From Planctomycetota bacterium (GTDB lineage: Bacteria; Planctomycetota; Planctomycetia; Planctomycetales; Planctomycetaceae): DNA of 64,000 nucleotides. Below, piece after piece: positions 1-64,000 of this stretch (within the stretch, counting starts at the first letter, position 1; every line of letters starts with the position of its first letter). The stretch spans positions 11,353-75,352 of the forward strand of contig JAQCEJ010000006.1 in assembly GCA_027618475.1 (NCBI GenBank), in the 5' to 3' direction. The position numbers were made by a program, and so were the translations under genes. Under the pieces are notes generated by a model. The model saw only the letters and a program-made list of their open reading frames with translations, had not been told where the DNA came from and made no database searches.

Positions 1-501
1 GGCGAAGAATTGTGGTCGATACCGGTCTTCGACAAGCGAGCCGTCAGTTCACCGCTTGTGAAGGGGGACTTGATCTTCGGCAGCACCGGTTCGGGGGGAG
101 GAGGCAACTATCTGGCTGCCGTTCGCAGCAACGGCAAACAGGCCGAAATGGCCTACAAGATCGAAACGGCGGCACCATACGTCCCGACTCCCGTCGCACG
201 CGATGACATGCTGTTCATGTTAAATGACGGCGGCGTTGTTACGTTGCTTGATCTTCCCACCGGAAAAGAAATCTGGCAAAAGCGCATCGGCGGCAACTAT
301 CACGGATCACCCGTGCGCGCGGCCGACAAGTTCTTTTGCGTCAGCGTCGAAGGCGATGTTGTCGTACTTGCCGCCGAACGCGAATTCGAAGAACTGGGAC
401 GCATGTCGCTCGGTGAAGGCTCGCGTTCGAGTCCGGCGATCGCTCGCGGGCAGTTGTACATTCGGACGTTTTCACATTTGATGTCGGTGGGTGGGAAGTA
501 G
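1..501 (+). CDS. PQQ-like/BamB-type beta-propeller repeat protein, C-terminal fragment (5' end lies outside the window)
   Basis: The reading frame is open from the window edge, in the same frame as ORF 10..501. Blade-like segments (GDLIFGSTGSGG, MLFMLNDGGVV, GQLYIRT) resemble PQQ/BamB propeller repeats. No credible start lies inside the window. Confidence 0.6.
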   Translation, partial: GEELWSIPVFDKRAVSSPLVKGDLIFGSTGSGGGGNYLAAVRSNGKQAEMAYKIETAAPYVPTPVARDDMLFMLNDGGVVTLLDLPTGKEIWQKRIGGNYHGSPVRAADKFFCVSVEGDVVVLAAEREFEELGRMSLGEGSRSSPAIARGQLYIRTFSHLMSVGGK

Positions 502-574
502 AACCGATTTCATAACCTGGTTGGCATTTTGATAGATTGAATTTTGCGACACATCAGCATCAAGAGAAGTATCG

Positions 575-2071
575 ATGATGAATGAAATTCTCGTCGGCAA
601 AGGGGACATTCCTGTCCACCTCCTGGCACGGTATGGCAATCGTCACGGGCTGGTCGCCGGAGCGACGGGGACGGGGAAGACGATTTCATTAAACGTACTT
701 GCCGAAGGATTTTCGCACATCGGCGTGCCGGTCTTTATGGCTGACGTCAAAGGAGACGTTGCCGGTCTGGCCCTGGCGGGGGAATCCAACGAAAAAATCA
801 GGCAACGCGTCGAACAGATCGGCATCGACGGGTATGTCAATGAGTCTAATCCGGTCGTCTTCTGGGATCTCTTCGGTAAACGCGGGCATCCGGTGCGAAC
901 GACCGTCAGCGAAATCGGTCCCACTCTGATGTCGCGGATTCTCGAACTCAACGATACCCAATCTGGCGTTCTCGACATCGTCTTCAAACTTGCCGACGAT
1001 CAGGCGTTGCTGTTGCTCGACCTCGAAGATCTTCGTTCGCTGCTGATTTTCGTCGCCGAGAACCGCAAAGACGTTTCGTCGACCTACGGTCTGGTCTCGT
1101 CGCAGTCGATCGGGGCGATTCAACGTCGGCTTCTTTCGCTTGAACGCGATGGGGGAGAAGAATTTCTAGGTGAGCCCGCCCTCGAATTGACCGATTTGAT
1201 GCTTACCGATCTGAACGGACGAGGCATCATCAATATTCTTGCCGCCGAAGAACTCGTCCTCAAGCCGCAGTTGTATTCCAGTTTTCTGTTGTGGCTGATG
1301 TCGGAACTCTTCGAAACATTGCCCGAAGTGGGGGATCTCGACAAGCCGCGGCTGGTCTTTATTTTCGACGAGGCTCATCTTTTATTCGATGATGCACCCC
1401 CGGCATTACTGCGCCAGGTCGAACAGGTGGTGCGCATCATTCGTTCGAAGGGGGTCGGCATTTATTTCTGTTCGCAGTTTCCCGACGATGTTCCCGATGA
1501 CATCCTCGGCCAACTCGGCAACCGTATTCAGCATGCCCTTCGCGCATTTACGCCGCGCGATCAAAAAGCGGTGCGGACGGCGGCCGAGACGTTCGTCCCC
1601 AACCCCAATCTTGATGTCGCACAAACGATTTCGCAGCTCGGCATCGGCGAAGCGTTGACGTCGATGCTGCTCGATAAAGGAGTTCCTATGCCGGTCGAGC
1701 GTACGATCATAGCGCCACCGCGAAGCCGCATGGGTTCGATTACGATCGACGAGCGTAAAGCCGTCATCTCGAAAAGCCCTGTCGTCGGCAAATACGATAC
1801 ACCTCTGAATCGCGAATCGGCGTTCGAAGTGTTGTCGAAACGCGCGGCGTCGCTCGCCGATGCTCAGGCAAAGACCACCGGTTCGGGGGGAGCTTCGACG
1901 GGAGGAGGAGTGGGAAGCAAGATCGGCGAATTGCTCTGGGGGACCAAACGGCGTCAGGGAATGGTTGAAACGATGGCCAAGCAAGCCGCCCGCTCCGCCG
2001 GCAGCCAGATCGGCGGTAAGTTCTTTCGCGGGCTGCTGGGGAGCCTGCTCGGAAGTTTTCGCGGTCGATGA
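575..2071 (+). CDS. DUF853 / HerA-like P-loop NTPase (YjgR family)
   Basis: 498-aa ORF. It has a Walker A GATGTGKT close to the N-terminus and a Walker B-like LVFIFDEAHLLF. The N-terminal text NRHGLVAGATGTGKT..VPVFMADVKGD matches my memory of YjgR-type proteins. Confidence 0.85.
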   Translation: MMNEILVGKGDIPVHLLARYGNRHGLVAGATGTGKTISLNVLAEGFSHIGVPVFMADVKGDVAGLALAGESNEKIRQRVEQIGIDGYVNESNPVVFWDLFGKRGHPVRTTVSEIGPTLMSRILELNDTQSGVLDIVFKLADDQALLLLDLEDLRSLLIFVAENRKDVSSTYGLVSSQSIGAIQRRLLSLERDGGEEFLGEPALELTDLMLTDLNGRGIINILAAEELVLKPQLYSSFLLWLMSELFETLPEVGDLDKPRLVFIFDEAHLLFDDAPPALLRQVEQVVRIIRSKGVGIYFCSQFPDDVPDDILGQLGNRIQHALRAFTPRDQKAVRTAAETFVPNPNLDVAQTISQLGIGEALTSMLLDKGVPMPVERTIIAPPRSRMGSITIDERKAVISKSPVVGKYDTPLNRESAFEVLSKRAASLADAQAKTTGSGGASTGGGVGSKIGELLWGTKRRQGMVETMAKQAARSAGSQIGGKFFRGLLGSLLGSFRGR

Positions 2072-2094
2072 CGACAAGCCGATTCCAGAATCGA

Positions 2095-3222
2095 CTAATT
2101 CGTCACACGTACAATCTGACCCCCCGGCAGACGTCTTACCAGACGTTTCATCTCCAGCACCGTCAGCGTCGACAACACGCGCGACGATTCCAGCTCGCAA
2201 CTGCGCATCACTTCGTCAATAGGACACGGTTCGTTGTGTACGGCATTCAAGACCTGCTGCTCTTGTTCATTGAGCAGTAACTCGCGCGGCGTGAGTACGG
2301 TTTTGCTTTCCGTTTTCGCGACCGGCTTGATGAGCGGGCCGAGCGCTTCGAGAACGTCGTCAACGCCGCGAATCAGCGCCACGCCGTCGCGAATCAAATC
2401 GTGACATCCTTCACTCGCCGCACTGTCCAGTCGGCCGGGGACGGCGAAGACTTCACGGCCTTGTTCCTGTGCATGCCGCACTGTGTGCATGGCTCCACTT
2501 TTTCGCGCCGCTTCGACGATAATCACGCCGAGCGAGAGTCCGCTGATGATGCGATTTCGAAGCGGAAAGATGCCGGGAATCGGCGACTGGTCGAGAGCCG
2601 CTTCGCTAAGAAACGAACCGTTCTGCGAAACCTCTGCCGCGAGTTCGCGGTGTTCGGGAGGGTAGATGTTCGACAAACCTGTCGCCGAGACAGCCACCGT
2701 CCGTCCGCCGGCGATGAGGGCACCGCGATGAGCGGCCGCATCGATGCCGCGCGCCAAACCGCTGACGATGGTGAATCCCGCGTGGGTTAACCCTGCGGCG
2801 AGTTTCTCAGCCTGACGCATTCCATAAGTCGTGCAACTTCGCGAGCCGACAATCGCCAGAGATAATTGATCCTGTGGTAACAATTCTCCCTGGCAATACA
2901 GTAGAATTGGCGGGTCGGGAATCTCGGCCAACATCGGCGGATAGGCCGGCGAACCGAACGGAACAAGCATTATTCCTGCCGATTGGCAGCGGGCAATTGT
3001 CTGTTCGGCGGCCAGGCGGAGTTCAACCTGCCTGATCGCTGTCGCGGCTTTGACGCCGATATGCGGGATCTCCTGCAAATCGCGCAGCGGAGCCGCGAGT
3101 ACATTTTTCGCTGTTGTGAAGTGATTGAGCAGTAGATGGATGGTCCGCGTCCCGACACCGGGAACGAGCGTCAATTGAATCAGGTCGAGCAGTTCATCGG
3201 GAGAAAGTTCGGCGGAAGTCAC
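2095..3222 (-). CDS. dprA: DNA-processing protein DprA (Smf)
   Basis: 375-aa ORF with N-terminal helix-hairpin-helix-like text, a Rossmann-like core containing GLARGIDAAAHRGAL, and a C-terminal winged-helix-like tail. This is typical DprA architecture. Confidence 0.9.
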   Translation of the reverse strand: MTSAELSPDELLDLIQLTLVPGVGTRTIHLLLNHFTTAKNVLAAPLRDLQEIPHIGVKAATAIRQVELRLAAEQTIARCQSAGIMLVPFGSPAYPPMLAEIPDPPILLYCQGELLPQDQLSLAIVGSRSCTTYGMRQAEKLAAGLTHAGFTIVSGLARGIDAAAHRGALIAGGRTVAVSATGLSNIYPPEHRELAAEVSQNGSFLSEAALDQSPIPGIFPLRNRIISGLSLGVIIVEAARKSGAMHTVRHAQEQGREVFAVPGRLDSAASEGCHDLIRDGVALIRGVDDVLEALGPLIKPVAKTESKTVLTPRELLLNEQEQQVLNAVHNEPCPIDEVMRSCELESSRVLSTLTVLEMKRLVRRLPGGQIVRVTN

Positions 3223-3344
3223 GTCGCACCGTATTGAAGTCTGTGGAAGGCCGGAATATAGTACCGTTCACTCATACACTATATTGATACTCGACCTGTG
3301 CTCACATCTCAAGTGACAGGCTTCAAGAGTAGCAGCCTGTAGTC

Positions 3345-3471
3345 AATGAGGGATGATCAAATTCTGTGTGCCATGGGTGGCTTGTCCACCCGTGTTTTTC
3401 CGATGGCTCACAAGCACAGGGCCAGGCAAGCACACGGCCGGACAAGCCGGTAGTGCCACCCATTTTTCAAC
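3345..3471. repeat. Structured intergenic repeat, copy A (inverted copy B at 43684..43797)
   Basis: The + strand here aligns with the reverse complement of 43684..43797, for example aatgagggatgatcaaatt.tgtgtgcca.gggtggcttgtcc.cccgtg ... gccggacaagccgg.agtgccacc.atttttcaac. It contains two 9-bp hairpins, 3372-3394 and 3433-3455. Element ends are approximate. Confidence 0.8.
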
Positions 3472-3493
3472 GCGCTGGTAGGAGGGATTAACC

Positions 3494-4945
3494 ATGAATC
3501 GCCAATCGAAAGACCCGTTGAAAGTAAGGGCGATCGGCCTCATTCGTTTCGTCATCAGCGCGGTTACTTTGCATACCTTGCGGGCGAGCGTTCCCTTCGT
3601 GTTGCCGTTTATGCTGCTGCAAATGGCTTCCCTTCAGGCAGCGGGTTTGCAGATCGCTTACTTCACGGCCGATATTTCTCCCCCGCTGCATCAGCGGGTC
3701 TGCGTCGGATTCATTCAGGAATTCACCGAGATCGAACATCCTCTGCTCGCGAAAGGAGTCATTCTGAAAGATGACGGTGGCGTCTACGTCTTGTGCGCTC
3801 TCGATTACTGCGGGCTGTGTAACGACTCGTATGATGCGTTTCGTCGGCAGATTGCGGCGGCGGCGAAGACTCCTCCGAAAAACGTCGCCGTGCAATCGCT
3901 GCATCAGCATACTTCACCCGTGTTCGACGCCAACACCGATCGACTTTTATATGGGGACGACCAGAAATTGTTCGACGAGGGGCGGTCCGCCGAGAAAGCC
4001 GCGATCGATTCTATCGTCGACGCGATCGAACACGCGCAATCGAATTGGAGCGACGTTTCGCATCTGACGGCGGTCACTCAGAAAGTTGATCGCGTCGCGT
4101 CGAACCGTCGCGTCGAGCAACCCGACGGATCGATCGTCGTCCGCTACAGTGCAGGAGCGAAAGATCCCGCGATGCGTGCTGCTCCGGAAGGGTTGATCGA
4201 TCCGATGCTGCGAACGATTACGTTTTTCAATGACAAGACGCCGCTGTTGAGAATGCATTATTACGCAACGCATCCGCAAACGCGCAGCGGGGGAAAAGTG
4301 ACCTACGACGCCGTCGGCATGGCGCGCGAGCGGGTCGAACAAATGACCGGCGTGCCGCAGATGTACTTCACCGGTTGTGGCGGGAATGTCACGATGGGGA
4401 AGTATAACTCGGGGACCGATGCCGAGCGGGCCGAGATTTCCGACCGGTTGTTCCAGGCGATGACGGCGGCCTGCAAAAAAGCCGATCGCGCCGAACAGCT
4501 CTCTTCCGAAACGATCGACTGGTCGACGGCCGAGGTTAATTTTCCGATTCGCGAGGATGCCCCGTTTTCGGAAGAGTTTCAGCGAAACAATTATCAGGAC
4601 ACGAACGTCGCGTTCAGTTCGCGATTGCGTTCCGCCATGTACGTCTCCTGGATCGATCGGCTGAAGAAGAGGCCGGGGGTCGAATTCAGTTGCCTGACGA
4701 TCGGCAACGTTCGCATGGTGCATCTCCCCGGAGAGCCGTTCGTGCAGTTTCAGTTGGCTGCACAGAATTCGGCCGGCGACGATTTCGTGGCCGTCGCCGG
4801 GTATGGTGAATGTGCGCCTTGGTACATCGGCGAAGATCGCATATTTACCGACAACGGCGGATACGAGCAGACATGGTCGTTCGTCGCTCCCTGCGAAGGG
4901 CTGATGCACGAGACCATCCGCAATTTGATGACATCTCCGAAATAA
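3494..4945 (+). CDS. Hypothetical exported protein; tentatively a neutral-ceramidase-like hydrolase fold
   Basis: 483-aa ORF. A Shine-Dalgarno-like aggaggg lies 8 nt upstream of the ATG, and the N-terminus is hydrophobic. Segments SLHQHTSPV and TGCGGNVTMGKYN are reminiscent of the HTHsGP and GDVSPN motifs of ceramidase-type enzymes. The product call is weak. Confidence 0.7.
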   Translation: MNRQSKDPLKVRAIGLIRFVISAVTLHTLRASVPFVLPFMLLQMASLQAAGLQIAYFTADISPPLHQRVCVGFIQEFTEIEHPLLAKGVILKDDGGVYVLCALDYCGLCNDSYDAFRRQIAAAAKTPPKNVAVQSLHQHTSPVFDANTDRLLYGDDQKLFDEGRSAEKAAIDSIVDAIEHAQSNWSDVSHLTAVTQKVDRVASNRRVEQPDGSIVVRYSAGAKDPAMRAAPEGLIDPMLRTITFFNDKTPLLRMHYYATHPQTRSGGKVTYDAVGMARERVEQMTGVPQMYFTGCGGNVTMGKYNSGTDAERAEISDRLFQAMTAACKKADRAEQLSSETIDWSTAEVNFPIREDAPFSEEFQRNNYQDTNVAFSSRLRSAMYVSWIDRLKKRPGVEFSCLTIGNVRMVHLPGEPFVQFQLAAQNSAGDDFVAVAGYGECAPWYIGEDRIFTDNGGYEQTWSFVAPCEGLMHETIRNLMTSPK

Positions 4946-5242
4946 TAATGCTTGGAAGACAGAGGGTCTTCGGACGGCATCTCTCGCCGGTTGTAAAAAA
5001 TGCAACGTGCAACTCGTACGGCGTGAATGAGATACAAGAAATCATCGAAGCCCGCGCGGCGACTGTGAACGTTGTATTCCGTTGCAACAGCAAAAAATCT
5101 CAAATATTGGGCGTTGACTTAACGTTCAATTCAGGGACCCCTTCTATAATCCGTGGGTGTGAACTTATGAAAACGAGTCTGGAACGACGCTCTCGGGCTC
5201 CCCTCGTCAGTCAACGACCGTGAAAAAACTGTTTGAATTGGA

Positions 5243-5698
5243 GTGACGACTATGAAACCGCCAAAGATTTCTCTGACATTCGTGATGTCGGTCATCGCGC
5301 TCACGACCACAGGGTTGTGGGGGTACGAACGATTCGGTCGTGAGGCTCGTCCCCCTCGTCCGCAGGATGAACACGCGCAACGCGACGCTGATTACGGACA
5401 TCATTTTGCCAGCGTCGACGATGAGTTCGCACCAGAAGACGACGTCGCGTGGAATGAGCAAGACGGGTCTTTCGACGATTACGGTTATGGAGACGAATAC
5501 ACTGACAACGACGCGTATGCATTCGCCGATGAGCGCGACGCGTTTGCCGATCGAGGTGGTAAAGGTCGCGGTGGTCCTCCTCAGGGACGCGGACCGGCAT
5601 CATTCGGCGGTCACGCTAAGGGCCCCCAGGGGGTTGGACATCGACCGCACGGGGGACACCCGGCGTTTGGTGGCGGTCGTGGACCTCACCGGGGATGA
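5243..5698 (+). CDS. Signal-anchor / acidic / Gly-His-Pro-rich protein; probably the N-terminal part of the following gene
   Basis: 151-aa ORF. It has an N-terminal TM segment (ISLTFVMSVIALTTTGLWGY), then an Asp/Glu/Tyr-rich stretch, then a GRGGPPQGRGP..GGHPAFGGGRGPHRG tail. The stop overlaps the next ATG (ATGA). Confidence 0.65.
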   Translation: MTTMKPPKISLTFVMSVIALTTTGLWGYERFGREARPPRPQDEHAQRDADYGHHFASVDDEFAPEDDVAWNEQDGSFDDYGYGDEYTDNDAYAFADERDAFADRGGKGRGGPPQGRGPASFGGHAKGPQGVGHRPHGGHPAFGGGRGPHRG

Positions 5699-7005
5699 TG
5701 GGCCGCGGCGGTTTTGGCCCACATCATTTTGCCGGGGGACATACCCCTCATGGTCAAGGTCCGGGGGCACGATTCGCCGGGTTCCATTACAGAGGTGCAG
5801 GGGCAGCAATGGCCATGCACAGGGGTGGCCCGGGAGGACAGTGTCCTCATTGTGGACAATGTCCTCATTGCGGAGCGAACAGAAACGCCGGACACGCTCC
5901 TCGCATGGGCTGGCATCATGGCGGACCTCATCGTGGTCATGGTCATCACGCCTGGGGACGCGGTATGCATCGTGGCGGGCCGTGGGGTCATTACGGTCAT
6001 CACCGGGGTCGACATGGCATGCATCGCGGCGGACACGGCGGTCATCACGGTCATCACGGCTGGTCACGAGGGGGTCATCGCGGACATCACAATCATCACG
6101 GCGGCTGGGGCCGTTGCGGTAAGGGACACGGAGGAAAGCACGGCCATCATCGGGGTGGACACCATATGAAACGTGGCGGACACAAAAGCTGTCATGCTCA
6201 TCATCGTGGCGCCGGCAAAGGTGGTCATCACAAAGCCAAAGGTCACGGACATCATGGTGCCGCATCCAGGCAGGGACACAAAGGAAAACAGACCGCCCGT
6301 CATGGTCATCAACCTGCCGCCAAGAAAGGTGGTTGGATGGGCCATATGGCTCACGGACGTGGCGGCGTCCATCACGGCCGTCCCGGTACTCATGGTCGAG
6401 CCGTCGGTGCGGGAGCACGGGCACATATCGGAGGTCATCTGATGATGTTGGCTCAACTTGACGCGAATCACGACAAGCAGCTCAGCAAAGAAGAGCTGAA
6501 CGCCATGTTCGACAAGGTCGATGCCAATGCGGACGGGCAGATCACGTGGGAAGAAGGAAAGAAGTTTCATGAAACCCAACGTGCCGAGATGATGAATAAA
6601 ATGAAAGAAGCCTTCTCGCCCGAAAACATCTTCAAAAAACTCGACAAGAATGGCGACGGAAAATTGTCAAAAGAAGATGACATCAAATTCTGGGATCGGC
6701 TGTCGCACGCCGATGCCGACAAAGACGGGTCGGTCTCCAAAGAAGAGCTTGAAGCCGGTATGAAAAAAATGCGGGAAGCGATGCACAAGCATCGAGGCGG
6801 ACTTCGCAAAGGAAAGCAAGCACAACCAAAAAAAGAAGAACCCGCCGCTGAAACCAAGGCGGACACCGCCGCCATTGAACTCCCGGTCCCGATGCCGGAA
6901 CTCGGAGAGCCCGAGATCGACAGCGTCATCACCGAAGTGCAGGTCGATGCCCCCGTCGAAGCGGTGATTCCCACCGATACGTCGGCAGAAACGAAAGTCG
7001 AATAG
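5695..7005 (+). CDS. Histidine/glycine-rich protein with four EF-hand calcium-binding loops
   Basis: 436-aa ORF. Roughly the first 230 aa are dominated by H, G and R and include a tandem QCPHCGQCPHCG. They are followed by four canonical EF-hand loops (DANHDKQLSKEE, DANADGQITWEE, DKNGDGKLSKED, DADKDGSVSKEE) and an acidic tail. The ORF has no signal peptide of its own. Confidence 0.75.
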   Translation: MMGRGGFGPHHFAGGHTPHGQGPGARFAGFHYRGAGAAMAMHRGGPGGQCPHCGQCPHCGANRNAGHAPRMGWHHGGPHRGHGHHAWGRGMHRGGPWGHYGHHRGRHGMHRGGHGGHHGHHGWSRGGHRGHHNHHGGWGRCGKGHGGKHGHHRGGHHMKRGGHKSCHAHHRGAGKGGHHKAKGHGHHGAASRQGHKGKQTARHGHQPAAKKGGWMGHMAHGRGGVHHGRPGTHGRAVGAGARAHIGGHLMMLAQLDANHDKQLSKEELNAMFDKVDANADGQITWEEGKKFHETQRAEMMNKMKEAFSPENIFKKLDKNGDGKLSKEDDIKFWDRLSHADADKDGSVSKEELEAGMKKMREAMHKHRGGLRKGKQAQPKKEEPAAETKADTAAIELPVPMPELGEPEIDSVITEVQVDAPVEAVIPTDTSAETKVE

Positions 7006-7023
7006 GGTCGACCGGTTCATCGA

Positions 7024-7051
7024 GACACCGGTTCTTCAATGAACCGGTGTC
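7024..7051 (+). terminator. Stem-loop just after the His-rich gene (11-bp stem, 6-nt loop, no clear U-tract)
   Basis: gacaccggttc-ttcaat-gaaccggtgtc lies 19 nt after the stop at 7005. The absence of a T-run makes terminator function uncertain. Confidence 0.4.
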
Positions 7052-7189
7052 ATCGAATGAGCGGGACAATTGTAAACACGGATCGTTACGCGGTCCGCCG
7101 CGTTTATCCACGACAATCGTAGTCGTCGAAAACGAGGCGAGCCGATCTGGAGCAGGGCGATCTGTGAAGTTGGTTGAAAAACTGTGCTG

Positions 7190-7232
7190 ACACCGACAAC
7201 ATGAAGTGGCCACTTCATGTTGTCGGTGTTTT
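7190..7232 (+). promoter_or_regulatory. 40-bp perfect palindrome followed by TTTT (terminator, attenuator or operator) upstream of the response regulator
   Basis: acaccgacaacatgaagtgg (7190-7209) is the exact reverse complement of ccacttcatgttgtcggtgt (7210-7229). A T4 run spans 7229-7232, and the response-regulator start is at 7273. Confidence 0.6.
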
Positions 7233-7272
7233 CATGTCAGGCTGTTACTCTACACCGTTGAACCGATCTATC

Positions 7273-7926
7273 ATGCGAATCTTACTTGTCGAAGACGAAC
7301 TCGATCTCCTCAAGGCCGTCAAACGGTTTCTTGACGACGAACACTACGCCGTCGATGTCGCCAGCGACGGTGAAGAGGGTCTCACCAAAGCGCTGATGTG
7401 GAACTACGACCTCGTCGTGCTCGACCTGATGCTTCCGAAAATCGACGGCTTGACCGTGTTGAAAGAAATCCGTCGCAGAAAGCGGACACCGATCCTCATT
7501 CTGACCGCGCGTGACACTCTGCAAGACCGCGTCGCCGGCCTCGATATCGGCGCCGACGATTATTTGGTCAAGCCCTTCGAACTCGATGAACTCTCGGCCC
7601 GCATTCGCGCGCTGATCCGCCGTTCGGTCGGCGTTGCCAGTCCCAATGTTGAAATCGGCGAAACGGTCATCGATCTGTCGGCCAAGCAGGTTCGCAAAGC
7701 GGGCGTTCCGGTGGCTCTGACGGCGATGGAGTATTCGCTCGTTGAGTATTTGGCCCTCCGCCGTGGAAAATTAGTTTCCCGTTCAGACTTGTACGATCAC
7801 CTGTTCGATGAACATGATGATAGCCTGTCGAACCTGCTCGACGTACACGTCTCGAATGTCCGTCGAAAACTCGGTAAAGAACTCATCACGACGCGTCGCG
7901 GTCAAGGATACTTGATTGATGATTAA
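7273..7926 (+). CDS. OmpR-family response regulator (REC + winged-helix DNA-binding domain)
   Basis: MRILLVEDE..DLVVLDLMLPKIDG..DDYLVKPF receiver text, with a C-terminal trans_reg_C-like RRGQGYLI. I chose the internal ATG at 7273 because the longer ORF from 7174 runs through the palindrome. Confidence 0.9.
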   Translation: MRILLVEDELDLLKAVKRFLDDEHYAVDVASDGEEGLTKALMWNYDLVVLDLMLPKIDGLTVLKEIRRRKRTPILILTARDTLQDRVAGLDIGADDYLVKPFELDELSARIRALIRRSVGVASPNVEIGETVIDLSAKQVRKAGVPVALTAMEYSLVEYLALRRGKLVSRSDLYDHLFDEHDDSLSNLLDVHVSNVRRKLGKELITTRRGQGYLIDD

Positions 7927-9643
7927 ATCGCTTCGTTGGCGATTGCAAATCTGGCACGCCGTTATTCTGGCGGTCGTGCTGACGCTATTCGGTGGATACA
8001 GTTACGCCCTGCAATGGCAGTCTCGATTGCAACAGGTCGACGCCGAACTCGACCGGACAGCGGGCATCGTGATCTCCCGCCTCCGCTGGGGATACCGCCG
8101 CGTCAACGACAACAATAACCGGCCCGACGGCAATCGAAACCGTCGCCGTCCCCCCGAACTTCCGGGTGCCGCCTCCGACGAACGGCTCGAAGAATCGGTC
8201 CCCGTCGGCACGGCGTTGACTACCGTTGCGATGGCCTCCGTTGCTGATGACCGTTCGACAAATTCCACCGGCGAAAGTTCCGAAACCGAGCGTCCGCCGG
8301 GCGATCGTTCATCAAGCGGCGAAGCGAAGTCGAACGAAACCTCTGCAAATAATGACGAGTCGCGCGACAATCGTCGTCGCGGTTCGGGGCGCAGCGGGCG
8401 GTTCGGACGCAACCTGAGAATGGAATGGCGCGGGATTTCGTTTCCGGACGACATGTTGAATCCTCCCGATCAGGAAATGACCTCCCCCATCTATTTCGCC
8501 ATCTGGAATTCATCGGGAGAATTACTGCAACGCTCGCAGGCCGCTCCCGAGTTGGCGTACCCGCGTCCCGAACTTACCGAATCGGAACGCGACCAGCGGT
8601 CGGCGATCATCATGCGCTCGGCTCGATTGCTCGACGGCCGGCGCGAAGTCGTGCAGACGATCGGCTGGGGAGAGTTCTATCATACGATTGTGGTCGGCCG
8701 TTCGCTCGCCGATGAAGTCGTCTCGCAACATCGCTTTCTCTTGTTGATCGTCGCTGCCGGATTGGCGATTCTCGTCGTCGGCATGCTCGGCGGAGGCTGG
8801 CTGACATCGCGCGCCATTCAACCGTTGACCAACATGTCGCAAACCGCCGCATCGATCTCGGCGACGAATCTCGATGCCCGCATCGACGTTCTCGACACCG
8901 ATACCGAACTGGGGCAGCTGGCGACGGTACTCAATCAGACGTTCGACCGATTACAAGCGGCGTTCGAACAGCAGGTCCGTTTTACGGCGGATGCCTCTCA
9001 CGAACTGCGCACGCCGGTCTCGATCTTGTTGGCACAGACTCAGATGGCGCTCTCGAAATCGCGCAGCGATGAAGATTATCGCGAGGCGCTCGACTCGTGT
9101 CGGCGAGCCGCGCTGCGCATGAAATCGCTCACCGAAAGTCTGTTGTCGCTGGCACGATTCGATTCGGTCGACGCCGCCGAGAAATCGGCGGTCGACGTGC
9201 ATCGGCTGATCGACGACGCCGTCGAACTGTTGAAGCCGATTGCGCACGAGCACGACGTGACTGTCACGACGAACGGCATGCCATGCGAGGTGTCGGGAGA
9301 CGCCGAACAACTCTCGCAATTGCTGATGAATCTGATTTCGAACGCGATTCGATACAATCGTCCGCACGGCCGAGTTAAAGTCGACCTGACGCGCGAAGAC
9401 GAAACCGCCGTCATTACGATCAACGACACCGGCCTGGGAATTTCTTCAGACGATCTGCCGCATGTGTTCGAGCGATTCTATCGCATCGACAAAGCCCGCA
9501 CGCGCGCCGCCGGCGGCAGCGGCCTGGGCCTGTCGATCGCCAAAGCGATCGTCCAGTCGCACGGCGGAGAGATCACCGTCGACAGCGAACCCGACGTCGG
9601 CACCACAGTCACAGTCAAGCTGCCGTGCGGTGAAACAGCGTGA
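7916..9643 (+). CDS. Sensor histidine kinase (two TM segments, HAMP, HisKA, HATPase_c), CusS/heavy-metal-sensor-like layout
   Basis: H-box FTADASHELRTP, N-box LISNAIRYN, G-boxes NDTGLGI and GGSGLGLSI. It overlaps the response-regulator stop by 11 nt. The periplasmic segment contains a long Arg/Ser/Asp/Asn-rich low-complexity insert. Confidence 0.9.
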   Translation: MMIKSLRWRLQIWHAVILAVVLTLFGGYSYALQWQSRLQQVDAELDRTAGIVISRLRWGYRRVNDNNNRPDGNRNRRRPPELPGAASDERLEESVPVGTALTTVAMASVADDRSTNSTGESSETERPPGDRSSSGEAKSNETSANNDESRDNRRRGSGRSGRFGRNLRMEWRGISFPDDMLNPPDQEMTSPIYFAIWNSSGELLQRSQAAPELAYPRPELTESERDQRSAIIMRSARLLDGRREVVQTIGWGEFYHTIVVGRSLADEVVSQHRFLLLIVAAGLAILVVGMLGGGWLTSRAIQPLTNMSQTAASISATNLDARIDVLDTDTELGQLATVLNQTFDRLQAAFEQQVRFTADASHELRTPVSILLAQTQMALSKSRSDEDYREALDSCRRAALRMKSLTESLLSLARFDSVDAAEKSAVDVHRLIDDAVELLKPIAHEHDVTVTTNGMPCEVSGDAEQLSQLLMNLISNAIRYNRPHGRVKVDLTREDETAVITINDTGLGISSDDLPHVFERFYRIDKARTRAAGGSGLGLSIAKAIVQSHGGEITVDSEPDVGTTVTVKLPCGETA

Positions 9644-9753
9644 TAAGGTGATAGCCTTGTAAGTCGGTTCCCTCGGTTGACATCATGCAGCAATGCTCCC
9701 CAACTCATTGGTGCCACGGCGTGTGGATGCCTTTGGCACAAGAAGCGGGGTAG

Positions 9754-9776
9754 CACCGGTTGCTTGTCAACTGGTG
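9754..9776. repeat. Hairpin of the CAC-N6-CTTGT-N6'-GTG family (possible degenerate relative of the 3.4/43.7 kb element)
   Basis: caccggttg-cttgt-caactggtg forms a 9-bp stem with one G:T pair. The loop and closing bases are the same as in the hairpins at 3372-3394 and 43699-43721. Confidence 0.5.
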
Positions 9777-9902
9777 TCGCGCAGCGAATAGAGGTGTCTT
9801 TCGTTTGCCGTTGAATGGCCTCTTGCCGTTTCACGGCACCGGTTGCGAGCAACCGGAGCGACCCGGTAGGTGATTGCTTCGGGACAACCCCATCGCGTTT
9901 CC

Positions 9903-9977
9903 TTCGGACATTCGGTCATTCGGAATTGATTCGTCATTCGGATTTCGACATTCGGATTTCGACATTCGACATTCCGG
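9903..9977. repeat. Short tandem repeat built on CATTCGG, including 2 x cattcggatttcga
   Basis: cattcgg occurs at 9909, 9917, 9935 and 9949. The variants cattcga and cattccgg occur at 9963 and 9970. The 14-nt unit cattcggatttcga is repeated head-to-tail at 9935-9962. Confidence 0.85.
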
Positions 9978-9988
9978 TGAAAGGGACC

Positions 9989-10074
9989 CTCATCCGGCCT
10001 GCGGCCACCTTCTCCCAGGGGGAGAAGGAAATTTCGAAAGGCGCAAACACGATTGGGTTGCGCGCAACGTTTTT
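9989..10074 (+). repeat. Two-hairpin + T-run element, copy 1 (copy 2 at 26374..26481)
   Basis: ctcatccggcctgcggccaccttctcccagggggagaaggaaatttcgaaaggcgcaaac... aligns with 26374 onward. It holds the hairpin ccttctccc-agg-gggagaagg (10008-10028), a GC-rich palindrome gttgcgcgcaac (10057-10068), and then TTTTT. Confidence 0.7.
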
Positions 10075-10612
10075 CAAACCATTTTATGTTGGCGTGATCG
10101 TTGAAAATGCATCGATGTTTATGAATATGCAAAACCGTGTCGAAAGCGCGCATTTTTGGCGAAAAACGTGCGCGAAAGGGGCGCGAGAGGCTCGTGAGAC
10201 GAAATTTCGATCGCATTTATGCCCCTTTTTGCAATCTGAAACAACGATGAATGAGAGCGCAACGGCGAGGGGTAAAGGACTGAATATTCCCGGTTTTTCA
10301 GGGCTTGGCGCAACTGCATCAGGGATGGTGCAGGGGGGAATGAACCTTGACTCTGAGAAATCGAAAGGCCGGGCAATGAATGATTCATGCCGAGTGAAAA
10401 ACTCGACGATCTGCGTAACGGTTTCGGTGTTCGCGCTCACCCTTCACCCGGCGACTGCGCCGCCATGCTCTTCCGGGGGAAGATGGTTTTGATGAAACGG
10501 CGTCGCTTTGCGGTTGAACTTTTGAGCGGGCATTTGCTCGCCGATTCTTCGTTCACATTCTCCGCGCCACTCATGCAGGGGGCGTTGTCGAGATTCGCGG
10601 AACACCGCGGTG

Positions 10613-11602
10613 CTATTTTTCGTTGCGAGCTGTCGCGAAAACCTCGTCGAGGGCGGCGGCGAGATCCAGTCGGCGGAAGGTCAATCCCGTCTCATCGTCT
10701 TTGACTTCAACGCCCGTTCGCTGCAGAATCGTCATCATCGCCTCGGGAAGATTTTCGCCCTCCTGTTTCCAGTCGTACTCCGCTTTTTCAATCGCTTCGC
10801 GGAGAATCATGACCGAACCGCAGAGAATCGCATTCGATGACGACGTAGCTGCGGCGGGGACGACAAGATCGACCTTGGGATGCCGGTCGAGGTAGACTTC
10901 GTCCTTTCCGACTCTCACCGCACCGATCGCGAAGCAGTTCGGCTGCGATGCGGGCCACGAAATCCCCTTCAGATAGTTGTGATTGCCAGCGGGGGCGCTC
11001 ACCCACACGCCGAGTTTTCGCAGTTCGGCGAGCTTTTCGTCGATGTCGGTTGGGACCGGTTCGGCATGTTCCAGATCGTCGACCGGGGCGAGATTGACGG
11101 TCGTAATGTTGTATTTCTCGGAGTTGTCGATCACCCATTGCAATCCGGCGGCGAGCGAGACGTGGTCTTTGACGTTGCAGTGACAACATTCGAGGCCGCG
11201 GATAACGGCGACCTGGTTATTGTAGGCGACTCCCCATTTGCCGTCGTAGTTGAGCGATGAGGGGACACCGATGGTCGACCCGTGATAGCCGCGTCCCTCG
11301 TGCTTAGGGTCGTTGTCGCCGTCGACGCTGTCGTAAGTGACGCGAACTTTCTTCACGCCGTTAACCGGCGTCGACCATTCGGGCATCGAGAGATCACAAC
11401 CGTCATCGAGCAACGCGAGCGTCTGCCCTTTGCCGAAGGTGAGTATCTCGGCATACGTCATCCAGGCCTCTGTGATGCGGGCATGATCAAACTCGATTTT
11501 TTCGACTGGTTCACCGGCGTTCGCAAGACAGATTCCGCCGGCGACCAGAGCCATGAAAACCCGCCAGGTTGTTGTCGAAGCTCGTTCTGGTTTTTGATTC
11601 AT
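10613..11602 (-). CDS. Secreted subtilisin-like (S8 family) serine peptidase, tentative
   Basis: Signal-peptide-like N-terminus when started at 11602 (an alternative upstream start is at 11665). Candidate catalytic triad contexts are LALLDDG (Asp), GYHGSTIG (His), APAGNHN (oxyanion Asn) and AAATSSS (Ser). The Ser motif is atypical. Confidence 0.6.
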   Translation of the reverse strand: MNQKPERASTTTWRVFMALVAGGICLANAGEPVEKIEFDHARITEAWMTYAEILTFGKGQTLALLDDGCDLSMPEWSTPVNGVKKVRVTYDSVDGDNDPKHEGRGYHGSTIGVPSSLNYDGKWGVAYNNQVAVIRGLECCHCNVKDHVSLAAGLQWVIDNSEKYNITTVNLAPVDDLEHAEPVPTDIDEKLAELRKLGVWVSAPAGNHNYLKGISWPASQPNCFAIGAVRVGKDEVYLDRHPKVDLVVPAAATSSSNAILCGSVMILREAIEKAEYDWKQEGENLPEAMMTILQRTGVEVKDDETGLTFRRLDLAAALDEVFATARNEK

Positions 11603-11815
11603 AACGCGAGAATTCCTGAAAAGGGGATGCCGATCTTTAGCGTATCTTGCAGCCCGCCGGTGCAATTTTCAAGCAGATTCTGAAAACAGACATTGCTATC
11701 AAGACGGAAATAATTGCAGCAAATTTCATTCGGCGCTCGAAATTACGGTTGAATGTCGTAGAATCTACGTTGTGCGGATCCTTTAGCAACTCGATCTAGC
11801 GATAGCGAGACAGCC

Positions 11816-12727
11816 ATGACAACGATCTTGATAGTCGACGATTCGGCAGCCGATCGCGCACTGGCGAGTGGTTTGTTGCAAAAACGGAGCGGCAATAAGG
11901 TCTTGTTCGCCACGAACGGCATCGAAGCCCTCTCGCAGATCGAGATGCACATTCCCGATCTGGTCGTCACCGATTTGCAGATGCCTGATATGAACGGGCT
12001 GGAACTGGTCGACGCGATCAAGGCGAATTATCCGCTGATCCCCGTCATTTTGATGACGTCTCAGGGGAGTGAAGAGATCGCCGTAAAGGCCTTGCGATCC
12101 GGGGCGGCGAGTTACGTTCCGAAGAAATCGCTGGCTCGAGAATTGTCCGAAACGGTTGAAATGGTTGCCGCTTCGCTGCGCGAGGACCGTGCCCATTCGC
12201 GATTGATGTTTCATCGAATGACGAAAAGCGACTCGACATTCGAGTTGCCGAATGATCTGTCGCTGATTCCCCCCTTAGTCAGTCATTTGCGGCAGATGAC
12301 ACGGTACATGGGCGTCTGCAACGATTCGGATCGGCTGCGCGTGGGTGTAGCGATCGAAGAAGCGCTGGTGAATGCGTATTATCACGGCAATCTCGAAGTC
12401 AGTTCGGTGCTCCGCGAGCAGAATCATAATCAATATCACGATTTAGCGCGAAGTCGGATGGAGCAGTCGCCGTATCGCGACCGCAAAATTCACGTCGAGT
12501 CGCGGTTGACGCGCGAGCATGCGACGTTCGTGATTCGTGACGAAGGTCCGGGATTCAATCCGGAACTGGTTCCTGACCCGACCGATCAGAAGAATCTCGA
12601 CCGCCCCTGGGGACGCGGATTATTGCTCATCAGAACATTTATGGATGATCTGCATTTCAACAGTTCAGGTAACGAGGTCACGATGATCAAGCAGCGCAGT
12701 GAGTCCATTAACGACGAAGAGGCATGA
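11816..12727 (+). CDS. Response-regulator receiver domain fused to an RsbW/SpoIIAB-like HATPase (anti-sigma-factor-type Ser kinase)
   Basis: N-terminal REC text (ILIVDDS..DLVVTDLQMPDMNG..SYVPKK). The C-terminal half has EEALVNAYYHGN and VIRDEGPGFNP..GRGLLLI, which are typical of HATPase_c_2 anti-sigma kinases. Confidence 0.8.
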   Translation: MTTILIVDDSAADRALASGLLQKRSGNKVLFATNGIEALSQIEMHIPDLVVTDLQMPDMNGLELVDAIKANYPLIPVILMTSQGSEEIAVKALRSGAASYVPKKSLARELSETVEMVAASLREDRAHSRLMFHRMTKSDSTFELPNDLSLIPPLVSHLRQMTRYMGVCNDSDRLRVGVAIEEALVNAYYHGNLEVSSVLREQNHNQYHDLARSRMEQSPYRDRKIHVESRLTREHATFVIRDEGPGFNPELVPDPTDQKNLDRPWGRGLLLIRTFMDDLHFNSSGNEVTMIKQRSESINDEEA

Positions 12728-12759
12728 GGCCGTCCAATCTAACAGCGGGGGGCTAAACC

Positions 12760-13131
12760 ATGGATCAGCAGACTTTTTTTGATGACGAGACGCTACAAAA
12801 TATTGCTGTCGTTTCGTTGAAGAGCCACCTTTCGAACTACCAGGGGGATGAATTCCTTTCCGCCATCAAGGCCTTGGGCGAAGAGTACGAGCGTTCTGGG
12901 ATCACCGCCGTACTTGTCGATTTTTCGCGAGTGAAATACTTTGGTTCATCGGTTCTGGAAGGGCTGCGGCTTCTCTGGAAGGAATTGGGAGCCGGGGAGA
13001 GACAGGTTTCGCTGTGCGGACTGAACGATGTCTGCCATCAGATTATACATTTATCGCATTTCGACCACGTCTGGTCCGTCTATCCGGACCGACAGTCGGC
13101 GTTGAGTGCACTGGCACCCGATCAACCATAG
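12760..13131 (+). CDS. STAS-domain protein (anti-sigma-factor antagonist, RsbV/SpoIIAA-like)
   Basis: 123-aa ORF lying 33 nt after the RsbW-like gene. Its text (VLVDFSRVKYFGSSVLEGLRLL) fits the STAS fold, with the conserved phosphorylatable Ser context. Confidence 0.75.
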   Translation: MDQQTFFDDETLQNIAVVSLKSHLSNYQGDEFLSAIKALGEEYERSGITAVLVDFSRVKYFGSSVLEGLRLLWKELGAGERQVSLCGLNDVCHQIIHLSHFDHVWSVYPDRQSALSALAPDQP

Positions 13132-13332
13132 CTCCGCTCGAAATCTGAAATGACGTGGATATCCTCCGAAGAGCTTCATCTTCGCGTACACTATGGTATA
13201 CTGGCGTGACTGAAGCTTCGTCGGCTTCGTTGGTGTGACATGCTGAGCACGACGACCACTGATGTCACAGCTGCCTGCTCATCATCAAATTGTGCGAATT
13301 CGTGTTAGGTTGTAATCGGTCTGGGTCAATCG

Positions 13333-16281
13333 ATGTCGCTTTCGTTCGATCAATATCGAGACGCCATCATCGCCAGCCATGTGCTGTCGGAAGAGGATCT
13401 CCGCGTGAGTCTTTCCGCGATTTCCGACGAACGCCCCCCGCCGGACGCTAAAAAACTTGGCAAATATCTGGTGCGTCAGAAACTCCTGACGCAATACCAG
13501 GCACAGGAGATATATAGCGGTCGCGGCGAATTGCTTGTTATGGGGAACTATGTCGTCATCGACACGTTGGGACAGGGGGGGATGGGAACCGTCCTCAAAG
13601 CACAACATCGTCATATGAAGCGATTTGTGGCGATCAAAGTCATTTCTTCGGAGTCGTTGAAAGACCCTAACGCCGTGCGGCGATTTCATCGCGAAGTCGA
13701 AGCCGCGGCCCGGTTGTCTCATCCTAACATTGTCGCTGCGTTCGATGCCGATGAAGCTCACGGCGTGCACTATCTTGTCATGGAGTATGTCGACGGCAAC
13801 GATCTGTCGCAGATGGTGAAGAAGAATGGCCCGTCGCCGATCGATTCGGCAGTATTTTGCGTTCTGCAGGCCGCATTGGGTCTGCAATACGCGCATTCAC
13901 AGGGAGTGATCCATCGCGATATCAAACCTTCCAACCTGCTGCTCGACCATAAGGGAACGGTGAAGATTCTCGACATGGGACTGGCACGCATCGAAGAATC
14001 TCGCGACGATTCCGCCATGGCAGAGCTGACGGCGACGGGAGCCGTCATGGGGACGGTCGATTATATGTCGCCCGAACAAGCGGCCAATACGAAGAATGCA
14101 AATGCCCAGAGTGACATTTACAGCTTGGGTTGCACATTGCATTACCTGATCACGGGGAGGTCGGTCTATGGGGGGACGACACTGATGGAGCGTTTGCTTG
14201 CCCATCGCGAGCAACCGATTCCTTCACTCCGCAATGCAGTTGTAGACGTACCCGATGCGGTCGATCAGGTCTTTCGTAAGATGGTTGCCAAGCTGCCTCG
14301 AGATCGCTATCCATCGATGACCGAAGTCATCATCGATCTGGAAAAATGTCAGCGGGGTGAAGCCGTTACTGCTTCGGCTTCGCATTTTGACGATAGCCTG
14401 CTCAATCATTTTTTGCAGGATCTCGGCGACTCTTCGTCGCAGGAGAAGAGCGTTCCGACTCAGCGGAATGTTGCCGCGGCGACAAAGGAACAAAAGGTCT
14501 TAGTTGCCTCTCGTCCAAAATCCATCCTCGCCGCGGGAAGTGCCGATCATGATACCGATGCCAACTCGCTTAATGCCTCGGCAACGCTCGCCGGTCGATT
14601 GAGGCCGTCAACTTTGTTGTCGACATCATGGTGGGCGACACATAAAGGCATGAGCATAATCGGAATAGCCATCGGTGCGATCATTCTCTTGGTGATCGCC
14701 TCTGTGCAGTTTTTTCCGAATCGGTCGTCACCTCAGCAAGCGAGTGAAGAAAAGACATCCGTCAATGAGACCGCGACTTTGAGTTCCCAGATGCCGGTTT
14801 GGGACGATATGCCGAAAGGTTCACCTCCCCCGGCTGTTGCACCGTTCAATGCCCGGCAGGCAGCAAGCCTGAAGAAAGAATGGGCCTCGTATTTGGACGT
14901 GCCGATCGAATTCGTGAATGATGTCGGCATCAAGTTTTCGCTGATCCCTCCCGGTGAATTCATGATGGGAAGCAGTGATAATCACGTTGCTGAAATGATG
15001 GCGTTAGCGAAAAAGGAGGGTGAGGGTTGGGAATCGCAATATATCATCGCGGAAATCCCACAACATCGAGTCCGCATCACGAAGCCGTTCTACTTGGGCA
15101 TGTATGAGATCACACACAGCGAATTCGGAAAGTTTGTCAAAGAGCAATCCAACCCGGAGTCGTATAGAGTCGACCTGAAAAGGCCGGCGTATCCAATCGG
15201 CGATGTGACACTCAAGGAGATCGAACAGTTCTGTTTCTGGCTCGAGAAGCGAGATGGTTATCGCTACCGTTTGCCGACTGAAGCCGAATGGGAATATGCA
15301 TGCCGGGCCGGTACGACAACGGTCTTCTCATTTGGCGATACATTGGCATCGACTCAGGCCAATTTTAACGGAAGGTATCCTTTCGGACACGATGTGGTTG
15401 GACCTGAACACCGCAAGTTGACGACGGTAGGAACATTCAAACCGAATGCTTTCGGACTGTTTGATATGCATGGGAATCTATGGGAAGCCTGTTCGGATTT
15501 GTTCGATTTCAGTTATTACCGTGTCTCTCCAACGGATAATCCGACCGGGCCAAATTACGGAAATTCGTATGCGGTCAGGGGGGGTGAGTACGAAAGAGGC
15601 AGAGGACTGTCGTTGAGATCCAGTATGCGCTACACGCGTCGTTTGCCCGATTCGCATGTTGGTTTTCGACTGATTCGCGAGATGGAAAAACCGAATACTC
15701 CTCGAACAAGAAACCGAATTCCACTCAACGCCGTGAACTCTCGAGAGCCGTTCAATCGTAAAGATCTCGAAGGCTGGACCATCTTCGGATACCCTGGTTG
15801 GCGCGTGGAAGATCAGAACCTTGTCAGTGAATCGCCCCCCGGTCGGCATCCTGGCTGGCTGATGTCGAATGTGGAGTTCGAGGACTTCGAATTCACATTC
15901 GAATATACGATCAAAGCCGGTGGAAACAGCGGCGTATTCGTTCGTGCCTGGCCCGAGGGGGATGTCTCGGGTAAGGATTTCATCGAGATTCAATTGCTCG
16001 ACGACAATCATTCGAAGTTCGCTTCACTTCCTCCCGAAAAGAAGAACGGAGCGATCTACGGTCGCACGGCTCCGATTGCCAGTATCGAGGCTCCCGCTGA
16101 TCAGAGACATAAAATGCTGATCAGAGTTGCCGGTAAGACGGTTCATGTCGAATTGAATGGCAAAACGATCATCGAACAAACCGTCGAGGAACTCCGTCCC
16201 CAAGGACATATCGGCTTACAGATATGTCCCGAAGGGATCGAATTCCGTTCGCTCAGAATTCGAGAGTTTTACGAGCCGTGA
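13333..16281 (+). CDS. Ser/Thr protein kinase - TM - FGE-sulfatase (SUMF1-like) domain - DUF1080 domain fusion
   Basis: Kinase motifs GQGGMGTV, VAIK, HRDIKPSN, DMGLA and SPEQ, with a TM segment near aa 445-465. The FGE-type motifs RLPTEAEWEYACRAGT and HGNLWE follow. The C-terminal GNSGVFVR..IEIQLLDD is typical of DUF1080 (3-keto-disaccharide hydrolase-like). Confidence 0.9.
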   Translation: MSLSFDQYRDAIIASHVLSEEDLRVSLSAISDERPPPDAKKLGKYLVRQKLLTQYQAQEIYSGRGELLVMGNYVVIDTLGQGGMGTVLKAQHRHMKRFVAIKVISSESLKDPNAVRRFHREVEAAARLSHPNIVAAFDADEAHGVHYLVMEYVDGNDLSQMVKKNGPSPIDSAVFCVLQAALGLQYAHSQGVIHRDIKPSNLLLDHKGTVKILDMGLARIEESRDDSAMAELTATGAVMGTVDYMSPEQAANTKNANAQSDIYSLGCTLHYLITGRSVYGGTTLMERLLAHREQPIPSLRNAVVDVPDAVDQVFRKMVAKLPRDRYPSMTEVIIDLEKCQRGEAVTASASHFDDSLLNHFLQDLGDSSSQEKSVPTQRNVAAATKEQKVLVASRPKSILAAGSADHDTDANSLNASATLAGRLRPSTLLSTSWWATHKGMSIIGIAIGAIILLVIASVQFFPNRSSPQQASEEKTSVNETATLSSQMPVWDDMPKGSPPPAVAPFNARQAASLKKEWASYLDVPIEFVNDVGIKFSLIPPGEFMMGSSDNHVAEMMALAKKEGEGWESQYIIAEIPQHRVRITKPFYLGMYEITHSEFGKFVKEQSNPESYRVDLKRPAYPIGDVTLKEIEQFCFWLEKRDGYRYRLPTEAEWEYACRAGTTTVFSFGDTLASTQANFNGRYPFGHDVVGPEHRKLTTVGTFKPNAFGLFDMHGNLWEACSDLFDFSYYRVSPTDNPTGPNYGNSYAVRGGEYERGRGLSLRSSMRYTRRLPDSHVGFRLIREMEKPNTPRTRNRIPLNAVNSREPFNRKDLEGWTIFGYPGWRVEDQNLVSESPPGRHPGWLMSNVEFEDFEFTFEYTIKAGGNSGVFVRAWPEGDVSGKDFIEIQLLDDNHSKFASLPPEKKNGAIYGRTAPIASIEAPADQRHKMLIRVAGKTVHVELNGKTIIEQTVEELRPQGHIGLQICPEGIEFRSLRIREFYEP

Positions 16282-18182
16282 TTCGTCTCGCGGTACACCG
16301 TTTCCAATACGGGCGTTTCGACGGCGCAGCGTTGTTGATATTCGTGCGGTCCCAGGATTTCTTGGGTTATTGCCGGTTCGCCACGCCATACGATCGAAGC
16401 ATACTCGGCTAGACTCTCAATCCATTCGGGTTTCAGGGTATCACGGCGATCAGCGGGCAACACGACCACGATCCGCTTGGCCCCTTTCCAGTAACCGGGT
16501 TGCATCGAATAAAATCGATCGAGATACGACGTCTGTTTCAGACAGGTGTACCGAATTCGTTCGAAGAAGGCATCGTTCAATAGTTCGGGATCTGCCAGAG
16601 GTTCGAGCATTATCTGCAATGTTGCATGTGGCTCATGCGTAAGAAATTTGTCGACGATGTTGACAATGTTTGCCAGATGATCATGTAAGTACAGTCCGCG
16701 AAACCACAACGAAAAAGCTTGCGCCAGTTGGTCGACTTGTGTTTCAAACTCATGTTCGTTTTCCGATGCATCGAAATCAACGATCCACGATTGGCGGAGA
16801 GCAGGTAATTGGGGATGAGATTCATTTTCCGCGAGCACTGGTTCGAGCAGCGAATCAAATTCGGTCTCGAAAATTTCCTCCGCTTCGTCGAGCAATTGAT
16901 AGAGATCGGAAAGTTCCAGAGTCGGCGTACGCAGAACGTAATAGGGAGGCTGAGACTGGAATTCGAGGCCAAGCTGTGACGCTTCCTGCCGAAAGGCCGT
17001 TCCGGGAAGAATCGCCAGACTAAAAACCTGTACGCTGCTGTATTTTCCCGAGTCTTTCACGTAGTGCATGCCACGGCGGATTGATTCGACGGTGTCCCCC
17101 GGCAGACCGATGATCAAATCGAGTTTGACCTTGATACCGACGTCGAGCAGCGCTTGCACACCCCGTTCGAATGCCCGCATGTTGTTTTTGCGATCCATCA
17201 ATTCCATTGCCAGCGGGTCGACCGACTGCAGGCCGATTTCAACTTCGTCAAACCCCGCTTGCACCATCAGCTCGGCGATCTCGGCGTTGATCCCCTCCGC
17301 TCGGAGTTCACCAAAGTAGCGAAATCGCCTCTCGGGATTGCAACGAATCAACAAGCGCAGAAAGTCTGAGAAATTCCGACGTTGATTGAGTGTCGGATCG
17401 AGCAGTACGACTTCTCGGGCGCCACGTTCGGCAGCGTGTTTAAGATTGGCGACAATTTTGTCTTCGGAAACGAAATACAAATCGTCGTAACTCTTGGGAT
17501 AATAACAGAACTTGCATTGAAAGACGCAGCCGCGCAATGTTTCGAGCATCATCATCTGCTCATCGGCAGCGTCAAGAATGCCTGCGAGATATGGCGACGA
17601 AACCTCGTTCAAATTCGGCAACGGTTTGCGGAACATTGGCATCCAGCGACCGAGCGACTCTGTCGGATCGACGCCGAGTTGTCTGACCGTTGACGTGGCC
17701 ACAAGACCTGCGATCGATTGTGATTCCGGTTCGGTCTCAGGTATTTGCTTATAATGGTCGAGCAATTCTGCGAACGTCTGCTCCCCTTCGCCGATGACGG
17801 CGTAGTCGATGTCGGGATGCCCCAGTACCCAGGCGTTATCGATGGTAATTTCCGGTCCGCCAAGTACGATCTTTAATGTGGGATGTCGTCGTTTCAGTTT
17901 CGACGCGATCGAAAGGGTACGATTGATATTCCACAAATAACAACTGAAACCGATCATCCACGGATCGCGAGCCAGGATTTCATTCACGAGGGCCGTGTCA
18001 CCGAGCAAATTGGCCAATGGCGTCGGCAGAATGTCGATTTCATATTCGGCTTCAAGCCCCTGCTGTCGGGCATACAGCTTCAGATATCCTGCAGCGAGAG
18101 GGACGTTTCCGCGTGGCGGCTCGAGCCCCGGCTGAGGAATCGGGAGTTGAACCAGAATTACACGACGACGAGTTGGTTTCAT
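16269..18182 (-). CDS. B12-binding-domain radical SAM protein with a long C-terminal extension
   Basis: N-terminal cobalamin-binding-like Rossmann text and a radical SAM cluster motif RGCVFQCKFCYYP (CxxxCxxC). The 637-aa ORF overlaps the 3' end of the convergent kinase gene by 13 nt. Confidence 0.85.
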   Translation of the reverse strand: MKPTRRRVILVQLPIPQPGLEPPRGNVPLAAGYLKLYARQQGLEAEYEIDILPTPLANLLGDTALVNEILARDPWMIGFSCYLWNINRTLSIASKLKRRHPTLKIVLGGPEITIDNAWVLGHPDIDYAVIGEGEQTFAELLDHYKQIPETEPESQSIAGLVATSTVRQLGVDPTESLGRWMPMFRKPLPNLNEVSSPYLAGILDAADEQMMMLETLRGCVFQCKFCYYPKSYDDLYFVSEDKIVANLKHAAERGAREVVLLDPTLNQRRNFSDFLRLLIRCNPERRFRYFGELRAEGINAEIAELMVQAGFDEVEIGLQSVDPLAMELMDRKNNMRAFERGVQALLDVGIKVKLDLIIGLPGDTVESIRRGMHYVKDSGKYSSVQVFSLAILPGTAFRQEASQLGLEFQSQPPYYVLRTPTLELSDLYQLLDEAEEIFETEFDSLLEPVLAENESHPQLPALRQSWIVDFDASENEHEFETQVDQLAQAFSLWFRGLYLHDHLANIVNIVDKFLTHEPHATLQIMLEPLADPELLNDAFFERIRYTCLKQTSYLDRFYSMQPGYWKGAKRIVVVLPADRRDTLKPEWIESLAEYASIVWRGEPAITQEILGPHEYQQRCAVETPVLETVYRETNHGS

Positions 18183-18530
18183 GGCTGCAATGGGGTGAAA
18201 ATTTGTGACTCGGACTCACGCGAACAACTGAACCGTTAGGAATTTCTCATACTGGTCTGGCTCAATGTAATCCGATGAGTGTGACTACGAAATTTGTCTG
18301 AATTCACTATAACATGGGTATCAGGCGGGGGTAAGCTGGATGGGCTATTTTGTGTCCGCCGGATCCGTAGCCGACGGCGCAGCGAGTTGTTATGCTATGC
18401 AGCATATATTTCCGGTTTTGCAATACAATCGTCGAATCGACAGAAATCCTTCGAGCAGATTTCCCTAGATCGATTCGCCGAAAGCAAATAGAAGAATCAT
18501 CGTCGTATCGAAGGGAAAGGAACAGTATTC

Positions 18531-18878
18531 ATGGCACGTAAAGTAACCAGCCGCAAAGAATTGCGTAAACAGGCCGAAGCTGCCGAGGCACGCGATGGTG
18601 ACGATAAGGGGGGGGTGAAGAAGAAAAAGAAAGTCGCCGTCCGCAAAAAAGTAGTTCGCGCAAAGCGGACGAAGGAAAAAACCCCTGCCCGCATGCGTCG
18701 AATCTGGGCCATTTATAGCGGTACAATGAAAGAAGAAGCTCGATTCTCTTACGAACAGCACGCCGAGGCCGAGCAGAAGATGGAAGAGCTTCGCGGCAAA
18801 TCGAAAAAGATGTATTTCATCCTCCCGCTGAGCGAGCCGATCACCGAACCTCTACCGGTCGCAGCTGATGCGGAATAG
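18531..18878 (+). CDS. Small, very basic hypothetical protein (Lys/Arg-rich N-terminal half)
   Basis: 115-aa ORF. aaggaacag lies upstream of the ATG. The N-terminal half contains GGVKKKKKVAVRKKVVRAKRTKEK. The C-terminal half is a more ordinary alpha/beta-looking sequence. Confidence 0.6.
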   Translation: MARKVTSRKELRKQAEAAEARDGDDKGGVKKKKKVAVRKKVVRAKRTKEKTPARMRRIWAIYSGTMKEEARFSYEQHAEAEQKMEELRGKSKKMYFILPLSEPITEPLPVAADAE

Positions 18879-18902
18879 ATCCGTACTGCCAACGCATCAG
18901 CT
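18863..18902. terminator. Hairpin spanning the two convergent stop codons (possible bidirectional terminator)
   Basis: agctgatgcg (18863-18872) pairs with cgcatcagct (18893-18902), giving a 10-bp stem and a 20-nt loop. There is no clear U-tract. Confidence 0.3.
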
Positions 18903-19749
18903 ATCCTCCCAGTTGACGACGCAAATCGTGGACGATATCGGCGAGTTCGTTCATCTGTGTTCGTAACGTCTCGATATCCGATTCGAGACTACGATTCTGA
19001 TCGGAGAGTTTCTGACAGAGCGCGTTCAAGTCGTCGTATCGTGCCGGTGAACTCGATCCGTTCGTCGACTGAGATACTGGATCGTCGTCAATCATCGTTT
19101 GGCGCGAACTTGTTCGCGCCAAATCACCTTCGTCGAACGAACTGGTCGACGAATCATCGAACTCCTGACGATATTCAAGACGTTGGCCTTCTTTCTCGGT
19201 GTACCAATTGTGGTCGACGAGAATTCCCCGGCGCTCGAGCGGGCCGTCTGCCTGCGCAAAATTCATTTCGATGAGCCCTTTCAATTCCGTCCGCAGTTGT
19301 TCGAGTGATTCGATCGGTGCCATTCGGCTGGCCCGAGATCTCAATTCACCCAACTGTTGTTTGCCCCGAAGCAGCAGCTCGGTGAGCAATGCAAGTTGCG
19401 GTTCGCTCATCGTGAAGCGATGTCGCATATAATGACGGAAGCGTTGTGTTCTTCCCGTTTCGGTATGCACAACGGCGACAAGGCCCAGCTCTCGAAGTTG
19501 ATCGAGCGTCTCTTCAACGGCGTCTTCGGTGTAGCTAGCAATAGGATCGCGGTTATTTTTCTGATTGCATCCCGCGGTGACCGCCTTGAGCGTCAGGGGA
19601 TAATACTCAGGCGTCGTGATCCCCTTCTCGACCAGCACTCCCAACACCCGGCGTTGTGCTTTCGTCAGGTGTGTAATCGATATCTGAGTTTTTGCATCCA
19701 TTTCGGGCAAAGCATGTTCGTTCATCGGCAGAGCACTCCGTTGTGGCAT
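18901..19749 (-). CDS. DUF480 (YceH-like) winged-helix protein with a C-terminal coiled-coil tail
   Basis: LTKAQRRVLGVLVEKGITTPEYYPLTLKAVTAGCNQKNNRDPI and the repeat SEPQLALLTELLLRG match the YceH/DUF480 pattern. Downstream alternative starts exist. Confidence 0.75.
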   Translation of the reverse strand: MPQRSALPMNEHALPEMDAKTQISITHLTKAQRRVLGVLVEKGITTPEYYPLTLKAVTAGCNQKNNRDPIASYTEDAVEETLDQLRELGLVAVVHTETGRTQRFRHYMRHRFTMSEPQLALLTELLLRGKQQLGELRSRASRMAPIESLEQLRTELKGLIEMNFAQADGPLERRGILVDHNWYTEKEGQRLEYRQEFDDSSTSSFDEGDLARTSSRQTMIDDDPVSQSTNGSSSPARYDDLNALCQKLSDQNRSLESDIETLRTQMNELADIVHDLRRQLGG

Positions 19750-19801
19750 TCGACAAGATTGTTTCCAGAGAGCGTGTTATAACGTTTCAGGAAATGTTCT
19801 C

Positions 19802-21466
19802 TCAAGGCCGATTGGAAGTTGCATCGGTTGACTCCGCCGATTCAGTCTTTGCTGGTTTGACGCCGAGTTGCTGGTTCCACTGGTGCTCGGGACGGGCCAG
19901 GATATCGTCGATGACTTTCGTCACGGCATCGGCTTCCGTCTCTTTCCCCTCTTCACGGGCGTGGGCAACGATCTCGCGGGCCTGGGGGATCATCTCTTTG
20001 TAGAACCGTTCGCCGACTTCGAACATGCCATGCCAATGAGCATAGTCGGGGGCCATCATCGAGGCCCCATGCCGGGCTCTTCGTCCTTCGTGATGCCAGA
20101 GATAGAACCAGGTCCATTCGATTTCCTCGTCGAATTGCGTCGAGGTGAGCAGACCGTTTTCGAGCAGCGAAGCCATAATGTTCTGGCCAGGTTTCGCGAA
20201 CTTTTCGTTAAACAGCACGATAAAATCGTCGTACTGTTTATAGAAGGCGTTGACGTAATCGGGGGTATGGCAGTGCAGACAGACCTGCTTCATATTGGTC
20301 CGTTTTTCCTCCGCAGAGAAGGTAACCAACTCGCGACGTTTGTCGGGATCGGTTTCAGTGACAACGTTCCCCTTAGCGTCGGTATCGAGCACTAAGCTGA
20401 CGGGGGGACGATTCGTCCACGAGATGCGCTCGCCAGGGTTGTGTGTGATCCGTCCTTCGTTACGGGAATGTCCTGACATGTGACACGTCGCACACGTGGG
20501 GGCTTGGGAGTAATCTTCTCCGAGCACCCATTTGTGCGCATCAAGATTCATTTTGTCCTTCAAGTCACGAAACGCGACACCATGTTTCGATTCTTCGTAG
20601 ATTTCTTTCTGCGGATGATCGGGACCGAGATGACATTTGCCGCAGTTCTCGGGTTGCCGTGCACGGCGGGGTGAAAAGTCGTGCCGGCTGTGACACGCCG
20701 AGCACGATCCTCGCGATCCGTCGAGATTAAGCCGGCCGATGCCCGTGTTCGGCCATGTCGAGAAATGAAACTTCGGTCGACCATCTTCAGATTTCGCAAT
20801 CTGATCGAGTACGGCAAGATTCGTCGGATGCCCCGCCTCATTCGGTTTCAAATCGTCGACGGTGATCTTGTTCCCCTCTTTTGACATCAGCGCCACCTTG
20901 CTGCCGTGACATTGCTGACAACCGACGAATGCGCTCGCCATGCCATCGACGGAATCGATGTCGGGTCGGCCGGGGGTTGGCGAGTGCGGATTGAAGAAGT
21001 GCGGACCGTTGGGGTTGTCGTCGTCGCGATATCCTTCCACCTCTTCGGCGAGAAAATTATCGAGCGAGGCAAGAATGTTGCCCGCCTTGGCGTGATGGCT
21101 GGCGGTGAACTCGTCGTACACCTTCTTATGACACCGAGAACAGTCTTTCGGTGTCACGACGGTCGCGATCAGGGCACCGTAATGCGTAAAGCTGTCGGCG
21201 TCTTCCTTCTGGGCCTGATGGCATTCGACGCAGCCAACCCCCTTTCGGGCGTGCGTACTGCCAGTCCAGTGATCGACGATCCCCGGCGACGACTTGCCGT
21301 GACATTCCACACACTGCCGAGAACTGATCGGCGGTGTGATATGCGGACCGCTGACTCCCGATTCTTCACGGCGACGGACAACCTCCACCGCCTGGACGAG
21401 AACAAGAGAAAGAAGAAAGACGATTCCCAATAAGCCAATGATAGTTCGTTTCGTTCGCAGTTGCAT
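19802..21466 (-). CDS. Membrane-anchored octahaem c-type cytochrome, hydroxylamine-oxidoreductase (HAO)-like family
   Basis: N-terminal TM anchor. There are eight CxxCH motifs (CVECH x2, CSRCH, CQQCH, CSACH, CGKCH, CATCH, CLHCH). The C-terminal WHHEGRRARHGASMMAPDY text recalls HAO-family proteins. Confidence 0.8.
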   Translation of the reverse strand: MQLRTKRTIIGLLGIVFLLSLVLVQAVEVVRRREESGVSGPHITPPISSRQCVECHGKSSPGIVDHWTGSTHARKGVGCVECHQAQKEDADSFTHYGALIATVVTPKDCSRCHKKVYDEFTASHHAKAGNILASLDNFLAEEVEGYRDDDNPNGPHFFNPHSPTPGRPDIDSVDGMASAFVGCQQCHGSKVALMSKEGNKITVDDLKPNEAGHPTNLAVLDQIAKSEDGRPKFHFSTWPNTGIGRLNLDGSRGSCSACHSRHDFSPRRARQPENCGKCHLGPDHPQKEIYEESKHGVAFRDLKDKMNLDAHKWVLGEDYSQAPTCATCHMSGHSRNEGRITHNPGERISWTNRPPVSLVLDTDAKGNVVTETDPDKRRELVTFSAEEKRTNMKQVCLHCHTPDYVNAFYKQYDDFIVLFNEKFAKPGQNIMASLLENGLLTSTQFDEEIEWTWFYLWHHEGRRARHGASMMAPDYAHWHGMFEVGERFYKEMIPQAREIVAHAREEGKETEADAVTKVIDDILARPEHQWNQQLGVKPAKTESAESTDATSNRP

Positions 21467-21531
21467 GACAGACCTTTTTGGATATTCCGATCGATATCGA
21501 CATCAGGTGATGTTTTTAGACTTTGTTTGAT

Positions 21532-22581
21532 CTAATGCACCTGCAGCGCTTCCCATGTCGTTAGACCAACCAGGAGAAATACGCCGATGATGCCGATCCA
21601 GAAACTGATGTCTTCGTTGCGGGTGATTTTTCTCAGCCAGACATCAATAAACGGCCAGGTAAACATCATGAAGACAATGAGCCCCATACTCAAAACGGCG
21701 ACTGTCGCCGAGAAGAGTTTTAACCAGCGAAACGTCGCATAGAAAAACCATTCGGGCTTGATGATTTCGGGAGTCGTGAGCGGGTCGGCCTTCGGACCCA
21801 TCCCTGCGGGAAAAACAGTGGCGAGGACGCTCAACAGAATCATCAGCACCAGGCCAATGATCAGTTCACTGTAAAAGTGATCGGGGAAGAAGTCGAAGTA
21901 TTTCTTCTCGGGCTCGGGTTCGTCTTCGAGTTGAAGTTCGGTCACCCCTTGCAGACGAATCAACGCGATATGAACGGCGATCAGTCCGATCAATGTGGCC
22001 GGCAACACCGCCGCGTGCAGAATGAAAAACCGCGGTACGGTGTTCTGATTGTACTGGTCGCCGGCGAGCAACATGCGCTTGGCAAACCCGCCGAGGTAGG
22101 GAATCGTGTCGCAGATATTCGCGGCGACGCTCGCTCCCCAGTAGCTCAATTGTTCGAAAACGAGGCTGTAACCGGTAAACCCGATAAGCAGTGTGACCAG
22201 CAGCAGACACATGCCGATCATCCAATTGATCTCGCGCGGTTTGCGATACGCGGCGGTGAAGTAGACCCGCATCTGATGTAGAATCACGGCGGCGATCATC
22301 AGCGTGGCGGCCCATTTGTGGACGCTGCGAAAGTACCAGCCGTAGGTGACTTCCTCGGTGATCCGTTGCACCGACTGATACGCGGTTTCGGGGGCTGGTT
22401 GATAGTAGAAGGCGAGCAGAATTCCTGTGACGATCTGTACGACGAACAGATACGCAGGAGTTCCCCCGAGACAGAACCACCACCAGCGGAGGTGATTGGG
22501 AACCGGCTCGTTGCTTAGTTCGGCCAGTTGCACGCCCGATACGGGAACGCGTTCTTTGAACCAGTTCAGCATCCGTCCCAT
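21532..22581 (-). CDS. Cytochrome b of a Rieske/cytochrome b complex (b6 + subunit IV-like parts fused)
   Basis: 349-aa polytopic ORF with cytochrome b text (WWFCLGG, FRSVHKWAATLM, HAAVLP..HIALIR, PEWFFY). Confidence 0.9.
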   Translation of the reverse strand: MGRMLNWFKERVPVSGVQLAELSNEPVPNHLRWWWFCLGGTPAYLFVVQIVTGILLAFYYQPAPETAYQSVQRITEEVTYGWYFRSVHKWAATLMIAAVILHQMRVYFTAAYRKPREINWMIGMCLLLVTLLIGFTGYSLVFEQLSYWGASVAANICDTIPYLGGFAKRMLLAGDQYNQNTVPRFFILHAAVLPATLIGLIAVHIALIRLQGVTELQLEDEPEPEKKYFDFFPDHFYSELIIGLVLMILLSVLATVFPAGMGPKADPLTTPEIIKPEWFFYATFRWLKLFSATVAVLSMGLIVFMMFTWPFIDVWLRKITRNEDISFWIGIIGVFLLVGLTTWEALQVH

Positions 22582-22643
22582 GTGCTCGCCATTCCTGTCT
22601 GTGGCGTTTCAATTCATTATTCAGACGACTTTATGTGATTCGA

Positions 22644-23201
22644 TCACACCAATGCTTCTGCAGATACTTCGATAAACAACATCCCCTCTTCGATCTTGAG
22701 CGGATATTTCAGCAGCGATTGCCCTGCTTCGAAGGGAGGGCCTTCCGTCGCTTTCCCTTCGGGATCGAACGCCCCGTTATGACACGGGCAGAAGAAGCGG
22801 TTATTCTGCAACTCCCAGTGAACCTGACATCCCAGATGCGGACAGATGCTTGATAATGCGACAAAATCGGTTTCGGTTCCGGAATCTCCCGTGCGGCTGA
22901 TCACGACGGTTTCTCCGGCGGGGGAGCTGTACGTCATCGATTCGCCCATAGCGAATCCCGCGAGATCGCGAACGAACTGCCAGATCTTTTCGGTTCCATG
23001 ACTGGGAAACAGAAACTGCCCCATCATCGAACCGAAACATCCATAACCACCGACGAGGCCGAACGCCATCACCGCCGATGAGCTTTTGGCGATGAAATCA
23101 CGGCGTGGTTCTTCCTCGGAAGCCGTGTGTGGTGGCGCAGTCTCACCCTTGATGGGAATGCTCTCTTCATGGTGTTGTTCATCGCCGAGTTGATGTTGCA
23201 T
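22644..23201 (-). CDS. Rieske [2Fe-2S] subunit of the Rieske/cytochrome b complex
   Basis: Cluster-binding boxes CPHLGC and CPCHNG, and a Tat-like RRDFIAKSS followed by a TM helix. I chose the start at 23201. The longest ORF reaches 23342 but runs through AT-rich, non-protein-like text. Confidence 0.85.
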   Translation of the reverse strand: MQHQLGDEQHHEESIPIKGETAPPHTASEEEPRRDFIAKSSSAVMAFGLVGGYGCFGSMMGQFLFPSHGTEKIWQFVRDLAGFAMGESMTYSSPAGETVVISRTGDSGTETDFVALSSICPHLGCQVHWELQNNRFFCPCHNGAFDPEGKATEGPPFEAGQSLLKYPLKIEEGMLFIEVSAEALV

Positions 23202-23438
23202 GGGCGACCCTTTCGCCGAATCGTCACATCCCTCAAACGTCGACGTCCAGTCGATGTGCGATTTAAAAAAACAAAAAGCCTGTTTCCGCACAATGGGTGC
23301 AGCTACAGGCTTCGTGACCTTTTCAAAATCAGCTCCCGACATGAAAGCTACGAACGATATACCAACACCAGTTGTTCACGTCAACCGATGCGAATCGCGG
23401 CGGGTTTTCTAGTGTTCTTTCTGGCAAGGCATCCGTTT

Positions 23439-25109
23439 TTATCTCAGTGCTTCGTGTTTTTCACCCCGGCGAACGCTTTGATACGTCAGGCCGCGGACTT
23501 GTTCAGGGCGCGGGCCGGGTAAGAGACCGCCAATGAACGCGGCGGTGATCATGGTGAAGGCCCACGAGACCGGGCCTAACATAAACGGGGAGATCGAACT
23601 GACTTTCATGCCGTAATGTTCGGCGATCACATCGGTGTAGCCCATGGCCAATCCGGCCGAGATGCCGAGAAGTACGGAGATCAGAGCCGTTTGCCGGCCG
23701 ACGTGCGGGAGCAGAATGCCCATCATGAAGAGCGCCCCGAGCGGCCCCAGTACGCAGTTGAAGCTCTTCATCTGCAGGTCGATGATGTTCTTGTTGTCGG
23801 GATACATTGTAAAGAGCACACCGATAACGGTGATCAGAAATCCGATGACCAGCGTCAAACCTTGAGCGACGCGTAACTCGGTGTGGTCCGACATGCCCGG
23901 ATTTCTTCCGCGAATGATGTTCACCACAATCACCGTGGTCGTGGAGTTGATCCCCGAATCGAGACTCGATTGAGCGACCGCGAAAATCGCAGCGATGATC
24001 AATCCGGTGACGCCGATCGGCAACCCATGCACGATGAAGTGCGGGAAGATTTTATCGGCAAAATAAGGATCGCGAGGATCGGTCACACCGGGGGGGAGTT
24101 CGTTGGTGTGACGGATGAAGTAATACAACAATGCCGCACCGACGAGACCGAGTAACAGTTGCATCACCGTATCGAGAAAGTAATTCATCCCCGCGACTTT
24201 TCTTGCGGCTGCCGCCGATTCGGTCGTGAAGTATCGCTGCAACGCGACCTGATCGGAACAGTGCGTGCAGATATGCCAGATGACGCCACCAAGCACCACC
24301 CAGAGAACGGTTGTCCGTTCGGCGAGGTTCCAGCTTGCTATCGGCGGAAACGCATGTGATGCGCTGGTGATGTCTGTGATCCAATCGACCGGTCCGCTGT
24401 CGGTGCGCATGGCAATAATGACAACCGTGAAGACCGCTCCAATAAACAGGCAGATGAACTGCATCACGTCGGTCCAGATAACGGCTTTGATGCCTCCGAG
24501 TGCGGTATACACGGTGCTGATGACGCCGGTCGCAATGATGACGATATAGAGCCATGCCTTTTCATCGATTTGAATCAATCCACCACTGAGAGTTGCCAAT
24601 GCTGCGGGGGCTGTCGATTGCGTCATCAACGCGAGCGCCATCGACGCCGTGAAAATGATCGCTCCCATCCAGACGAATCGCATGTAGAGATAACTCCCGA
24701 CGGCGACCCAGCGGGTAGCGCCGCCGAAGCGCATATCGAGATATTCGTAAGCACTCGTCAACCGTAACTGCATGAAGAACGGTACCCAGATGTAAGCGAC
24801 GACAAAGTACGAAATGGGGACGCCGATAAGGGCGAGCGTGATGCTCAACCCGTGCTGGATGATCTCACCGGGGGCACCGAGATACGACAACGTCGACATC
24901 AGGGTGGCGATCATACTGATTCCGACCGCCCACCACGGTAGATGCCGCGAACCGACGAAAAATTCTTCCGACGTGGTTTGCTGCCGTGCAAGATAACCGC
25001 CGATCCCCAGCATGATCATCATGTAGACGCCGATGATAACGTAATCGAAGGTATGCATTCCCGTTTGCGCGAGAATGAACAGCGTGAGGGACGGTAATTC
25101 GAATGCCAA
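23439..25109 (-). CDS. Sodium:solute symporter family (SSF/SLC5) transporter
   Basis: 556-aa polytopic ORF with SSF-like text (FFVGSRHLPWWAVGISMIAT, GGIKAVIWTDVMQ). Confidence 0.85.
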   Translation of the reverse strand: MAFELPSLTLFILAQTGMHTFDYVIIGVYMMIMLGIGGYLARQQTTSEEFFVGSRHLPWWAVGISMIATLMSTLSYLGAPGEIIQHGLSITLALIGVPISYFVVAYIWVPFFMQLRLTSAYEYLDMRFGGATRWVAVGSYLYMRFVWMGAIIFTASMALALMTQSTAPAALATLSGGLIQIDEKAWLYIVIIATGVISTVYTALGGIKAVIWTDVMQFICLFIGAVFTVVIIAMRTDSGPVDWITDITSASHAFPPIASWNLAERTTVLWVVLGGVIWHICTHCSDQVALQRYFTTESAAAARKVAGMNYFLDTVMQLLLGLVGAALLYYFIRHTNELPPGVTDPRDPYFADKIFPHFIVHGLPIGVTGLIIAAIFAVAQSSLDSGINSTTTVIVVNIIRGRNPGMSDHTELRVAQGLTLVIGFLITVIGVLFTMYPDNKNIIDLQMKSFNCVLGPLGALFMMGILLPHVGRQTALISVLLGISAGLAMGYTDVIAEHYGMKVSSISPFMLGPVSWAFTMITAAFIGGLLPGPRPEQVRGLTYQSVRRGEKHEALR

Positions 25110-25371
25110 AGTCTTTCTCCCGTAGTGCCGAAACCGGGTCGCTCTACGTCATCAAAGGTCTTCGAATCGATGTCGACGGCGATATGTATCCGGTGTGAAG
25201 CGATCCGACTGGAGGATCGTTTGAAGTAAAATATAATCGTTTAAAGAGTGGTCGATGTCGACCCACAACGGAGACGCCGTGACAGAACGCGAACGTCTCA
25301 AATACAGGAACACACATTCTGCCCGATTGTGATGTCGAAACACAAGTTCGCGGAGTCGATTTCCCGACGTT

Positions 25372-26346
25372 TCAGCCGAGTACGGTTCGACAAGCCGTCA
25401 ATACCGCATCGTGCAGCAAGCCGTTGGTGACAATCACGCCACGATTCGCACGCAATTCGTGTCCCAGACTGAAATCGAGGGGTTTGCCGGCGATGTCGGT
25501 CACCTTCCCTCCCGCTTCTTCGACGACCAGTACGCCACCGGCGTGATCCCAGATTTTCTCGACATAATCGGCTCGTGTAGGAAGGCGGAGATACATGTCG
25601 GCTTCGCCGCGCGCCACGACTGCGTATTTTGCCTGGCTGTCGAGTCGACGAGATTCTTTCGTAATACCCAACTGTTGCGCAATCATTGTGGCCTGATCGT
25701 GATCGCTGTGTCCCGATTCGACCGATTCGCACATTCGCGCCTGTTCGCCGTGAGACGTCTGACTAACGTGAATTGGCGTCGAGATCTCGCCTTTGAGTGC
25801 AAAGGCGCCTTGACCGCGCACGGCGTAAAACAAACCGCCGACGGAATCGGGATCGTCCACCGTCGGAAGATTCGGACATCCGAGGACCGCAACCTGAATG
25901 ACGCCGTCGACGATGAGCGCCAGCGAGACGGCGTATTGTTCTTTCCGCAAAAACCCCTTGGTGCCGTCGATGGGATCAAGCGTCCAGAAGCGTTGTGATG
26001 CGGGGCGGATTTTACCGCGATCGATCCAGGAGAGAACGTCGTCTGTCGATGCAGATCCCATAATTGACGTCACCTCGGCATGGACTTGCTGCATAAACGC
26101 GGCATTTGCCGGTTGACGGAGTTCGGCGGCATCTTCTTCGGCAATGATCTGGTCATCGGGAAGATATTTTGAAAGAGTGCGGCAGACAATGGCCTGACTG
26201 CTGAAATCGGCGACGGTGACAGGGCTCTTATCTTTCTTGTCGAGTTTTTCGGTTTCGATTTTCGACTGCACCGAACGACAAGCCAACATCGCCGCTGAAA
26301 CGGCGGGTATGGCGGTTTTTAATTCCTGAAGATAGTCTGCGGTCAT
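25372..26346 (-). CDS. 3'(2'),5'-bisphosphate nucleotidase (inositol monophosphatase superfamily, Hal2/CysQ-like)
   Basis: Motifs SPVTVADF, WTLDPIDGTKGFL and WDHAGG are typical of the IMPase/PAP phosphatase family. Confidence 0.8.
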   Translation of the reverse strand: MTADYLQELKTAIPAVSAAMLACRSVQSKIETEKLDKKDKSPVTVADFSSQAIVCRTLSKYLPDDQIIAEEDAAELRQPANAAFMQQVHAEVTSIMGSASTDDVLSWIDRGKIRPASQRFWTLDPIDGTKGFLRKEQYAVSLALIVDGVIQVAVLGCPNLPTVDDPDSVGGLFYAVRGQGAFALKGEISTPIHVSQTSHGEQARMCESVESGHSDHDQATMIAQQLGITKESRRLDSQAKYAVVARGEADMYLRLPTRADYVEKIWDHAGGVLVVEEAGGKVTDIAGKPLDFSLGHELRANRGVIVTNGLLHDAVLTACRTVLG

Positions 26347-26373
26347 GAGTCAACCTGTGAATTGTCTTTCGTT

Positions 26374-26481
26374 CTCATCCGGTCTGCTGTCAGTTTCTCC
26401 CCAAAGGAGAAGGATCTCAATTTCGAATAACACAAACGGCACGGGTGTGCAAGACGCCCGTGCCGTTTGTGTTCTGTTTTT
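26374..26481 (+). repeat. Two-hairpin + T-run element, copy 2 (copy 1 at 9989..10074)
   Basis: ctcatccggtctgctgtcagtttctccccaaaggagaaggatctcaatttcgaataacacaaac... aligns with 9989 onward. It contains the hairpin ttctcc-ccaaa-ggagaa, then a 15-17-bp hairpin and a T-run. Confidence 0.7.
26431..26481. terminator. Strong intrinsic-terminator-like hairpin (15-bp perfect stem) between two minus-strand genes
   Basis: cacaaacggcacggg (26431-26445) pairs with cccgtgccgtttgtg (26457-26471). ttctgttttt follows on the + strand and ttattcgaaatt follows on the - strand. It lies 10 nt downstream (minus sense) of the DUF3467 stop. Confidence 0.7.
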
Positions 26482-26490
26482 ACGCCGAGG

Positions 26491-26823
26491 TTACTGAGAC
26501 TTCATTCGTTTACGAATATCGGTCTCGAGTACGCCGAACGCTTGTTCGTGCCTTTGCAACGCCATCGACAGAGCGGCGAGGAGCCGCTTCGCGGTGAAGT
26601 GATTAAGAATAATGCGTTGTGAAACCTTCACGGTCGAACCGGCACTGAGGGGATTCGGATTCAGTCCCATATCGAGCACCAGTTCTTCCGGAGTGCTGGA
26701 CACGCGACAGAAATTGGCATAACAGGCCATCACGCTCGAATCGTCGACGTTCACTTGTTGTTGCGTCGGTGCCGGGACGTTGCCTTCCACCTGACCGTCT
26801 CGTTCGCTTTTCTCCGTAACCAT
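26491..26823 (-). CDS. DUF3467-domain protein
   Basis: 110-aa ORF. YANFCRVSSTPEELVLDMGL matches the DUF3467 core pattern as I recall it. Confidence 0.7.
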   Translation of the reverse strand: MVTEKSERDGQVEGNVPAPTQQQVNVDDSSVMACYANFCRVSSTPEELVLDMGLNPNPLSAGSTVKVSQRIILNHFTAKRLLAALSMALQRHEQAFGVLETDIRKRMKSQ

Positions 26824-27051
26824 TTTGTCTCCTTCGTGAATGTTGCATCCTCAAAATAGGGGAAGCGTAAACCGCGAACTCCGTCGTTATGTCTGTTCTC
26901 AGTTTGGCGGACATCGTTAAGTGTCCTCTGCGAACTATACAAGCAGTTCACCGTTTGATGCAATAACTGTTATTTCGGAGGTGCAGATTCTATGCTTTAA
27001 TGACTCGTCTAATTCGTCCATCTTTCCCGATCTAACACGATTTCCTCGAAA

Positions 27052-28638
27052 ATGAACGATTCAAGCACTTCCCCGAACAAACTCGTTCCTACTTTTCAGA
27101 CCAATGGAGTAACGCTTGACGAGAGTCCGTTCATTCGCATAGCCGGAATTTCCAAACAATTCGGCGGGGTGATGGCGTTATCCAATTTCTCTCTCGATAT
27201 CCAGCAGGGAGAATTTCATGCCCTCGTCGGCGAAAACGGAGCCGGCAAGAGCACATTGATGAAAATCCTTTCGGGTGTCATCACCGAGTACGACGGCGAA
27301 CTTTGGCTGCGCGATCAAACCGTCCGTTTTCGCAATACTCGCGAAGCAGAGCAGGCCGGCATCAGCATCATTCATCAGGAATTAAATCTGGTTAACGAAC
27401 TTTCTGTCGCCGCGAATATCTTCCTCGGTCGCGAGTTCAAAAACCGCATGGGCTGGCTCGATGATCGTCGTATGGAATACGAAGCGCAGGCGATTTTCAA
27501 TGAACTCGAATGTCACATTGATCCGAAGCGACCGGTTTACGAGCTGCGTGTCGGCGATCAGCAACTCGTTGAGATTGCCAAAGCTCTCTCCCTCAATGCT
27601 GAAATTCTCGTGATGGACGAACCGACGAGTGCGCTCACTTCATCCGAAGTCGACCGCCTGTTTCGGGTCGTTCACAAATTGCTTGCTCGCGGCGTGACGG
27701 TAATTTACATCTCGCATAAGCTCGACGAAGTGTTTCGGATGTCGCAGCGTATCACTATTCTGCGTGACGGTCAAAAAGTGGTCACGCTGACGACGCGGGA
27801 AACCACACTGCGCGAGGTGACTCATCACATGGTCGGTCGGCAGATCGAACAGCGGGAACAGATTGCCCGCCGCGAACGAGGGCCGGTGATCTTGAAGGTC
27901 GACAGGCTGTCGTTGCCCCATGCGATGTCAGGCCATCGCGACCTCTTACGAGAGATCAGCTTCGAACTGCACAGTGGCGAAGTGCTGGGGATCGCCGGAC
28001 TGATGGGTGCCGGACGCACCGAATTGCTCGAATCGCTGTTCGGGGCGACGTCCGAAGACCCGCAGGGAACCATCTCAATTGCCGGCAGACCGGTTACATT
28101 TCGGCATCCCGAAGAAGCCGTGCAGCAAGGATTGGCTCTCGTTCCCGAAGACCGCAAACGACAGGGATTGTTTTCGCATATGAATGTTCGCGAGAATATT
28201 TCACTTTGCTCTCTCGCTGAATTGGCAACCATTGGTGTCGTGCAACGTCATCGCGAAATGTCGCACGTCGACGACGCCATTGCGCTCCTCAGTGTCAAAA
28301 CGGGTAATCGCGAAGCCGCGATCACCAGCCTGAGCGGTGGCAATCAGCAAAAATGCATCATGGCCCGCTGGCTCGAAACCAGGCCGAGTGTGCTGCTGCT
28401 CGATGATCCGACACGCGGCGTTGATGTCGGCGCCAAGGCCGAATTATATCAAATCATCGATCGTCTCTGTGCCGAAGGGCTCGGAATCATCGTGACGTCG
28501 AGTGAACTTCCCGAACTAATTACGCTCTGCGATCGAATTCTCGTCCTCTGTGAAGGAGAGCTTACCGGTGAATTCTCGCGCGACGAATTCAGTGAACATG
28601 TCTTGATGGAAGCGGCGACGAGAAGAAACAGATCGTAA
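27052..28638 (+). CDS. Sugar-type ABC transporter ATP-binding protein with duplicated ATPase domains (RbsA/MglA-like)
   Basis: Walker A GENGAGKST. Signature-like text appears in both halves (LSGGNQQK in the second half), with Walker B ILVMDEP and LLLDDP. No permease or binding-protein gene is adjacent. Confidence 0.9.
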   Translation: MNDSSTSPNKLVPTFQTNGVTLDESPFIRIAGISKQFGGVMALSNFSLDIQQGEFHALVGENGAGKSTLMKILSGVITEYDGELWLRDQTVRFRNTREAEQAGISIIHQELNLVNELSVAANIFLGREFKNRMGWLDDRRMEYEAQAIFNELECHIDPKRPVYELRVGDQQLVEIAKALSLNAEILVMDEPTSALTSSEVDRLFRVVHKLLARGVTVIYISHKLDEVFRMSQRITILRDGQKVVTLTTRETTLREVTHHMVGRQIEQREQIARRERGPVILKVDRLSLPHAMSGHRDLLREISFELHSGEVLGIAGLMGAGRTELLESLFGATSEDPQGTISIAGRPVTFRHPEEAVQQGLALVPEDRKRQGLFSHMNVRENISLCSLAELATIGVVQRHREMSHVDDAIALLSVKTGNREAAITSLSGGNQQKCIMARWLETRPSVLLLDDPTRGVDVGAKAELYQIIDRLCAEGLGIIVTSSELPELITLCDRILVLCEGELTGEFSRDEFSEHVLMEAATRRNRS

Positions 28639-28656
28639 CGCCCTCCTTCCGAGAAT

Positions 28657-29892
28657 TCATTCGATGGTCGCCGGTTCGGCACGCATTACCTTGCCGATCT
28701 GCCGTACGGCCTGTCGGAGACGCTGTGAATTTTCGACGATCGCGAGACGGAGAAAACCTTCTCCCTCGTCCCCGAAGCCACGGCCTGGGCTGACAGCGAT
28801 GCCACCTTCATCGAGCAATTTCATCGCAAAGTCGATCGAACCCATTTTATCCCACGGTTCGGGGATTTTCGCCCAAACGAACATCCCTGCCTTTGGTTTT
28901 TCGATCTCCCAGCCTAGTCGGCTTAAGCCATCGCATAATACGTCACGGCGGCCTTGATATTCGGCCGCGACACTTTCGACGGCAGCGTCGCAATGACGCA
29001 TCGCCACGATCGCAGCAATCTGCACAGCCTGAAAGATGCCGTAATCGTAGTAACCTTTGATCGTTGCCAGTGCCCGGACCATTTCGTTGTTGCCGCAGCA
29101 AAACCCAACCCGCCAGCCTGCCATGCTGTAGCTTTTGCTCATCGTGGTAAATTCGACACCGACATCAAACGCACCGGGTGAGGCAAGAAAGCTCGGGGCT
29201 TTGTAGCCATCGTAGCAGATATCGGCGTATGCAAAATCGCTGATCACCAGGAAGTTGTACTTCTTTGCGAGGGCGACGAGGTCGTTGAAAAACTCCTGCT
29301 CGATCACTGTCGCCGAGGGGTTATGTGGAAAGTTAGCGATCACCAGTTTCGGTTTCGGATACAAATGCTGGCAGGTATATGCGATCCGAGAAAGAAACTG
29401 CTCGGGATTTCGAACATCAAGGGCGATCACGTTTCCCGATGCGAGCACGACCGAATAAACGTGAATCGGAAACGAGGGCGCGGGGACGATCGCCGTGTCG
29501 CCCGGCCCCATCAGCGCCAGGCACATATGGCTGAAACCCTCTTTCGAGCCGATGGTGGCGATAATTTCTTTGTTCGGCTCAAGTCGTACACCGTAGCGCT
29601 TCCAGTATCGAACAGCCACTTCCTTGCGTAGGTTTTCGATTCCATTCGCGACCGAGTATCGGTGATTGCGAGGATCTTTGATCGCCTCAGCCAGTTTCTC
29701 TGCGATCAAAGGGTCAGGAGCATCGGTCGGATTTCCCATTCCCAGATCGATGACGTCGATTCCGGCGACGCGTTTCTGATATTTGAGCTTGTTGATCTTG
29801 CCAAACAGATAGGGGGGCAGCCGTTTGATTCGTTCCGCGACCGGGATCGTAAAGGGATCGTCAGAAAATGGGATATCGGATTCGTTTCGCAT
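28657..29892 (-). CDS. Class I/II pyridoxal-phosphate-dependent aminotransferase
   Basis: ANFPHNPS, the PLP-lysine context [15 protein letters not shown], and N-terminal [11 protein letters not shown] chose the start at 29892. The longer ORF to 29979 adds non-protein-like Cys/Ser-rich text. Confidence 0.9.
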
Positions 29893-30144
29893 GGGGATAA
29901 CACAGTTGAGGGAATAGTCGGAACAGGAAGGTCTGGACGAAAACTTCACGCAGAAGCTGACACAACCGTTCGTCAGCATTAATGGTTATTGTAGCAATTG
30001 CCGCGATTCCGGATAGATATGTTGAGACGAACTCAGGGATGATCACGATTTTCAAGATCGCGGGTCTGTCAAAGGGGGTGAAATACCAGATCGCTACGCC
30101 GGCGGTCTCGCATTCCGTAGTCGAGCCCGGCCTCGTTTTATATA

Positions 30145-30164
30145 CTGACAATCGTTTGATTGTC
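30145..30164. promoter_or_regulatory. Palindrome TGACAATC-N4-GATTGTCA upstream of the PiT transporter gene (candidate operator)
   Basis: Perfect 8-bp arms lie at 30145-30152 and 30157-30164, about 60 nt upstream of the ATG at 30223. Confidence 0.3.
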
Positions 30165-30222
30165 ACATTGTCGTCGAATGGGTCGCCTGGTGTCGCATCG
30201 CCTCCTTTCTTCGGGGCCACTT

Positions 30223-31338
30223 ATGACCGTTGTCTTGCTGCTCGCCGTCTGTTTTCTTGCCTATTCAAATGGTGCCAATGATAACTTCAAGGGTGTCGCC
30301 TCTCTGTTTGGGAGCAGGACAACCAGCTATCGTGCGGCGATTGCCTGGGCGACGGTGACGACTTTTGCCGGGTCGGTCGCGGCGATTTTTCTCGCACAGA
30401 CGCTGCTGAAGAGATTTTCGGGAAAAGGGCTCGTGCCGGATGAACTTGTCGGCTCGGAGAATTTTCTGTTGTCGGTGGCTCTCGGTGCGGGATTTACGGT
30501 GATTCTTGCGACATACACCGGGTTTCCAATCTCGACCACTCATGCTCTCACCGGTGCGATGGTCGGCAGTGGCTGGGTCGCCGTCGGATCGAACGTGCAC
30601 TTCGTTGTTCTTGGGAAGGCGTTTTTTCTGCCATTGCTGGTCAGCCCTCTGGTGGCAATCGTACTGGGAGCCGGCCTATACCTCATATTTCGCTGGTTCC
30701 GCCTGCAATGCGTCATCACGAAGGAGTGGTGCATCTGCGTCGGCAAAACGCAGAACGTGGTGCCGATTCCTCAACCGTCATCGCTTATGGCGCTCCAGAC
30801 GGTTGCTCCTGTCATCGAAGCCCGAATCGATGTGCAGACACAATGCGATCAACGCTACGCCGGATATTTTCTGGGTGTGAATTGCCAGCAGATGATGGAC
30901 CTGTTCCATTTCCTCAGCGCGGGGATCGTCAGTTTTGCCCGCGGCTTAAACGACACTCCCAAAATTGCCGCCTTGCTGTTGGTGCTACCGGGCTTGGGCG
31001 TGCAGGGTGTGCTGCTTGCTATCGCTGTAGCGATTGCGATCGGGGGATTGCTGAGTGCCCGACGTGTCGCTGAAACGATGAGCCATAAGATCACAGGGAT
31101 GAACCACGGTCAGGGTTTTTCTGCGAATCTTGCCACAGGATTGTTAGTTACCGTTGCCAGTCTGTTCGGCATGCCGGTCTCGACGACTCATGTATCGGTC
31201 GGGTCGCTGCTGGGAATCGGAATCACCACACGCCAGGCCGATTTTCGCGTCATTCGCTACGTGTTGCTGTCATGGCTGTTGACGTTGCCTTGCGCAGCCA
31301 TTCTCGGTGGCGGCTTTTTCTGGTTGACGTCTCATTGA
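30223..31338 (+). CDS. Inorganic phosphate transporter, PiT family
   Basis: AYSNGANDNFKGVA near the N-terminus and a second PiT repeat (ARGLNDTPK, PVSTTHVSVGSLLG). I chose the start at 30223, in front of the first TM helix. Confidence 0.9.
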   Translation: MTVVLLLAVCFLAYSNGANDNFKGVASLFGSRTTSYRAAIAWATVTTFAGSVAAIFLAQTLLKRFSGKGLVPDELVGSENFLLSVALGAGFTVILATYTGFPISTTHALTGAMVGSGWVAVGSNVHFVVLGKAFFLPLLVSPLVAIVLGAGLYLIFRWFRLQCVITKEWCICVGKTQNVVPIPQPSSLMALQTVAPVIEARIDVQTQCDQRYAGYFLGVNCQQMMDLFHFLSAGIVSFARGLNDTPKIAALLLVLPGLGVQGVLLAIAVAIAIGGLLSARRVAETMSHKITGMNHGQGFSANLATGLLVTVASLFGMPVSTTHVSVGSLLGIGITTRQADFRVIRYVLLSWLLTLPCAAILGGGFFWLTSH

Positions 31339-31340
31339 TG

Positions 31341-32039
31341 CTATGCCAGATCGAACAACATGATTTCGGCGTCTGTTATCGCTTGAATGACGAGCGACGT
31401 CTCCTCGCTGACGGCGGCACCGTCGCTGGTTTCCAGCGTTTGGTTGTTGAGCATCACCGAGCCGCGTAGCACTTGCAGCCAGGCGTGTCGTCCCTCGGCG
31501 ATGGCATATTCGATCTGTTGGCTCGTATCGATGTTTGCCAGGAAAATGCGAACATCCTGATGAATCAGCAGCGACCCGTTGGCTGCGTCGCGCGAGGCGA
31601 CCAATTGCAGTTGGTTGTGTCGGACTAATTCGGCAAACCGTTTTTGTTCGTAACTGGGTTCGATCCCCTTTGTTTCAGGGAACAGCCAAATTTGATAGAG
31701 ATGCACCGGCTCGGTCGCCGAAGGGTTGAACTCGCTGTGCGTAATTCCCGTGCCGGCGGACATTCGCTGAAATTCGCCCGGCGTGAGGACTTCGCCGTTC
31801 CCCATCGAGTCCTTATGTTCGAGGGCTCCTTCCAGCACATACGTGACGATTTCCATATCGCGGTGCGGATGCGTGCCGAAACCTTGTCCTGGCGCGATGC
31901 GGTCTTCGTTCATCACGCGGAGCGAGCGAAACCGCACGTGCTCGGTATCCTGGTATGTGGAAAACGAAAACGTGTGATACGTATCGAGCCAGCCGTGATC
32001 GGCATGGCCTCGATCAGAGGATTTGCGGATTTGAATCAT
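31341..32039 (-). CDS. Pirin family protein
   Basis: RGHADHGWLDTYHTFSF, GFGTHPHRDMEIVTYVLEG and GDVQ-like cupin text. I chose the start at 32039 (MIQIRKSS). Confidence 0.9.
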   Translation of the reverse strand: MIQIRKSSDRGHADHGWLDTYHTFSFSTYQDTEHVRFRSLRVMNEDRIAPGQGFGTHPHRDMEIVTYVLEGALEHKDSMGNGEVLTPGEFQRMSAGTGITHSEFNPSATEPVHLYQIWLFPETKGIEPSYEQKRFAELVRHNQLQLVASRDAANGSLLIHQDVRIFLANIDTSQQIEYAIAEGRHAWLQVLRGSVMLNNQTLETSDGAAVSEETSLVIQAITDAEIMLFDLA

Positions 32040-32062
32040 TGGGAAACCTGCTGGAGAGCTTC

Positions 32063-32132
32063 GATGTGAGTTCATCCATGAGCATGGTTGCAGTGGAATC
32101 AAAGTCAACTATCGAAAAGATGAACTCACATC
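32063..32132. promoter_or_regulatory. 14-bp perfect inverted repeat pair in the pirin/TPR divergent intergenic region
   Basis: gatgtgagttcatc (32063-32076) pairs with gatgaactcacatc (32119-32132). A tataat hexamer follows directly at 32134-32139 on the + strand. Confidence 0.35.
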
Positions 32133-32213
32133 ATATAATAAGTTGCAGAGCAAATTGTAACTGCGAGTCAGTTGAAGTCTATTCCTGACTCACTTGGATA
32201 AGGAGCCCATGTT

Positions 32214-33893
<1,680 letters not shown>

Positions 33894-33898
33894 GTGTT

Positions 33899-34171
33899 GT
33901 GACAAAACAAGCGGAAACCACCGACGACATTTGGACCGTGTACATCCTGCGGTGCAAAGACGGCACGTTTTATACGGGTATCACCAAAGATATCACTCGA
34001 CGCTGTCGACAGCACAATGCCGGTATCGCCTCGCGTTACACGCGCAGCCGGTTGCCGGTCGAAGTCGTTTACCAGGAGTTGCAAATCGGTCGTGGCGTGG
34101 CGATCAAACGCGAACTGGCCGTCAAAGCCCTGTCACGAAAGCAGAAAGAAGAATTGATTCTCGTCGAGTGA
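33899..34171 (+). CDS. GIY-YIG nuclease-domain protein (small, UPF0213/YhbQ-like)
   Basis: WTVYILRCKDGTFYTGITKDITRRCRQHN is the GIY-YIG core. The only plausible start after the upstream stop is the GTG at 33899. The long ORF from 33629 overlaps the TPR gene in another frame. Confidence 0.8.
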   Translation: MTKQAETTDDIWTVYILRCKDGTFYTGITKDITRRCRQHNAGIASRYTRSRLPVEVVYQELQIGRGVAIKRELAVKALSRKQKEELILVE

Positions 34172-34177
34172 AACGGA

Positions 34178-34684
34178 TTAACAAACGGGTGGCGTTATCG
34201 AATACAATAACACTTCATTTCCCAGCCGTTCGAACGCCGACTCGAAGGTCATGCCCAGCTTTTCGGTGACGCGGCGCGAGGCGTGATTTCTCTTCTGTAC
34301 GGTGGCGATGATGCGGGGCATCTGCAATGTCGTCAGACCAAACGACAAGACATTTTTTGCCGCTTCTGTCGCCAGTCCACACCCCCAGTATTCCTTGGCC
34401 AGTCTCCACCCAATTTCGGGGACGCCCTCCGTCGGTACGTACCCACAGAAGCCGATCAACCGCTCGTCATCCTTGTGAATAACCCCCCATCGGCAATACC
34501 CGAGTTCGCGCACAAGGCGTCGCGCCGTGTCGATACAATCTTGTGTTTGTTCACTGGTCCAGGGGACTCCTTCGCGGACGAATCTCATCACCAATGGATC
34601 GGAACAGATCGCATGAAATGCCTCGAAATCGTCGTCGACAAATTCGCGAAATGAAAGTCGAGCGGTCTCCGGTGGAACAGGCAT
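34178..34684 (-). CDS. GNAT-family N-acetyltransferase (RimJ/RimL-like)
   Basis: 168-aa ORF. Text such as IGWRLAKEYWGCGLATEAAK..RNHASRRVTEKLGM is typical of GNAT motifs A and B. Confidence 0.85.
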   Translation of the reverse strand: MPVPPETARLSFREFVDDDFEAFHAICSDPLVMRFVREGVPWTSEQTQDCIDTARRLVRELGYCRWGVIHKDDERLIGFCGYVPTEGVPEIGWRLAKEYWGCGLATEAAKNVLSFGLTTLQMPRIIATVQKRNHASRRVTEKLGMTFESAFERLGNEVLLYSITPPVC

Positions 34685-34729
34685 AGGGCGAACTTTCTGC
34701 AGGCGGCGTTGATGAATCCTGTCGAGAGA

Positions 34730-37108
34730 TCACCGCCTCTTGCAGTAGACCGCGTACAACCGTGCTTCACCCGTCGCCGGGAAGTGAATCTGCACGCCGA
34801 ACTCTTCATCCAGCGGCGTCGGCGTGGAAGCGTTCGGGAATTCGATCTCGATGTTGACCCCCGAAGTCGTCACGACTGCGGCATTCTTGCCCGCATATTG
34901 CGGGATCGGCCGCGCGAGTTTGTCGAGCAGCTCCACTTTGAGCGGATGAGCATCATCGACGTTCTCGATATTCAGGCTGACCGTGTAACCGTGCTTCTCG
35001 GCAGGGACATTTGTCGTTTGGACCAGGCAATCCTGATCGTCGACCATCCGCGAGAGATAGCCAAAGCCGTCGCGACGAAGCGTGGCTAACCCGATCTCCA
35101 TTCCTTTAAGCTCTTCGATCGTGTTCCAGTGCGAGTACCAGATATAAGTTCTGTCGCCGACGTTGACGAAGGCGTGACCTTGCAAGAGCGCGACGTCGTC
35201 CCACTCGCCCGGCTTGCCGCGCGGGATCACTTTGAAATCGGGAACCGGTTCTCGAAAGTGAATGCCGTCGTTGCTGAGTCCCAGACCGAGGTCGATGACG
35301 GCGCCGGTCGCCGTTCCTTTCGCATCGGGATGATCTTGCCACATGCCATGCAGACCGACGAGTACGTTGTTGCGATTCCACAGGCCAAAGCCCATGTGTC
35401 CCTGCTGTCCTTCGAGCGGTTTATCGACGAGCATTCCCGGCCGCGCGAAAGCGAACGCCGTCGCCTGCGACCAGTTTTTGAAATCGGACGAACGATACAA
35501 TCGCGTCGCCCGACCGACGTCGCGGCCGTCCATGCGCCACATCCAGGGCGAGATGAGCTGCCCCGGCGCGTAATAGAAATCGCCGAATTTGTACAAGCCC
35601 GCGACTTCGAACCGCTCGCCGCCTGCGTTCATCGGTCGATCGCCGACGACTTTCCAACTGAGACCATCGGCACTCGTTGCAGCGATGAAGGCGCCCCACC
35701 GGCTTTCGTCAGGACCGATCTTGCTCCGGCCTCCTTTAACATCTTCAAACGGCACATGCGCAATAAATGTCGCTTTGTAGCGCTGCGACGGATCGGGATC
35801 GTTCGGTTCGTAGAGCACCGAGAGAAAGTCGTTGACCCGGCTGAGCGAAAACGGATCGGACTCGACCAGACAGATATTGTTATGTGTGTTGCCGTTGAAT
35901 TCGACCAACCCGAGGTCGGGTTTTTCCCAATGGATACCATCCTCGCTCTCGGCGTAGAGCATCGGTCGCCACCAGCCGGGGGCCTGCCCGCGAGCGAGTT
36001 CGGTTTCGAACATGCCGAGATACCACATACGGAATTTTTTTCCGTCGTGCATCACGGTGCCGTAGAGAATCGCGTGGCCGTAATCGGGCGAGCCTTTCGG
36101 CCCCTTGCGCACCACAGGGTTCTCGGGATGTTTCGTCGCTTCGACGAGGGTGAGCTTGACGTTGTGTGTCCACGGGATTGAATGATCGTCGAATGCAAAA
36201 TAGACGAGACCCTCGGTGTCGGATGTTGATTTCGAAGTCCCCTTCGGCGTCTCATCGGTTTCGATCGCCGCCAGACAATGTTTCGCCATGAATTCGACGA
36301 GTGGCGTGGCGTCGTCGAGACCGTGTACGTGACCGATGCCCGGTTTGGCAATGAGTGTGATGTCGCCGCCGAGTTTCTGATATCGCTCGGCGAGCACGCC
36401 GGTGTTTTCATCCCAGGGAACGCCGGTATCGGCATCGCCGTAGACGTGCAGCAGAGGTATCTTTGCTTTTGCGAGCGGTACGAGATGGTCGATGGGACTG
36501 AGGGCGACTTTCAGCAATTCGTCTTCGGTCTCAACGCCATACACTTTCAACAGTTTCGGAATCTCTCTGGAGTTGCCTGTTCCTTTCCCTTTGCCCATCG
36601 GCCAGCTATTGATATCGCAGACCGGAGCATCGCCGTAGATGCAGGCGACCTTATCGGGATTCGCCGCCGCCCAGTTGTAGCAGTAGAGCCCGCCGCGACT
36701 GACGCCGATGAGCGCGGGCTTCCTGGCGAACCCGAGTTCTTCGGTGAGGTAATTGTAATAGGCATCCCAATGCGCCACAGCCTGCGGCGCACCGAAGAGA
36801 TCGGGAATGCCCATGTAGACGACATAAAACCCGCGCCCAAGCAGAGCGATATCGGGTTCCGGCCGATGCCCGAAGAATTCACCTCGCCATATCCAGGGAT
36901 TCCCTACCGCCGGGTTACGGGGAGCGACGACGAGCACCGGCTTACCGTCAACTTCGAAGTCGTAGCGGTCGTAGCCGTTCCAGGTAGTGCGTTCGCCGGG
37001 GATGGGGGGTGGAGTCGGTTCGTCGGCATGAAGATTGATGGCGGCCGCGAGGAAAACAATAACAAAGAAGCAGAAAGTTGTTCGAGAGGATTTCATGAAA
37101 CTCGTCAT
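34730..37108 (-). CDS. Secreted fusion protein: N-terminal alpha/beta-hydrolase domain + C-terminal beta-propeller glycoside-hydrolase-like domain
   Basis: Signal peptide, then an esterase-like half (IGVSRGG nucleophile-elbow-like, HVYGDADTGVP, GHVHG). The second half (KFRMWYLG, WGAFIAATSADGLSWK, YIWYSHW) resembles GH43/GH32/GH130-type five-bladed propellers. Confidence 0.7.
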   Translation of the reverse strand: MTSFMKSSRTTFCFFVIVFLAAAINLHADEPTPPPIPGERTTWNGYDRYDFEVDGKPVLVVAPRNPAVGNPWIWRGEFFGHRPEPDIALLGRGFYVVYMGIPDLFGAPQAVAHWDAYYNYLTEELGFARKPALIGVSRGGLYCYNWAAANPDKVACIYGDAPVCDINSWPMGKGKGTGNSREIPKLLKVYGVETEDELLKVALSPIDHLVPLAKAKIPLLHVYGDADTGVPWDENTGVLAERYQKLGGDITLIAKPGIGHVHGLDDATPLVEFMAKHCLAAIETDETPKGTSKSTSDTEGLVYFAFDDHSIPWTHNVKLTLVEATKHPENPVVRKGPKGSPDYGHAILYGTVMHDGKKFRMWYLGMFETELARGQAPGWWRPMLYAESEDGIHWEKPDLGLVEFNGNTHNNICLVESDPFSLSRVNDFLSVLYEPNDPDPSQRYKATFIAHVPFEDVKGGRSKIGPDESRWGAFIAATSADGLSWKVVGDRPMNAGGERFEVAGLYKFGDFYYAPGQLISPWMWRMDGRDVGRATRLYRSSDFKNWSQATAFAFARPGMLVDKPLEGQQGHMGFGLWNRNNVLVGLHGMWQDHPDAKGTATGAVIDLGLGLSNDGIHFREPVPDFKVIPRGKPGEWDDVALLQGHAFVNVGDRTYIWYSHWNTIEELKGMEIGLATLRRDGFGYLSRMVDDQDCLVQTTNVPAEKHGYTVSLNIENVDDAHPLKVELLDKLARPIPQYAGKNAAVVTTSGVNIEIEFPNASTPTPLDEEFGVQIHFPATGEARLYAVYCKRR

Positions 37109-37300
37109 TTCGTTGAGGATGAACTTGGGATGTCTCAGCTGGGAACATCATGAACCATACGTTGCCCGACGGCAAGTCCATCGGTCACGATCAGAGAAGC
37201 AGAATATCGAATGCTTTGCGTCCCCAAGAGATTATTGGGAACGCGATCGACAGGCAGGCCGAATCACAGTCAGGGCGCAAGCACCCTCAACTCGCCAAGC

Positions 37301-39643
37301 TCAACCTGTCGGCCGTTCTTTCATCATCAGTGCGGCGTGGCTGTAATACGGATAGACGCTCCACTCGACACACGTGATGAGGTCGGGCTGGCCGTCGCCG
37401 TCGAAATCGCCGGGCCACGGGTGCGGGCCATGATTGGTGATGCGAATCGGCTCGCCGAAACACTTCATCGTCTGCGGGGCGTCGAACAACGGTTTGCTAG
37501 CCGTGCCGACATTCTTGAGCAGATAAATACTACCGCCGTCTTGTGAACCGCCATGAGCACCAGCGATACTGTAAATGAGGTCGTGCAAGCCATCGCCGTC
37601 CCAATCGACGGCGCGGAATGATTCGGTCCAATGCGCTGCGCGATTGACGATTTTGTCGTCGATAGATCGACCGTCTTTGAGTTTCATAACACCCGCTTTT
37701 GTGAGACGCAGCGAATCCTCATCGTCGCGATATTGTGCGAACAACGTAGCGACGTGCTTTTCGCCGTCGTGCGTGATGAAATCCATCAAACCGTCGCCGT
37801 TGAAGTCGGCGAACGCGGTTCCCGTACGCCACAGGAACGGCTGTTCTTTCTCGTAAGGATAGACGCCGTTGTTCGAGTTCGGCTCGTTGGCCCGCTCAGC
37901 CGAGAGCTTTCTCAATTCAGGCGAATCAGGATAACCGTCACAGAGAATCTGCAAGCGGGGGCCGAACTTGGGCTCGGAATTCGTGCCGACGTTCTTGTAC
38001 CAGAATAGGCGATTCGTTTCGTTGGGGAAGACGAGGTCGTTGAGTCCGTCACCGTCCCAGTCGACAAAGTCGGGGAAGGGATAACCCATGTCGTGCCAGT
38101 TTACAGGTTCACCAAGAATTTCGTTACGGACAAAACGAATCGGTTCTCCCTCCGAATAAATCAATTGCGGTTCGGCAAACGCGGGCGTTTCACGCGAACC
38201 CTCGTTGATAACAATGCGGGGCCAGCCGTATCCACCACCAACGAGAAGATCGGCATCACCGTCGTTGTCCCAGTCGCATACACAAGGCCAGGCCTGGTCG
38301 CTCAGCGACATTACGGCCGAGACAGACTCTGCCCGGCCCTTGCGTTCAAAACGCGGCAGAGAGGTTTTTCCGTCGCTTAATGTGTAGAAGGCAATCTGTT
38401 GAAAAGCATCGTGCTGAACGATGAGTCCCGCTTCGTTGTCGTTGCGATATGTCGAGACCAGTGAGCACTGTTGGGCATCAATGTCGTCCAGCACTTTTTC
38501 GTCGCCGAAGACAGGCGAATCATCACCGAGGTTTTTCCTCCAGGCGATACGATAAAAATCGGGCTGAACGGCTTCGCTGCCGTGCAAGCAGACGGCGTCG
38601 AGCAAGCTGTCGCCATCGACATCGAGAAAACAGGGTTGACGACCGGCCTCGAGTTTGACGGCCTCTTCCGCTTTGAATGGCCAACCATTGGAATTTGAAT
38701 TGCGAATGAATTCCCCATCAACGACAAGGTCGATGACTTTGTCGCCGTCGAGATCGACGGCCCGGCACGCTTGCCACGCCGCACACTTTGCCGAACCCCC
38801 CTCACGGTACACCGGCATACCGGTGATTTCGCGTTCGCCGGTATTCAGAAAGAAACTCGCTACTCCACTACCACTGCGGGTGACGACAAGATCGAGCAAG
38901 CCGTCGTCGTTGAAATCGGCGAAGTCGTTCGACATATAGATATGGCTGAAGAACTGACGCTTCGAGGGATCGTTGTCGGTGATGTATCGCAATCGCGTCA
39001 AATCACCAAATATTCTCGATGAGCCGCCTGGTTGTCCGGGATAACAAACCACGCCGTCCCAGGGCCAGCCGGGACGATAGGCATAATTCCATGTTCCCGT
39101 AAGGTCGAGCGTTCCATCATTGTTGAGATCGTAAAGACCGAGCGCGTACGACAATGTTAACGGTCGAGGTTCTCTGCTGTTGAAGCGCAGCAGATCCCCG
39201 ACGCCGATCTGTGGAGTAAAAGTTTGCGTTTTCTGAGACGGTCGCTTGTCGGCGAGTCGAAAACGAATTTCGAATGCGCGATGATCGGGATCATCGATCA
39301 CAAATTCGACATGTCCACTGTCATCGTAAGAAAATTCCTCCGTGAGGGCGTGTGGGATTTCCCTTTTCGTCTCGGCATTCCAAACTTCGATCGAATTCGG
39401 ATCGAGCACGCCATCGAGTTTTGAATCGCGAATGATCTTTCCGAAATCTATAACCGAATAGATCGGCGTTTTTGCAAATATCAACGGCGAAGTGATCGAC
39501 ACAGGAATGAAATATTGTGGCGATTCGGCACATGAGGCATTTACACCGGTATCACACATCCAGAGTACAGCCACCATCATCAACGTGACTTGATTAAGCT
39601 GAATCCCGAGCGGCATCGTCCGTCTCCTTGCTATGACTTTCAA
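37301..39643 (-). CDS. FG-GAP/VCBS repeat protein (integrin-alpha-like beta-propeller), secreted
   Basis: Repeated Ca-binding-like DxDGDG loops: DLNNDGTLDL, DFNDDGLLDL, DLDGDKVIDL, DWDNDGDADL, DWDGDGLNDL, DFNGDGLMD, DWDGDGLHDL, DFDGDGQPDL. The start ATG overlaps the stop of the DUF1501 gene (ATGA). Confidence 0.85.
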   Translation of the reverse strand: MKVIARRRTMPLGIQLNQVTLMMVAVLWMCDTGVNASCAESPQYFIPVSITSPLIFAKTPIYSVIDFGKIIRDSKLDGVLDPNSIEVWNAETKREIPHALTEEFSYDDSGHVEFVIDDPDHRAFEIRFRLADKRPSQKTQTFTPQIGVGDLLRFNSREPRPLTLSYALGLYDLNNDGTLDLTGTWNYAYRPGWPWDGVVCYPGQPGGSSRIFGDLTRLRYITDNDPSKRQFFSHIYMSNDFADFNDDGLLDLVVTRSGSGVASFFLNTGEREITGMPVYREGGSAKCAAWQACRAVDLDGDKVIDLVVDGEFIRNSNSNGWPFKAEEAVKLEAGRQPCFLDVDGDSLLDAVCLHGSEAVQPDFYRIAWRKNLGDDSPVFGDEKVLDDIDAQQCSLVSTYRNDNEAGLIVQHDAFQQIAFYTLSDGKTSLPRFERKGRAESVSAVMSLSDQAWPCVCDWDNDGDADLLVGGGYGWPRIVINEGSRETPAFAEPQLIYSEGEPIRFVRNEILGEPVNWHDMGYPFPDFVDWDGDGLNDLVFPNETNRLFWYKNVGTNSEPKFGPRLQILCDGYPDSPELRKLSAERANEPNSNNGVYPYEKEQPFLWRTGTAFADFNGDGLMDFITHDGEKHVATLFAQYRDDEDSLRLTKAGVMKLKDGRSIDDKIVNRAAHWTESFRAVDWDGDGLHDLIYSIAGAHGGSQDGGSIYLLKNVGTASKPLFDAPQTMKCFGEPIRITNHGPHPWPGDFDGDGQPDLITCVEWSVYPYYSHAALMMKERPTG

Positions 39644-41151
39644 CCAATCAATTCATGACGAATCGCACCGTCACCGGCGACAGGATACGGCCGGCCGAGT
39701 TGATCGGGTACCGTCATATGCGGGTCGATTCCCAGCAAGTGGAACGATGTCGCCAGCAGATCTTTCGGAGAGATCGGTGTGTCGGCGACGTCGCCGCCGA
39801 TGTCGTCACTTTTGCCGACCACCTTGCCGCGCGCGATGCCGCCGCCTGCCATCACGCCTGAATAGACACGCGACCAATGTTCGCGTCCGCATCCGGGAGG
39901 AGTGGTATTGATCTTCGGCGTGCGGCCATGTTCGCTGATGCAGAGAATCAGCGTCTCGTCCAACATGCCGCGGGCATCGAGGTCTTCGATGAGAGCCGTG
40001 AACGATAGATCGAACACCGGCAGCAGATATTGTTTCAGCCGGGGATAATGTTCATAGTGGGTATCCCATCCGGCGGTGAAGTGGCCGTAGGCATCCCAGA
40101 AGACGGTCATAAATCGTCCGCCCGCTTCGAGCATGCGGCGGGCGGCGAGCAGCGATTGCCCGAAGAGATTCATGCCGTACCGCTCGCGGACTTCCACCGA
40201 TTCTTGCTGCACGTCGAGGGCTGTGGTCATTTTACCCGAGGACAACAGCGACCATGCGAGATTCTGGTTGCGATCGAGCGACATTACTTTTTCGTTCTTA
40301 TCCATCCAGCGGCGCGACTCGTCGAATTGTTCGAGCAACGCCCGGCGGATACCCAGTCGCTGCGGCGTGATCCCTTCTTGCGGAGCGGTCGGTCCCGCGA
40401 CTTCCAGACGTGCTTCGGGCGTAATCCCAGCGAACGGGTCGCGCCAATCGATGCTTTTCTTGTCGAGCGACATCGGGACTTCGGTCGTCCCCTCGCCGCG
40501 AAAGTCGGTCCAGATGGGGTCGTACTTGCTGCCGAGAAAACCGCCGTACGGTCCGCCGAGCGGCCGAAACTCGCAGCGCGAATACATCACATACGGCATG
40601 GCGATATGCCGGGGGATTTCGCGAAACTGATCTCCCTCGCGTTGCCGGTCGAGGTAATCGACGACCGAACCGATGCAAGGCCAGAGGGCGCGGTCGTTCG
40701 GGTCGGCTTCGACTTTGGGGGAATCGGGAATGCCCGACATCGCGTAATGGACGTGATGAAACGGCAGATGATGCGTCAACGAACGAATGACAGTAAGCTT
40801 ATCGAGAAGTTGAGCCGTGCGCGGCAGGCCTTCGCAGATTTCGACGCCGGGAAGAATCGATGAGATCGCCTGCATCTCGCCTTGAATTTCCGCCGGCGCG
40901 TTCGGCTTGGGGTCGAACGTCTCGTGCTGCGGCGGAGCCCCGATGAGATGGATGAGAATGCACTGCTTCGCCTTCCCGAAGTTCGGCACGGCGGCGGCTT
41001 CTTCAGAGGCTTGCACTTGCTGCAGGCGAAAATAGTCGCTGAGCGAAAGGCCGAACATTCCCAGCCCGCCGAGATGCAGCATGTCCCGGCGCGTGATGCC
41101 ATCACATAACGTTTTGGGCGAACCGAGAAAGCGAATCATGGACGTCTCCAA
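39640..41151 (-). CDS. DUF1501-domain protein (sulfatase-fold, Tat signal)
   Basis: Twin-arginine-like ITRRDMLHLGGLGMFG at the N-terminus and DUF1501-type text (GGWDTH-like FWDAYGHFTAGWDTH, SEHGRTP). Confidence 0.9.
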   Translation of the reverse strand: METSMIRFLGSPKTLCDGITRRDMLHLGGLGMFGLSLSDYFRLQQVQASEEAAAVPNFGKAKQCILIHLIGAPPQHETFDPKPNAPAEIQGEMQAISSILPGVEICEGLPRTAQLLDKLTVIRSLTHHLPFHHVHYAMSGIPDSPKVEADPNDRALWPCIGSVVDYLDRQREGDQFREIPRHIAMPYVMYSRCEFRPLGGPYGGFLGSKYDPIWTDFRGEGTTEVPMSLDKKSIDWRDPFAGITPEARLEVAGPTAPQEGITPQRLGIRRALLEQFDESRRWMDKNEKVMSLDRNQNLAWSLLSSGKMTTALDVQQESVEVRERYGMNLFGQSLLAARRMLEAGGRFMTVFWDAYGHFTAGWDTHYEHYPRLKQYLLPVFDLSFTALIEDLDARGMLDETLILCISEHGRTPKINTTPPGCGREHWSRVYSGVMAGGGIARGKVVGKSDDIGGDVADTPISPKDLLATSFHLLGIDPHMTVPDQLGRPYPVAGDGAIRHELIG

Positions 41152-41529
41152 AACCTTCCGGCGAAGATCGAAGAGTAATGACGTGCCATTTAATATAACA
41201 CGGCGCTTATCAAATCGCGAGATTTACCGATCGAATCGGTATCGTGTTTTCGGTTGTCGAGCGATCGGAGCGAAGCCGAGAATTTCGGAAAATGTATGCA
41301 CCATCTGTATTTGATTCAACATGGATATATAAAAAGAGTTATGGTCAGAATCCTCATTCAGGCGGAAGGGACCACGCTACCGGACCATTCGAAATAATCC
41401 GAATAACCTGCATATTTGGAACAATCTTACCGATTTATAGAACAGGGAATGTTGTTATCGGCGGTGTGTATGAACGATCCGTTCGAAAACCGCCTCTGCG
41501 ACGTACGGAATCAGTAAGGAGAAGATTTC

Positions 41530-42597
41530 ATGGTCAAGTATCGTAAATGGTTTCTGTCTTTGGGGTTAATGGCTGCGACCCCTGGCATTACCTTGGGTGG
41601 TCTTCCGACATTGAGCGGTGGCGACAAAGCGCCTGCCGAACAATCGGGAACCGAACAGTCGGGGGCCGCTGAAAAGCAGGCCAATCAGAAAACCGCTGAA
41701 GGGATCGCGGCCGCTTTACGCAAAGCTGGTTTGGCGGGTTATGACATCAATATCTCGTTCCGACAGGGTGTTGCCACTTTGTCGGGCAAGATCTCCGATG
41801 AAAAACAGAAATCGAGAGTGACACAAGTTGTCGCGTCGGTCAACGGCGTACAGGGTGTCGATAACCGTCTCGAAACGACCACTCCTTCGCGTGGCGGCAG
41901 CGGACTGCAACAGGCCGACTATCGGTCGCAGCCGGGACAGGGACGAAACATTCAGTTGACCGCCCAGCAGGTCGAAGCACAAACGGCCAATCAGCAAACC
42001 GCGAACAGCGTTGCTAAGGCATTAAGTGCTGCTAAATTTACAGGTTATGATATCGAGGTTCGCGTTCAGCAAGGGACCGCGATTCTTGGCGGTGAAGTCG
42101 ATAGTGCCGAAGCTCGCGAACGTGCTTCACACGTCGCTGGTCAAGTTCCCGGTGTGGCCGCCGTGCACAACCAACTACGGGTTAAAGGTGAACCGGCTCC
42201 TAATCCTCAAATGATGGCGATGCAAGCGGGATATCCGCAACAATACGGACCGATTCAACCGGCGATGTATCAGGGTGGTGATCCCAGCTCGATAATGGGG
42301 CCTCCTCCGGGATACGGTATGCCGGCTGGAAACGCCTCACACCAGATGTATAACAATCCTCACCTCCCCGAACACGCCTGGCCGTCATACGCCAGTTATC
42401 CGAACTCGGCTCAGGTGAGCTATCCTAAAGAATATAGTGCGAGTGCCTGGCCGTATATCGGACCGTTCTATCCGTATCCCCAAGTTCCGCTTGGGTGGCG
42501 AAAAGCCCAGTTGGAATGGGATGACGGCCATTGGAATCTGAGTTTCAACTCGCGAACCGATCGTTGGTGGTGGTTCGTGAACCCCAAAAACTGGTAA
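41530..42597 (+). CDS. BON-domain protein (two BON domains) with a Pro/Tyr/Trp-rich C-terminal domain
   Basis: aaggaga lies upstream of the ATG and a signal peptide is present. There are two BON-like units (ISFRQGVATLSGKISDEKQKSRVTQVVASVNGVQGVDNRL and VRVQQGTAILGGEVDSAEARERASHVAGQVPGVAAVHNQL). Confidence 0.85.
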   Translation: MVKYRKWFLSLGLMAATPGITLGGLPTLSGGDKAPAEQSGTEQSGAAEKQANQKTAEGIAAALRKAGLAGYDINISFRQGVATLSGKISDEKQKSRVTQVVASVNGVQGVDNRLETTTPSRGGSGLQQADYRSQPGQGRNIQLTAQQVEAQTANQQTANSVAKALSAAKFTGYDIEVRVQQGTAILGGEVDSAEARERASHVAGQVPGVAAVHNQLRVKGEPAPNPQMMAMQAGYPQQYGPIQPAMYQGGDPSSIMGPPPGYGMPAGNASHQMYNNPHLPEHAWPSYASYPNSAQVSYPKEYSASAWPYIGPFYPYPQVPLGWRKAQLEWDDGHWNLSFNSRTDRWWWFVNPKNW

Positions 42598-42637
42598 TTG
42601 AAGCCAGATTGATTTCGATCGCATGACAACTACCCTG

Positions 42638-42684
42638 AAGCGTCTCCATCAAGTTACCTCTTGATCGGAGACGCTTGCTTTATA
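42638..42684 (+). terminator. Intrinsic-terminator-like hairpin after the BON gene
   Basis: aagcgtctccatcaag (42638-42653) pairs with cttgat-c-ggagacgctt (42660-42676), giving a 16-bp stem with one bulge and a 6-nt loop, followed by gctttata. Confidence 0.55.
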
Positions 42685-42945
42685 CGGTGCCAGTCAGACA
42701 CATCATTTGTAATCCCTACAAATCCTGAGCCCTTTGCTTCGGCTGATACCGTACGCCTGAGCCTGAATTCTCGACCGTCTCAACCTTTTTGCCGGAATAA
42801 ACCGCAAAATCGGAAGATTTTCACAAGTCTGCATACTCTTCCATTCGATACATAACATGGAATCGTTATCACCGGACTACGATCTGGTGATCGTGTCAAC
42901 TACACAACATCATCGCCCGCTTCGCCGTGAATGAGGAATAGGTAC

Positions 42946-43530
42946 ATGAAGTTCTCCAATCTCAGCAAACGGATGGCTACCGTCGGCTTTCTCGGAATCG
43001 TGCTGCTGTCGAACAGCGGTTGCCTGCTGGCGGGCGGGTTTATCGACGTGCTGTATTCCTTCTCTGTCTTCTGGCAGACGACTCCGGTCATTCCTGTGAG
43101 TGCCTACATGAGTCAGAAGGTGGAAGATGCTTACATCGAAGACGAACGGTACAATAAGGTGCCGATCCTCGATCCGGTCGAAGGGGATAATGCTCCCATC
43201 TTTTGTATGGATCCTCCGTCGCCCGACGAAGTGATGAGAACGCTTCCCGACGATACCGCCGGAGGCTTCGCCTTCCTCTCGGAAACGTCTCGCAACAACG
43301 TCCGCATCGTCGTCGAACCGATGGTCGACCGTCTGAGCGAATGCCGCTTCTTCCCGCTAGCGGGACCGGCGAGACTCCACCACTGTCACTACAAGTGTAC
43401 GGTTTACTTCGAAAAGGTCATTCGTTCCGACTGGCCGGTTCCGTTCACCCATAAAGATCAGACGCAGGAAGTCGTCTACATCGACCACGATCACCTCATC
43501 CGCTGTGCAGGGCCGGCCACGCCTCAGTAA
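42946..43530 (+). CDS. Hypothetical lipoprotein
   Basis: N-terminal MKFSNLSKRMATVGFLGIVLLSNSGC has a lipobox-like LSNSGC. The ORF is followed by a canonical terminator. Confidence 0.7.
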   Translation: MKFSNLSKRMATVGFLGIVLLSNSGCLLAGGFIDVLYSFSVFWQTTPVIPVSAYMSQKVEDAYIEDERYNKVPILDPVEGDNAPIFCMDPPSPDEVMRTLPDDTAGGFAFLSETSRNNVRIVVEPMVDRLSECRFFPLAGPARLHHCHYKCTVYFEKVIRSDWPVPFTHKDQTQEVVYIDHDHLIRCAGPATPQ

Positions 43531-43620
43531 TTCACACCTCACGACCATCGGCGGTCTCGCCGTCGACAGCGACAGCAACTCTCCATCCCCTGGGAGCACG
43601 CAAAACTGGTTTTCAAACTC

Positions 43621-43664
43621 AACCGTCTCCGCAGCCCCGGCTCGCTGCGGAGACGGTTTTTTCG
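43621..43664 (+). terminator. Rho-independent terminator
   Basis: aaccgtctccgcag (43621-43634) pairs with ctgcggagacggtt (43645-43658), giving a perfect 14-bp stem and a 10-nt loop, followed by tttt. Confidence 0.85.
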
Positions 43665-43683
43665 TATTTACGTATAGCAGCTG

Positions 43684-43797
43684 TTGAAAAATAGGTGGCA
43701 CTGCCGGCTTGTCCGGCAGTGTTGCTCTCAGACATTGGAACAACACGGGGGGACAAGCCACCCGTGGCACACAAAATTTGATCATCCCTCATTTTGA
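43684..43797. repeat. Structured intergenic repeat, copy B (inverted relative to copy A at 3345..3471)
   Basis: Its reverse complement aligns with 3345..3471. It contains the hairpins cactgccgg-cttgt-ccggcagtg (43699-43721, perfect) and cacgggggg-acaag-ccacccgtg (43744-43766, one mismatch). Confidence 0.8.
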
Positions 43798-43907
43798 ACG
43801 GGCTGTTATGAGAAGGTGGCCACAAATCAGATGAAGGTCCCTTTGAAAAACACCATGAAGGCGAATAGATGAATCGGCAGCGATGAAAAGTGCGAGAGGA
43901 TCATAAC

Positions 43908-44768
43908 CTATCCTTCATCCTTCGTAATATCTCTGACCGAAACTTCAATCGCACGGCAGATCCCTTCCAGATCGAGATCGTCGTCATCGTGACCAAACGG
44001 TTCTTCGACCGACTCGGCGATGATCTCGAAACCGATCATGAAGTACGCCAGAATCGTCGTCAGAGGGATCGTCCAGTAATCGAACTCGTGCACCAGCCCC
44101 CACGGCAACGACAACAGGTACAGCATAATGCACAGCCGGACGAAGGTGCGATACGATGGCGAGATCGGCGTGTTGACGATTCGCTCGCAGCCACCGCAGA
44201 CATTCATCAGCGCGTGGGCATCGGTATCGAGAACGATCATTGTTTCGCCGTCGATCAGTCCCTTTTGTTTCCACATCTGCAATTGTTCGTAGATTTCCAA
44301 CGACGTGCGAAGGGGGACATGGGCCCCTTTGAAGGTCGAGAGCGTCCGCCGCGCATCCCCCATCACTCTTAAATGAATCAGCAGACCATTGGCAAAGCGA
44401 ATGATAAGCAGTCCGAATTCCTGCAAGGCATCGCGATCGGGCTGCACCAGCGTGCGTACTTTGACGATGAGATTGCGGCTGACGTTAACGAGTTGTCCCC
44501 AGAGTTGTCGTGCTTCCCACCACCGCGCATACGCTGCGTTCGTGCGAAAGACAAGCAACAAACCGACGATCGTACTCAAGGCCGTATGCACGTCGGAGGG
44601 GATATCGAGGACGTCGCGATATCGGCTGTGTTCCTTCAAAACGGGGAGCAGGCTGTAAACCCCGATCATGACGGCCAGTTCCCACACTTTGGCCAGCGTC
44701 GATGTTGAAGAGATCATCGCCAAAAGTTTTCGCCAGCGCGTCACACTGCGATCCTTAATTCGAATCAT
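43908..44768 (-). CDS. Bestrophin-family (UPF0187/YneE-like) ion channel
   Basis: LLVFRTNAAYARWWEARQLWGQLVNVSRNL and the C-terminal FGHDDDDLDLEGICR are typical of bacterial bestrophin homologues. Confidence 0.8.
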   Translation of the reverse strand: MIRIKDRSVTRWRKLLAMISSTSTLAKVWELAVMIGVYSLLPVLKEHSRYRDVLDIPSDVHTALSTIVGLLLVFRTNAAYARWWEARQLWGQLVNVSRNLIVKVRTLVQPDRDALQEFGLLIIRFANGLLIHLRVMGDARRTLSTFKGAHVPLRTSLEIYEQLQMWKQKGLIDGETMIVLDTDAHALMNVCGGCERIVNTPISPSYRTFVRLCIMLYLLSLPWGLVHEFDYWTIPLTTILAYFMIGFEIIAESVEEPFGHDDDDLDLEGICRAIEVSVRDITKDEG

Positions 44769-45732
44769 CGGATGAGGGAGAACGCGTCGATTCCAGCAAT
44801 CGATCGGCTCCCTGTTCGCGCAACTGTTCAGCGAGTCGGCGGCCTAATTCTTCGGCGGCCTTTTCTCGATCGCCGTTGATCGGTGCCGATGCCGAGATTC
44901 GCTCGCGGCCATCGAGACTTAACACCACGGCGTCGAGGTGCTGTCCGTCTTTTTCGAAATGACTCCAACATCCGACCGGAGCATGACATCCCGCTTCCAG
45001 TTCGTTGAGCAATTGACGTTCGGCGAGTACGGAGTGAAACGTCGGCCCATCGGTGATTGTCCGCAGCAGATCGCGAAGCGACTGATCATCCTCACGGCAT
45101 TCAATCCCGACGGCTCCTTGTCCGACGGCGGGATAAACCATCGGCGGCTGCAGTTCCACGCGCGGCCATTTCGCAAACCCCAGACGATGCAAACCGGCTG
45201 CGGCCAGCACGAGGACATCATATTCGCCGGCATCGAGTTTTTTGAGTCGCGTATCGACATTTCCCCGAATCGGCAGAACATCGAGATCAGGACGATGAAA
45301 CAACAGTTGGGCTTTGCGTCGCAAACTCCCCGTGCCGACGCGGGCTCTTTTTTGAAGGGAGTCTAAGGCCAACGTTGTCACATCGCCCGTCGACGGGAAG
45401 ACCAGACAATCGAACATCGGCCCGCGAACGGGAACGCCGGCGAGTACCAGCCCCGGCGTGGTAATGGTCGGTAAATCCTTCAAACTATGCACAGCAATGT
45501 CGGCACGTCCGTCGAGCAGTGCCAGCTGCACTTCCCGTGTAAAGACGCCGACATTGCCGAGCTGATGCAGGGGCTGCGTCTGTTGCTGATCTCCCGTTGT
45601 CGAGATGTGTACGATCTCGATCGGCCGCATGGTGACCGACTTGAGCAGATCGCTGACGTAATGAGCCTGCCACAGCGCCAATTGGCTGGCACGTGTTCCG
45701 ATGCGAATCGGTTGTTCGTCCGTCGTCATCAC
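44755..45732 (-). CDS. hemC: Hydroxymethylbilane synthase (porphobilinogen deaminase)
   Basis: IRIGTRASQLALWQA, HSLKDLP, GSLRRKAQL, RGNVDTRL and the C-terminal cofactor-Cys context EAGCHAPVG. It overlaps the downstream bestrophin gene by 14 nt. Confidence 0.95.
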   Translation of the reverse strand: MMTTDEQPIRIGTRASQLALWQAHYVSDLLKSVTMRPIEIVHISTTGDQQQTQPLHQLGNVGVFTREVQLALLDGRADIAVHSLKDLPTITTPGLVLAGVPVRGPMFDCLVFPSTGDVTTLALDSLQKRARVGTGSLRRKAQLLFHRPDLDVLPIRGNVDTRLKKLDAGEYDVLVLAAAGLHRLGFAKWPRVELQPPMVYPAVGQGAVGIECREDDQSLRDLLRTITDGPTFHSVLAERQLLNELEAGCHAPVGCWSHFEKDGQHLDAVVLSLDGRERISASAPINGDREKAAEELGRRLAEQLREQGADRLLESTRSPSSDDSN

Positions 45733-45826
45733 GTCTGCTCGCTTCCAAGAATTCGTTGATTATCGACCTGAGACCTCTATAGTACAGCCTCCGAAAGTCG
45801 TGGTCGAGGGTCTGAGAATATCAGGC

Positions 45827-45981
45827 CAGGGCGATCGGGTTTAACACAATGGGTCGGGTGGCGGGGGCGCACCGCGCAGCGGAAGCCCCCGGATCGACAG
45901 CGGTTCCAGAACGGGGGCTTCCAACGGTGCGCCCCCGCCACCCTGAGTGGATGGGATATTGTGAAAAAGGCGATCGCCCTG
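45827..45981. mobile_element. MITE-like foldback element: 11-bp perfect terminal inverted repeats, 10-bp flanking direct duplication, no coding capacity
   Basis: TIRs cagggcgatcg (45827-45837) and cgatcgccctg (45971-45981). Identical aatatcaggc flanks both ends (45817-45826 and 45982-45991). Internal nested perfect stems are 19 bp (45856-45874 with 45925-45943) and 10 bp (45881-45890 with 45913-45922). Confidence 0.7.
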
Positions 45982-46160
45982 AATATCAGGCTCGACGGAG
46001 AAGCTCGCGATTGACGAAACCGTGCATTACCAGTCGATTTCGGCCCGAGCCGCTGGGTACCGCTTACGTTTCGCGGCTGACCGTTAGTTTTCGTATGGTC
46101 CCCTTTCGGCTATTCTATGAGATTGAATAACCTCTCACATTCATAAACAGGACTCTCATC

Positions 46161-47270
46161 ATGCTCTTCGTTCCCGCCGAACTTCAAAAACTAGCCGCTG
46201 ATATTTTCACCGCTGCCGGGTGCTCGGTAGAGGAATCCGAAAGCATTGCCGCTCATCTTGTCGAAGCGAACCTGATGGGGCACGATTCGCACGGGGTGAT
46301 TCGCATTCCGAGTTACATCCAATGGATGAGCGACGGAAAAGTGCTGCCGAATCAAAAGGTAACGACCGTTTTTGAGAATGATGTCATTTCAATTCTCGAT
46401 GGCGAATTCGGCTTCGGACAGAGCATCGGCAAGCAGGCGATGCAGATCGGTATCAACAAGGCATCAACCCATGGCATTGCTGTTGTCGGTTTGCGAAATG
46501 TCGGCCATCTCGGTCGCATCGGCGCGTGGGCTGATATGGCGGTTGCAGCGAACAAAGTCTCGCTGCACTTCGTCAATACATCGGGAGCGGGTTTGCTCGT
46601 CGCCCCGTTCGGTGGTATCGAACGCCGACTCTCGGCGAATCCGTTCGCGGCGGGGATTCCGATTCCCGGACGCGACCCCGTCGTACTCGACATGTCGGCG
46701 TGTACGATTGCCGAGGGAAAGATCCGCGTCGCTCTCAATAAGGGAGTGCAGGTTCCCGAGGGGAGTATAATTGATTCAAAAGGTCTCCCGACGACCGATC
46801 CGCGAGTGTTTTACGCCAATCCGCCGGGAGCGATTCTTCCCATCGCCGGTCATAAGGGTTTCGGCCTCGGAATGATCATCGAATTCTTCGCCGGTGCGCT
46901 GACGGCGGGTTCGTGTACCAATCCCGCGAATTCGCAGCGCCTCGCCAATGGGATGTTGACGATTCTGCTCGATTACAACGTTTTTCTCTCGGCCGATGCC
47001 TTCGCCGAAGAGGTCCGCCGTTACGTCGAGTTTGTGAAGAGTTCGGCGACCGCCCCCGGCGTCAAGGAAATCCTGATGCCCGGCGAGATCGAACGCAAAA
47101 CCCGAACACAAAGAACCGAACAAGGCATCGACCTCGACGACACCACGTGGAGCCAGATTCATGGCGTGGCGAAGGCGCTGAACGTATCGCACAAATTCGC
47201 CGAGCCCAAAGGTGGCGGTGTAGCATCGCAAGCCGGGTTGAATATCCCGGCGGTGGGGGAGAAGACGTAA
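46161..47270 (+). CDS. Ldh_2-family oxidoreductase (malate/L-lactate/ureidoglycolate dehydrogenase type 2 family)
   Basis: GHDSHGVIRIPSY, NVGHLGRIG and HKGFGLGM are typical of the Ldh_2 family. Confidence 0.85.
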   Translation: MLFVPAELQKLAADIFTAAGCSVEESESIAAHLVEANLMGHDSHGVIRIPSYIQWMSDGKVLPNQKVTTVFENDVISILDGEFGFGQSIGKQAMQIGINKASTHGIAVVGLRNVGHLGRIGAWADMAVAANKVSLHFVNTSGAGLLVAPFGGIERRLSANPFAAGIPIPGRDPVVLDMSACTIAEGKIRVALNKGVQVPEGSIIDSKGLPTTDPRVFYANPPGAILPIAGHKGFGLGMIIEFFAGALTAGSCTNPANSQRLANGMLTILLDYNVFLSADAFAEEVRRYVEFVKSSATAPGVKEILMPGEIERKTRTQRTEQGIDLDDTTWSQIHGVAKALNVSHKFAEPKGGGVASQAGLNIPAVGEKT

Positions 47271-47361
47271 TCTGGAACCGGTATTTCATCTTCCCCTGTG
47301 CGAGACCACGGGTATATGATTGTAAAGTAGAGAAAACCCCATCTTGTGCGGAAGATAGATC

Positions 47362-47583
47362 ATGACCGAGTACGAATTACTTCAACGAATCACTTTCGAT
47401 CCGGCAATCTTCGGGGGTAAGCCGATCATACGCGGGCACCGGCTGGCTGTAGAACATGTCATCGGTATGCTCGCAGCCGGTGACGATATCGAGTCGATCC
47501 TGGAAGGTTACCCGTGGTTAGAGCGAGAAGACATCCAAGCCTGTTTTGCCTATGCTCGCCAGCTATTGGATACGACGCGATAG
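47362..47583 (+). CDS. DUF433-domain protein (antitoxin-like)
   Basis: ITFDPAIFGGKPIIRGHRLAVEHVIGMLAAG..ILEGYPWLEREDIQACFAYA matches the DUF433 pattern. Confidence 0.85.
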   Translation: MTEYELLQRITFDPAIFGGKPIIRGHRLAVEHVIGMLAAGDDIESILEGYPWLEREDIQACFAYARQLLDTTR

Positions 47584-47615
47584 TAACGGTTGACAGTTGA
47601 AACAGGGACGACGAC

Positions 47616-47987
47616 GTGAAGTTGTTGCTTGACTCGTGTGTCTGGGGCAAAGCGAAAGAAGAATTAGTCGCAGCTGGTCATGATGTCGTCTGGGCCGGGG
47701 ATTGGGATAAAGATCCCGGCGATGACGTGATTCTGGCATTGGCTCACGCCGAAGGTCGAATTTTGGTGACGCTCGACAAGGATTTTGGCGAGTTGGCCTT
47801 GTTGCATAATACACCTCATCACGGAATTGTGCGCATCGTGAATTGTCCCGTTCGCCGACAGGCAGAGGTGTGTCACGACGTCATTAAATCGCATGGTGAT
47901 GAGATTTTGTCAGGGGCGATTGTAACGATAGAGCGAGGTCGTGTGCGAATTCGACCTGCCGAAACCACGGACGAAGGTTTCAAATAA
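47616..47987 (+). CDS. DUF5615 / Mut7-C PIN-like protein (toxin-like RNase fold)
   Basis: GTG start. MKLLLDSCVW..DVILALAHAEGRILVTLDKDFGEL is typical of DUF5615 proteins that pair with DUF433. Confidence 0.8.
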   Translation: MKLLLDSCVWGKAKEELVAAGHDVVWAGDWDKDPGDDVILALAHAEGRILVTLDKDFGELALLHNTPHHGIVRIVNCPVRRQAEVCHDVIKSHGDEILSGAIVTIERGRVRIRPAETTDEGFK

Positions 47988-48057
47988 TTGAAAACACAGT
48001 CGGTATTTGATGAATTGCGTTTTCACTATCCGGGGCTACCCGAATCACACCCGGCAA

Positions 48058-48882
48058 TTACGGTGTCCAAATCGGCGACTTTGCATCCTGTGCGTTCTTG
48101 TCGCGCCGCGGGAGACGCCGGGCTTTCATCCGCAGATAGGGGGGGACGAATCGGCTGCGATGCTTGTAATGTCCCGGTGCAGCCGCAGGATCGGCGCGAT
48201 ACGGTTCGCGAAAATCTTCGAGCACGAAACCGGCACGGCACAAATCGCCTACGATCTGTTCCAGGCGGTGCATGTATTCGATGGTCCCCTCTTCGCGGTA
48301 GGCGATATCCAGCGTCGCAGGGAGCGGACCTTTGTGATAATAATCGACACCCAGAATGTATTGAAAATCGTCGGTGTGATTTGTCACCTGCAAACTCGCC
48401 GGTTGTTTATGCTGGCTGATATACAACCCGCCGTCACGAAGTACGCGGGCCACTTCGTGGTAAACGGCTGCGATGATGGGGACGTAACAGGTACTCACCG
48501 GCTGATGGACGATGTCGAAACTCTCATCGCGAAACTTTGAAAGATCGTCCATCGAGCCTTCGTATGTAGTGACCGACAGATTCCGCTTTGCCGCCTCGCG
48601 TTCGTCCTGTCTCAGCATCGCACCGCTGATATCGACGACCGTCACCCGTGCTCCAGCGGCGGCATACAAGATCGACTGCCACCCTCCCCCCGCGGCTAAA
48701 CACAATACATCGAGTCCGACAACGCTCTTGGGTAGCCATCCGCGACTGTCGAGAACTTCCAGCGGTTTAGCGCATTCTTCATCGGTCGCGACTTTGGCGA
48801 AAGGGGTGCCGCGAGCGACCATACGATTCCAGGCCGCCTTGTTGTGATCGCGGTATGACATACGGATCTTGTCATTCGTCAT
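48058..48882 (-). CDS. Class I SAM-dependent methyltransferase
   Basis: Motif I VLCLAAGGGWQS, with the post-I acidic residue in VTVVDIS, in a 274-aa ORF. Confidence 0.85.
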   Translation of the reverse strand: MTNDKIRMSYRDHNKAAWNRMVARGTPFAKVATDEECAKPLEVLDSRGWLPKSVVGLDVLCLAAGGGWQSILYAAAGARVTVVDISGAMLRQDEREAAKRNLSVTTYEGSMDDLSKFRDESFDIVHQPVSTCYVPIIAAVYHEVARVLRDGGLYISQHKQPASLQVTNHTDDFQYILGVDYYHKGPLPATLDIAYREEGTIEYMHRLEQIVGDLCRAGFVLEDFREPYRADPAAAPGHYKHRSRFVPPYLRMKARRLPRRDKNAQDAKSPIWTP

Positions 48883-50032
48883 TCTTGTTGGACAGCAACG
48901 TCGCGGTGAACTGCACCAGATCGCCCCGCTCGCGGGCCGATTTCTCGAGCAAATCCCACCGCTGATGCTCCTGACACAACTGTGAGAATGAAAACGTCTG
49001 TGGCTCTTCGACGTTCGAGAGGTAATCTTTCGCGATGTCGACGGCGTCGCTCGATCGGTCGATTCGCGTCATCATGTCGACCAGCACGAGGGCGATCAAC
49101 TGCTGCTGTTCGATCTCCGATTCGCTCTTCAAAATCTCGCGAAAGTAATTGAGATTTTCTTCGCGGTCATCATCGGCCAGCACTTTGAAATACGCCTTGT
49201 GAGCCGTGTAATAATCCTGAAACGGGGGTTCGCTCGGATATTGAAACTGCGTCGAAAGTTTCGATCCGTAGTCGCACAACTCGATCGCCTTGGCGAGTGC
49301 CGGGTCGCCCGCCGGCAACGATCGACAGAACCGCACGATCGAATTCAGGTGCGACACGTCGATATGATAGTTATGTTCTTCGAACAGCCAGTCGCGCCCG
49401 GCAATCAATTCGCGTATGCTTTCGGCGGGTGGTTCTGTCGGCAATCGCCGCTGTACGTCGCGCTGCAACGAATGCAATAAATCGGTGTGCAGTTGATCGA
49501 GCAGCATCTTGGCAATCTGTTCTCGCTGTGCGTTATCGATGCGGCTGAGATTGTGATCGAATGCCGTGATCGTGCTGCACGTTCCGTGATGCCGCAGCAT
49601 CGCTTCAAACCCTTTGACGGGATGGGCGCCTTCATGCAGGCCGATGTTGATTAATTCTTCGATGGCCTGCCCATCGACATGTTCGACGTCGAGTTTGTCG
49701 AGTACATCCCGGACGGCATCGGTCTCCTGAATCGTGCGGAAGTACATCCACGCCGGTCCTAGTTGTTTGTCTTCGAGAAACATTTTGCCGACGGCGCGGG
49801 CTGCGTCGATATAGGCTTTTTCGAATTCGTCCTTCTTCTCGGCAGGGACGTCGTCAAAACTGGTTGGGCGGACCAGCGACAGACCCATCTCCTGACGGAC
49901 TTTGAGCAATAATGCGTCAAAAATGCGATGATACTGTTTGTCGGCCTTCAGCGTTTCGATCAATCGATCGATCGTCGGTCCGGCACCTGATTCACGCTGT
50001 AGCGTTTGCAATTCATCAAAATGATCCGTCAT
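48872..50032 (-). CDS. Hypothetical protein (all-helical by eye, no motif recognised)
   Basis: 386-aa ORF with protein-like composition. It overlaps the methyltransferase start by 11 nt. Confidence 0.7.
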   Translation of the reverse strand: MTDHFDELQTLQRESGAGPTIDRLIETLKADKQYHRIFDALLLKVRQEMGLSLVRPTSFDDVPAEKKDEFEKAYIDAARAVGKMFLEDKQLGPAWMYFRTIQETDAVRDVLDKLDVEHVDGQAIEELINIGLHEGAHPVKGFEAMLRHHGTCSTITAFDHNLSRIDNAQREQIAKMLLDQLHTDLLHSLQRDVQRRLPTEPPAESIRELIAGRDWLFEEHNYHIDVSHLNSIVRFCRSLPAGDPALAKAIELCDYGSKLSTQFQYPSEPPFQDYYTAHKAYFKVLADDDREENLNYFREILKSESEIEQQQLIALVLVDMMTRIDRSSDAVDIAKDYLSNVEEPQTFSFSQLCQEHQRWDLLEKSARERGDLVQFTATLLSNKNDE

Positions 50033-50118
50033 AGCTCACTTTCTCACCGTTGAAAATTAATTGTGATGGCGGCTGAGATTTTTGCCAATCGATGCACATT
50101 CGGGAGGCTTGGGCCGTC

Positions 50119-50682
50119 CTATTCCGTCGAACAGCCCCCCCCTGAGCCACATGATCCGCACCCCCCACTGCCGCTGTCGGTCGTCGGAACGAGCAACCCT
50201 GTCCGGTCAACCGGTTGCACTTCCACCGGTCCGAAGCCCTCCGCCGCGGCGTAAATCGCCATCTTGGTGCATTCTCCGCCGCGGTCGTTAAGCACGTAGA
50301 GAATCAATTTGCTCTTGTCGAGCAACCATTCGAGATCGATCAACTGTAAATCGAGATCCCACTTGCGAATTCGTTCGATCCAGACGTCAAATTGCGTTTC
50401 GCAGTCGCGGCGCAGTTCGTCAGCGGTTTGGCGATCATCATCCGTCGCCAGTCGTAGTATCTCGAACGAATTCGACTCGGGCGTTTCCTCGACTCCATAC
50501 GGCGTCGGTTCATACTTCTCTTGAATGTATTCGAGCACCCTCGCCAGTTCGACCCCCCGATGTGTCTCGACAACCACCTCGGTCTCGCGCGGCAACCTCT
50601 CTGCCAGCCGCACGTCCGCACGGGCGACCTCCGGCTGACTGCCGTACCGCACCAGGACTTTTTTCAATATGATGTCGACCAT
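50119..50682 (-). CDS. PSP1/RicT(YaaT)-like protein with a Gly/Cys-rich C-terminal tail, tentative
   Basis: 187-aa ORF. VVVETHRGVELARV and LQLIDLEWLLDKSKLILYV follow the PSP1 C-terminal-domain pattern loosely. The tail is SGSGGCGSCGSGGGC. Confidence 0.5.
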   Translation of the reverse strand: MVDIILKKVLVRYGSQPEVARADVRLAERLPRETEVVVETHRGVELARVLEYIQEKYEPTPYGVEETPESNSFEILRLATDDDRQTADELRRDCETQFDVWIERIRKWDLDLQLIDLEWLLDKSKLILYVLNDRGGECTKMAIYAAAEGFGPVEVQPVDRTGLLVPTTDSGSGGCGSCGSGGGCSTE

Positions 50683-50999
50683 CTGTTCGTCGTTTCCAGA
50701 ACGAGTTTTTCATACAAGCAGTTTCATAACCCTCTGGACAGCGGAGTTCCCTTTGTAATTTGAACGATAATTCCATCGCCAACCGGGTTATGAAACCAGT
50801 TCTAGCAGTCACACAGACATTCCTGGCTGTGTTCCGAGGAAAATCCTCTCGTGAGGCCGACGCCAATCATAACACATCCTGCCCCTGCATCCCCAGTGAA
50901 GGCCCGCGATTTCTACCATTCCGCATTGAAAATCTATATCTGCCACGTGTACGGTAATGAAAACGACTCTCTCCAGTTGCCAAACATCAGGAGTCTCAC

Positions 51000-52118
51000 A
51001 TGGGTGAATACGCCAGACCCGACGAACTACTCGACGCCTCGCGATTTCAGATCGCCGTCGATCTGCTCAAAAAATGGACCTCCGGCCCCGAACCGCAAAT
51101 TCCCTCGGCGGGGTTGATAGTCGGCCGTCAGGGGACCACCATCGAACCGCTGTACTTCGGCAAGCAAGGGCCCGAACCGAACGCCGAGCCGATTCGAGAC
51201 GATGGGTTGTTTCTGCTGGCGTCGCTGACGAAGCCGGTCACGTACATCGCCGGGCTGCAACTCGTCGAGCGCGGATTGATGAACCTCAACGACCCGGTTG
51301 CGAAATATCTCCCCGATTTCGCTGCTCAGCACAAAGAAGAAATTCGGGTCTTCCATCTCTTCACGCACACGTCGGGTTTGCCCGATGCGCTTCCCGAGAA
51401 CACCGAGCTCCGCATGAAGCACGCCCCGATGAAAGCCTTCATCGAGGGGACGTTCAACTGCACGCCGTTGTTTCCCGCAGGAACGCAGCTCAGTTACCAG
51501 AGCATGGGAACGCTCACCGTCGCGGCGCTCGTCGAACGGTTGACGGGCATGACGATTCACGAGTATCTCAAACAGGAAATTTTCACCCCCTTAGGAATGA
51601 CCAACTCGGGACTCGGCTCGAAAGGGATCGAACGCGAACGGCTGATCCGCGTCGAGACGACCCCTGAGCAACAGGGAACCGACTGGGGCTGGAACAGTAA
51701 ATACTGGCAAGAATTCGGTGCCCCGTGGGGGGGGATGTTCAGCACCCCCGAAGATTACGCGAAAATCTGTCAGATGCTGCTGTATGGCGGACGACTCGAC
51801 GATACGCAGATTCTCTCGTCATCGGCGGTCCGCACAATGACCACCAACCGGCTCGACGATCTGGCCGATCTTCCCGAACCGACCCGCCGGGCGGAAGGCT
51901 GGGGGCTCGGCTGGAGAATGAATCAACCCGGCACCGACGACCCGTTCGGCAATTTTCTCTCTCCCCGCGCCTTCGGCCACTGGGGCGCCACCGGCACAAT
52001 GGTCTGGGTCGACCCCGAACTCGATGCGTACTTCATGCTCTTCACATCAGCAATTCTCTCGCGCTCGAAGCCGATGCTGATTCACGTCTCGAATATCGTA
52101 ACATCGGCACTGGGTTGA
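51000..52118 (+). CDS. Serine hydrolase of the beta-lactamase/transpeptidase-like family
   Basis: An SxxK motif in LASLTKPVT, within class C beta-lactamase/esterase-like text (HLFTHTSGL, WGATG). Confidence 0.85.
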   Translation: MGEYARPDELLDASRFQIAVDLLKKWTSGPEPQIPSAGLIVGRQGTTIEPLYFGKQGPEPNAEPIRDDGLFLLASLTKPVTYIAGLQLVERGLMNLNDPVAKYLPDFAAQHKEEIRVFHLFTHTSGLPDALPENTELRMKHAPMKAFIEGTFNCTPLFPAGTQLSYQSMGTLTVAALVERLTGMTIHEYLKQEIFTPLGMTNSGLGSKGIERERLIRVETTPEQQGTDWGWNSKYWQEFGAPWGGMFSTPEDYAKICQMLLYGGRLDDTQILSSSAVRTMTTNRLDDLADLPEPTRRAEGWGLGWRMNQPGTDDPFGNFLSPRAFGHWGATGTMVWVDPELDAYFMLFTSAILSRSKPMLIHVSNIVTSALG

Positions 52119-52123
52119 CGGGA

Positions 52124-52263
52124 AAGAAGAGTGGGAGAGGGGGGAGATGAGACGGTACGAATCAAAAGATCAATGTGATGGAGTGAAAGTGTGACAAAGA
52201 GCAAGGGATCCGAACGATGCTCATACCCCCCCTCTCCCACTCGCCCTCTCTCCCACTCTTCTT
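52124..52263. repeat. Long-range inverted repeat with a duplicated right arm between convergent genes
   Basis: The left arm aagaagagtgggagagggggg (52124-52144) can pair either with ccccccctctcccactc (52227-52242) or with ctctcccactcttctt (52248-52263). Each alternative is 16 bp and perfect. Confidence 0.7.
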
Positions 52264-52265
52264 GC

Positions 52266-53492
52266 TCACGGATGAATCACCACCGTCGAGCCAATGTCGA
52301 GGAAGTCATAGACTTCTTCAACCTGCTCGTTGAGCATGCGGATGCAGCCTTTCGACATCGCTTTGCCGATCGAATCGGGTTCGATCGTGCCGTGGATGCC
52401 GTAGCTGTCACCGATGTCGATCCAGCGTTCGCCTAAGGGATTATTCGGATCATCGTTGGCGATCACGTCTCCGTCTGACCCGTAATAGACCGGGTCGACG
52501 AGCTTATCTTTGACGACGAACTCACCCAACGGCGTCGAGCCTTTCGTCCCCACGCCGACGAGATAACTCTTCACGTACAAGTCCTTCCATTTGAGAACCA
52601 GACGATAATCGCTGATATCGACGTCGGCGGTAAACGGGCCGGTGAAGACTTTCAGCTTCTGCCCGGCGCGAATTTTCCGCGGGTCGATGCGGTTCAACCG
52701 CGTGATGAATTCCCACGGCACGTGATACTTCTTCCCCACCTTCCGCAACTGATCCCCCGGCTGCACCACATACGGCTCTTCGATGTGAGGCTGCGGCGAG
52801 AAGAATAATAACTGTGCGGTCGTATCGATCCGCTCCTGCAAGTCGGGTTGAAAATCGGGTTCGGCGAAATACCATTCCGACAACCTTTCATGAGCCGCGA
52901 GAATTTCGCTGTTATCGATCAGATTGTCGATTTCAGCCATTCGCTCGTTGGTGGAGCGTAAACCGAGTGAGCGCGACTTCGTTGCCTTGGCGGTCCGCAG
53001 TGGCGAGAAATCGTCGTCGGCTGTCGGAGTTTCGTCATCTTCGAAAGCGGTTTGTTGTATTCGCCCATTCGCGGAATCATCGGCGAACAAATCGTCGTCA
53101 ACATTTTCCGCCATTCGTCGGTTGCGCCGTTGACGGAGCGAATCGTCTTCTCCGGTTCGATCGCGGTCAGCGCGATTGAAGATTTTGTAATCGCCGTTAT
53201 TCCCCAGAGAAACCGACTCATTCACGTCGGGTTCACGCTGGTCAGAAAAGATATCCGGCGGCCCATCATCCGGTGATTCAATATCAGCAGATGTTAACTC
53301 CGTCCCGAATTCGTCGGAGAACGTTGACGACTCGTCACCGGAGGAATCGACGACTGTTTGTGGAACAGACGTCGACGAAAGCTCCCAGGGAATCCATTTC
53401 CAATACCAGGCCATCGCCGCCGTGGCGGAAAACAGCACGACAAATGAAATCGAAAATGGTGTGACGGTTCGACGACGGGAATGTCTGCGCAT
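52266..53492 (-). CDS. L,D-transpeptidase (YkuD) with a LysM domain, membrane-anchored
   Basis: TM anchor and a disordered acidic linker. LysM text YVVQPGDQLRKVGKKYHVPWEFITRLNRI. YkuD catalytic text IHGT..SKGCIRM. Confidence 0.9.
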   Translation of the reverse strand: MRRHSRRRTVTPFSISFVVLFSATAAMAWYWKWIPWELSSTSVPQTVVDSSGDESSTFSDEFGTELTSADIESPDDGPPDIFSDQREPDVNESVSLGNNGDYKIFNRADRDRTGEDDSLRQRRNRRMAENVDDDLFADDSANGRIQQTAFEDDETPTADDDFSPLRTAKATKSRSLGLRSTNERMAEIDNLIDNSEILAAHERLSEWYFAEPDFQPDLQERIDTTAQLLFFSPQPHIEEPYVVQPGDQLRKVGKKYHVPWEFITRLNRIDPRKIRAGQKLKVFTGPFTADVDISDYRLVLKWKDLYVKSYLVGVGTKGSTPLGEFVVKDKLVDPVYYGSDGDVIANDDPNNPLGERWIDIGDSYGIHGTIEPDSIGKAMSKGCIRMLNEQVEEVYDFLDIGSTVVIHP

Positions 53493-53898
53493 TTCAGTTC
53501 TTCCTTGAACGAAACGTGGGATCTATTTTTTGCAGGTGCTCGATGACCACAGAGAGACAGACACGAATGATGTTCCTGTCTTTCGTGGTGCCGATACTCG
53601 TGTGGTCTTCATCAGCGGGGTCAAAAATTTAGCAAAATTACAATTTCGGAGCTATGCGAATTTCGAAAACCGCGATTTTCCCGACGAATTTCTAAAAAAA
53701 GTTCTGGCCTTCAGCCACTCACACGGTATAATTAAGGTTGCTCAATACATATCTCCTCAGATTGAGAACCTCACGTTGACGATTATCAGACTCCGCTGCA
53801 ACGAATCACCGGCGGTTCCCTCACTACATCCGGAGTGGTGAGGTGAATCGCCCATCGGATACGGTGGGTGCTAGTTAAGCAGTGTATCAGCACTTGCA

Positions 53899-54669
53899 TC
53901 ACCCACATGCGTTCCGGACGTTTTCTTTCAGGTGTTCGATATTTAATCCGCCGATGACCACGCTTGTGACGGCAGGATGTTCGAGCACAAATCGAATCGC
54001 CTCCCTTGCGGAGAGATGTCCCGAACCGAGTCCCTTTTTTACCACGACTCCGACATTGCGTTCGCGGGCCGCGTGCATGACCTCGACGTGGGATCTGTTC
54101 TGCAGATTGTACTCGACCATAATGGTATCGGCCCACTCGAGGGCTGCTTGTGCACCTTCGACTGTTTTGCCCGACAGGCCGATCGCCCGAATCACGCCGC
54201 GCTGCTTGTAGTCTTGCAAGACCGGAACAACGGCCGTCTCGTTCATGATGTCGATGTCGTCCCCATTCGAGTGAATGTAGACGATGTCAAGCACGTCGGT
54301 CTGCAACCGGCGTAGACTTCGTTCGATGCTTGCCCGAACACCCGCTTCAGAAAAATCAAAGCTCGATTCCCCGTGCTCGAAGTCTTCGCCGACTTTTGTC
54401 GAGACCACAAATTCGCGACGGCGATGACCAATCGATTTACCGATGCGTTCTTCGCTGAATCCGTACGCCGGAGCCGTATCGATGTACGTCATTCCGAGAT
54501 CGAGCACTCCGTTCAGCAAGCGTTCGCATGCTTCATCGTCTGGCAGATCGTAGGGCTGTGGATATTTGATACCCTGATTCCGGCCGAGTTTCATCGAGCC
54601 GTAACCGATCACCGGGAATGTGATGCCGGTGTTGCCGCAGGGTCGGTGAGGCAAATGGGGAGGAGTCAT
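53899..54669 (-). CDS. Aldo/keto reductase
   Basis: GYGSMKLG, IDTAPAYG, STKVG, the C-terminal VIGGLN and other AKR-type motifs. I chose the start at 54669, 8 nt after the upstream stop. The longest ORF reaches 54753. Confidence 0.85.
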   Translation of the reverse strand: MTPPHLPHRPCGNTGITFPVIGYGSMKLGRNQGIKYPQPYDLPDDEACERLLNGVLDLGMTYIDTAPAYGFSEERIGKSIGHRRREFVVSTKVGEDFEHGESSFDFSEAGVRASIERSLRRLQTDVLDIVYIHSNGDDIDIMNETAVVPVLQDYKQRGVIRAIGLSGKTVEGAQAALEWADTIMVEYNLQNRSHVEVMHAARERNVGVVVKKGLGSGHLSAREAIRFVLEHPAVTSVVIGGLNIEHLKENVRNACG

Positions 54670-54677
54670 AGGTTCGC

Positions 54678-55925
54678 TCACGCCGCCCTTCGATGGACGT
54701 TCCGCGAATGATCCAGGTCGGCCAGATGGCACCAGGTCACGTCTTCCTCCCACGGATAATTCGCGACGTCCGGTCGCGGCCAGTCGGGAAGATCGGTGTG
54801 GGCGTCCGTGTTTTGGAGCGGTACAGTGTGTGTCGTCGATGTATGCAGCTGACGACGGATTTCCGACGACAGCCGTGGGGCGAGCACAAGTTTCGTCGGC
54901 CAGGCGGTGAGGGTGTTTCCTTCTCTTATGACTTGTACGCCCTCGGGTCGTTTGCCCCCAGCTGTCAATCCTTCGGCACGATCGACACGATACGTCGATC
55001 CTTGTACCTGCGCCAGATCGATTCCTGGCAGGACGGCAGCAATTTCCTCGGCGGCGTGACGCAACAGTTCTCGCGCATCAAGTCCGACACCGTACTCGGC
55101 AATCTGCCCGCCAAGTTGCCAGACGGTTTCGCCGGAGGTTGTGAGTTCACTCGTAATCGTCACGCGTGTACTCGCGCCATCGACGCAATGTCCGTTGAGA
55201 CGCGGCAACGGCCCGCGAAAAATGGCCATATGCAACGGCCGACGTTGCATCCGTTCCGATTCGAGTCCGGCGAGTTGACGCAGTCCGGCATTCCCCGCAC
55301 CGGCTGTGAAAACCACCTCACGCGGACACAATGAGAATCTCTCGCCAGTTACGGGATGCTTCAAATGGATCCCCCTGATATGACCCGTCTCGGTGAGGTC
55401 GAAATCGTAACCGCCACCGGCAACTTGAAATATGCGCGAACGATGCGGTGCCGCGAGGGTGTCGATCAAACTGCGTGGCGAAAGAACCGGTTCGTCGATC
55501 GCGGCGACATGGCCGGGGCAATGTACAAGGGGGGACGGCCTCTGCGAACGAGGGATCGTTCGTGGTGCAACCTTGAGCCCCATTCGCGCGCCCCACATGC
55601 CCAGCTTGCCAGACCACGAATCGGTCCGCCAGAGATAACAGTGTTCGGCCCGCATCTTGGCATCGCGCAAGTCGGGTATCTGTTCTCCGCGAAGAGAGCG
55701 TCTCCAGAGCATCGGGAGTTCGGTGATCGCTTCAGCCGATTTCGACCAGACCCCCTGGAGCGTGTATTTGAACCCGCCGTGGATGATTCCCTGTGACGCG
55801 ACGGTCTGTCCCTGTCCGAGTTTTCCAGACTCGATCAGAACCGCGTTCCGCCCATCGCGTACGAGGTCATTCAGCAACCACAACCCGGCGATCCCGCCGC
55901 CGAAAATGACAACATCGACGTTCAT
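54678..55925 (-). CDS. FAD-dependent oxidoreductase (DAO/glycerol-3-phosphate oxidase-like)
   Basis: The N-terminal dinucleotide fold VDVVIFGGGIAGLW..ESGKLGQGQT is typical of the DAO family. Confidence 0.8.
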   Translation of the reverse strand: MNVDVVIFGGGIAGLWLLNDLVRDGRNAVLIESGKLGQGQTVASQGIIHGGFKYTLQGVWSKSAEAITELPMLWRRSLRGEQIPDLRDAKMRAEHCYLWRTDSWSGKLGMWGARMGLKVAPRTIPRSQRPSPLVHCPGHVAAIDEPVLSPRSLIDTLAAPHRSRIFQVAGGGYDFDLTETGHIRGIHLKHPVTGERFSLCPREVVFTAGAGNAGLRQLAGLESERMQRRPLHMAIFRGPLPRLNGHCVDGASTRVTITSELTTSGETVWQLGGQIAEYGVGLDARELLRHAAEEIAAVLPGIDLAQVQGSTYRVDRAEGLTAGGKRPEGVQVIREGNTLTAWPTKLVLAPRLSSEIRRQLHTSTTHTVPLQNTDAHTDLPDWPRPDVANYPWEEDVTWCHLADLDHSRNVHRRAA

Positions 55926-56157
55926 GCGCGAGTTGTAACCTTTTACAGGGATTGAGGAAAGAGGAGATGACAGACGGACAGTGAAGCCGATCGATTGAAG
56001 AGAAAGGGGAATGGCGAGGGGTTTTCAACGGGGTGCTCTTAAAGCCACTTTGTCTGAAAGTCTCTTTCAATTCGCACCACCGAACTCGACTTTGCGCAGT
56101 TTCCGGTGTGGGATATACTTCGCGACTTAAAGACAACTCACACGGGGAAGGAATCCC

Positions 56158-56976
56158 ATGCGTACGATCGCGGTAATGAATCAAAAAGGGGGCGTCGGCA
56201 AGACGACGTCGAGCGTGAACCTCGCCGCCGGGCTCGCCAGGCAGGGACGCAAGGTGTGCCTGATCGATCTCGATCCTCAGGGGCACGCTTCGCTACATTT
56301 TGGCATTGAGCCCGTCGGAAAGACTCCCACGGTGTACGATGTCTTTTCGGGACACAAAACCCTCGCCGATGTCCGTCAACTGGTCAACGACAACTTGTGG
56401 GTGATTCCCTCCAATCTCGATCTCGCCGCCACCGAACTCGAACTCGTCGACTCGGCTCACCGCGAAATCGTTCTTCGCGATGCCCTCAACCGCATGTTGC
56501 ACGCGCAACCGGTCGATTATGTCGTCATGGATTGTCCGCCGTCGCTGGGCGTGTTGACGGTCAATGCTCTGACGGCGGTTCGTGAAGTCTTCATTCCCTT
56601 GCAACCGCACTTCTTCGCGCTACAAGGGCTCTCGAAACTTTTGGAAACGACGGCGCTTGTCACCCGTCGGCTCAATCGGCAACTTCGCGTGACGGGGATC
56701 ATTCTCTGCCTGTACGAAACCGGCACCCGGTTGGCAGCCGACGTCACCGATGACTTGCGGGCCTTTCTCGATAAGAGTCCGACGGAAGTTCCCTGGTATG
56801 GAGCCCAGGTCTTCGAGCAGCGCATTCGCCGGAACATCAAACTCGCCGAGGCACCGAGTTTCGGACAGTCGATTTTCGAGTACGATGCGAAATCGTCCGG
56901 TGCGCAGGATTATGGTGCGCTCGTAAAGGAAGTCCTTGCTGCCGAAGAGCGATACAGTCTGCCGCTGGCGGGATGA
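56158..56976 (+). CDS. parA: ParA/Soj-family ATPase
   Basis: Deviant Walker [17 protein letters not shown] and MDCPPSLG. No parB-like gene is adjacent. Confidence 0.9.
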
Positions 56977-56979
56977 GCC

Positions 56980-57014
56980 GAGGGTCGAAGCCTTCGCGCC
57001 GACCCTTTAATTTC
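56980..57014 (+). terminator. Terminator-like hairpin after parA
   Basis: agggtcg (56980-56986) pairs with cgaccct (56999-57005), followed by ttaatttct. Confidence 0.45.
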
Positions 57015-57085
57015 TGGTCTCTCCGGTGTATGAATGAGGCATGACCGCGAACTAAAATCCCTCAGATTTTTCGCAGGAGCCTCTC

Positions 57086-58384
57086 ATGACGCGATACCTT
57101 TCTTTGTTTTTCATTCCGGCGCTCGTTGTGTTGTCCTCGCTGGTTCGTGCCGATGACGCTCCTTTTCCGCCGGTTTCGGAATTGCCCGTCCACACCGAAC
57201 TCCCCGACCCGCTCCGCATGATGAACGGCGAAGAGATCACCACCGCCGACGAGTGGTTCGAAAAACGCCGACCGGAACTCAAAGACCTGTTTCAGCATTA
57301 CATGTACGGATACCTGCCGGCGTCTCCCGAGAAAATCAGGTTCGTCGTTGAACGAGAAAATAAGTTGATATTCGACGGCAAGGCCGAACTAAGACAAGTC
57401 GCCATTCATTACGGACCAGACGATTGTCCGCCGATTCATTTGATGATCGTCGTTCCTACGAAACGGTCAGGACCGGTGCCGGTGTTTCTCGGCGTTAACT
57501 TCTGTGGCAATCATTCGGCGCTGGACGACACGTCCGTTCTACTTCCTACGGCGTGGCTGTATCCTCATTGTCCCGGCTGTGAGAATAACAAGGCAACCGA
57601 TGCCGTCCGGGGGGGCGAAAAAGAAAAATGGGATATCGAGCAAAGTATCCGCGAAGGTTACGCCGTCGCCACGTTCTACAGCGGCGATGTCGATCCCGAT
57701 AAAGCTGATTTCACTGACGGCGTGCATCCGTACTTCTTAAAGCCGGGACAAACCGAACTCGACAAGCACGACTGGGGAACCATAGCTGCGTGGGCTTACG
57801 GGCTACATCGTGCTGTCGATTATCTTCACCAGGAGAAAGATATCGACATCGATCGCATCGCCGTGATGGGGCATTCTCGGCTCGGTAAGACGGCATTGCT
57901 TGCCGGGGCATTCGACGAGAGGATCGATCTCGTCATTCCTCATCAGGCGGGTTGCGGCGGAACAGCGCCGAGCCGGCATGACATCGGTGAATCGGTACAA
58001 CGGATCAACACCGTCTTCCCGCACTGGTTTAACGATACGTTTCCCGAGTTCAACGAACTGGTCGAACGTTTGCCGTTCGATCAGCATTGTCTCGCGGCGA
58101 TGGTCGCGCCCCGTCCGCTGTTATTTACGAATGCGGTGGAAGATTCATGGGCCGACCCCGAAGGTCAGTTCAGCGTGCTCAAGGCGGCGACGCCGGTGTA
58201 TGAGTTACTGGGCGTCGAGGGACTGGCTGCCGACGAGTACCCCTCTCCCGGTCAGTTGATCGACAGCCGAGTCGGATATTTCATCCGTGAGGGAACACAT
58301 TCGACAACGCCTGAGGATTGGAAAATCTTTCGCGCGTTCGCCGACAAGCATTTCGGGCGGACCCATAATAACTCACGACCGTAA
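57086..58384 (+). CDS. Secreted alpha/beta hydrolase, CE15 glucuronoyl-esterase-like
   Basis: Signal peptide. The nucleophile context MGHSRLGKTAL resembles the CE15 G-x-S-R-x-G-K motif. It also has HQAGCGG and the C-terminal REGTHSTTPEDW. Confidence 0.65.
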   Translation: MTRYLSLFFIPALVVLSSLVRADDAPFPPVSELPVHTELPDPLRMMNGEEITTADEWFEKRRPELKDLFQHYMYGYLPASPEKIRFVVERENKLIFDGKAELRQVAIHYGPDDCPPIHLMIVVPTKRSGPVPVFLGVNFCGNHSALDDTSVLLPTAWLYPHCPGCENNKATDAVRGGEKEKWDIEQSIREGYAVATFYSGDVDPDKADFTDGVHPYFLKPGQTELDKHDWGTIAAWAYGLHRAVDYLHQEKDIDIDRIAVMGHSRLGKTALLAGAFDERIDLVIPHQAGCGGTAPSRHDIGESVQRINTVFPHWFNDTFPEFNELVERLPFDQHCLAAMVAPRPLLFTNAVEDSWADPEGQFSVLKAATPVYELLGVEGLAADEYPSPGQLIDSRVGYFIREGTHSTTPEDWKIFRAFADKHFGRTHNNSRP

Positions 58385-58400
58385 CACTTCGAGAGTGGCT

Positions 58401-59780
58401 TCATGCCTCTAACTCGACAATTCGCTCGGTATCATCCAGCAAATGCAACGGTCGGCCGCTGGGGTGCTGGTACGTCGAGAGGTCGGGATCGATCCCCAGA
58501 AAATGGTAGAGCGTCGAGAATACATTCTGAGGATTGTATCCCTTGTTGATCGGCCGTTCGCCGTTCTTGTCGGTCTGGCCGATCACTTGTCCCGTGCGGA
58601 AACCTCCTCCGGCAAACCAGGCAAACCCCGCCCGTGGCCAGTGATCGCGACCGGCGGCAAAATTAATGCGGGGCGTGCGGCCGAATTCACCCCAGACCAA
58701 GACGGCGATTTCGTTTTGTAAGCCGCGCTGATGAATATCGGTAACCAGCGCATGAATCGATCGATCGTATGCGGGAAGTTTTTCACGCAATCGCTCGAAG
58801 ACGTTTCCGACCGGAGAGGCGGAGTTCACTTTGCCGTGATCGTCCCAGCCTCCTTCGGCGAGCGTGATGATCGGCACACCAGCCTCGGCCAGTCGCCGCG
58901 CTAACAAGAATCGCGAACTGTGCCAGGTGTGTCCGTTCTGATACGGCCACTTGAATTTTACTTCGCGACCGTACATTTCGCGGGTTGCCGGGTCTTCCTG
59001 CTCGACATCGAATGCAGCCCGCACTTCGGGCGAGGTCATCATCTCGACCGCCTTCGCCGTGAAATGGTCGACGCCATCCATCTGGCCCGAGTTGTCGAGG
59101 TCGCTTCGCAGTCGATCGAACGTTGTCCGCAGCAATTGCCGATCGCTGAGGCGGTCAAATGTCATGCCGTCTTTGAGTTCGAGGTTGCCGAGATCTTCAC
59201 GCTTGGGTTCGAAGGGGGAGTGAGCCGGGCCGAGGTAAAGGGGAACCTCGGACGCGGCGATATTGTTGAATTCGCTCCGGCCGATCGCGATATAATTCGG
59301 CAGAAACGTGTGTGATGTATCGAGGACTTTACTGACGATCGACCCGAATGCCGGACGGACCGGAGGCGAGAGAAACGGGGCCTGCGGCGCACCCGGAAAA
59401 CCGGTGTAGACCTCGTGCATCTGATGATCGCCCTGAATGAACGTCATGTTCCGCACGACCGCGAACTTATCGGCGATCGTCGCCTGAAGCGGCATCAGTT
59501 CGCAGAGTTCCATACCAGGAACATTGGTTGCGATCGGAGAGAACTCGCCTCGATAATCCGACGAAGCCTGTGGCTTCATGTCGTACATATCAAGATGACT
59601 CGGCCCGCCGGGAAGACAGATGATGATGACCGACTTAGGCCGCGCTCTCGCCGCGTGGCTTTGCAATCGCAGCAAATCAGCGATTGCCGGTATCCCCAGG
59701 CTTACCCCTCCGGCTTTGAGGAAGTCACGCCGACAGGTGCTCTGCGAATCATTTTGGCGAGGTTCTGAAAGATGCACCAC
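58401..59780 (-). CDS. DUF1501-domain protein (second copy; sulfatase-fold, Tat signal)
   Basis: CRRDFLKAGGVSLG Tat-like N-terminus and DUF1501-type text (GGWDDHG, EFGRTPR). Confidence 0.9.
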   Translation of the reverse strand: MVHLSEPRQNDSQSTCRRDFLKAGGVSLGIPAIADLLRLQSHAARARPKSVIIICLPGGPSHLDMYDMKPQASSDYRGEFSPIATNVPGMELCELMPLQATIADKFAVVRNMTFIQGDHQMHEVYTGFPGAPQAPFLSPPVRPAFGSIVSKVLDTSHTFLPNYIAIGRSEFNNIAASEVPLYLGPAHSPFEPKREDLGNLELKDGMTFDRLSDRQLLRTTFDRLRSDLDNSGQMDGVDHFTAKAVEMMTSPEVRAAFDVEQEDPATREMYGREVKFKWPYQNGHTWHSSRFLLARRLAEAGVPIITLAEGGWDDHGKVNSASPVGNVFERLREKLPAYDRSIHALVTDIHQRGLQNEIAVLVWGEFGRTPRINFAAGRDHWPRAGFAWFAGGGFRTGQVIGQTDKNGERPINKGYNPQNVFSTLYHFLGIDPDLSTYQHPSGRPLHLLDDTERIVELEA

Positions 59781-60488
59781 GGTTCTCCCGAGATTAATCA
59801 GGCCATAGACATATTATCGGCACGAACCCATAAGTGATTGAGCATGTATAATAACACAGCCTCCAGCGATTGTCCAACGGAGATTGCACATGTCGCCGTG
59901 CGGGGCGAATCGCATCTCCGTAATGGGGACGTTGCCAACTCATCCCATTGTGTTATAATTCTTCTTGAAAGTGACGAGGCGGAGGGTGTTACGATTCAAC
60001 GGAATCGAGACATCAATTTCCGGCCTGGTTTTGCTGAAATCTGTGAGACAGACGACGAACCGGTCGATGAAGGGCCGATGAGTGTTCTCGCCTGACTTGT
60101 CTCGTAATTCGATGGCACGATACTGCAACTTCGCAGGGTTTGCGTGTCGATCTTCGCGCCGTTTTACTCGGCTCTCTGGCAGGTGGGTTTGCTACGAAGT
60201 GTCGTGAGATATCTCAACCGCCAATTGAGTCGGAAAGCACGTTCTATGCGTTTGTCGCCCTGCGCGTGCGATGTGGTCTCGCGATGATCATGTTTATTTC
60301 TGATTTGGTGACATCACCCTTATGACGACGATCCTCGGATCATCATTCGGTGGGAAGGTTGTCAATAGGGCCATGTAACCAGTTCTCTGACAGTGGCCTC
60401 ACCTTTCGGTAAGGCTCTGCAATCTGATGCGTCGAAGCCGCAGGCATCAGTTCGTACCGATTCGTCCGCGGCGTAATGTGGAGACGTG

Positions 60489-60638
60489 ATGAAATTACTG
60501 CTGATTTTGTTTTTCGCACTCATTGCATGCACTGTGGGAGTGATGTACACCGAAGGAACCGTACTGTATGTCTTTCAATTCGCTTTCTTCGGGATTCTGG
60601 GGATTAGCGTCATCAGCGTGGCTTCAGGACTTGTGTGA
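60489..60638 (+). CDS. Possible 49-aa two-TM small membrane protein
   Basis: The hand-read ORF translates to MKLLLILFFALIACTVGVMYTEGTVLYVFQFAFFGILGISVISVASGLV. It lies in an otherwise ORF-poor, lower-GC stretch, and no homology support is available. Confidence 0.3.
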   Translation: MKLLLILFFALIACTVGVMYTEGTVLYVFQFAFFGILGISVISVASGLV

Positions 60639-60723
60639 CACAAAATCTCTCGCGAAATCTTTGACAGACTGCCTTTTCTCACTCCGAATACAACGATGAA
60701 TTCTTCTTGGTGAGAGAGTCGAC

Positions 60724-62094
60724 CTACTTCTTTGGAACCGCCTCCATCACCGTCGCCGGGTCGCAGACGATGCCGCCGCGGATGACGAGCTCAATTTTTC
60801 GTGTGTTCGCAATCTCTTTTGTCGGGTCGGCGGTGAGGAGCACCACATCGGCGAGTTTGCCCGCTTCGAGGCTGCCGAGGTTTTTTTCTTCGCCGAGAAT
60901 CGTGGCGTTGTTCGCGGTCGCGGCTTGTAATGCATCAGCGGGGGAGATGCCTCCGTCGACCAGCATTTCGAGTTCCTGGTGCATCGAAAAACCGGGAGGG
61001 ACAAACGGTTCGGGGGCGTCGGTCCCCACGAGAATCGTTACGCCGAGCCGATGCAGCAATCCCGCAAGTTCCTGATACTTGGCGATCAGCTTCCGTCGCG
61101 ACATTTGCGTGTCGGGCGTTTTCGCGAGGCTGTTTGTCGAATAGTCGGTCCAGTAATTTCGCATCCGCTCGGGGCAAAGGGCCACGTCGGGATGATCGTA
61201 ATACTCCGGCATGTCATTCAGATAAATCATGTTGCGGAACACGACCAGCGTCGGGTCGATGGCGACCTTTTTATTCGCAAGCAGGTTAATCAATGCCGTA
61301 CATTTCGGGTTTTGCAGATCGAGATCCTCGCGCGGCGTGGCATCACCCGCCGGTATCGCAAAGTAGAAGACCGATTCGATGTGTTCGAGGGAGTCGATGC
61401 CATCTTCCGCCGCGTCTTGCGCCGAATACGCACTCAAATGAGCGGTGACTTTAAGTCCCTGTTTGTGACCGGCTTCGATGACCGCTTTGCCGACAGCGCG
61501 GCCGGTACCGGCGTAAATTTTAAGCGTACGGACTTTCCATTTCACCATGTCAGCGACGAACGCCGGGGCCGCGGCGGGGTCGGTGAGCACATACGCTACG
61601 TCGCCATGAATCGGCGGATCGCGGTCGATCAGCGGGCTCGCCATGAAGACACGCGGGCAAGTCTGCGGATTCGCCTCGGCGTAATGAGCAACGCCCGCCT
61701 GTGCAATGACCGGGTCGCCGGTGCTGCGAACGCTCGTCACCCCGGCGGCGAGAAACATCGGCAGAAATTCGTCGCCGGTAACGTGCATGAACTTTGCGAG
61801 ATGCACGACATGCACGTGAGCGTCGATCAAACCGGGAATCGCAAATTTGCCATCGCCATCGATGATACGCGCCGTATCGGGGATCGATATCGGCGCCTCG
61901 GGCGTCCCGATGGCGGCGATTCGTTCCCCTTCGATGACAATCGTACGCCCATCGAGCATTTTGGCTGATGCCGAGTCGAACAATGTGACGTTGGTGATGG
62001 CAAGAGGCGCATCATCGGCTAACGAAGGTGCTGCACAAGAAGCGAAGATCAGAAAAAACAAAATCCTGTGCACATCGCGTCCGTTCTGACTCAT
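60724..62094 (-). CDS. Secreted amidohydrolase-family metallohydrolase
   Basis: Signal peptide, the metal-binding GLIDAHVHV near the N-terminus, and amidohydrolase_1-like text further on (VTAH, GTDAP). Confidence 0.85.
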   Translation of the reverse strand: MSQNGRDVHRILFFLIFASCAAPSLADDAPLAITNVTLFDSASAKMLDGRTIVIEGERIAAIGTPEAPISIPDTARIIDGDGKFAIPGLIDAHVHVVHLAKFMHVTGDEFLPMFLAAGVTSVRSTGDPVIAQAGVAHYAEANPQTCPRVFMASPLIDRDPPIHGDVAYVLTDPAAAPAFVADMVKWKVRTLKIYAGTGRAVGKAVIEAGHKQGLKVTAHLSAYSAQDAAEDGIDSLEHIESVFYFAIPAGDATPREDLDLQNPKCTALINLLANKKVAIDPTLVVFRNMIYLNDMPEYYDHPDVALCPERMRNYWTDYSTNSLAKTPDTQMSRRKLIAKYQELAGLLHRLGVTILVGTDAPEPFVPPGFSMHQELEMLVDGGISPADALQAATANNATILGEEKNLGSLEAGKLADVVLLTADPTKEIANTRKIELVIRGGIVCDPATVMEAVPKK

Positions 62095-62163
62095 CCTTCG
62101 TCCTTCGATTTCACTTGTTCTTAGCGCTTCGCATTGCGTCGCGGCTAACCGTGAATGCGCTTC

Positions 62164-63459
62164 TCACCCGTCGACTCGTTCGGAATATTTGCGAACGACG
62201 TCTTCGAGAACTTCGATTCCCAACCCCGGACCGGTCGGAACGGTGACAAAACCTTCGTCGACTGTAAACGGGTCTGCGACGATCTCTGTCCGCCATGGGT
62301 TTTCCGACTGATCGAATTCGAGCATCGGCGTGTCGGTCGGATAACCGATATGCGGGTCGGCGATCATCGAGACGGCATGGGCGGTCGCGGCGATCAACAC
62401 AGCAGCACCCCAGCAGTGAGGGATGCAGCGAATGCCCGATAACGCCGCCATCTCCGCGATAAACAGCACTTCGCCGATGCCGCCACACAGGCTGATGTCA
62501 GGCTGAATGATGTTCACGCAACGACGGTCGATCATCCGTTTCGCGGCATGTCGACTTTGAAGCGCCTCTCCCCCGGCGATCGCGATTGTCGACTTCGCCG
62601 TCAGTTCTTCGTAGTCGACATAGTCGGGCGATTGCGGCATCGGTTCTTCGTAAAAGTAAAAATCGAGTTCGCCCAGGGCATCGCCGAGTTTCAGCGAGTC
62701 GTGTAATGTGTATGCGGCGTTGACGTCGGTCATCAGGCGGATGTCGGGGCCGACCGTGTCGCGGACGATCGCGGCGATCTTGGCATCGCGATCGGGGCCG
62801 TTGCGTCCCAGACGCATCTTGAGATTGCGGAAACCGAATTCGATTCTCTCTTGCGCATCTTCGGGATAGAACTCTTCGGGAACGGCCCCTTCGACGTAGT
62901 TCATCGCCGAGGCGTACGCGGGAACTTTGTCGCGATAGCGTCCGCCGTAGAGGTCGGTGATCGAAACGCCAAGCACTTTGCCGCGGATATCGGCAAGAGC
63001 GACATCGATGGCGCCGATCGCACACGGTTCTTCGAAGTTGGCTCCCCACAGGTCGCGCCACAAGTTGCGGTGCATCATCGGATTTTTACCGATGAGTGCC
63101 GGGCCAAGAGAGTCGACGAGCGCGCCGCGGGCTCCGCCGATGGGGGCTGTTTCTCCCCAACCCGAGATGCCGGCGTCGGTCGAGATTTTCACGAGCAGCG
63201 TGACCCGGTGCGTTTCGAGCGGGACCGAGACCGAGGCACCGTGAGCGCGGCTGAGTTTCGTTTTGAGCGAGAAGACTTCAACCTTTGTGATTTTCAGGTC
63301 GAGCTTGCGGGCGACGTCGGCGTCGAGGTCTTTCGCTTTTTCCTGAGCTTCGGCCCCCAACGATGCCTGCATTCCCCACCAGGCGGTGGCGCCGAGCGCG
63401 AGTTGTTCACCGAACCGACGGCGATTCAAGGCGGGAGCAGTTTTTTCGATTGGCTTCAT
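62164..63459 (-). CDS. Enolase-superfamily enzyme (mandelate racemase/muconate lactonizing family) with a Tat-like leader
   Basis: MR/MLE-type text (KMRLG, TDVNAAYT, FYEEP, IQPDISLCGGI, IPHCWG). It is preceded by LNRRRFGEQLALGATAWWGMQASLGA. Confidence 0.85.
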   Translation of the reverse strand: MKPIEKTAPALNRRRFGEQLALGATAWWGMQASLGAEAQEKAKDLDADVARKLDLKITKVEVFSLKTKLSRAHGASVSVPLETHRVTLLVKISTDAGISGWGETAPIGGARGALVDSLGPALIGKNPMMHRNLWRDLWGANFEEPCAIGAIDVALADIRGKVLGVSITDLYGGRYRDKVPAYASAMNYVEGAVPEEFYPEDAQERIEFGFRNLKMRLGRNGPDRDAKIAAIVRDTVGPDIRLMTDVNAAYTLHDSLKLGDALGELDFYFYEEPMPQSPDYVDYEELTAKSTIAIAGGEALQSRHAAKRMIDRRCVNIIQPDISLCGGIGEVLFIAEMAALSGIRCIPHCWGAAVLIAATAHAVSMIADPHIGYPTDTPMLEFDQSENPWRTEIVADPFTVDEGFVTVPTGPGLGIEVLEDVVRKYSERVDG

Positions 63460-63826
63460 GGGTGATTCCTCTGGAGGGGGATAAAACGGCGAAATCCTTC
63501 GCTAATCGGATCGTAATGGCATGGTACATCGTAACGGACAGCGTATCATGACATAGAACAGGGATGTGATGCAACGAAGCGGAAGAGGGATTTCCCGACG
63601 GATCACACCGACCGGACGTTGGTTTGAGGCGAGCGTGTTGCGTTTCCCTGGTGAATCCCATCCCCTTGATTGAATGTGTTCCGCGTCAGGGATACACTCG
63701 GGGACTGGGCCGTGCGATGCAGGGTCTGGATGAACACTTCCGTGTGGTCAGGGCGTGCCACCGGGACGGGGCTCTACCCACCTTCGCCCGACGGAATTGA
63801 GATCAACCCCACAGGGAGCATGCGAC

Positions 63827-64000
63827 ATGAGTTCTGGCACCGCACCGCGGCTGACGACGGTTCAATGGCTGATCTGCTTCATCGCCTCGATTGGCTTTGC
63901 GTTCGATATTTACGAATTGTTGATGCTGCCGTTGATCGTTCGGCCCGCCCTGATGGAACTCGGCGGCATCGCACCGGGAACCGACGAATTCGCAATGTGG
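63827..64000 (+). CDS. MFS transporter, N-terminal fragment (3' end lies outside the window)
   Basis: The ATG at 63827 opens a frame to the window end. WLICFIASIGFAFDIYELLMLPLIV resembles the first TM and D-x-x-D region of MFS proteins. Confidence 0.55.
   Translation, partial: MSSGTAPRLTTVQWLICFIASIGFAFDIYELLMLPLIVRPALMELGGIAPGTDEFAMW

Follow-up and report, generated by a model that had tools for sequence, protein, structure and literature searches.

Heavy-metal two-component systems, SilRS and PcoRS, are part of the sil and pco determinants, respectively, and the ends of ZraP are rich in Gly, His and Met. ZraP acts as an accessory protein of ZraSR in the periplasm (PMC12314577), and in the sil silver-resistance operon SilE serves as a disordered metal sponge of the periplasm (PMC5008109). 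Ca2+ is sensed in the periplasm by the EF-hand protein EfhP, which binds it with a micromolar Kd and relays the signal (PMC9132961). How calprotectin binds transition metals at a His-rich site is modulated by its binding of Ca2+ (PMC5361872, PMC10393864), and S100-fused proteins such as filaggrin, in which EF-hands are joined to His-rich low-complexity repeats, undergo phase separation (PMC8659386).

In the 64,000-nt stretch of planctomycete DNA analysed here (the window), a gene for a His/Gly-rich protein with four EF-hands lies directly upstream of a regulator/kinase pair, all on the + strand. No literature on this architecture or on the accession numbers concerned was found. The gene appears as two overlapping reading frames, ORF1 (5252..5698, 148 aa) and ORF2 (5695..7005, 436 aa in the ORF list). 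ORF1 encodes the N-terminal fragment, consisting of an anchor helix (5267-5323), an acidic Asp/Glu/Tyr block (5327-5551) and the start of a basic Gly/Arg/Pro/His block; ORF2 encodes the C-terminal fragment, with a disordered His/Gly/Arg/Trp block, the four EF-hands and an acidic/Pro tail. In two related species of Planctomycetaceae, both represented by MAGs, the two frames form one continuous ORF of 638 and 686 aa: the ORF at 3135-5048 of locus L003 (638 aa) and the ORF listed at 5582-7648 of locus L004 (686 aa, counted from MDRPRISL) run unbroken between the anchor and the EF-hands, both of which are conserved. Judged by these relatives, ORF1 and ORF2 are the halves of a single lineage-restricted gene, and a frameshift of 1 nt splits the copy in the window. 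The sequence-only reading had let the preceding ORF supply a membrane anchor and an acidic segment, and had missed that the two ORFs are one gene; the anchor (residues 6-24) and the acidic block (net charge -17) were recovered, but they belong to the same gene, ahead of the frameshift.

The frameshift site, CCGGGGATGATG (5690..5698), reads CGG GGA TGA and overlaps ATG 5695; it contains a GGGG run (5691-5694) and the stop codon (5696-5698), and ORF1 would be joined to ORF2 if the GGGG run were one base longer or if the ribosome slipped by -1. An identical sequence is found in GCA_027623135.1, ERZ23495043, SRR2027816 and SRR2027830. Because the frameshift is common to contigs of two sequencing runs and to two deposited assemblies, of which one is a MAG and the other a metagenome, it is not an artefact of the assembler. 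All of the assemblies carrying it may stem from one population. ORF2 alone has neither an anchor nor a signal peptide, and its product would thus be cytoplasmic, or ORF2 would be untranslated, in this genome.

The copy in the window may have lost its activity, may be split or may rely on slippage of the ribosome. It might be a recent pseudogene, in which the 1-nt frameshift cuts off the anchor, no working protein is made and the copy decays whatever the rest of the family does. Such a fate, rather unlikely in our estimation, would fit the single read-through ORF of both relatives, in comparison with which the window stops one base short of the frame, the recurrence of the frameshift in both runs and both assemblies, and the missing export signal of ORF2. 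However, the lesion is the only one, 436 codons are open downstream, the EF-hand part is constrained relative to L004 (pN 0.10, pS 0.60), and an ATGA overlap is the commonest arrangement of translationally coupled genes. From the strong constraint on the EF-hands and the 436 open codons, any inactivation would be very recent. The same 4-nt ATGA overlap speaks for a further, improbable explanation, that the split is tolerated or even used, either by coupled translation of ORF2, which would yield a small anchored acidic protein and a soluble His-rich EF-hand protein, or by slippage of tRNA-Gly by -1, from GGA to GGG, at the stop codon, which would give back the full-length protein at some frequency. 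Four consecutive G directly precede the A-site stop, and a shift by one base gives …HRG-MMGR…, the composition that the relatives have there. However, no canonical X XXY YYZ heptamer of programmed frameshifting occurs at the site, no significant RNA structure lies downstream of it (z = -1.1) and no ribosome-binding site is visible before ATG 5695; the split arrangement is absent in both relatives and is thus not a conserved recoding signal. The frameshifted copy of the window is a poor entry point for experiments.

ORF1 likely starts at ATG 5252, just after a GGAG Shine-Dalgarno-like site (5240..5254 including the start codon), rather than at GTG 5243, the start assumed in the sequence-only reading: TGGAGT followed by ATG is conserved in 3/3 species, and the database protein P0121 (148 aa) begins at this ATG. 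Annotation pipelines fragment the gene and call a spurious ORF in an alternate frame, the 'protein' of which is a Thr/Val/Ile-rich shadow of CAY-GGN codons, and public annotations cover the EF-hand part alone (243-279 aa). Since these public gene calls differ, exact-protein look-ups with ORF2 and with the GTG-started ORF1 gave no match; a homology search with ORF1 returned only the self-match. Because gene callers fragment such genes, proteins of this kind are largely invisible in protein databases, and surveys for them need to be made at the DNA level.

In an alignment of the upstream regions of the three species, conservation is confined to the ribosome-binding site and to a promoter-like block at 5117..5157 (CTTmACGTTCAwTTCAGGGwC, 5 nt and TwTATAATCCG), in which TATAAT is invariant and a good -35 hexamer is lacking. 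With up to three mismatches, the core of this block, ACGTTCAATTCAGGG (5121-5136), matches only the gene's own promoter and the distant sites 11983 and 63663 in the window. Just 3' of the stop codon are overlapping inverted repeats with arms of 11-13 bp (7011..7051), which are not kept in the relatives. Further downstream, a conserved intergenic element (7140..7233) is composed of a GCCGATYTGGAGCAGGGCGATCTGTGA block, a perfect 20-bp hairpin (7190-7229) and TTTT. The hairpin is conserved in three species, and four of its stem pairs covary with pairing kept; together with TTTT, it is the terminator-like structure of the gene and stands before the regulator. A search of Rfam found no family match for 7140-7233, the hairpin giving sub-threshold miRNA-like matches only, and a sigma-70/terminator scanner missed both the TATAAT block and the long hairpin. 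By the conserved TATAAT-containing block and the covarying hairpin, the gene forms a transcription unit of its own, and the conserved terminator between it and the regulator argues against simple co-transcription.

The first 245 residues of ORF2 include 55 His (22.4%) and 74 Gly (30.2%), compared with 2.9% His and 7.8% Gly in the long ORFs of the window. This bears out the His/Gly-rich stretch noticed earlier. The duplicated unit noticed in it is likewise present, as two tandem CPHCG (CPxCG-type) units, QCPHCGQCPHCG, at 5839..5874 (by TRF, an 18-nt unit in 2.2 copies with 90% match, 5836-5874). One copy of this unit is kept in 3/3 species; L004 carries a single unit, and thus the duplication is not a conserved feature. 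The block also contains a 54-nt (18-aa) tandem repeat of 2.4 copies (5937..6065; TRF) and repeats of the GHHGW(S/G)RGG type, in a Gly/His/Arg/Trp 'sticker' composition. A DsbA-type thiol:disulfide oxidoreductase was considered and rejected; CPHC is surrounded by Gly-rich sequence for which no secondary structure is predicted and the pLDDT is <50, and Pfam gave no match to a thioredoxin or DSBA family. The anchor motif, CPHCG and EEGKKFHETQRA are candidate motifs for recognising the gene.

Across 5340-6424, further frames and the opposite strand are likewise open, and the His/Gly block had no match among 1.84 billion representative proteins, a null result that is uninformative in view of composition filters and miscalled genes. 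With the public annotations of the EF-hand part alone, these observations could be read to mean that the stretch is non-coding low-complexity DNA and that the true product is no more than a short EF-hand protein (279 aa in the database call). We find this scarcely credible, and it is close to being refuted, as the same frame is unbroken from the anchor to the EF-hands in two species and the block evolves as coding sequence: pN is 0.30-0.46 against a pS of 0.67-0.79 in the species comparison, 20/26 gaps are multiples of three, and at the protein level CPHCG and the GHHGW motifs are kept.

The block is followed by four EF-hand loops at 6460-6495, 6520-6555, 6643-6678 and 6712-6747 (span 6460..6747), with the sequences DANHDKQLSKEE, DANADGQITWEE, DKNGDGKLSKED and DADKDGSVSKEE, the third of which has Asp as its residue 12. 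Each loop is 12 residues long, position 1 being Asp, 3 Asp or Asn, 5 Asp and 12 Glu or Asp, and the loops are helix-flanked and paired. The Pfam scores of EF-hand_5 (PF13202; 60.6 bits vs a gathering score of 25.9, E = 6e-17), EF-hand_1 (PF00036; 58.5 vs 25.4, E = 2e-16) and EF-hand_7 (PF13499; 45.5 vs 30, E = 1e-11) agree with the four EF-hands recognised by eye, and the L004 orthologue also has a Pfam EF-hand match. From the loops and profiles, all four are predicted to bind Ca2+. Among solved structures, the nearest relatives are EF-hand proteins of a generic kind, namely Entamoeba CaBP1, calsensin and calbindin D9k (E = 1e-6 to 1e-10). No characterised family other than the EF-hand matched ORF1 or ORF2 in the Pfam and NCBIfam scans, as the sequence-only reading had supposed, and none of the 120 listed EF-hand homologues is His-rich (at most seven His per 60 aa). 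A basic linker and then an acidic/Pro-rich tail (net charge -13; likewise expected from the first inspection) with the conserved motif EPAAETKA..AA.E..VPMP complete the protein (6787..7002). AlphaFold2 predicts no secondary structure for ORF2 residues 1-232 (pLDDT 32-43), and from residue 233 helices, which alternate with loops over 233-373 in an EF-hand-like manner; the models are of low confidence (pLDDT 53 and 47) and served as a proxy for disorder only.

At the other end of the protein, ORF1 has only one hydrophobic stretch (residues 6-24; Kyte-Doolittle 1.5), and the anchor and the motif WGYERFGR are invariant in 3/3 species. As read from the sequence, the N-terminal flank of the anchor carries +2, and its C-terminal flank is nearly neutral at first and strongly acidic beyond; this distribution, more positive on the N-terminal side, is compatible with an envelope-facing protein, the topology having been judged by hand. 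The Sec export of a block carrying about +30 net charge is not trivial. Along the protein of the window, the successive blocks have net charges of -17 (the Asp/Tyr/Glu-rich block of ORF1), +11, +31, ~0 and -13 (the tail). The values are similar in the other two species, the exception being the length of the acidic segment in L004 (182 aa, net -17), which is longer through a coiled-coil-like insert.

The alternation of acidic and basic blocks and the 'sticker' composition with its GHHGW(S/G)RGG-type repeats might alternatively indicate a disordered polyampholyte with a physical action, neither a metal buffer nor tied to the kinase, which would condense or gel at the membrane or on the cell surface when triggered by pH, Ca2+ or metals, or would act as a hydrophilin- or dehydrin-like protectant against salt or desiccation. 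The length of the His/Gly block is kept in the three species (597, 600 and 546 nt) despite the drift of its sequence, EF-hand proteins with His-rich repeats of the filaggrin type phase-separate (PMC8659386), and a promoter-like block and a terminator belong to the gene itself, all of which point in this direction. However, a polyampholyte of this sort leaves the conserved CPxCG unit and the retained adjacency to the regulator/kinase pair unexplained, and we give it little credence.

The neighbouring pair consists of an OmpR-family response regulator of 217 aa (7273..7926; Pfam Response_reg and Trans_reg_C) and a sensor histidine kinase (7919..9643) with two TM helices, a periplasmic domain with a low-complexity insert, HAMP, HisKA and HATPase_c; Pfam thus supports the regulator and HisKA kinase seen downstream on the same strand in the sequence-only reading. 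The best NCBIfam match of the kinase is TIGR01386 (281.0 bits vs a cutoff of 292.55, E = 2e-83, profile positions 80-457). The regulator scores well below the cutoff for TIGR01387 (184 bits vs 279.2), and its higher scores for PmrA (212.8; cutoff 330) and RppA (190; cutoff 250) are also below the cutoffs. An alignment of eight sequences showed no invariant periplasmic His, Cys or Met in the sensor domain of the kinase, which spans residues ~35-270, the sole invariant His being in the first hydrophobic segment. The suggested likeness to CusRS/CopRS-type pairs thus holds for the layout and the best match, but not for the scores of the two proteins, which are below the cutoffs, nor for metal ligands in the sensor, and the kinase would be called only 'heavy-metal-like'. 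Among the families checked, no metal efflux or uptake gene was found in roughly the first 14,000 nt of the window (1-14,000).

The gene is known from only three species (that of the window and those of L003 and L004). A scan of GTDB genomes added L004 alone, with L003 found again as L005, and two scans of JGI metagenomes for the anchor motif and the EF-hand motif together yielded no orthologue; alignment A1 was too gappy for use in the locus search. In 3/3 species the gene is directly upstream of the regulator/kinase pair, so that both gene and linkage are kept in two further species. Their loss in relatives, one of the grounds for refutation given at the first inspection, is thus not seen, nor is a non-coding evolution of the His-rich stretch, another of these grounds. 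The linkage is also kept in L004, from which the upstream 483-aa gene is missing. DprA is upstream of the locus in all three species. Because the three species are close and share this wider synteny, the conserved linkage is weak evidence for a functional link.

The kinase belongs to a family widespread in planctomycetes. Its closest relative (74%), in L029, is uninformative on the gene, as the contig ends 88 nt upstream of the regulator. Kinases 43-50% identical occur in L030, L033/34 and L035/36, each beside an LTXXQ protein with a signal peptide (41 bits in Pfam vs a cutoff of 24.3 for that of L030), and a PQQ beta-propeller gene flanks the locus in these three as well as in the window clade. 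No LTXXQ-like ORF was found in the window or in the orthologous loci. By positional analogy only, the gene occupies the place that a CpxP/ZraP-type LTXXQ protein has at the three more distant kinase loci. Homology between the two was rejected (hhalign probability of 1.2%), and Pfam gave no LTXXQ (PF07813) match to ORF1 or ORF2 at E<=0.01. The sequence ACGTTCNNTTC is present at the promoter of the gene and at that of the LTXXQ gene of L033/34. As a shared operator, however, it did not hold up, being absent in L030 and having one mismatch in L035, with a Hamming distance no better than background, and it is only a weak lead toward a common operator. The earlier idea of a kinase accessory protein thus gains from the LTXXQ proteins at the same place in three loci, but it has to accommodate the conserved terminator that separates the gene from the regulator.

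We tentatively propose, as a possibility that falls somewhat short of probable, that the protein is a tethered, disordered cation sponge of the envelope and a partner of the adjacent two-component system. From the N-terminus, the chain of charge blocks runs from a short putative signal-anchor helix through acidic (Asp/Glu/Tyr) and basic (Gly/Arg/Pro) blocks to one or two CPxCG units, then through ~200 aa dominated by His/Gly/Arg/Trp to four EF-hands and an acidic tail. The anchor would most likely hold the protein in the cytoplasmic membrane with its bulk facing the periplasm, as the inferred topology suggests. From composition alone, the disordered His/Cys block may bind Zn, Ni, Cu and Co at many sites of low specificity, and the EF-hands and acidic blocks would bind Ca2+, making the whole a tethered cation buffer or 'sponge'. 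Because the gene is at the genomic position of a CpxP/ZraP-type partner, the protein is probably a stress-responsive target and/or modulator of the two-component system; both the regulation by the regulator/kinase pair and the interaction with it are presumed. More speculatively, and in our opinion quite improbably, it could be a membrane-tethered bacterial counterpart of calprotectin or the S100-fused proteins, in which the Ca2+ loading of the EF-hands gates how the CPxCG 'hook' and the His/Gly/Arg/Trp block bind transition metals and self-associate. At the periplasmic face of the membrane, a condensate switched by metals and pH would then sequester metals and set the activity of a ligand-less kinase, replacing a CpxP/ZraP-type partner.

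If the proposed sponge and partner is correct, it represents a new build for the periplasmic partner in two-component systems of the envelope-stress or metal type, where a tethered disordered polyampholyte coupling Ca2+ sites to a large metal-binding His/Cys block takes the place of a folded protein of CpxP/ZraP type. Such a fusion of EF-hands with a His-rich low-complexity region would also be rare among prokaryotes; vertebrates have this arrangement in calprotectin and filaggrin-type proteins.

Among the described systems, the protein resembles SilE and PcoE in being a disordered envelope protein with many His ligands and presumed bulk metal binding (PMC5008109; judged here from composition). 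However, SilE is a soluble protein of 143 aa, based on His and Met, that becomes helical on Ag+ binding, whereas the present protein is 4-5 times longer, membrane-anchored and rich in Gly/Arg/Trp, with CPxCG units and EF-hands and with no efflux pump genes nearby; SilE/PcoE families were absent from the Pfam and NCBIfam results for ORF1 and ORF2, although the libraries possibly lack such a model. The neighbouring pair is like CusRS, CopRS and CzcRS in its kinase with two TM helices, HAMP, HisKA and HATPase, its OmpR-type regulator and its best match to TIGR01386, but differs in scores below the curated cutoffs, a long low-complexity insert in the sensor and no adjacent efflux operon. In calprotectin, filaggrin and hornerin, EF-hands likewise occur with His-rich metal binding or His/Gly/Arg-rich repeats in one protein. 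This is an analogy only, since those proteins are eukaryotic, lack a membrane anchor and carry S100-type EF-hands at the N-terminus, whereas ORF2 matched canonical EF-hand families only and had no S_100 match in Pfam. EfhP (PA4107) is a bacterial envelope protein with canonical EF-hands and an N-terminal hydrophobic segment, as here, but has two EF-hands and no low-complexity blocks. The CpxP, Spy and ZraP proteins are non-homologous and soluble, and EF-hands here replace their helical LTXXQ core in an anchored protein. However, the gene adjoins an envelope-stress-type two-component system at the same genomic position as theirs, and the planctomycete LTXXQ partners have Gly/Arg-rich flanks, as in this protein.

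Two overlapping ORFs run on the plus strand of the window, at 5243/5252-5698 (ORF1, frame 2) and at 5695-7005 (ORF2, frame 1). The only hydrophobic helix of ORF1 (residues 6-24, Kyte-Doolittle 1.5) precedes a block of 75 residues rich in Asp, Glu and Tyr (net charge -17) and then a Gly/Arg/Pro/His-rich stretch, the Gly/Arg/His style of which is carried on at the start of ORF2. Residues 1-245 of ORF2 contain 22.4% His and 30.2% Gly (2.9% and 7.8%, respectively, in the long ORFs of the window). Here the CPHCG duplication QCPHCGQCPHCG (nt 5839-5874, plus strand) is recognized by TRF as an 18-nt tandem repeat, as is a 54-nt unit in 2.4 copies (5937-6065, plus strand). Four EF-hand loops (6460-6495, 6520-6555, 6643-6678 and 6712-6747, plus strand) score well over the gathering scores of Pfam EF-hand families (E-values down to 6e-17), and the tail is acidic and Pro-rich (net charge -13). 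In the AlphaFold2 model of ORF2, residues 1-232 are without secondary structure (pLDDT 32-43), taken as a proxy for disorder, and residues 233-373 form helices alternating with loops, as EF-hands would give. Because composition, repeats, Pfam matches, charges and model agree, the sequence-only reading described these ORFs correctly, from the anchor and the acidic segments to the composition, the CPHCG unit and the four EF-hands.

It had treated them as two ORFs, and both do exist, but they form one interrupted gene. The nearest matches in the databases are two EF-hand proteins of 243 and 263 aa, annotated as "hypothetical", from Planctomycetaceae MAGs, and both MAG contigs carry DprA (on the opposite strand), the studied gene, the OmpR-type regulator and the kinase. 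When the DNA of one relative's contig, L003 (JBJXGP010000187.1), is read directly, one frame stays open for 638 codons through the anchor, with its conserved …LWGYERFGR…, the acidic block, a block of Gly, Arg and His, the double unit CPHCGACPHCG, a block of His, Gly and Trp, and finally the EF-hands and the tail. L004 (JBBECD010000053.1), which equals the contig L001 across the region read but lacks its 100-N scaffold gap, likewise holds a single ORF, of 686 aa from MDRPRISL or 688 aa from an upstream TTG, with only one CPHCG unit. Since both relatives read one continuous ORF, ORF1 and ORF2 are, by this comparison, the halves of a single gene. Between its acidic and basic blocks, the orthologue in L004/L001 contains a further ~110 aa (L004 ~5870-6200) that are rich in Ala, Glu, Lys and Leu and coiled-coil-like; in L001 this stretch coincides with the scaffold gap.

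For the two halves to be fused, the GGGG run at 5691-5694 would have to gain one base, or the ribosome to slip by -1 (GGA to GGG) on reaching the TGA stop. Identical copies of the frameshifted sequence occur in the NCBI MAG GCA_027623135.1, in ENA ERZ23495043 and in the Logan assemblies of runs SRR2027816 and SRR2027830; it is not an assembler artefact, and all of these sources may sample one population. That the frameshift has left the window copy dead is a somewhat unlikely reading. Expression in two parts or by slippage is more doubtful still: the -1 slip would offer a route, but no canonical slippery heptamer was found at the site and the RNA downstream showed no significant structure (z=-1.1).

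The His/Gly DNA is easily misread, and its other frames and the opposite strand are open too. Public calls for the window's own genome consist of the 148-aa ORF1, a spurious 139-aa ORF in an alternate frame (5750-6169, plus strand, frame 2) and a 279-aa EF-hand fragment, and the public call in L003 is a spurious 245-aa ORF in the wrong frame (L003 3505-4242). The alternate-frame product is, from its codons, a Thr/Val/Ile-rich shadow of CAY-GGN codons shifted by one base, "protein-like" enough to mislead gene callers. Those open frames would suit a non-coding stretch; however, in two species only the His/Gly frame links the anchor and the EF-hands, both conserved, and 20 of the 26 gaps in pairwise DNA-level alignments of the block (597, 600 and 546 nt in the three species) are multiples of three. 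In the block pN (0.30-0.46) is well below pS (0.67-0.79), and the two lie further apart in the EF-hand part (0.10 versus 0.60, window versus L004), in protein-guided alignments that favour low pN and with dS saturated. Motifs of the CPHCG and GHHGW(S/G)RGG types are conserved at the protein level. The concern of the sequence-only reading that the His-rich stretch might evolve as non-coding low-complexity DNA was thus settled on the coding side by gaps, substitution rates and motifs, and a non-coding stretch is nearly excluded.

Only two blocks are common to the upstream regions of the three species: a promoter-like block in which TATAAT is invariant but a good -35 is missing (5117-5157, plus strand), and a GGAG site before the ATG at 5252. 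Downstream of the gene, a conserved block is followed by a terminator-like hairpin of 17-20 bp and a T-run (7190-7233); four stem pairs are altered on both sides with pairing kept. From the promoter-like block and this covarying hairpin, the gene appears to be transcribed as a unit of its own rather than simply together with the regulator, and the missing -35 would fit an activator-dependent promoter. The whole conserved intergenic element of ~100 nt (GCCGATYTGGAGCAGGGCGATCTGTGA, hairpin and T-run; window 7140-7233, L004 7770-7862, L003 5150-5243), which has no Rfam match, ends only ~40 nt ahead of the regulator start codon in the window; it could exceed a terminator role, for example as a 3'-UTR-derived small RNA or as a leader/attenuator of the regulator/kinase operon. 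Directly after the stop codon lie overlapping inverted repeats (7011-7051, arms of 11-13 bp, ACCGGTTCA/TGAACCGGT-type), listed by TRF as a 16-nt repeat and missing in both relatives.

The OmpR-type regulator (7273-7926) and the kinase with HAMP, HisKA and HATPase_c domains (7919-9643), both on the plus strand, are of standard type. The kinase is one of a large family in planctomycetes, the members of which are 42-46% identical over their full length; the ends of its periplasmic domain are conserved and a low-complexity insert varies. In the window the insert (~8070-8400, residues ~50-160) is long and rich in Asn, Arg, Ser, Asp, Glu and Pro, and it varies among all the members examined; inside it the ENA assembly departs from the window sequence (L022 7111-7147), which splits the kinase into two gene calls. 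The description of the system as "metal-sensor-like" holds in part: the heavy-metal sensor kinase family TIGR01386 is the kinase's top NCBIfam match, but just under cutoff (281.0 versus 292.55 bits), the regulator's top matches (PmrA, RppA and TIGR01387) are all well under theirs, and the kinase family alignment contains no invariant periplasmic His, Cys or Met.

Several other genes lie nearby. Upstream, a 483-aa ORF (3494-4945) with a weak neutral-ceramidase N-terminal match (20.8 bits, cutoff 32.1) has a 459-aa counterpart in L003 and is missing in L004. The L001 MAG alone has a PemK-type toxin gene with a small gene upstream of it (L001 1698-2260), probably a toxin-antitoxin pair, inserted between DprA and the PQQ propeller gene. 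At 11816-12727 a receiver domain is joined to an RsbW-like HATPase_c_2 domain; by the gene calls on L021, next come a STAS anti-anti-sigma-type gene (equivalent to window ~12760-13130) and a large Ser/Thr kinase (from window ~13330) that carries FGE-sulfatase and 3-keto-disaccharide hydrolase domains, and the set looks like a partner-switching module.

Four more distant loci with an orthologous kinase were compared. In L030 (kinase 46% identical), a divergently transcribed signal-peptide protein with Gly/Arg-rich flanks and a Pfam LTXXQ match (41 bits, cutoff 24.3) lies beside the kinase, and a similar protein with borderline LTXXQ scores (24.0 bits) comes after the regulator/kinase pair in L033/34 and L035/36; none was found in L031 (Planctomyces sp. 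SH-PL14). These ~260-aa proteins, with poly-Gly/Arg flanks and LTXXQ-type helices, represent a planctomycete family whose genes (L030 1782-2558, minus strand; L033 6765-7553; L035 6900-7691) adjoin orthologues of the two-component system, together with a PQQ beta-propeller gene, in a layout resembling cpxP-cpxRA or zraP-zraSR. The PQQ gene flanks the locus in L030, L033-36 and the window clade, which supports a common origin of the locus. No LTXXQ-like ORF was found in the window, L001, L003 or L004, and the studied gene is no homologue of the LTXXQ proteins by hhalign. We infer that the His/Gly-EF-hand gene of this clade stands in the place of a CpxP/ZraP-type partner. The motif ACGTTCNNTTC, present at the studied gene's promoter in all three species (window 5121-5131), also occurs upstream of the LTXXQ gene in L033/34 (L033 6711-6721) and, with one mismatch, in L035 (~6845); it may be a shared regulator-binding site, but is statistically not distinguishable from chance.

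The chain of blocks conserved in the three species is acidic, basic, His-rich, EF-hand and acidic, with canonical EF-hands and a CPxCG unit. The flank before the anchor helix carries +2 charges, and the one after it starts out about neutral and turns strongly acidic; this favours an N-terminus inside, a C-terminus outside and most of the protein in the periplasm. There, 30-55 His together with Cys could offer many sites for Zn, Ni, Cu or Co, Ca2+ could bind to the EF-hands and the acidic blocks, and the protein would act as a tethered cation buffer in the cell envelope. More speculatively, where a chain has just one CPxCG, as that of L004 does, two chains could be linked via one metal ion, much as chains are paired through a metal bridge in the Rad50 zinc hook. 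Its position also makes the protein a candidate for a target and/or a modulator of the neighbouring two-component system, for which ZraP with ZraSR is an analogue (PMC12314577) and SilE, the sponge protein of the sil determinant, a looser one (PMC5008109). Taken together, a tethered periplasmic cation buffer that is a target or modulator of this system is a reading that we favour tentatively, at rather less than even chances. A real, if improbable, rival is that the protein acts only physically, as a condensate or protectant.

The gene family is very narrow: NCBI and Logan data yielded three species, and the JGI metagenomes searched no orthologue; its true range may be wider, because protein-level searches miss miscalled genes. 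The only established family membership, judged by sequence, is EF-hand. Membership in LTXXQ, S100 and DsbA was ruled out by family scans and hhalign (probability of 1.2% for LTXXQ). No SilE/PcoE-type family appeared among the Pfam/NCBIfam matches, in libraries that may hold no such model, and none of 120 listed EF-hand homologues has a His-rich stretch. In short, the architecture is unusual, the apparent replacement of the LTXXQ partner is suggestive, and the window copy is broken. SilE/PcoE, ZraP, EfhP (PMC9132961), calprotectin (PMC5361872, PMC10393864) and the filaggrin-type S100-fused proteins (PMC8659386) are like the protein in function or layout, and outside the EF-hands none of these shows homology to it.

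Follow-up and report, generated by a model that had tools for sequence, protein, structure and literature searches.

A 155-bp foldback element upstream of a planctomycete hemC gene: a probable MITE with ISAs1-type ends, a REP-doublet core and promoter-proximal targets

Results

A 155-bp inverted-repeat element lies between hemC and an Ldh_2-family gene

The window analyzed here is a 64,000-nt stretch of contig C111 of a planctomycete genome (the source genome, G000; 5.93 Mb in 218 contigs, 54.5% G+C, with contigs below 2.6 kb missing from the assembly), and positions given without a contig refer to it. Among public sequences, its hemC is most closely related to those of uncultured Planctomycetaceae MAGs. 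hemC and an Ldh_2-family gene are divergent neighbors, as the first-pass annotation of this DNA had named them and as Pfam matches for both bear out, and the spacer between them is occupied by the following features.

44755 to 45732, minus strand: hemC, porphobilinogen deaminase (PF01379, PF03900); start 95 nt from the MITE
45817 to 45826, no strand: target-site duplication, left copy, 10 bp, AATATCAGGC
45827 to 45981, plus strand: the MITE, 155 bp, L end at 45827 and R end at 45981, core in the minority (flipped) orientation
45827 to 45855, plus strand: L terminal region CAGGGCGATCGGGTTTAACACAATGGGTC, with the ISAs1-type CAGGGC terminus and a subterminal CACAAT motif
45856 to 45892, plus strand: REP unit A, with a GGGTGGC head (GTGG tag) and its own hairpin GGGGGC..CCGC-GCA-GCGG..GCCCCC
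45912 to 45943, minus strand: REP unit B, a shorter inverted copy that forms 19-bp and 11-bp stems with unit A
45944 to 45981, minus strand: R terminal region, reading inward CAGGGCGATCGCCTTTTTCACAATATCCCATCCACTCA; 9 of 18 R-type termini are identical over 41 nt
45982 to 45991, no strand: target-site duplication, right copy, 10 bp, AATATCAGGC
46161 to 47270, plus strand: Ldh_2-family gene, malate/L-lactate dehydrogenase-like (PF02615); start 180 nt from the MITE

Both ends of the element read CAGGGCGATCG. The terminal inverted repeats (TIRs) are perfect over 11 nt (cagggcgatcg at 45827–45837, cgatcgccctg at 45971–45981) and extend imperfectly to 24 nt at 83% complementarity. These repeats, together with the flanking direct repeat aatatcaggc at 45817–45826 and 45982–45991, lie exactly where the first-pass annotation had placed them; the direct repeat is 10 nt long, or 11 nt if an overlapping G is counted. 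The 19-bp perfect stem described earlier pairs 45856–45874 with 45925–45943, and the nested perfect stem is likewise present (45881–45891 with 45912–45922) but measures 11 bp instead of 10. Folded as single-stranded DNA, the element reaches −62.1 kcal/mol, compared with −33.8 ± 3.4 kcal/mol for shuffled sequences (z = −8.3). A 93-aa open reading frame that crosses it (45849–46130) had been dismissed as an artefact, rightly so, given that it has no Pfam match and spans a multi-copy repeat.

The element is one of about 20 copies and transposes

A BLAST search of the element against its own genome returned many partial copies, the majority of them ending at contig ends. A search for the 11-mer with one mismatch gave 381 matches, mostly spurious, and termini were instead counted by BLAST with the element ends as queries (32 nt of L, 41 nt of R), which yielded 20 L-type and 18 R-type termini, or about 20 copies. 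About 20 further loci have these termini and stems and likewise a flanking duplication, which places the features of the hemC spacer far beyond chance. At contig ends, an L and an R terminus were paired when the 8–10 nt outside one matched the 8–10 nt outside the other. Eleven pairs share such a flank, against 0.32 expected from shuffled flanks; the duplication is 10 nt in seven of them, 9 nt in three, and 8 nt in one, and its sequence differs from copy to copy.

The flanks of these pairs were joined in silico with one target copy and compared with two same-genus genomes. For four pairs, the flanks are collinear on single contigs of one of these genomes, G001, and the joined flanks of pairs C45/C33 and C26/C56 match that genome continuously over the junction, where a single target copy stands and the element is missing. 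G001 contains no copy of it at all. The paired duplications, the empty sites, and this absence establish that the family transposes with a 9–10-bp staggered cut. Its expansion in this lineage postdates the divergence from G001.

The first-pass annotation had proposed a MITE-type insertion, to be checked by looking for siblings elsewhere in the genome and an empty site in related strains. The siblings exist (some 20 L and 18 R termini), and the multi-copy termini, copy-specific duplications, and empty sites for two insertions uphold the MITE reading. The empty sites belong to other insertions; the hemC spacer itself lacks an orthologous one because the upstream neighbor of hemC differs among the source genome, G001, and G002, the second same-genus genome. 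The spacer (45733–46160) coincides with a synteny break point, hemC and the Ldh_2-family gene being adjacent only in the source genome, and the sequence upstream of hemC in G001 maps to contig C4 of the source genome, that in G002 to contig C24.

These data bear on a simpler explanation, that of a locus-specific host element (an operator, attenuator, terminator, or small RNA) serving the hemC/Ldh_2 region, to which a very stable hairpin in a divergent promoter region would be well suited. We consider it most improbable. Some 20 copies beside unrelated genes, together with their duplications, contradict it, the element is missing from same-genus G001, and hemC and Ldh_2 are not neighbors in two same-genus genomes. 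Nor does the element belong to an Rfam family, the best matches being to generic miRNA-hairpin models, whose gathering score of 150 they miss by far at 28 bits. An intrinsic terminator was rejected in particular, as no T-run follows the stem and a terminator scan leaves it unflagged.

Insertions tend to spare genes: 26% of junctions fall within open runs of at least 100 codons, compared with 74% of random positions. Copies with TIRs and duplications also occur in G002, G025, and G026, and G002 has a miniature of 73 nt, bounded by these TIRs and flanked by the duplication CGGAGTAGTG. A second miniature, of 66 nt, lies on contig C111 of the source genome (C111:10337–10402), about 950 bp before the start of the window; it consists of L and R termini joined within a stem arm, is flanked by an 8-nt duplication, GGCCAATT, and has a TATACT motif 42 nt from its R end. 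The window also contains a dispersed repeat with the core GGGTTATGAAAC (consensus ..TCcGtCGtCcAgcGGGTTATGAAACcagTTcTAg) at 50731 (minus strand) and 50786 (plus strand). This repeat occurs 237 times in the genome (about 2 expected), is abundant in G001 too, and is present in the flanks of several MITE insertions.

The core of the hemC-spacer copy is flipped

Among L ends that run far enough inward, the "short" unit comes next in ten and the "long" unit in one; among such R ends, the "long" unit comes next in five and the "short" unit in one. The single exception in either class is the hemC-spacer copy. An older copy on contig C133 has its core in the same orientation, which implies that the core has flipped between its 19-bp inverted repeats. 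The hemC-spacer copy also carries a private TTGG variant, and these two peculiarities probably explain why it was assembled while most copies broke the assembly; about 35 contig breaks are due to this MITE family.

A second repeat, which runs into three MITE copies, was considered as a parent insertion sequence (IS) and rejected, as it proved to be an unrelated IS4-family element with TIRs CAGTATWGTTCGGC. Its representative at C212:57785–59236 (locus L005 of the source genome) is 1.45 kb long, matches NF033592, and has at least nine copies, which sit at the center of GC-rich palindromes, between ...GAGCGGCGGGGTTTATCC on one side and GGATAAACCCCGCCGCTC... on the other. In the MITE copies on contigs C97, C17, and C33, it occupies the same point, after a look-alike stem arm, GGTGGCGGGGGCGCACC, and all three of these copies have a promoter motif on their R side. 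The arrangement may reflect either palindrome-specific targeting or a MITE::IS composite moved as a unit.

The ends resemble those of ISAs1-family elements

Inverted repeats of the ISAs1 family begin with CAGGG and span 14–22 bp (PMC11946415), and the family generates direct repeats of 10 bp (PMC11946415; PMC6305408, Table 3, ISArsp11). The MITE ends begin with CAGGGC and form an imperfect inverted repeat of up to 24 nt, and the paired copies have direct repeats of the corresponding length (about 10 bp, 8–10). The spread of duplication lengths has a counterpart in a relative, G060: of ten copies of a single ISAs1 element, seven have 10-bp and three have 9-bp duplications. The closest match to the termini is an ISAs1 element of 1,262 bp in same-genus G001, whose TIR, CAGGGCAATCGAGCG, agrees with the MITE terminus in 10 of the 11 terminal bases; the likeness ends there. 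One MITE copy has a terminus that reads CAGGGCAATCG.

The only ISAs1 transposase in the source genome is encoded on contig C166 (PF13808 and PF01609, NF033564). It was rejected as a partner, as the TIRs of its element, CAGGGCCAGCGC, have only CAGGGC in common with those of the MITE. A terminus pattern search of 60 relatives returned only 156-bp pairs in G026, and the reversed control gave no matches. No parent IS with the full MITE termini was found in these 60 relatives or in the source genome, in whose assembly a collapsed multi-copy IS of 1.3 kb would be invisible because contigs below 2.6 kb are missing; among 185,579 species (one genome each) and a metagenome collection, the same search gave only chance matches. 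The autonomous IS with identical ends that the first-pass annotation had suggested looking for did not turn up, and the G001 element comes nearest to it. On the strength of the terminal sequence and the duplications, we infer ISAs1-type ends, an assignment that is well supported.

The interior is a doublet of REP units

The part of the element that recurs in relatives is the core (element positions ~27–118), not the termini: between genera, the interior is conserved at about 85% and the termini at about 69%. The core consists of two inverted units of about 35 nt, each with a GGGTGGC head and a GC-rich hairpin of its own (GGGTGGCGGGGGCGC...GCCCCCGG). In genome G016, two such inverted units bracket a 193-aa open reading frame for a REP-associated tyrosine transposase, or RAYT (PF01797; NF047646 at 89 bits against a cutoff of 80), and in G053, which belongs to a different family, a RAYT ortholog with 68% identity is bracketed likewise, by the only two units detected in that genome. 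A RAYT gene bracketed by inverted units is the REPtron arrangement, which defines REPs. The GTGG tag is a described variant of the GTAG tag, reported in a PVC member (PMC3733652).

Units and doublets occur in several states. Solo units are found in G006, G016, and G053; bare doublets without CAGGGC ends in G022, G029, G031, and some copies of G025; and doublets enclosed by CAGGGC TIRs and 10-bp duplications in G026 (156 bp), G025, G002, and the source genome. The 13 doublets compared, drawn from six genera, have almost invariant stems and a loop that varies freely, and one stem pair shows a compensatory switch between A-U and U-A (seven versus six sequences). At C203:51150–51247, the source genome also holds a bare core, 82% identical, with 9 nt of R-subterminal sequence and no CAGGGC termini; it may be either a decayed copy or a pre-MITE doublet.

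The source genome itself yields 14 Y1_Tnp matches, none of which (0 of 14) has a MITE-type unit beside it, and the assignment of the units to REPs therefore rests on other genera. Its closest RAYT, at C33:9018–9569 (locus L065), is 53% identical to that of G016 and is flanked by a second REP type, GGGTGGCTGGGGCGCC...GGCCCCAGTCTT. This second type and the 14 matches imply that several REP/RAYT systems coexist in this genome.

Could the whole element then be an ordinary REPIN or BIME, moved by a RAYT (a HUH/Y1 transposase), with the "TIRs" being simply the outer part of a long hairpin? In favor of such a reading are the REP-doublet core, a unit of which also stands beside RAYT genes in G016 and G053, the Y1_Tnp matches of the source genome, and published descriptions of TIR-flanked repeats of tyrosine transposases (PMC3733652). 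Against it, the copies carry 9–10-bp duplications of differing sequence, the bare doublets without CAGGGC ends in other genera mark the ends as a separable module, and in the source genome neither the unit nor the termini lie beside any Y1 gene. Duplications of 9–10 bp are not known from Y1/HUH transposition (IS200/IS605). We regard this explanation as very unlikely. Since the copies in the source genome have TIRs and target duplications, we class only the core, and not the element, as a REPIN. Judged by its sequence, the element is best described as a composite of ISAs1-type ends and a REP cargo.

Many insertions lie at a fixed distance upstream of a predicted promoter

The L end of the element faces hemC, and between the two lie the hexamers of a predicted promoter.

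45802 to 45807, minus strand: predicted −35 hexamer TCGACC, a consensus match; starts 19 nt from the L end
45779 to 45784, minus strand: predicted −10 hexamer TACTAT, after a 17-nt spacer; begins 42 nt away from the L end and precedes the hemC GTG by about 47 nt

These positions would put the transcription start about 40 nt upstream of the GTG. On the Ldh_2 side, no comparable promoter motif is found at the fixed offset. The −10-like sequence within 45756–45784 is nearly palindromic (ctatagta), and a predicted plus-strand promoter (TTGATT-16-TATAGT) that faces the MITE and Ldh_2 shares bases with the minus-strand TACTAT that faces hemC.

The flanks of all 38 termini were scanned outward from the element ends, with promoters taken as sigma-70-like consensus matches in what is an uncultured planctomycete. 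An outward promoter whose −35 hexamer starts 17–21 nt from the end is present at 10 of 38 termini, compared with 1.4% of 7,380 intergenic controls (P ~ 1e-10), and at seven of these ten termini the distance is exactly 19 nt. A simpler test, requiring a TAnnnT motif with at least four of six matches to TATAAT that starts 40–44 nt from the end, is positive at 13 of 38 termini against 3.0% of controls (P ~ 4e-11), and other offsets are not enriched. About two thirds of the termini have no promoter motif at the fixed offset. Of the 11 paired insertions, eight have the motif on exactly one side and none on both. A same-strand open reading frame of at least 100 aa starts 57–389 nt away from all 13 motif-bearing termini and from 16 of the 25 others (P = 0.016). 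The copies in G026 show the motif at 40–41 nt in two of three cases.

Is this preference a property of ISAs1 elements in general? Among 20 full-length ISAs1 copies from relatives, only three show the pattern. The promoter rule was not reproduced and so cannot serve as evidence for ISAs1; we rejected it as a general ISAs1 property and credit it to the MITE family instead.

The result also bears on the possibility that the MITE derives from another DDE family that makes 9–10-bp duplications, either the IS4 family or a Mutator-like lineage of the ISLre2/ISKra4/TnGBS type. TnGBS, ISLre2, and ISKra4 insert 15–17 bp upstream of the −35 hexamer of sigma-A promoters (PMC3942029), a documented fixed-distance rule of just this kind. 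Its absence from the 20 full-length ISAs1 copies and the empty-handed search for a cognate ISAs1 parent would fit such an origin, as would the IS4-family transposases present in the source genome. The offset of the MITE is 19 nt, not 15–17, a CAGGGC start is an ISAs1 hallmark (PMC11946415), and 10 of 11 terminal bases match a same-genus ISAs1 element. The TIRs of the resident IS4-family element are unrelated, and no ISLre2 or ISKra4 transposase exceeds its threshold in the source genome (NF033529 gives 25 bits at best against a cutoff of 200; NF033572 gives no match). We consider a different DDE parent unlikely, although less so than transposition by a RAYT or a host function of the hairpin.

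Discussion

Our analysis of the hemC/Ldh_2 spacer revealed a family of short inverted-repeat elements. We think it probable that the element is a non-autonomous DNA transposon, a MITE, with ISAs1-type ends, a REP-doublet cargo, and targets upstream of promoters, and we propose the following model for its mobility. An ISAs1-family DDE transposase supplied in trans would bind the CAGGGC... terminal inverted repeats, and insertion through a staggered cut of 9–10 bp generates the flanking duplications seen in the paired copies. The cargo carried along in this way consists of two inverted REP units, a REPIN-like doublet as recognized from relatives, whose units belong to a REP/RAYT system widespread in Planctomycetaceae. 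Targets are intergenic, and in at least a third of insertions one end lies, as the motif statistics suggest, about 19 nt upstream of a −35 hexamer and about 42 nt upstream of a −10 hexamer, with the targeted promoter presumably firing away from the element. At the hemC locus, the insertion sits directly upstream of the predicted core promoter, has left it intact, and has shifted the sequence farther upstream by 165 bp.

What might be the relevance of such an architecture? We speculate that an ISAs1-type MITE senses promoters and lands with its end about 19 nt short of the −35 hexamer, some 54 nt ahead of the transcription start, and in doing so ferries a REP doublet; this extended reading of the sequence patterns is tentative, and we put it somewhat short of even. 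If it is true, REP hairpins can spread in a genome without a tyrosine transposase of their own, and two independent mobile systems are coupled within 155 bp so as to seed REP hairpins directly upstream of promoters. Such a route would explain how "orphan" REP hairpins without a cognate RAYT multiply. The family also places a very stable hairpin immediately before the predicted core promoters of a dozen genes besides hemC and of hemC itself. Should the landing rule hold true, the "safe harbor" used by TnGBS and ISLre2 has been discovered a second time, by a transposase lineage unrelated to theirs, and promoter recognition by transposases becomes testable by comparison. MITEs, ISAs1 elements, and REPINs are all familiar in themselves. 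In the literature that we searched, we found no account of a REP doublet enclosed by ISAs1-type ends and kept across several genera, nor of such an element landing at a fixed distance upstream of promoters.

The MITE shares with ISAs1 insertion sequences (NF033564) the CAGGG(C) start of its TIRs and the 9–10-bp duplication. Unlike them, it has no transposase gene, measures 155 bp instead of about 1.3 kb, and has a REP-doublet interior that is not derived from an IS. In other respects, it conforms to bacterial MITEs such as Correia/NEMIS, RUP, ERIC, and Nezha (PMC3733652, PMC3184786), which are also small and non-coding, have TIRs and duplications, occur in multiple, intergenic copies, and fold into a long hairpin. 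Typical MITEs are internal-deletion derivatives of their own IS, whereas the interior here is a module of a REP/RAYT system.

That interior has the features common to REPs, REPINs, and their RAYTs (PMC3116915, PMC3337134, PMC2817692, PMC3733652), namely inverted units of about 35 nt with a 5′ tag and a GC-rich stem-loop. As in those systems, inverted units bracket a RAYT gene in two genomes, solo units and doublets are both present, and two inverted REPs form one long hairpin. Unlike REPINs, the doublet lies between DDE-type TIRs with 9–10-bp duplications, and the source genome has no unit-flanked RAYT. The Ssn/NTS hairpin repeats (PMC11893778) offer a further parallel, in that short oriented hairpins flank the gene of an enzyme that acts on them; we rejected an identity with NTS repeats, which are CGTC-tagged and stand beside GIY-YIG nuclease genes, whereas the unit described here is GTGG-tagged and stands beside a RAYT.

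With respect to target choice, the closest likeness is to TnGBS, ISLre2, and ISKra4. In both cases, a short and constant distance separates the end from the −35 hexamer downstream of it, the sigma-70-type promoter fires away from the element, and genes are spared. The MITE differs from these elements in its unrelated ends and in an offset of about 19 nt instead of 15–17; its promoter may lie on either side and is found at only about one third of the termini.
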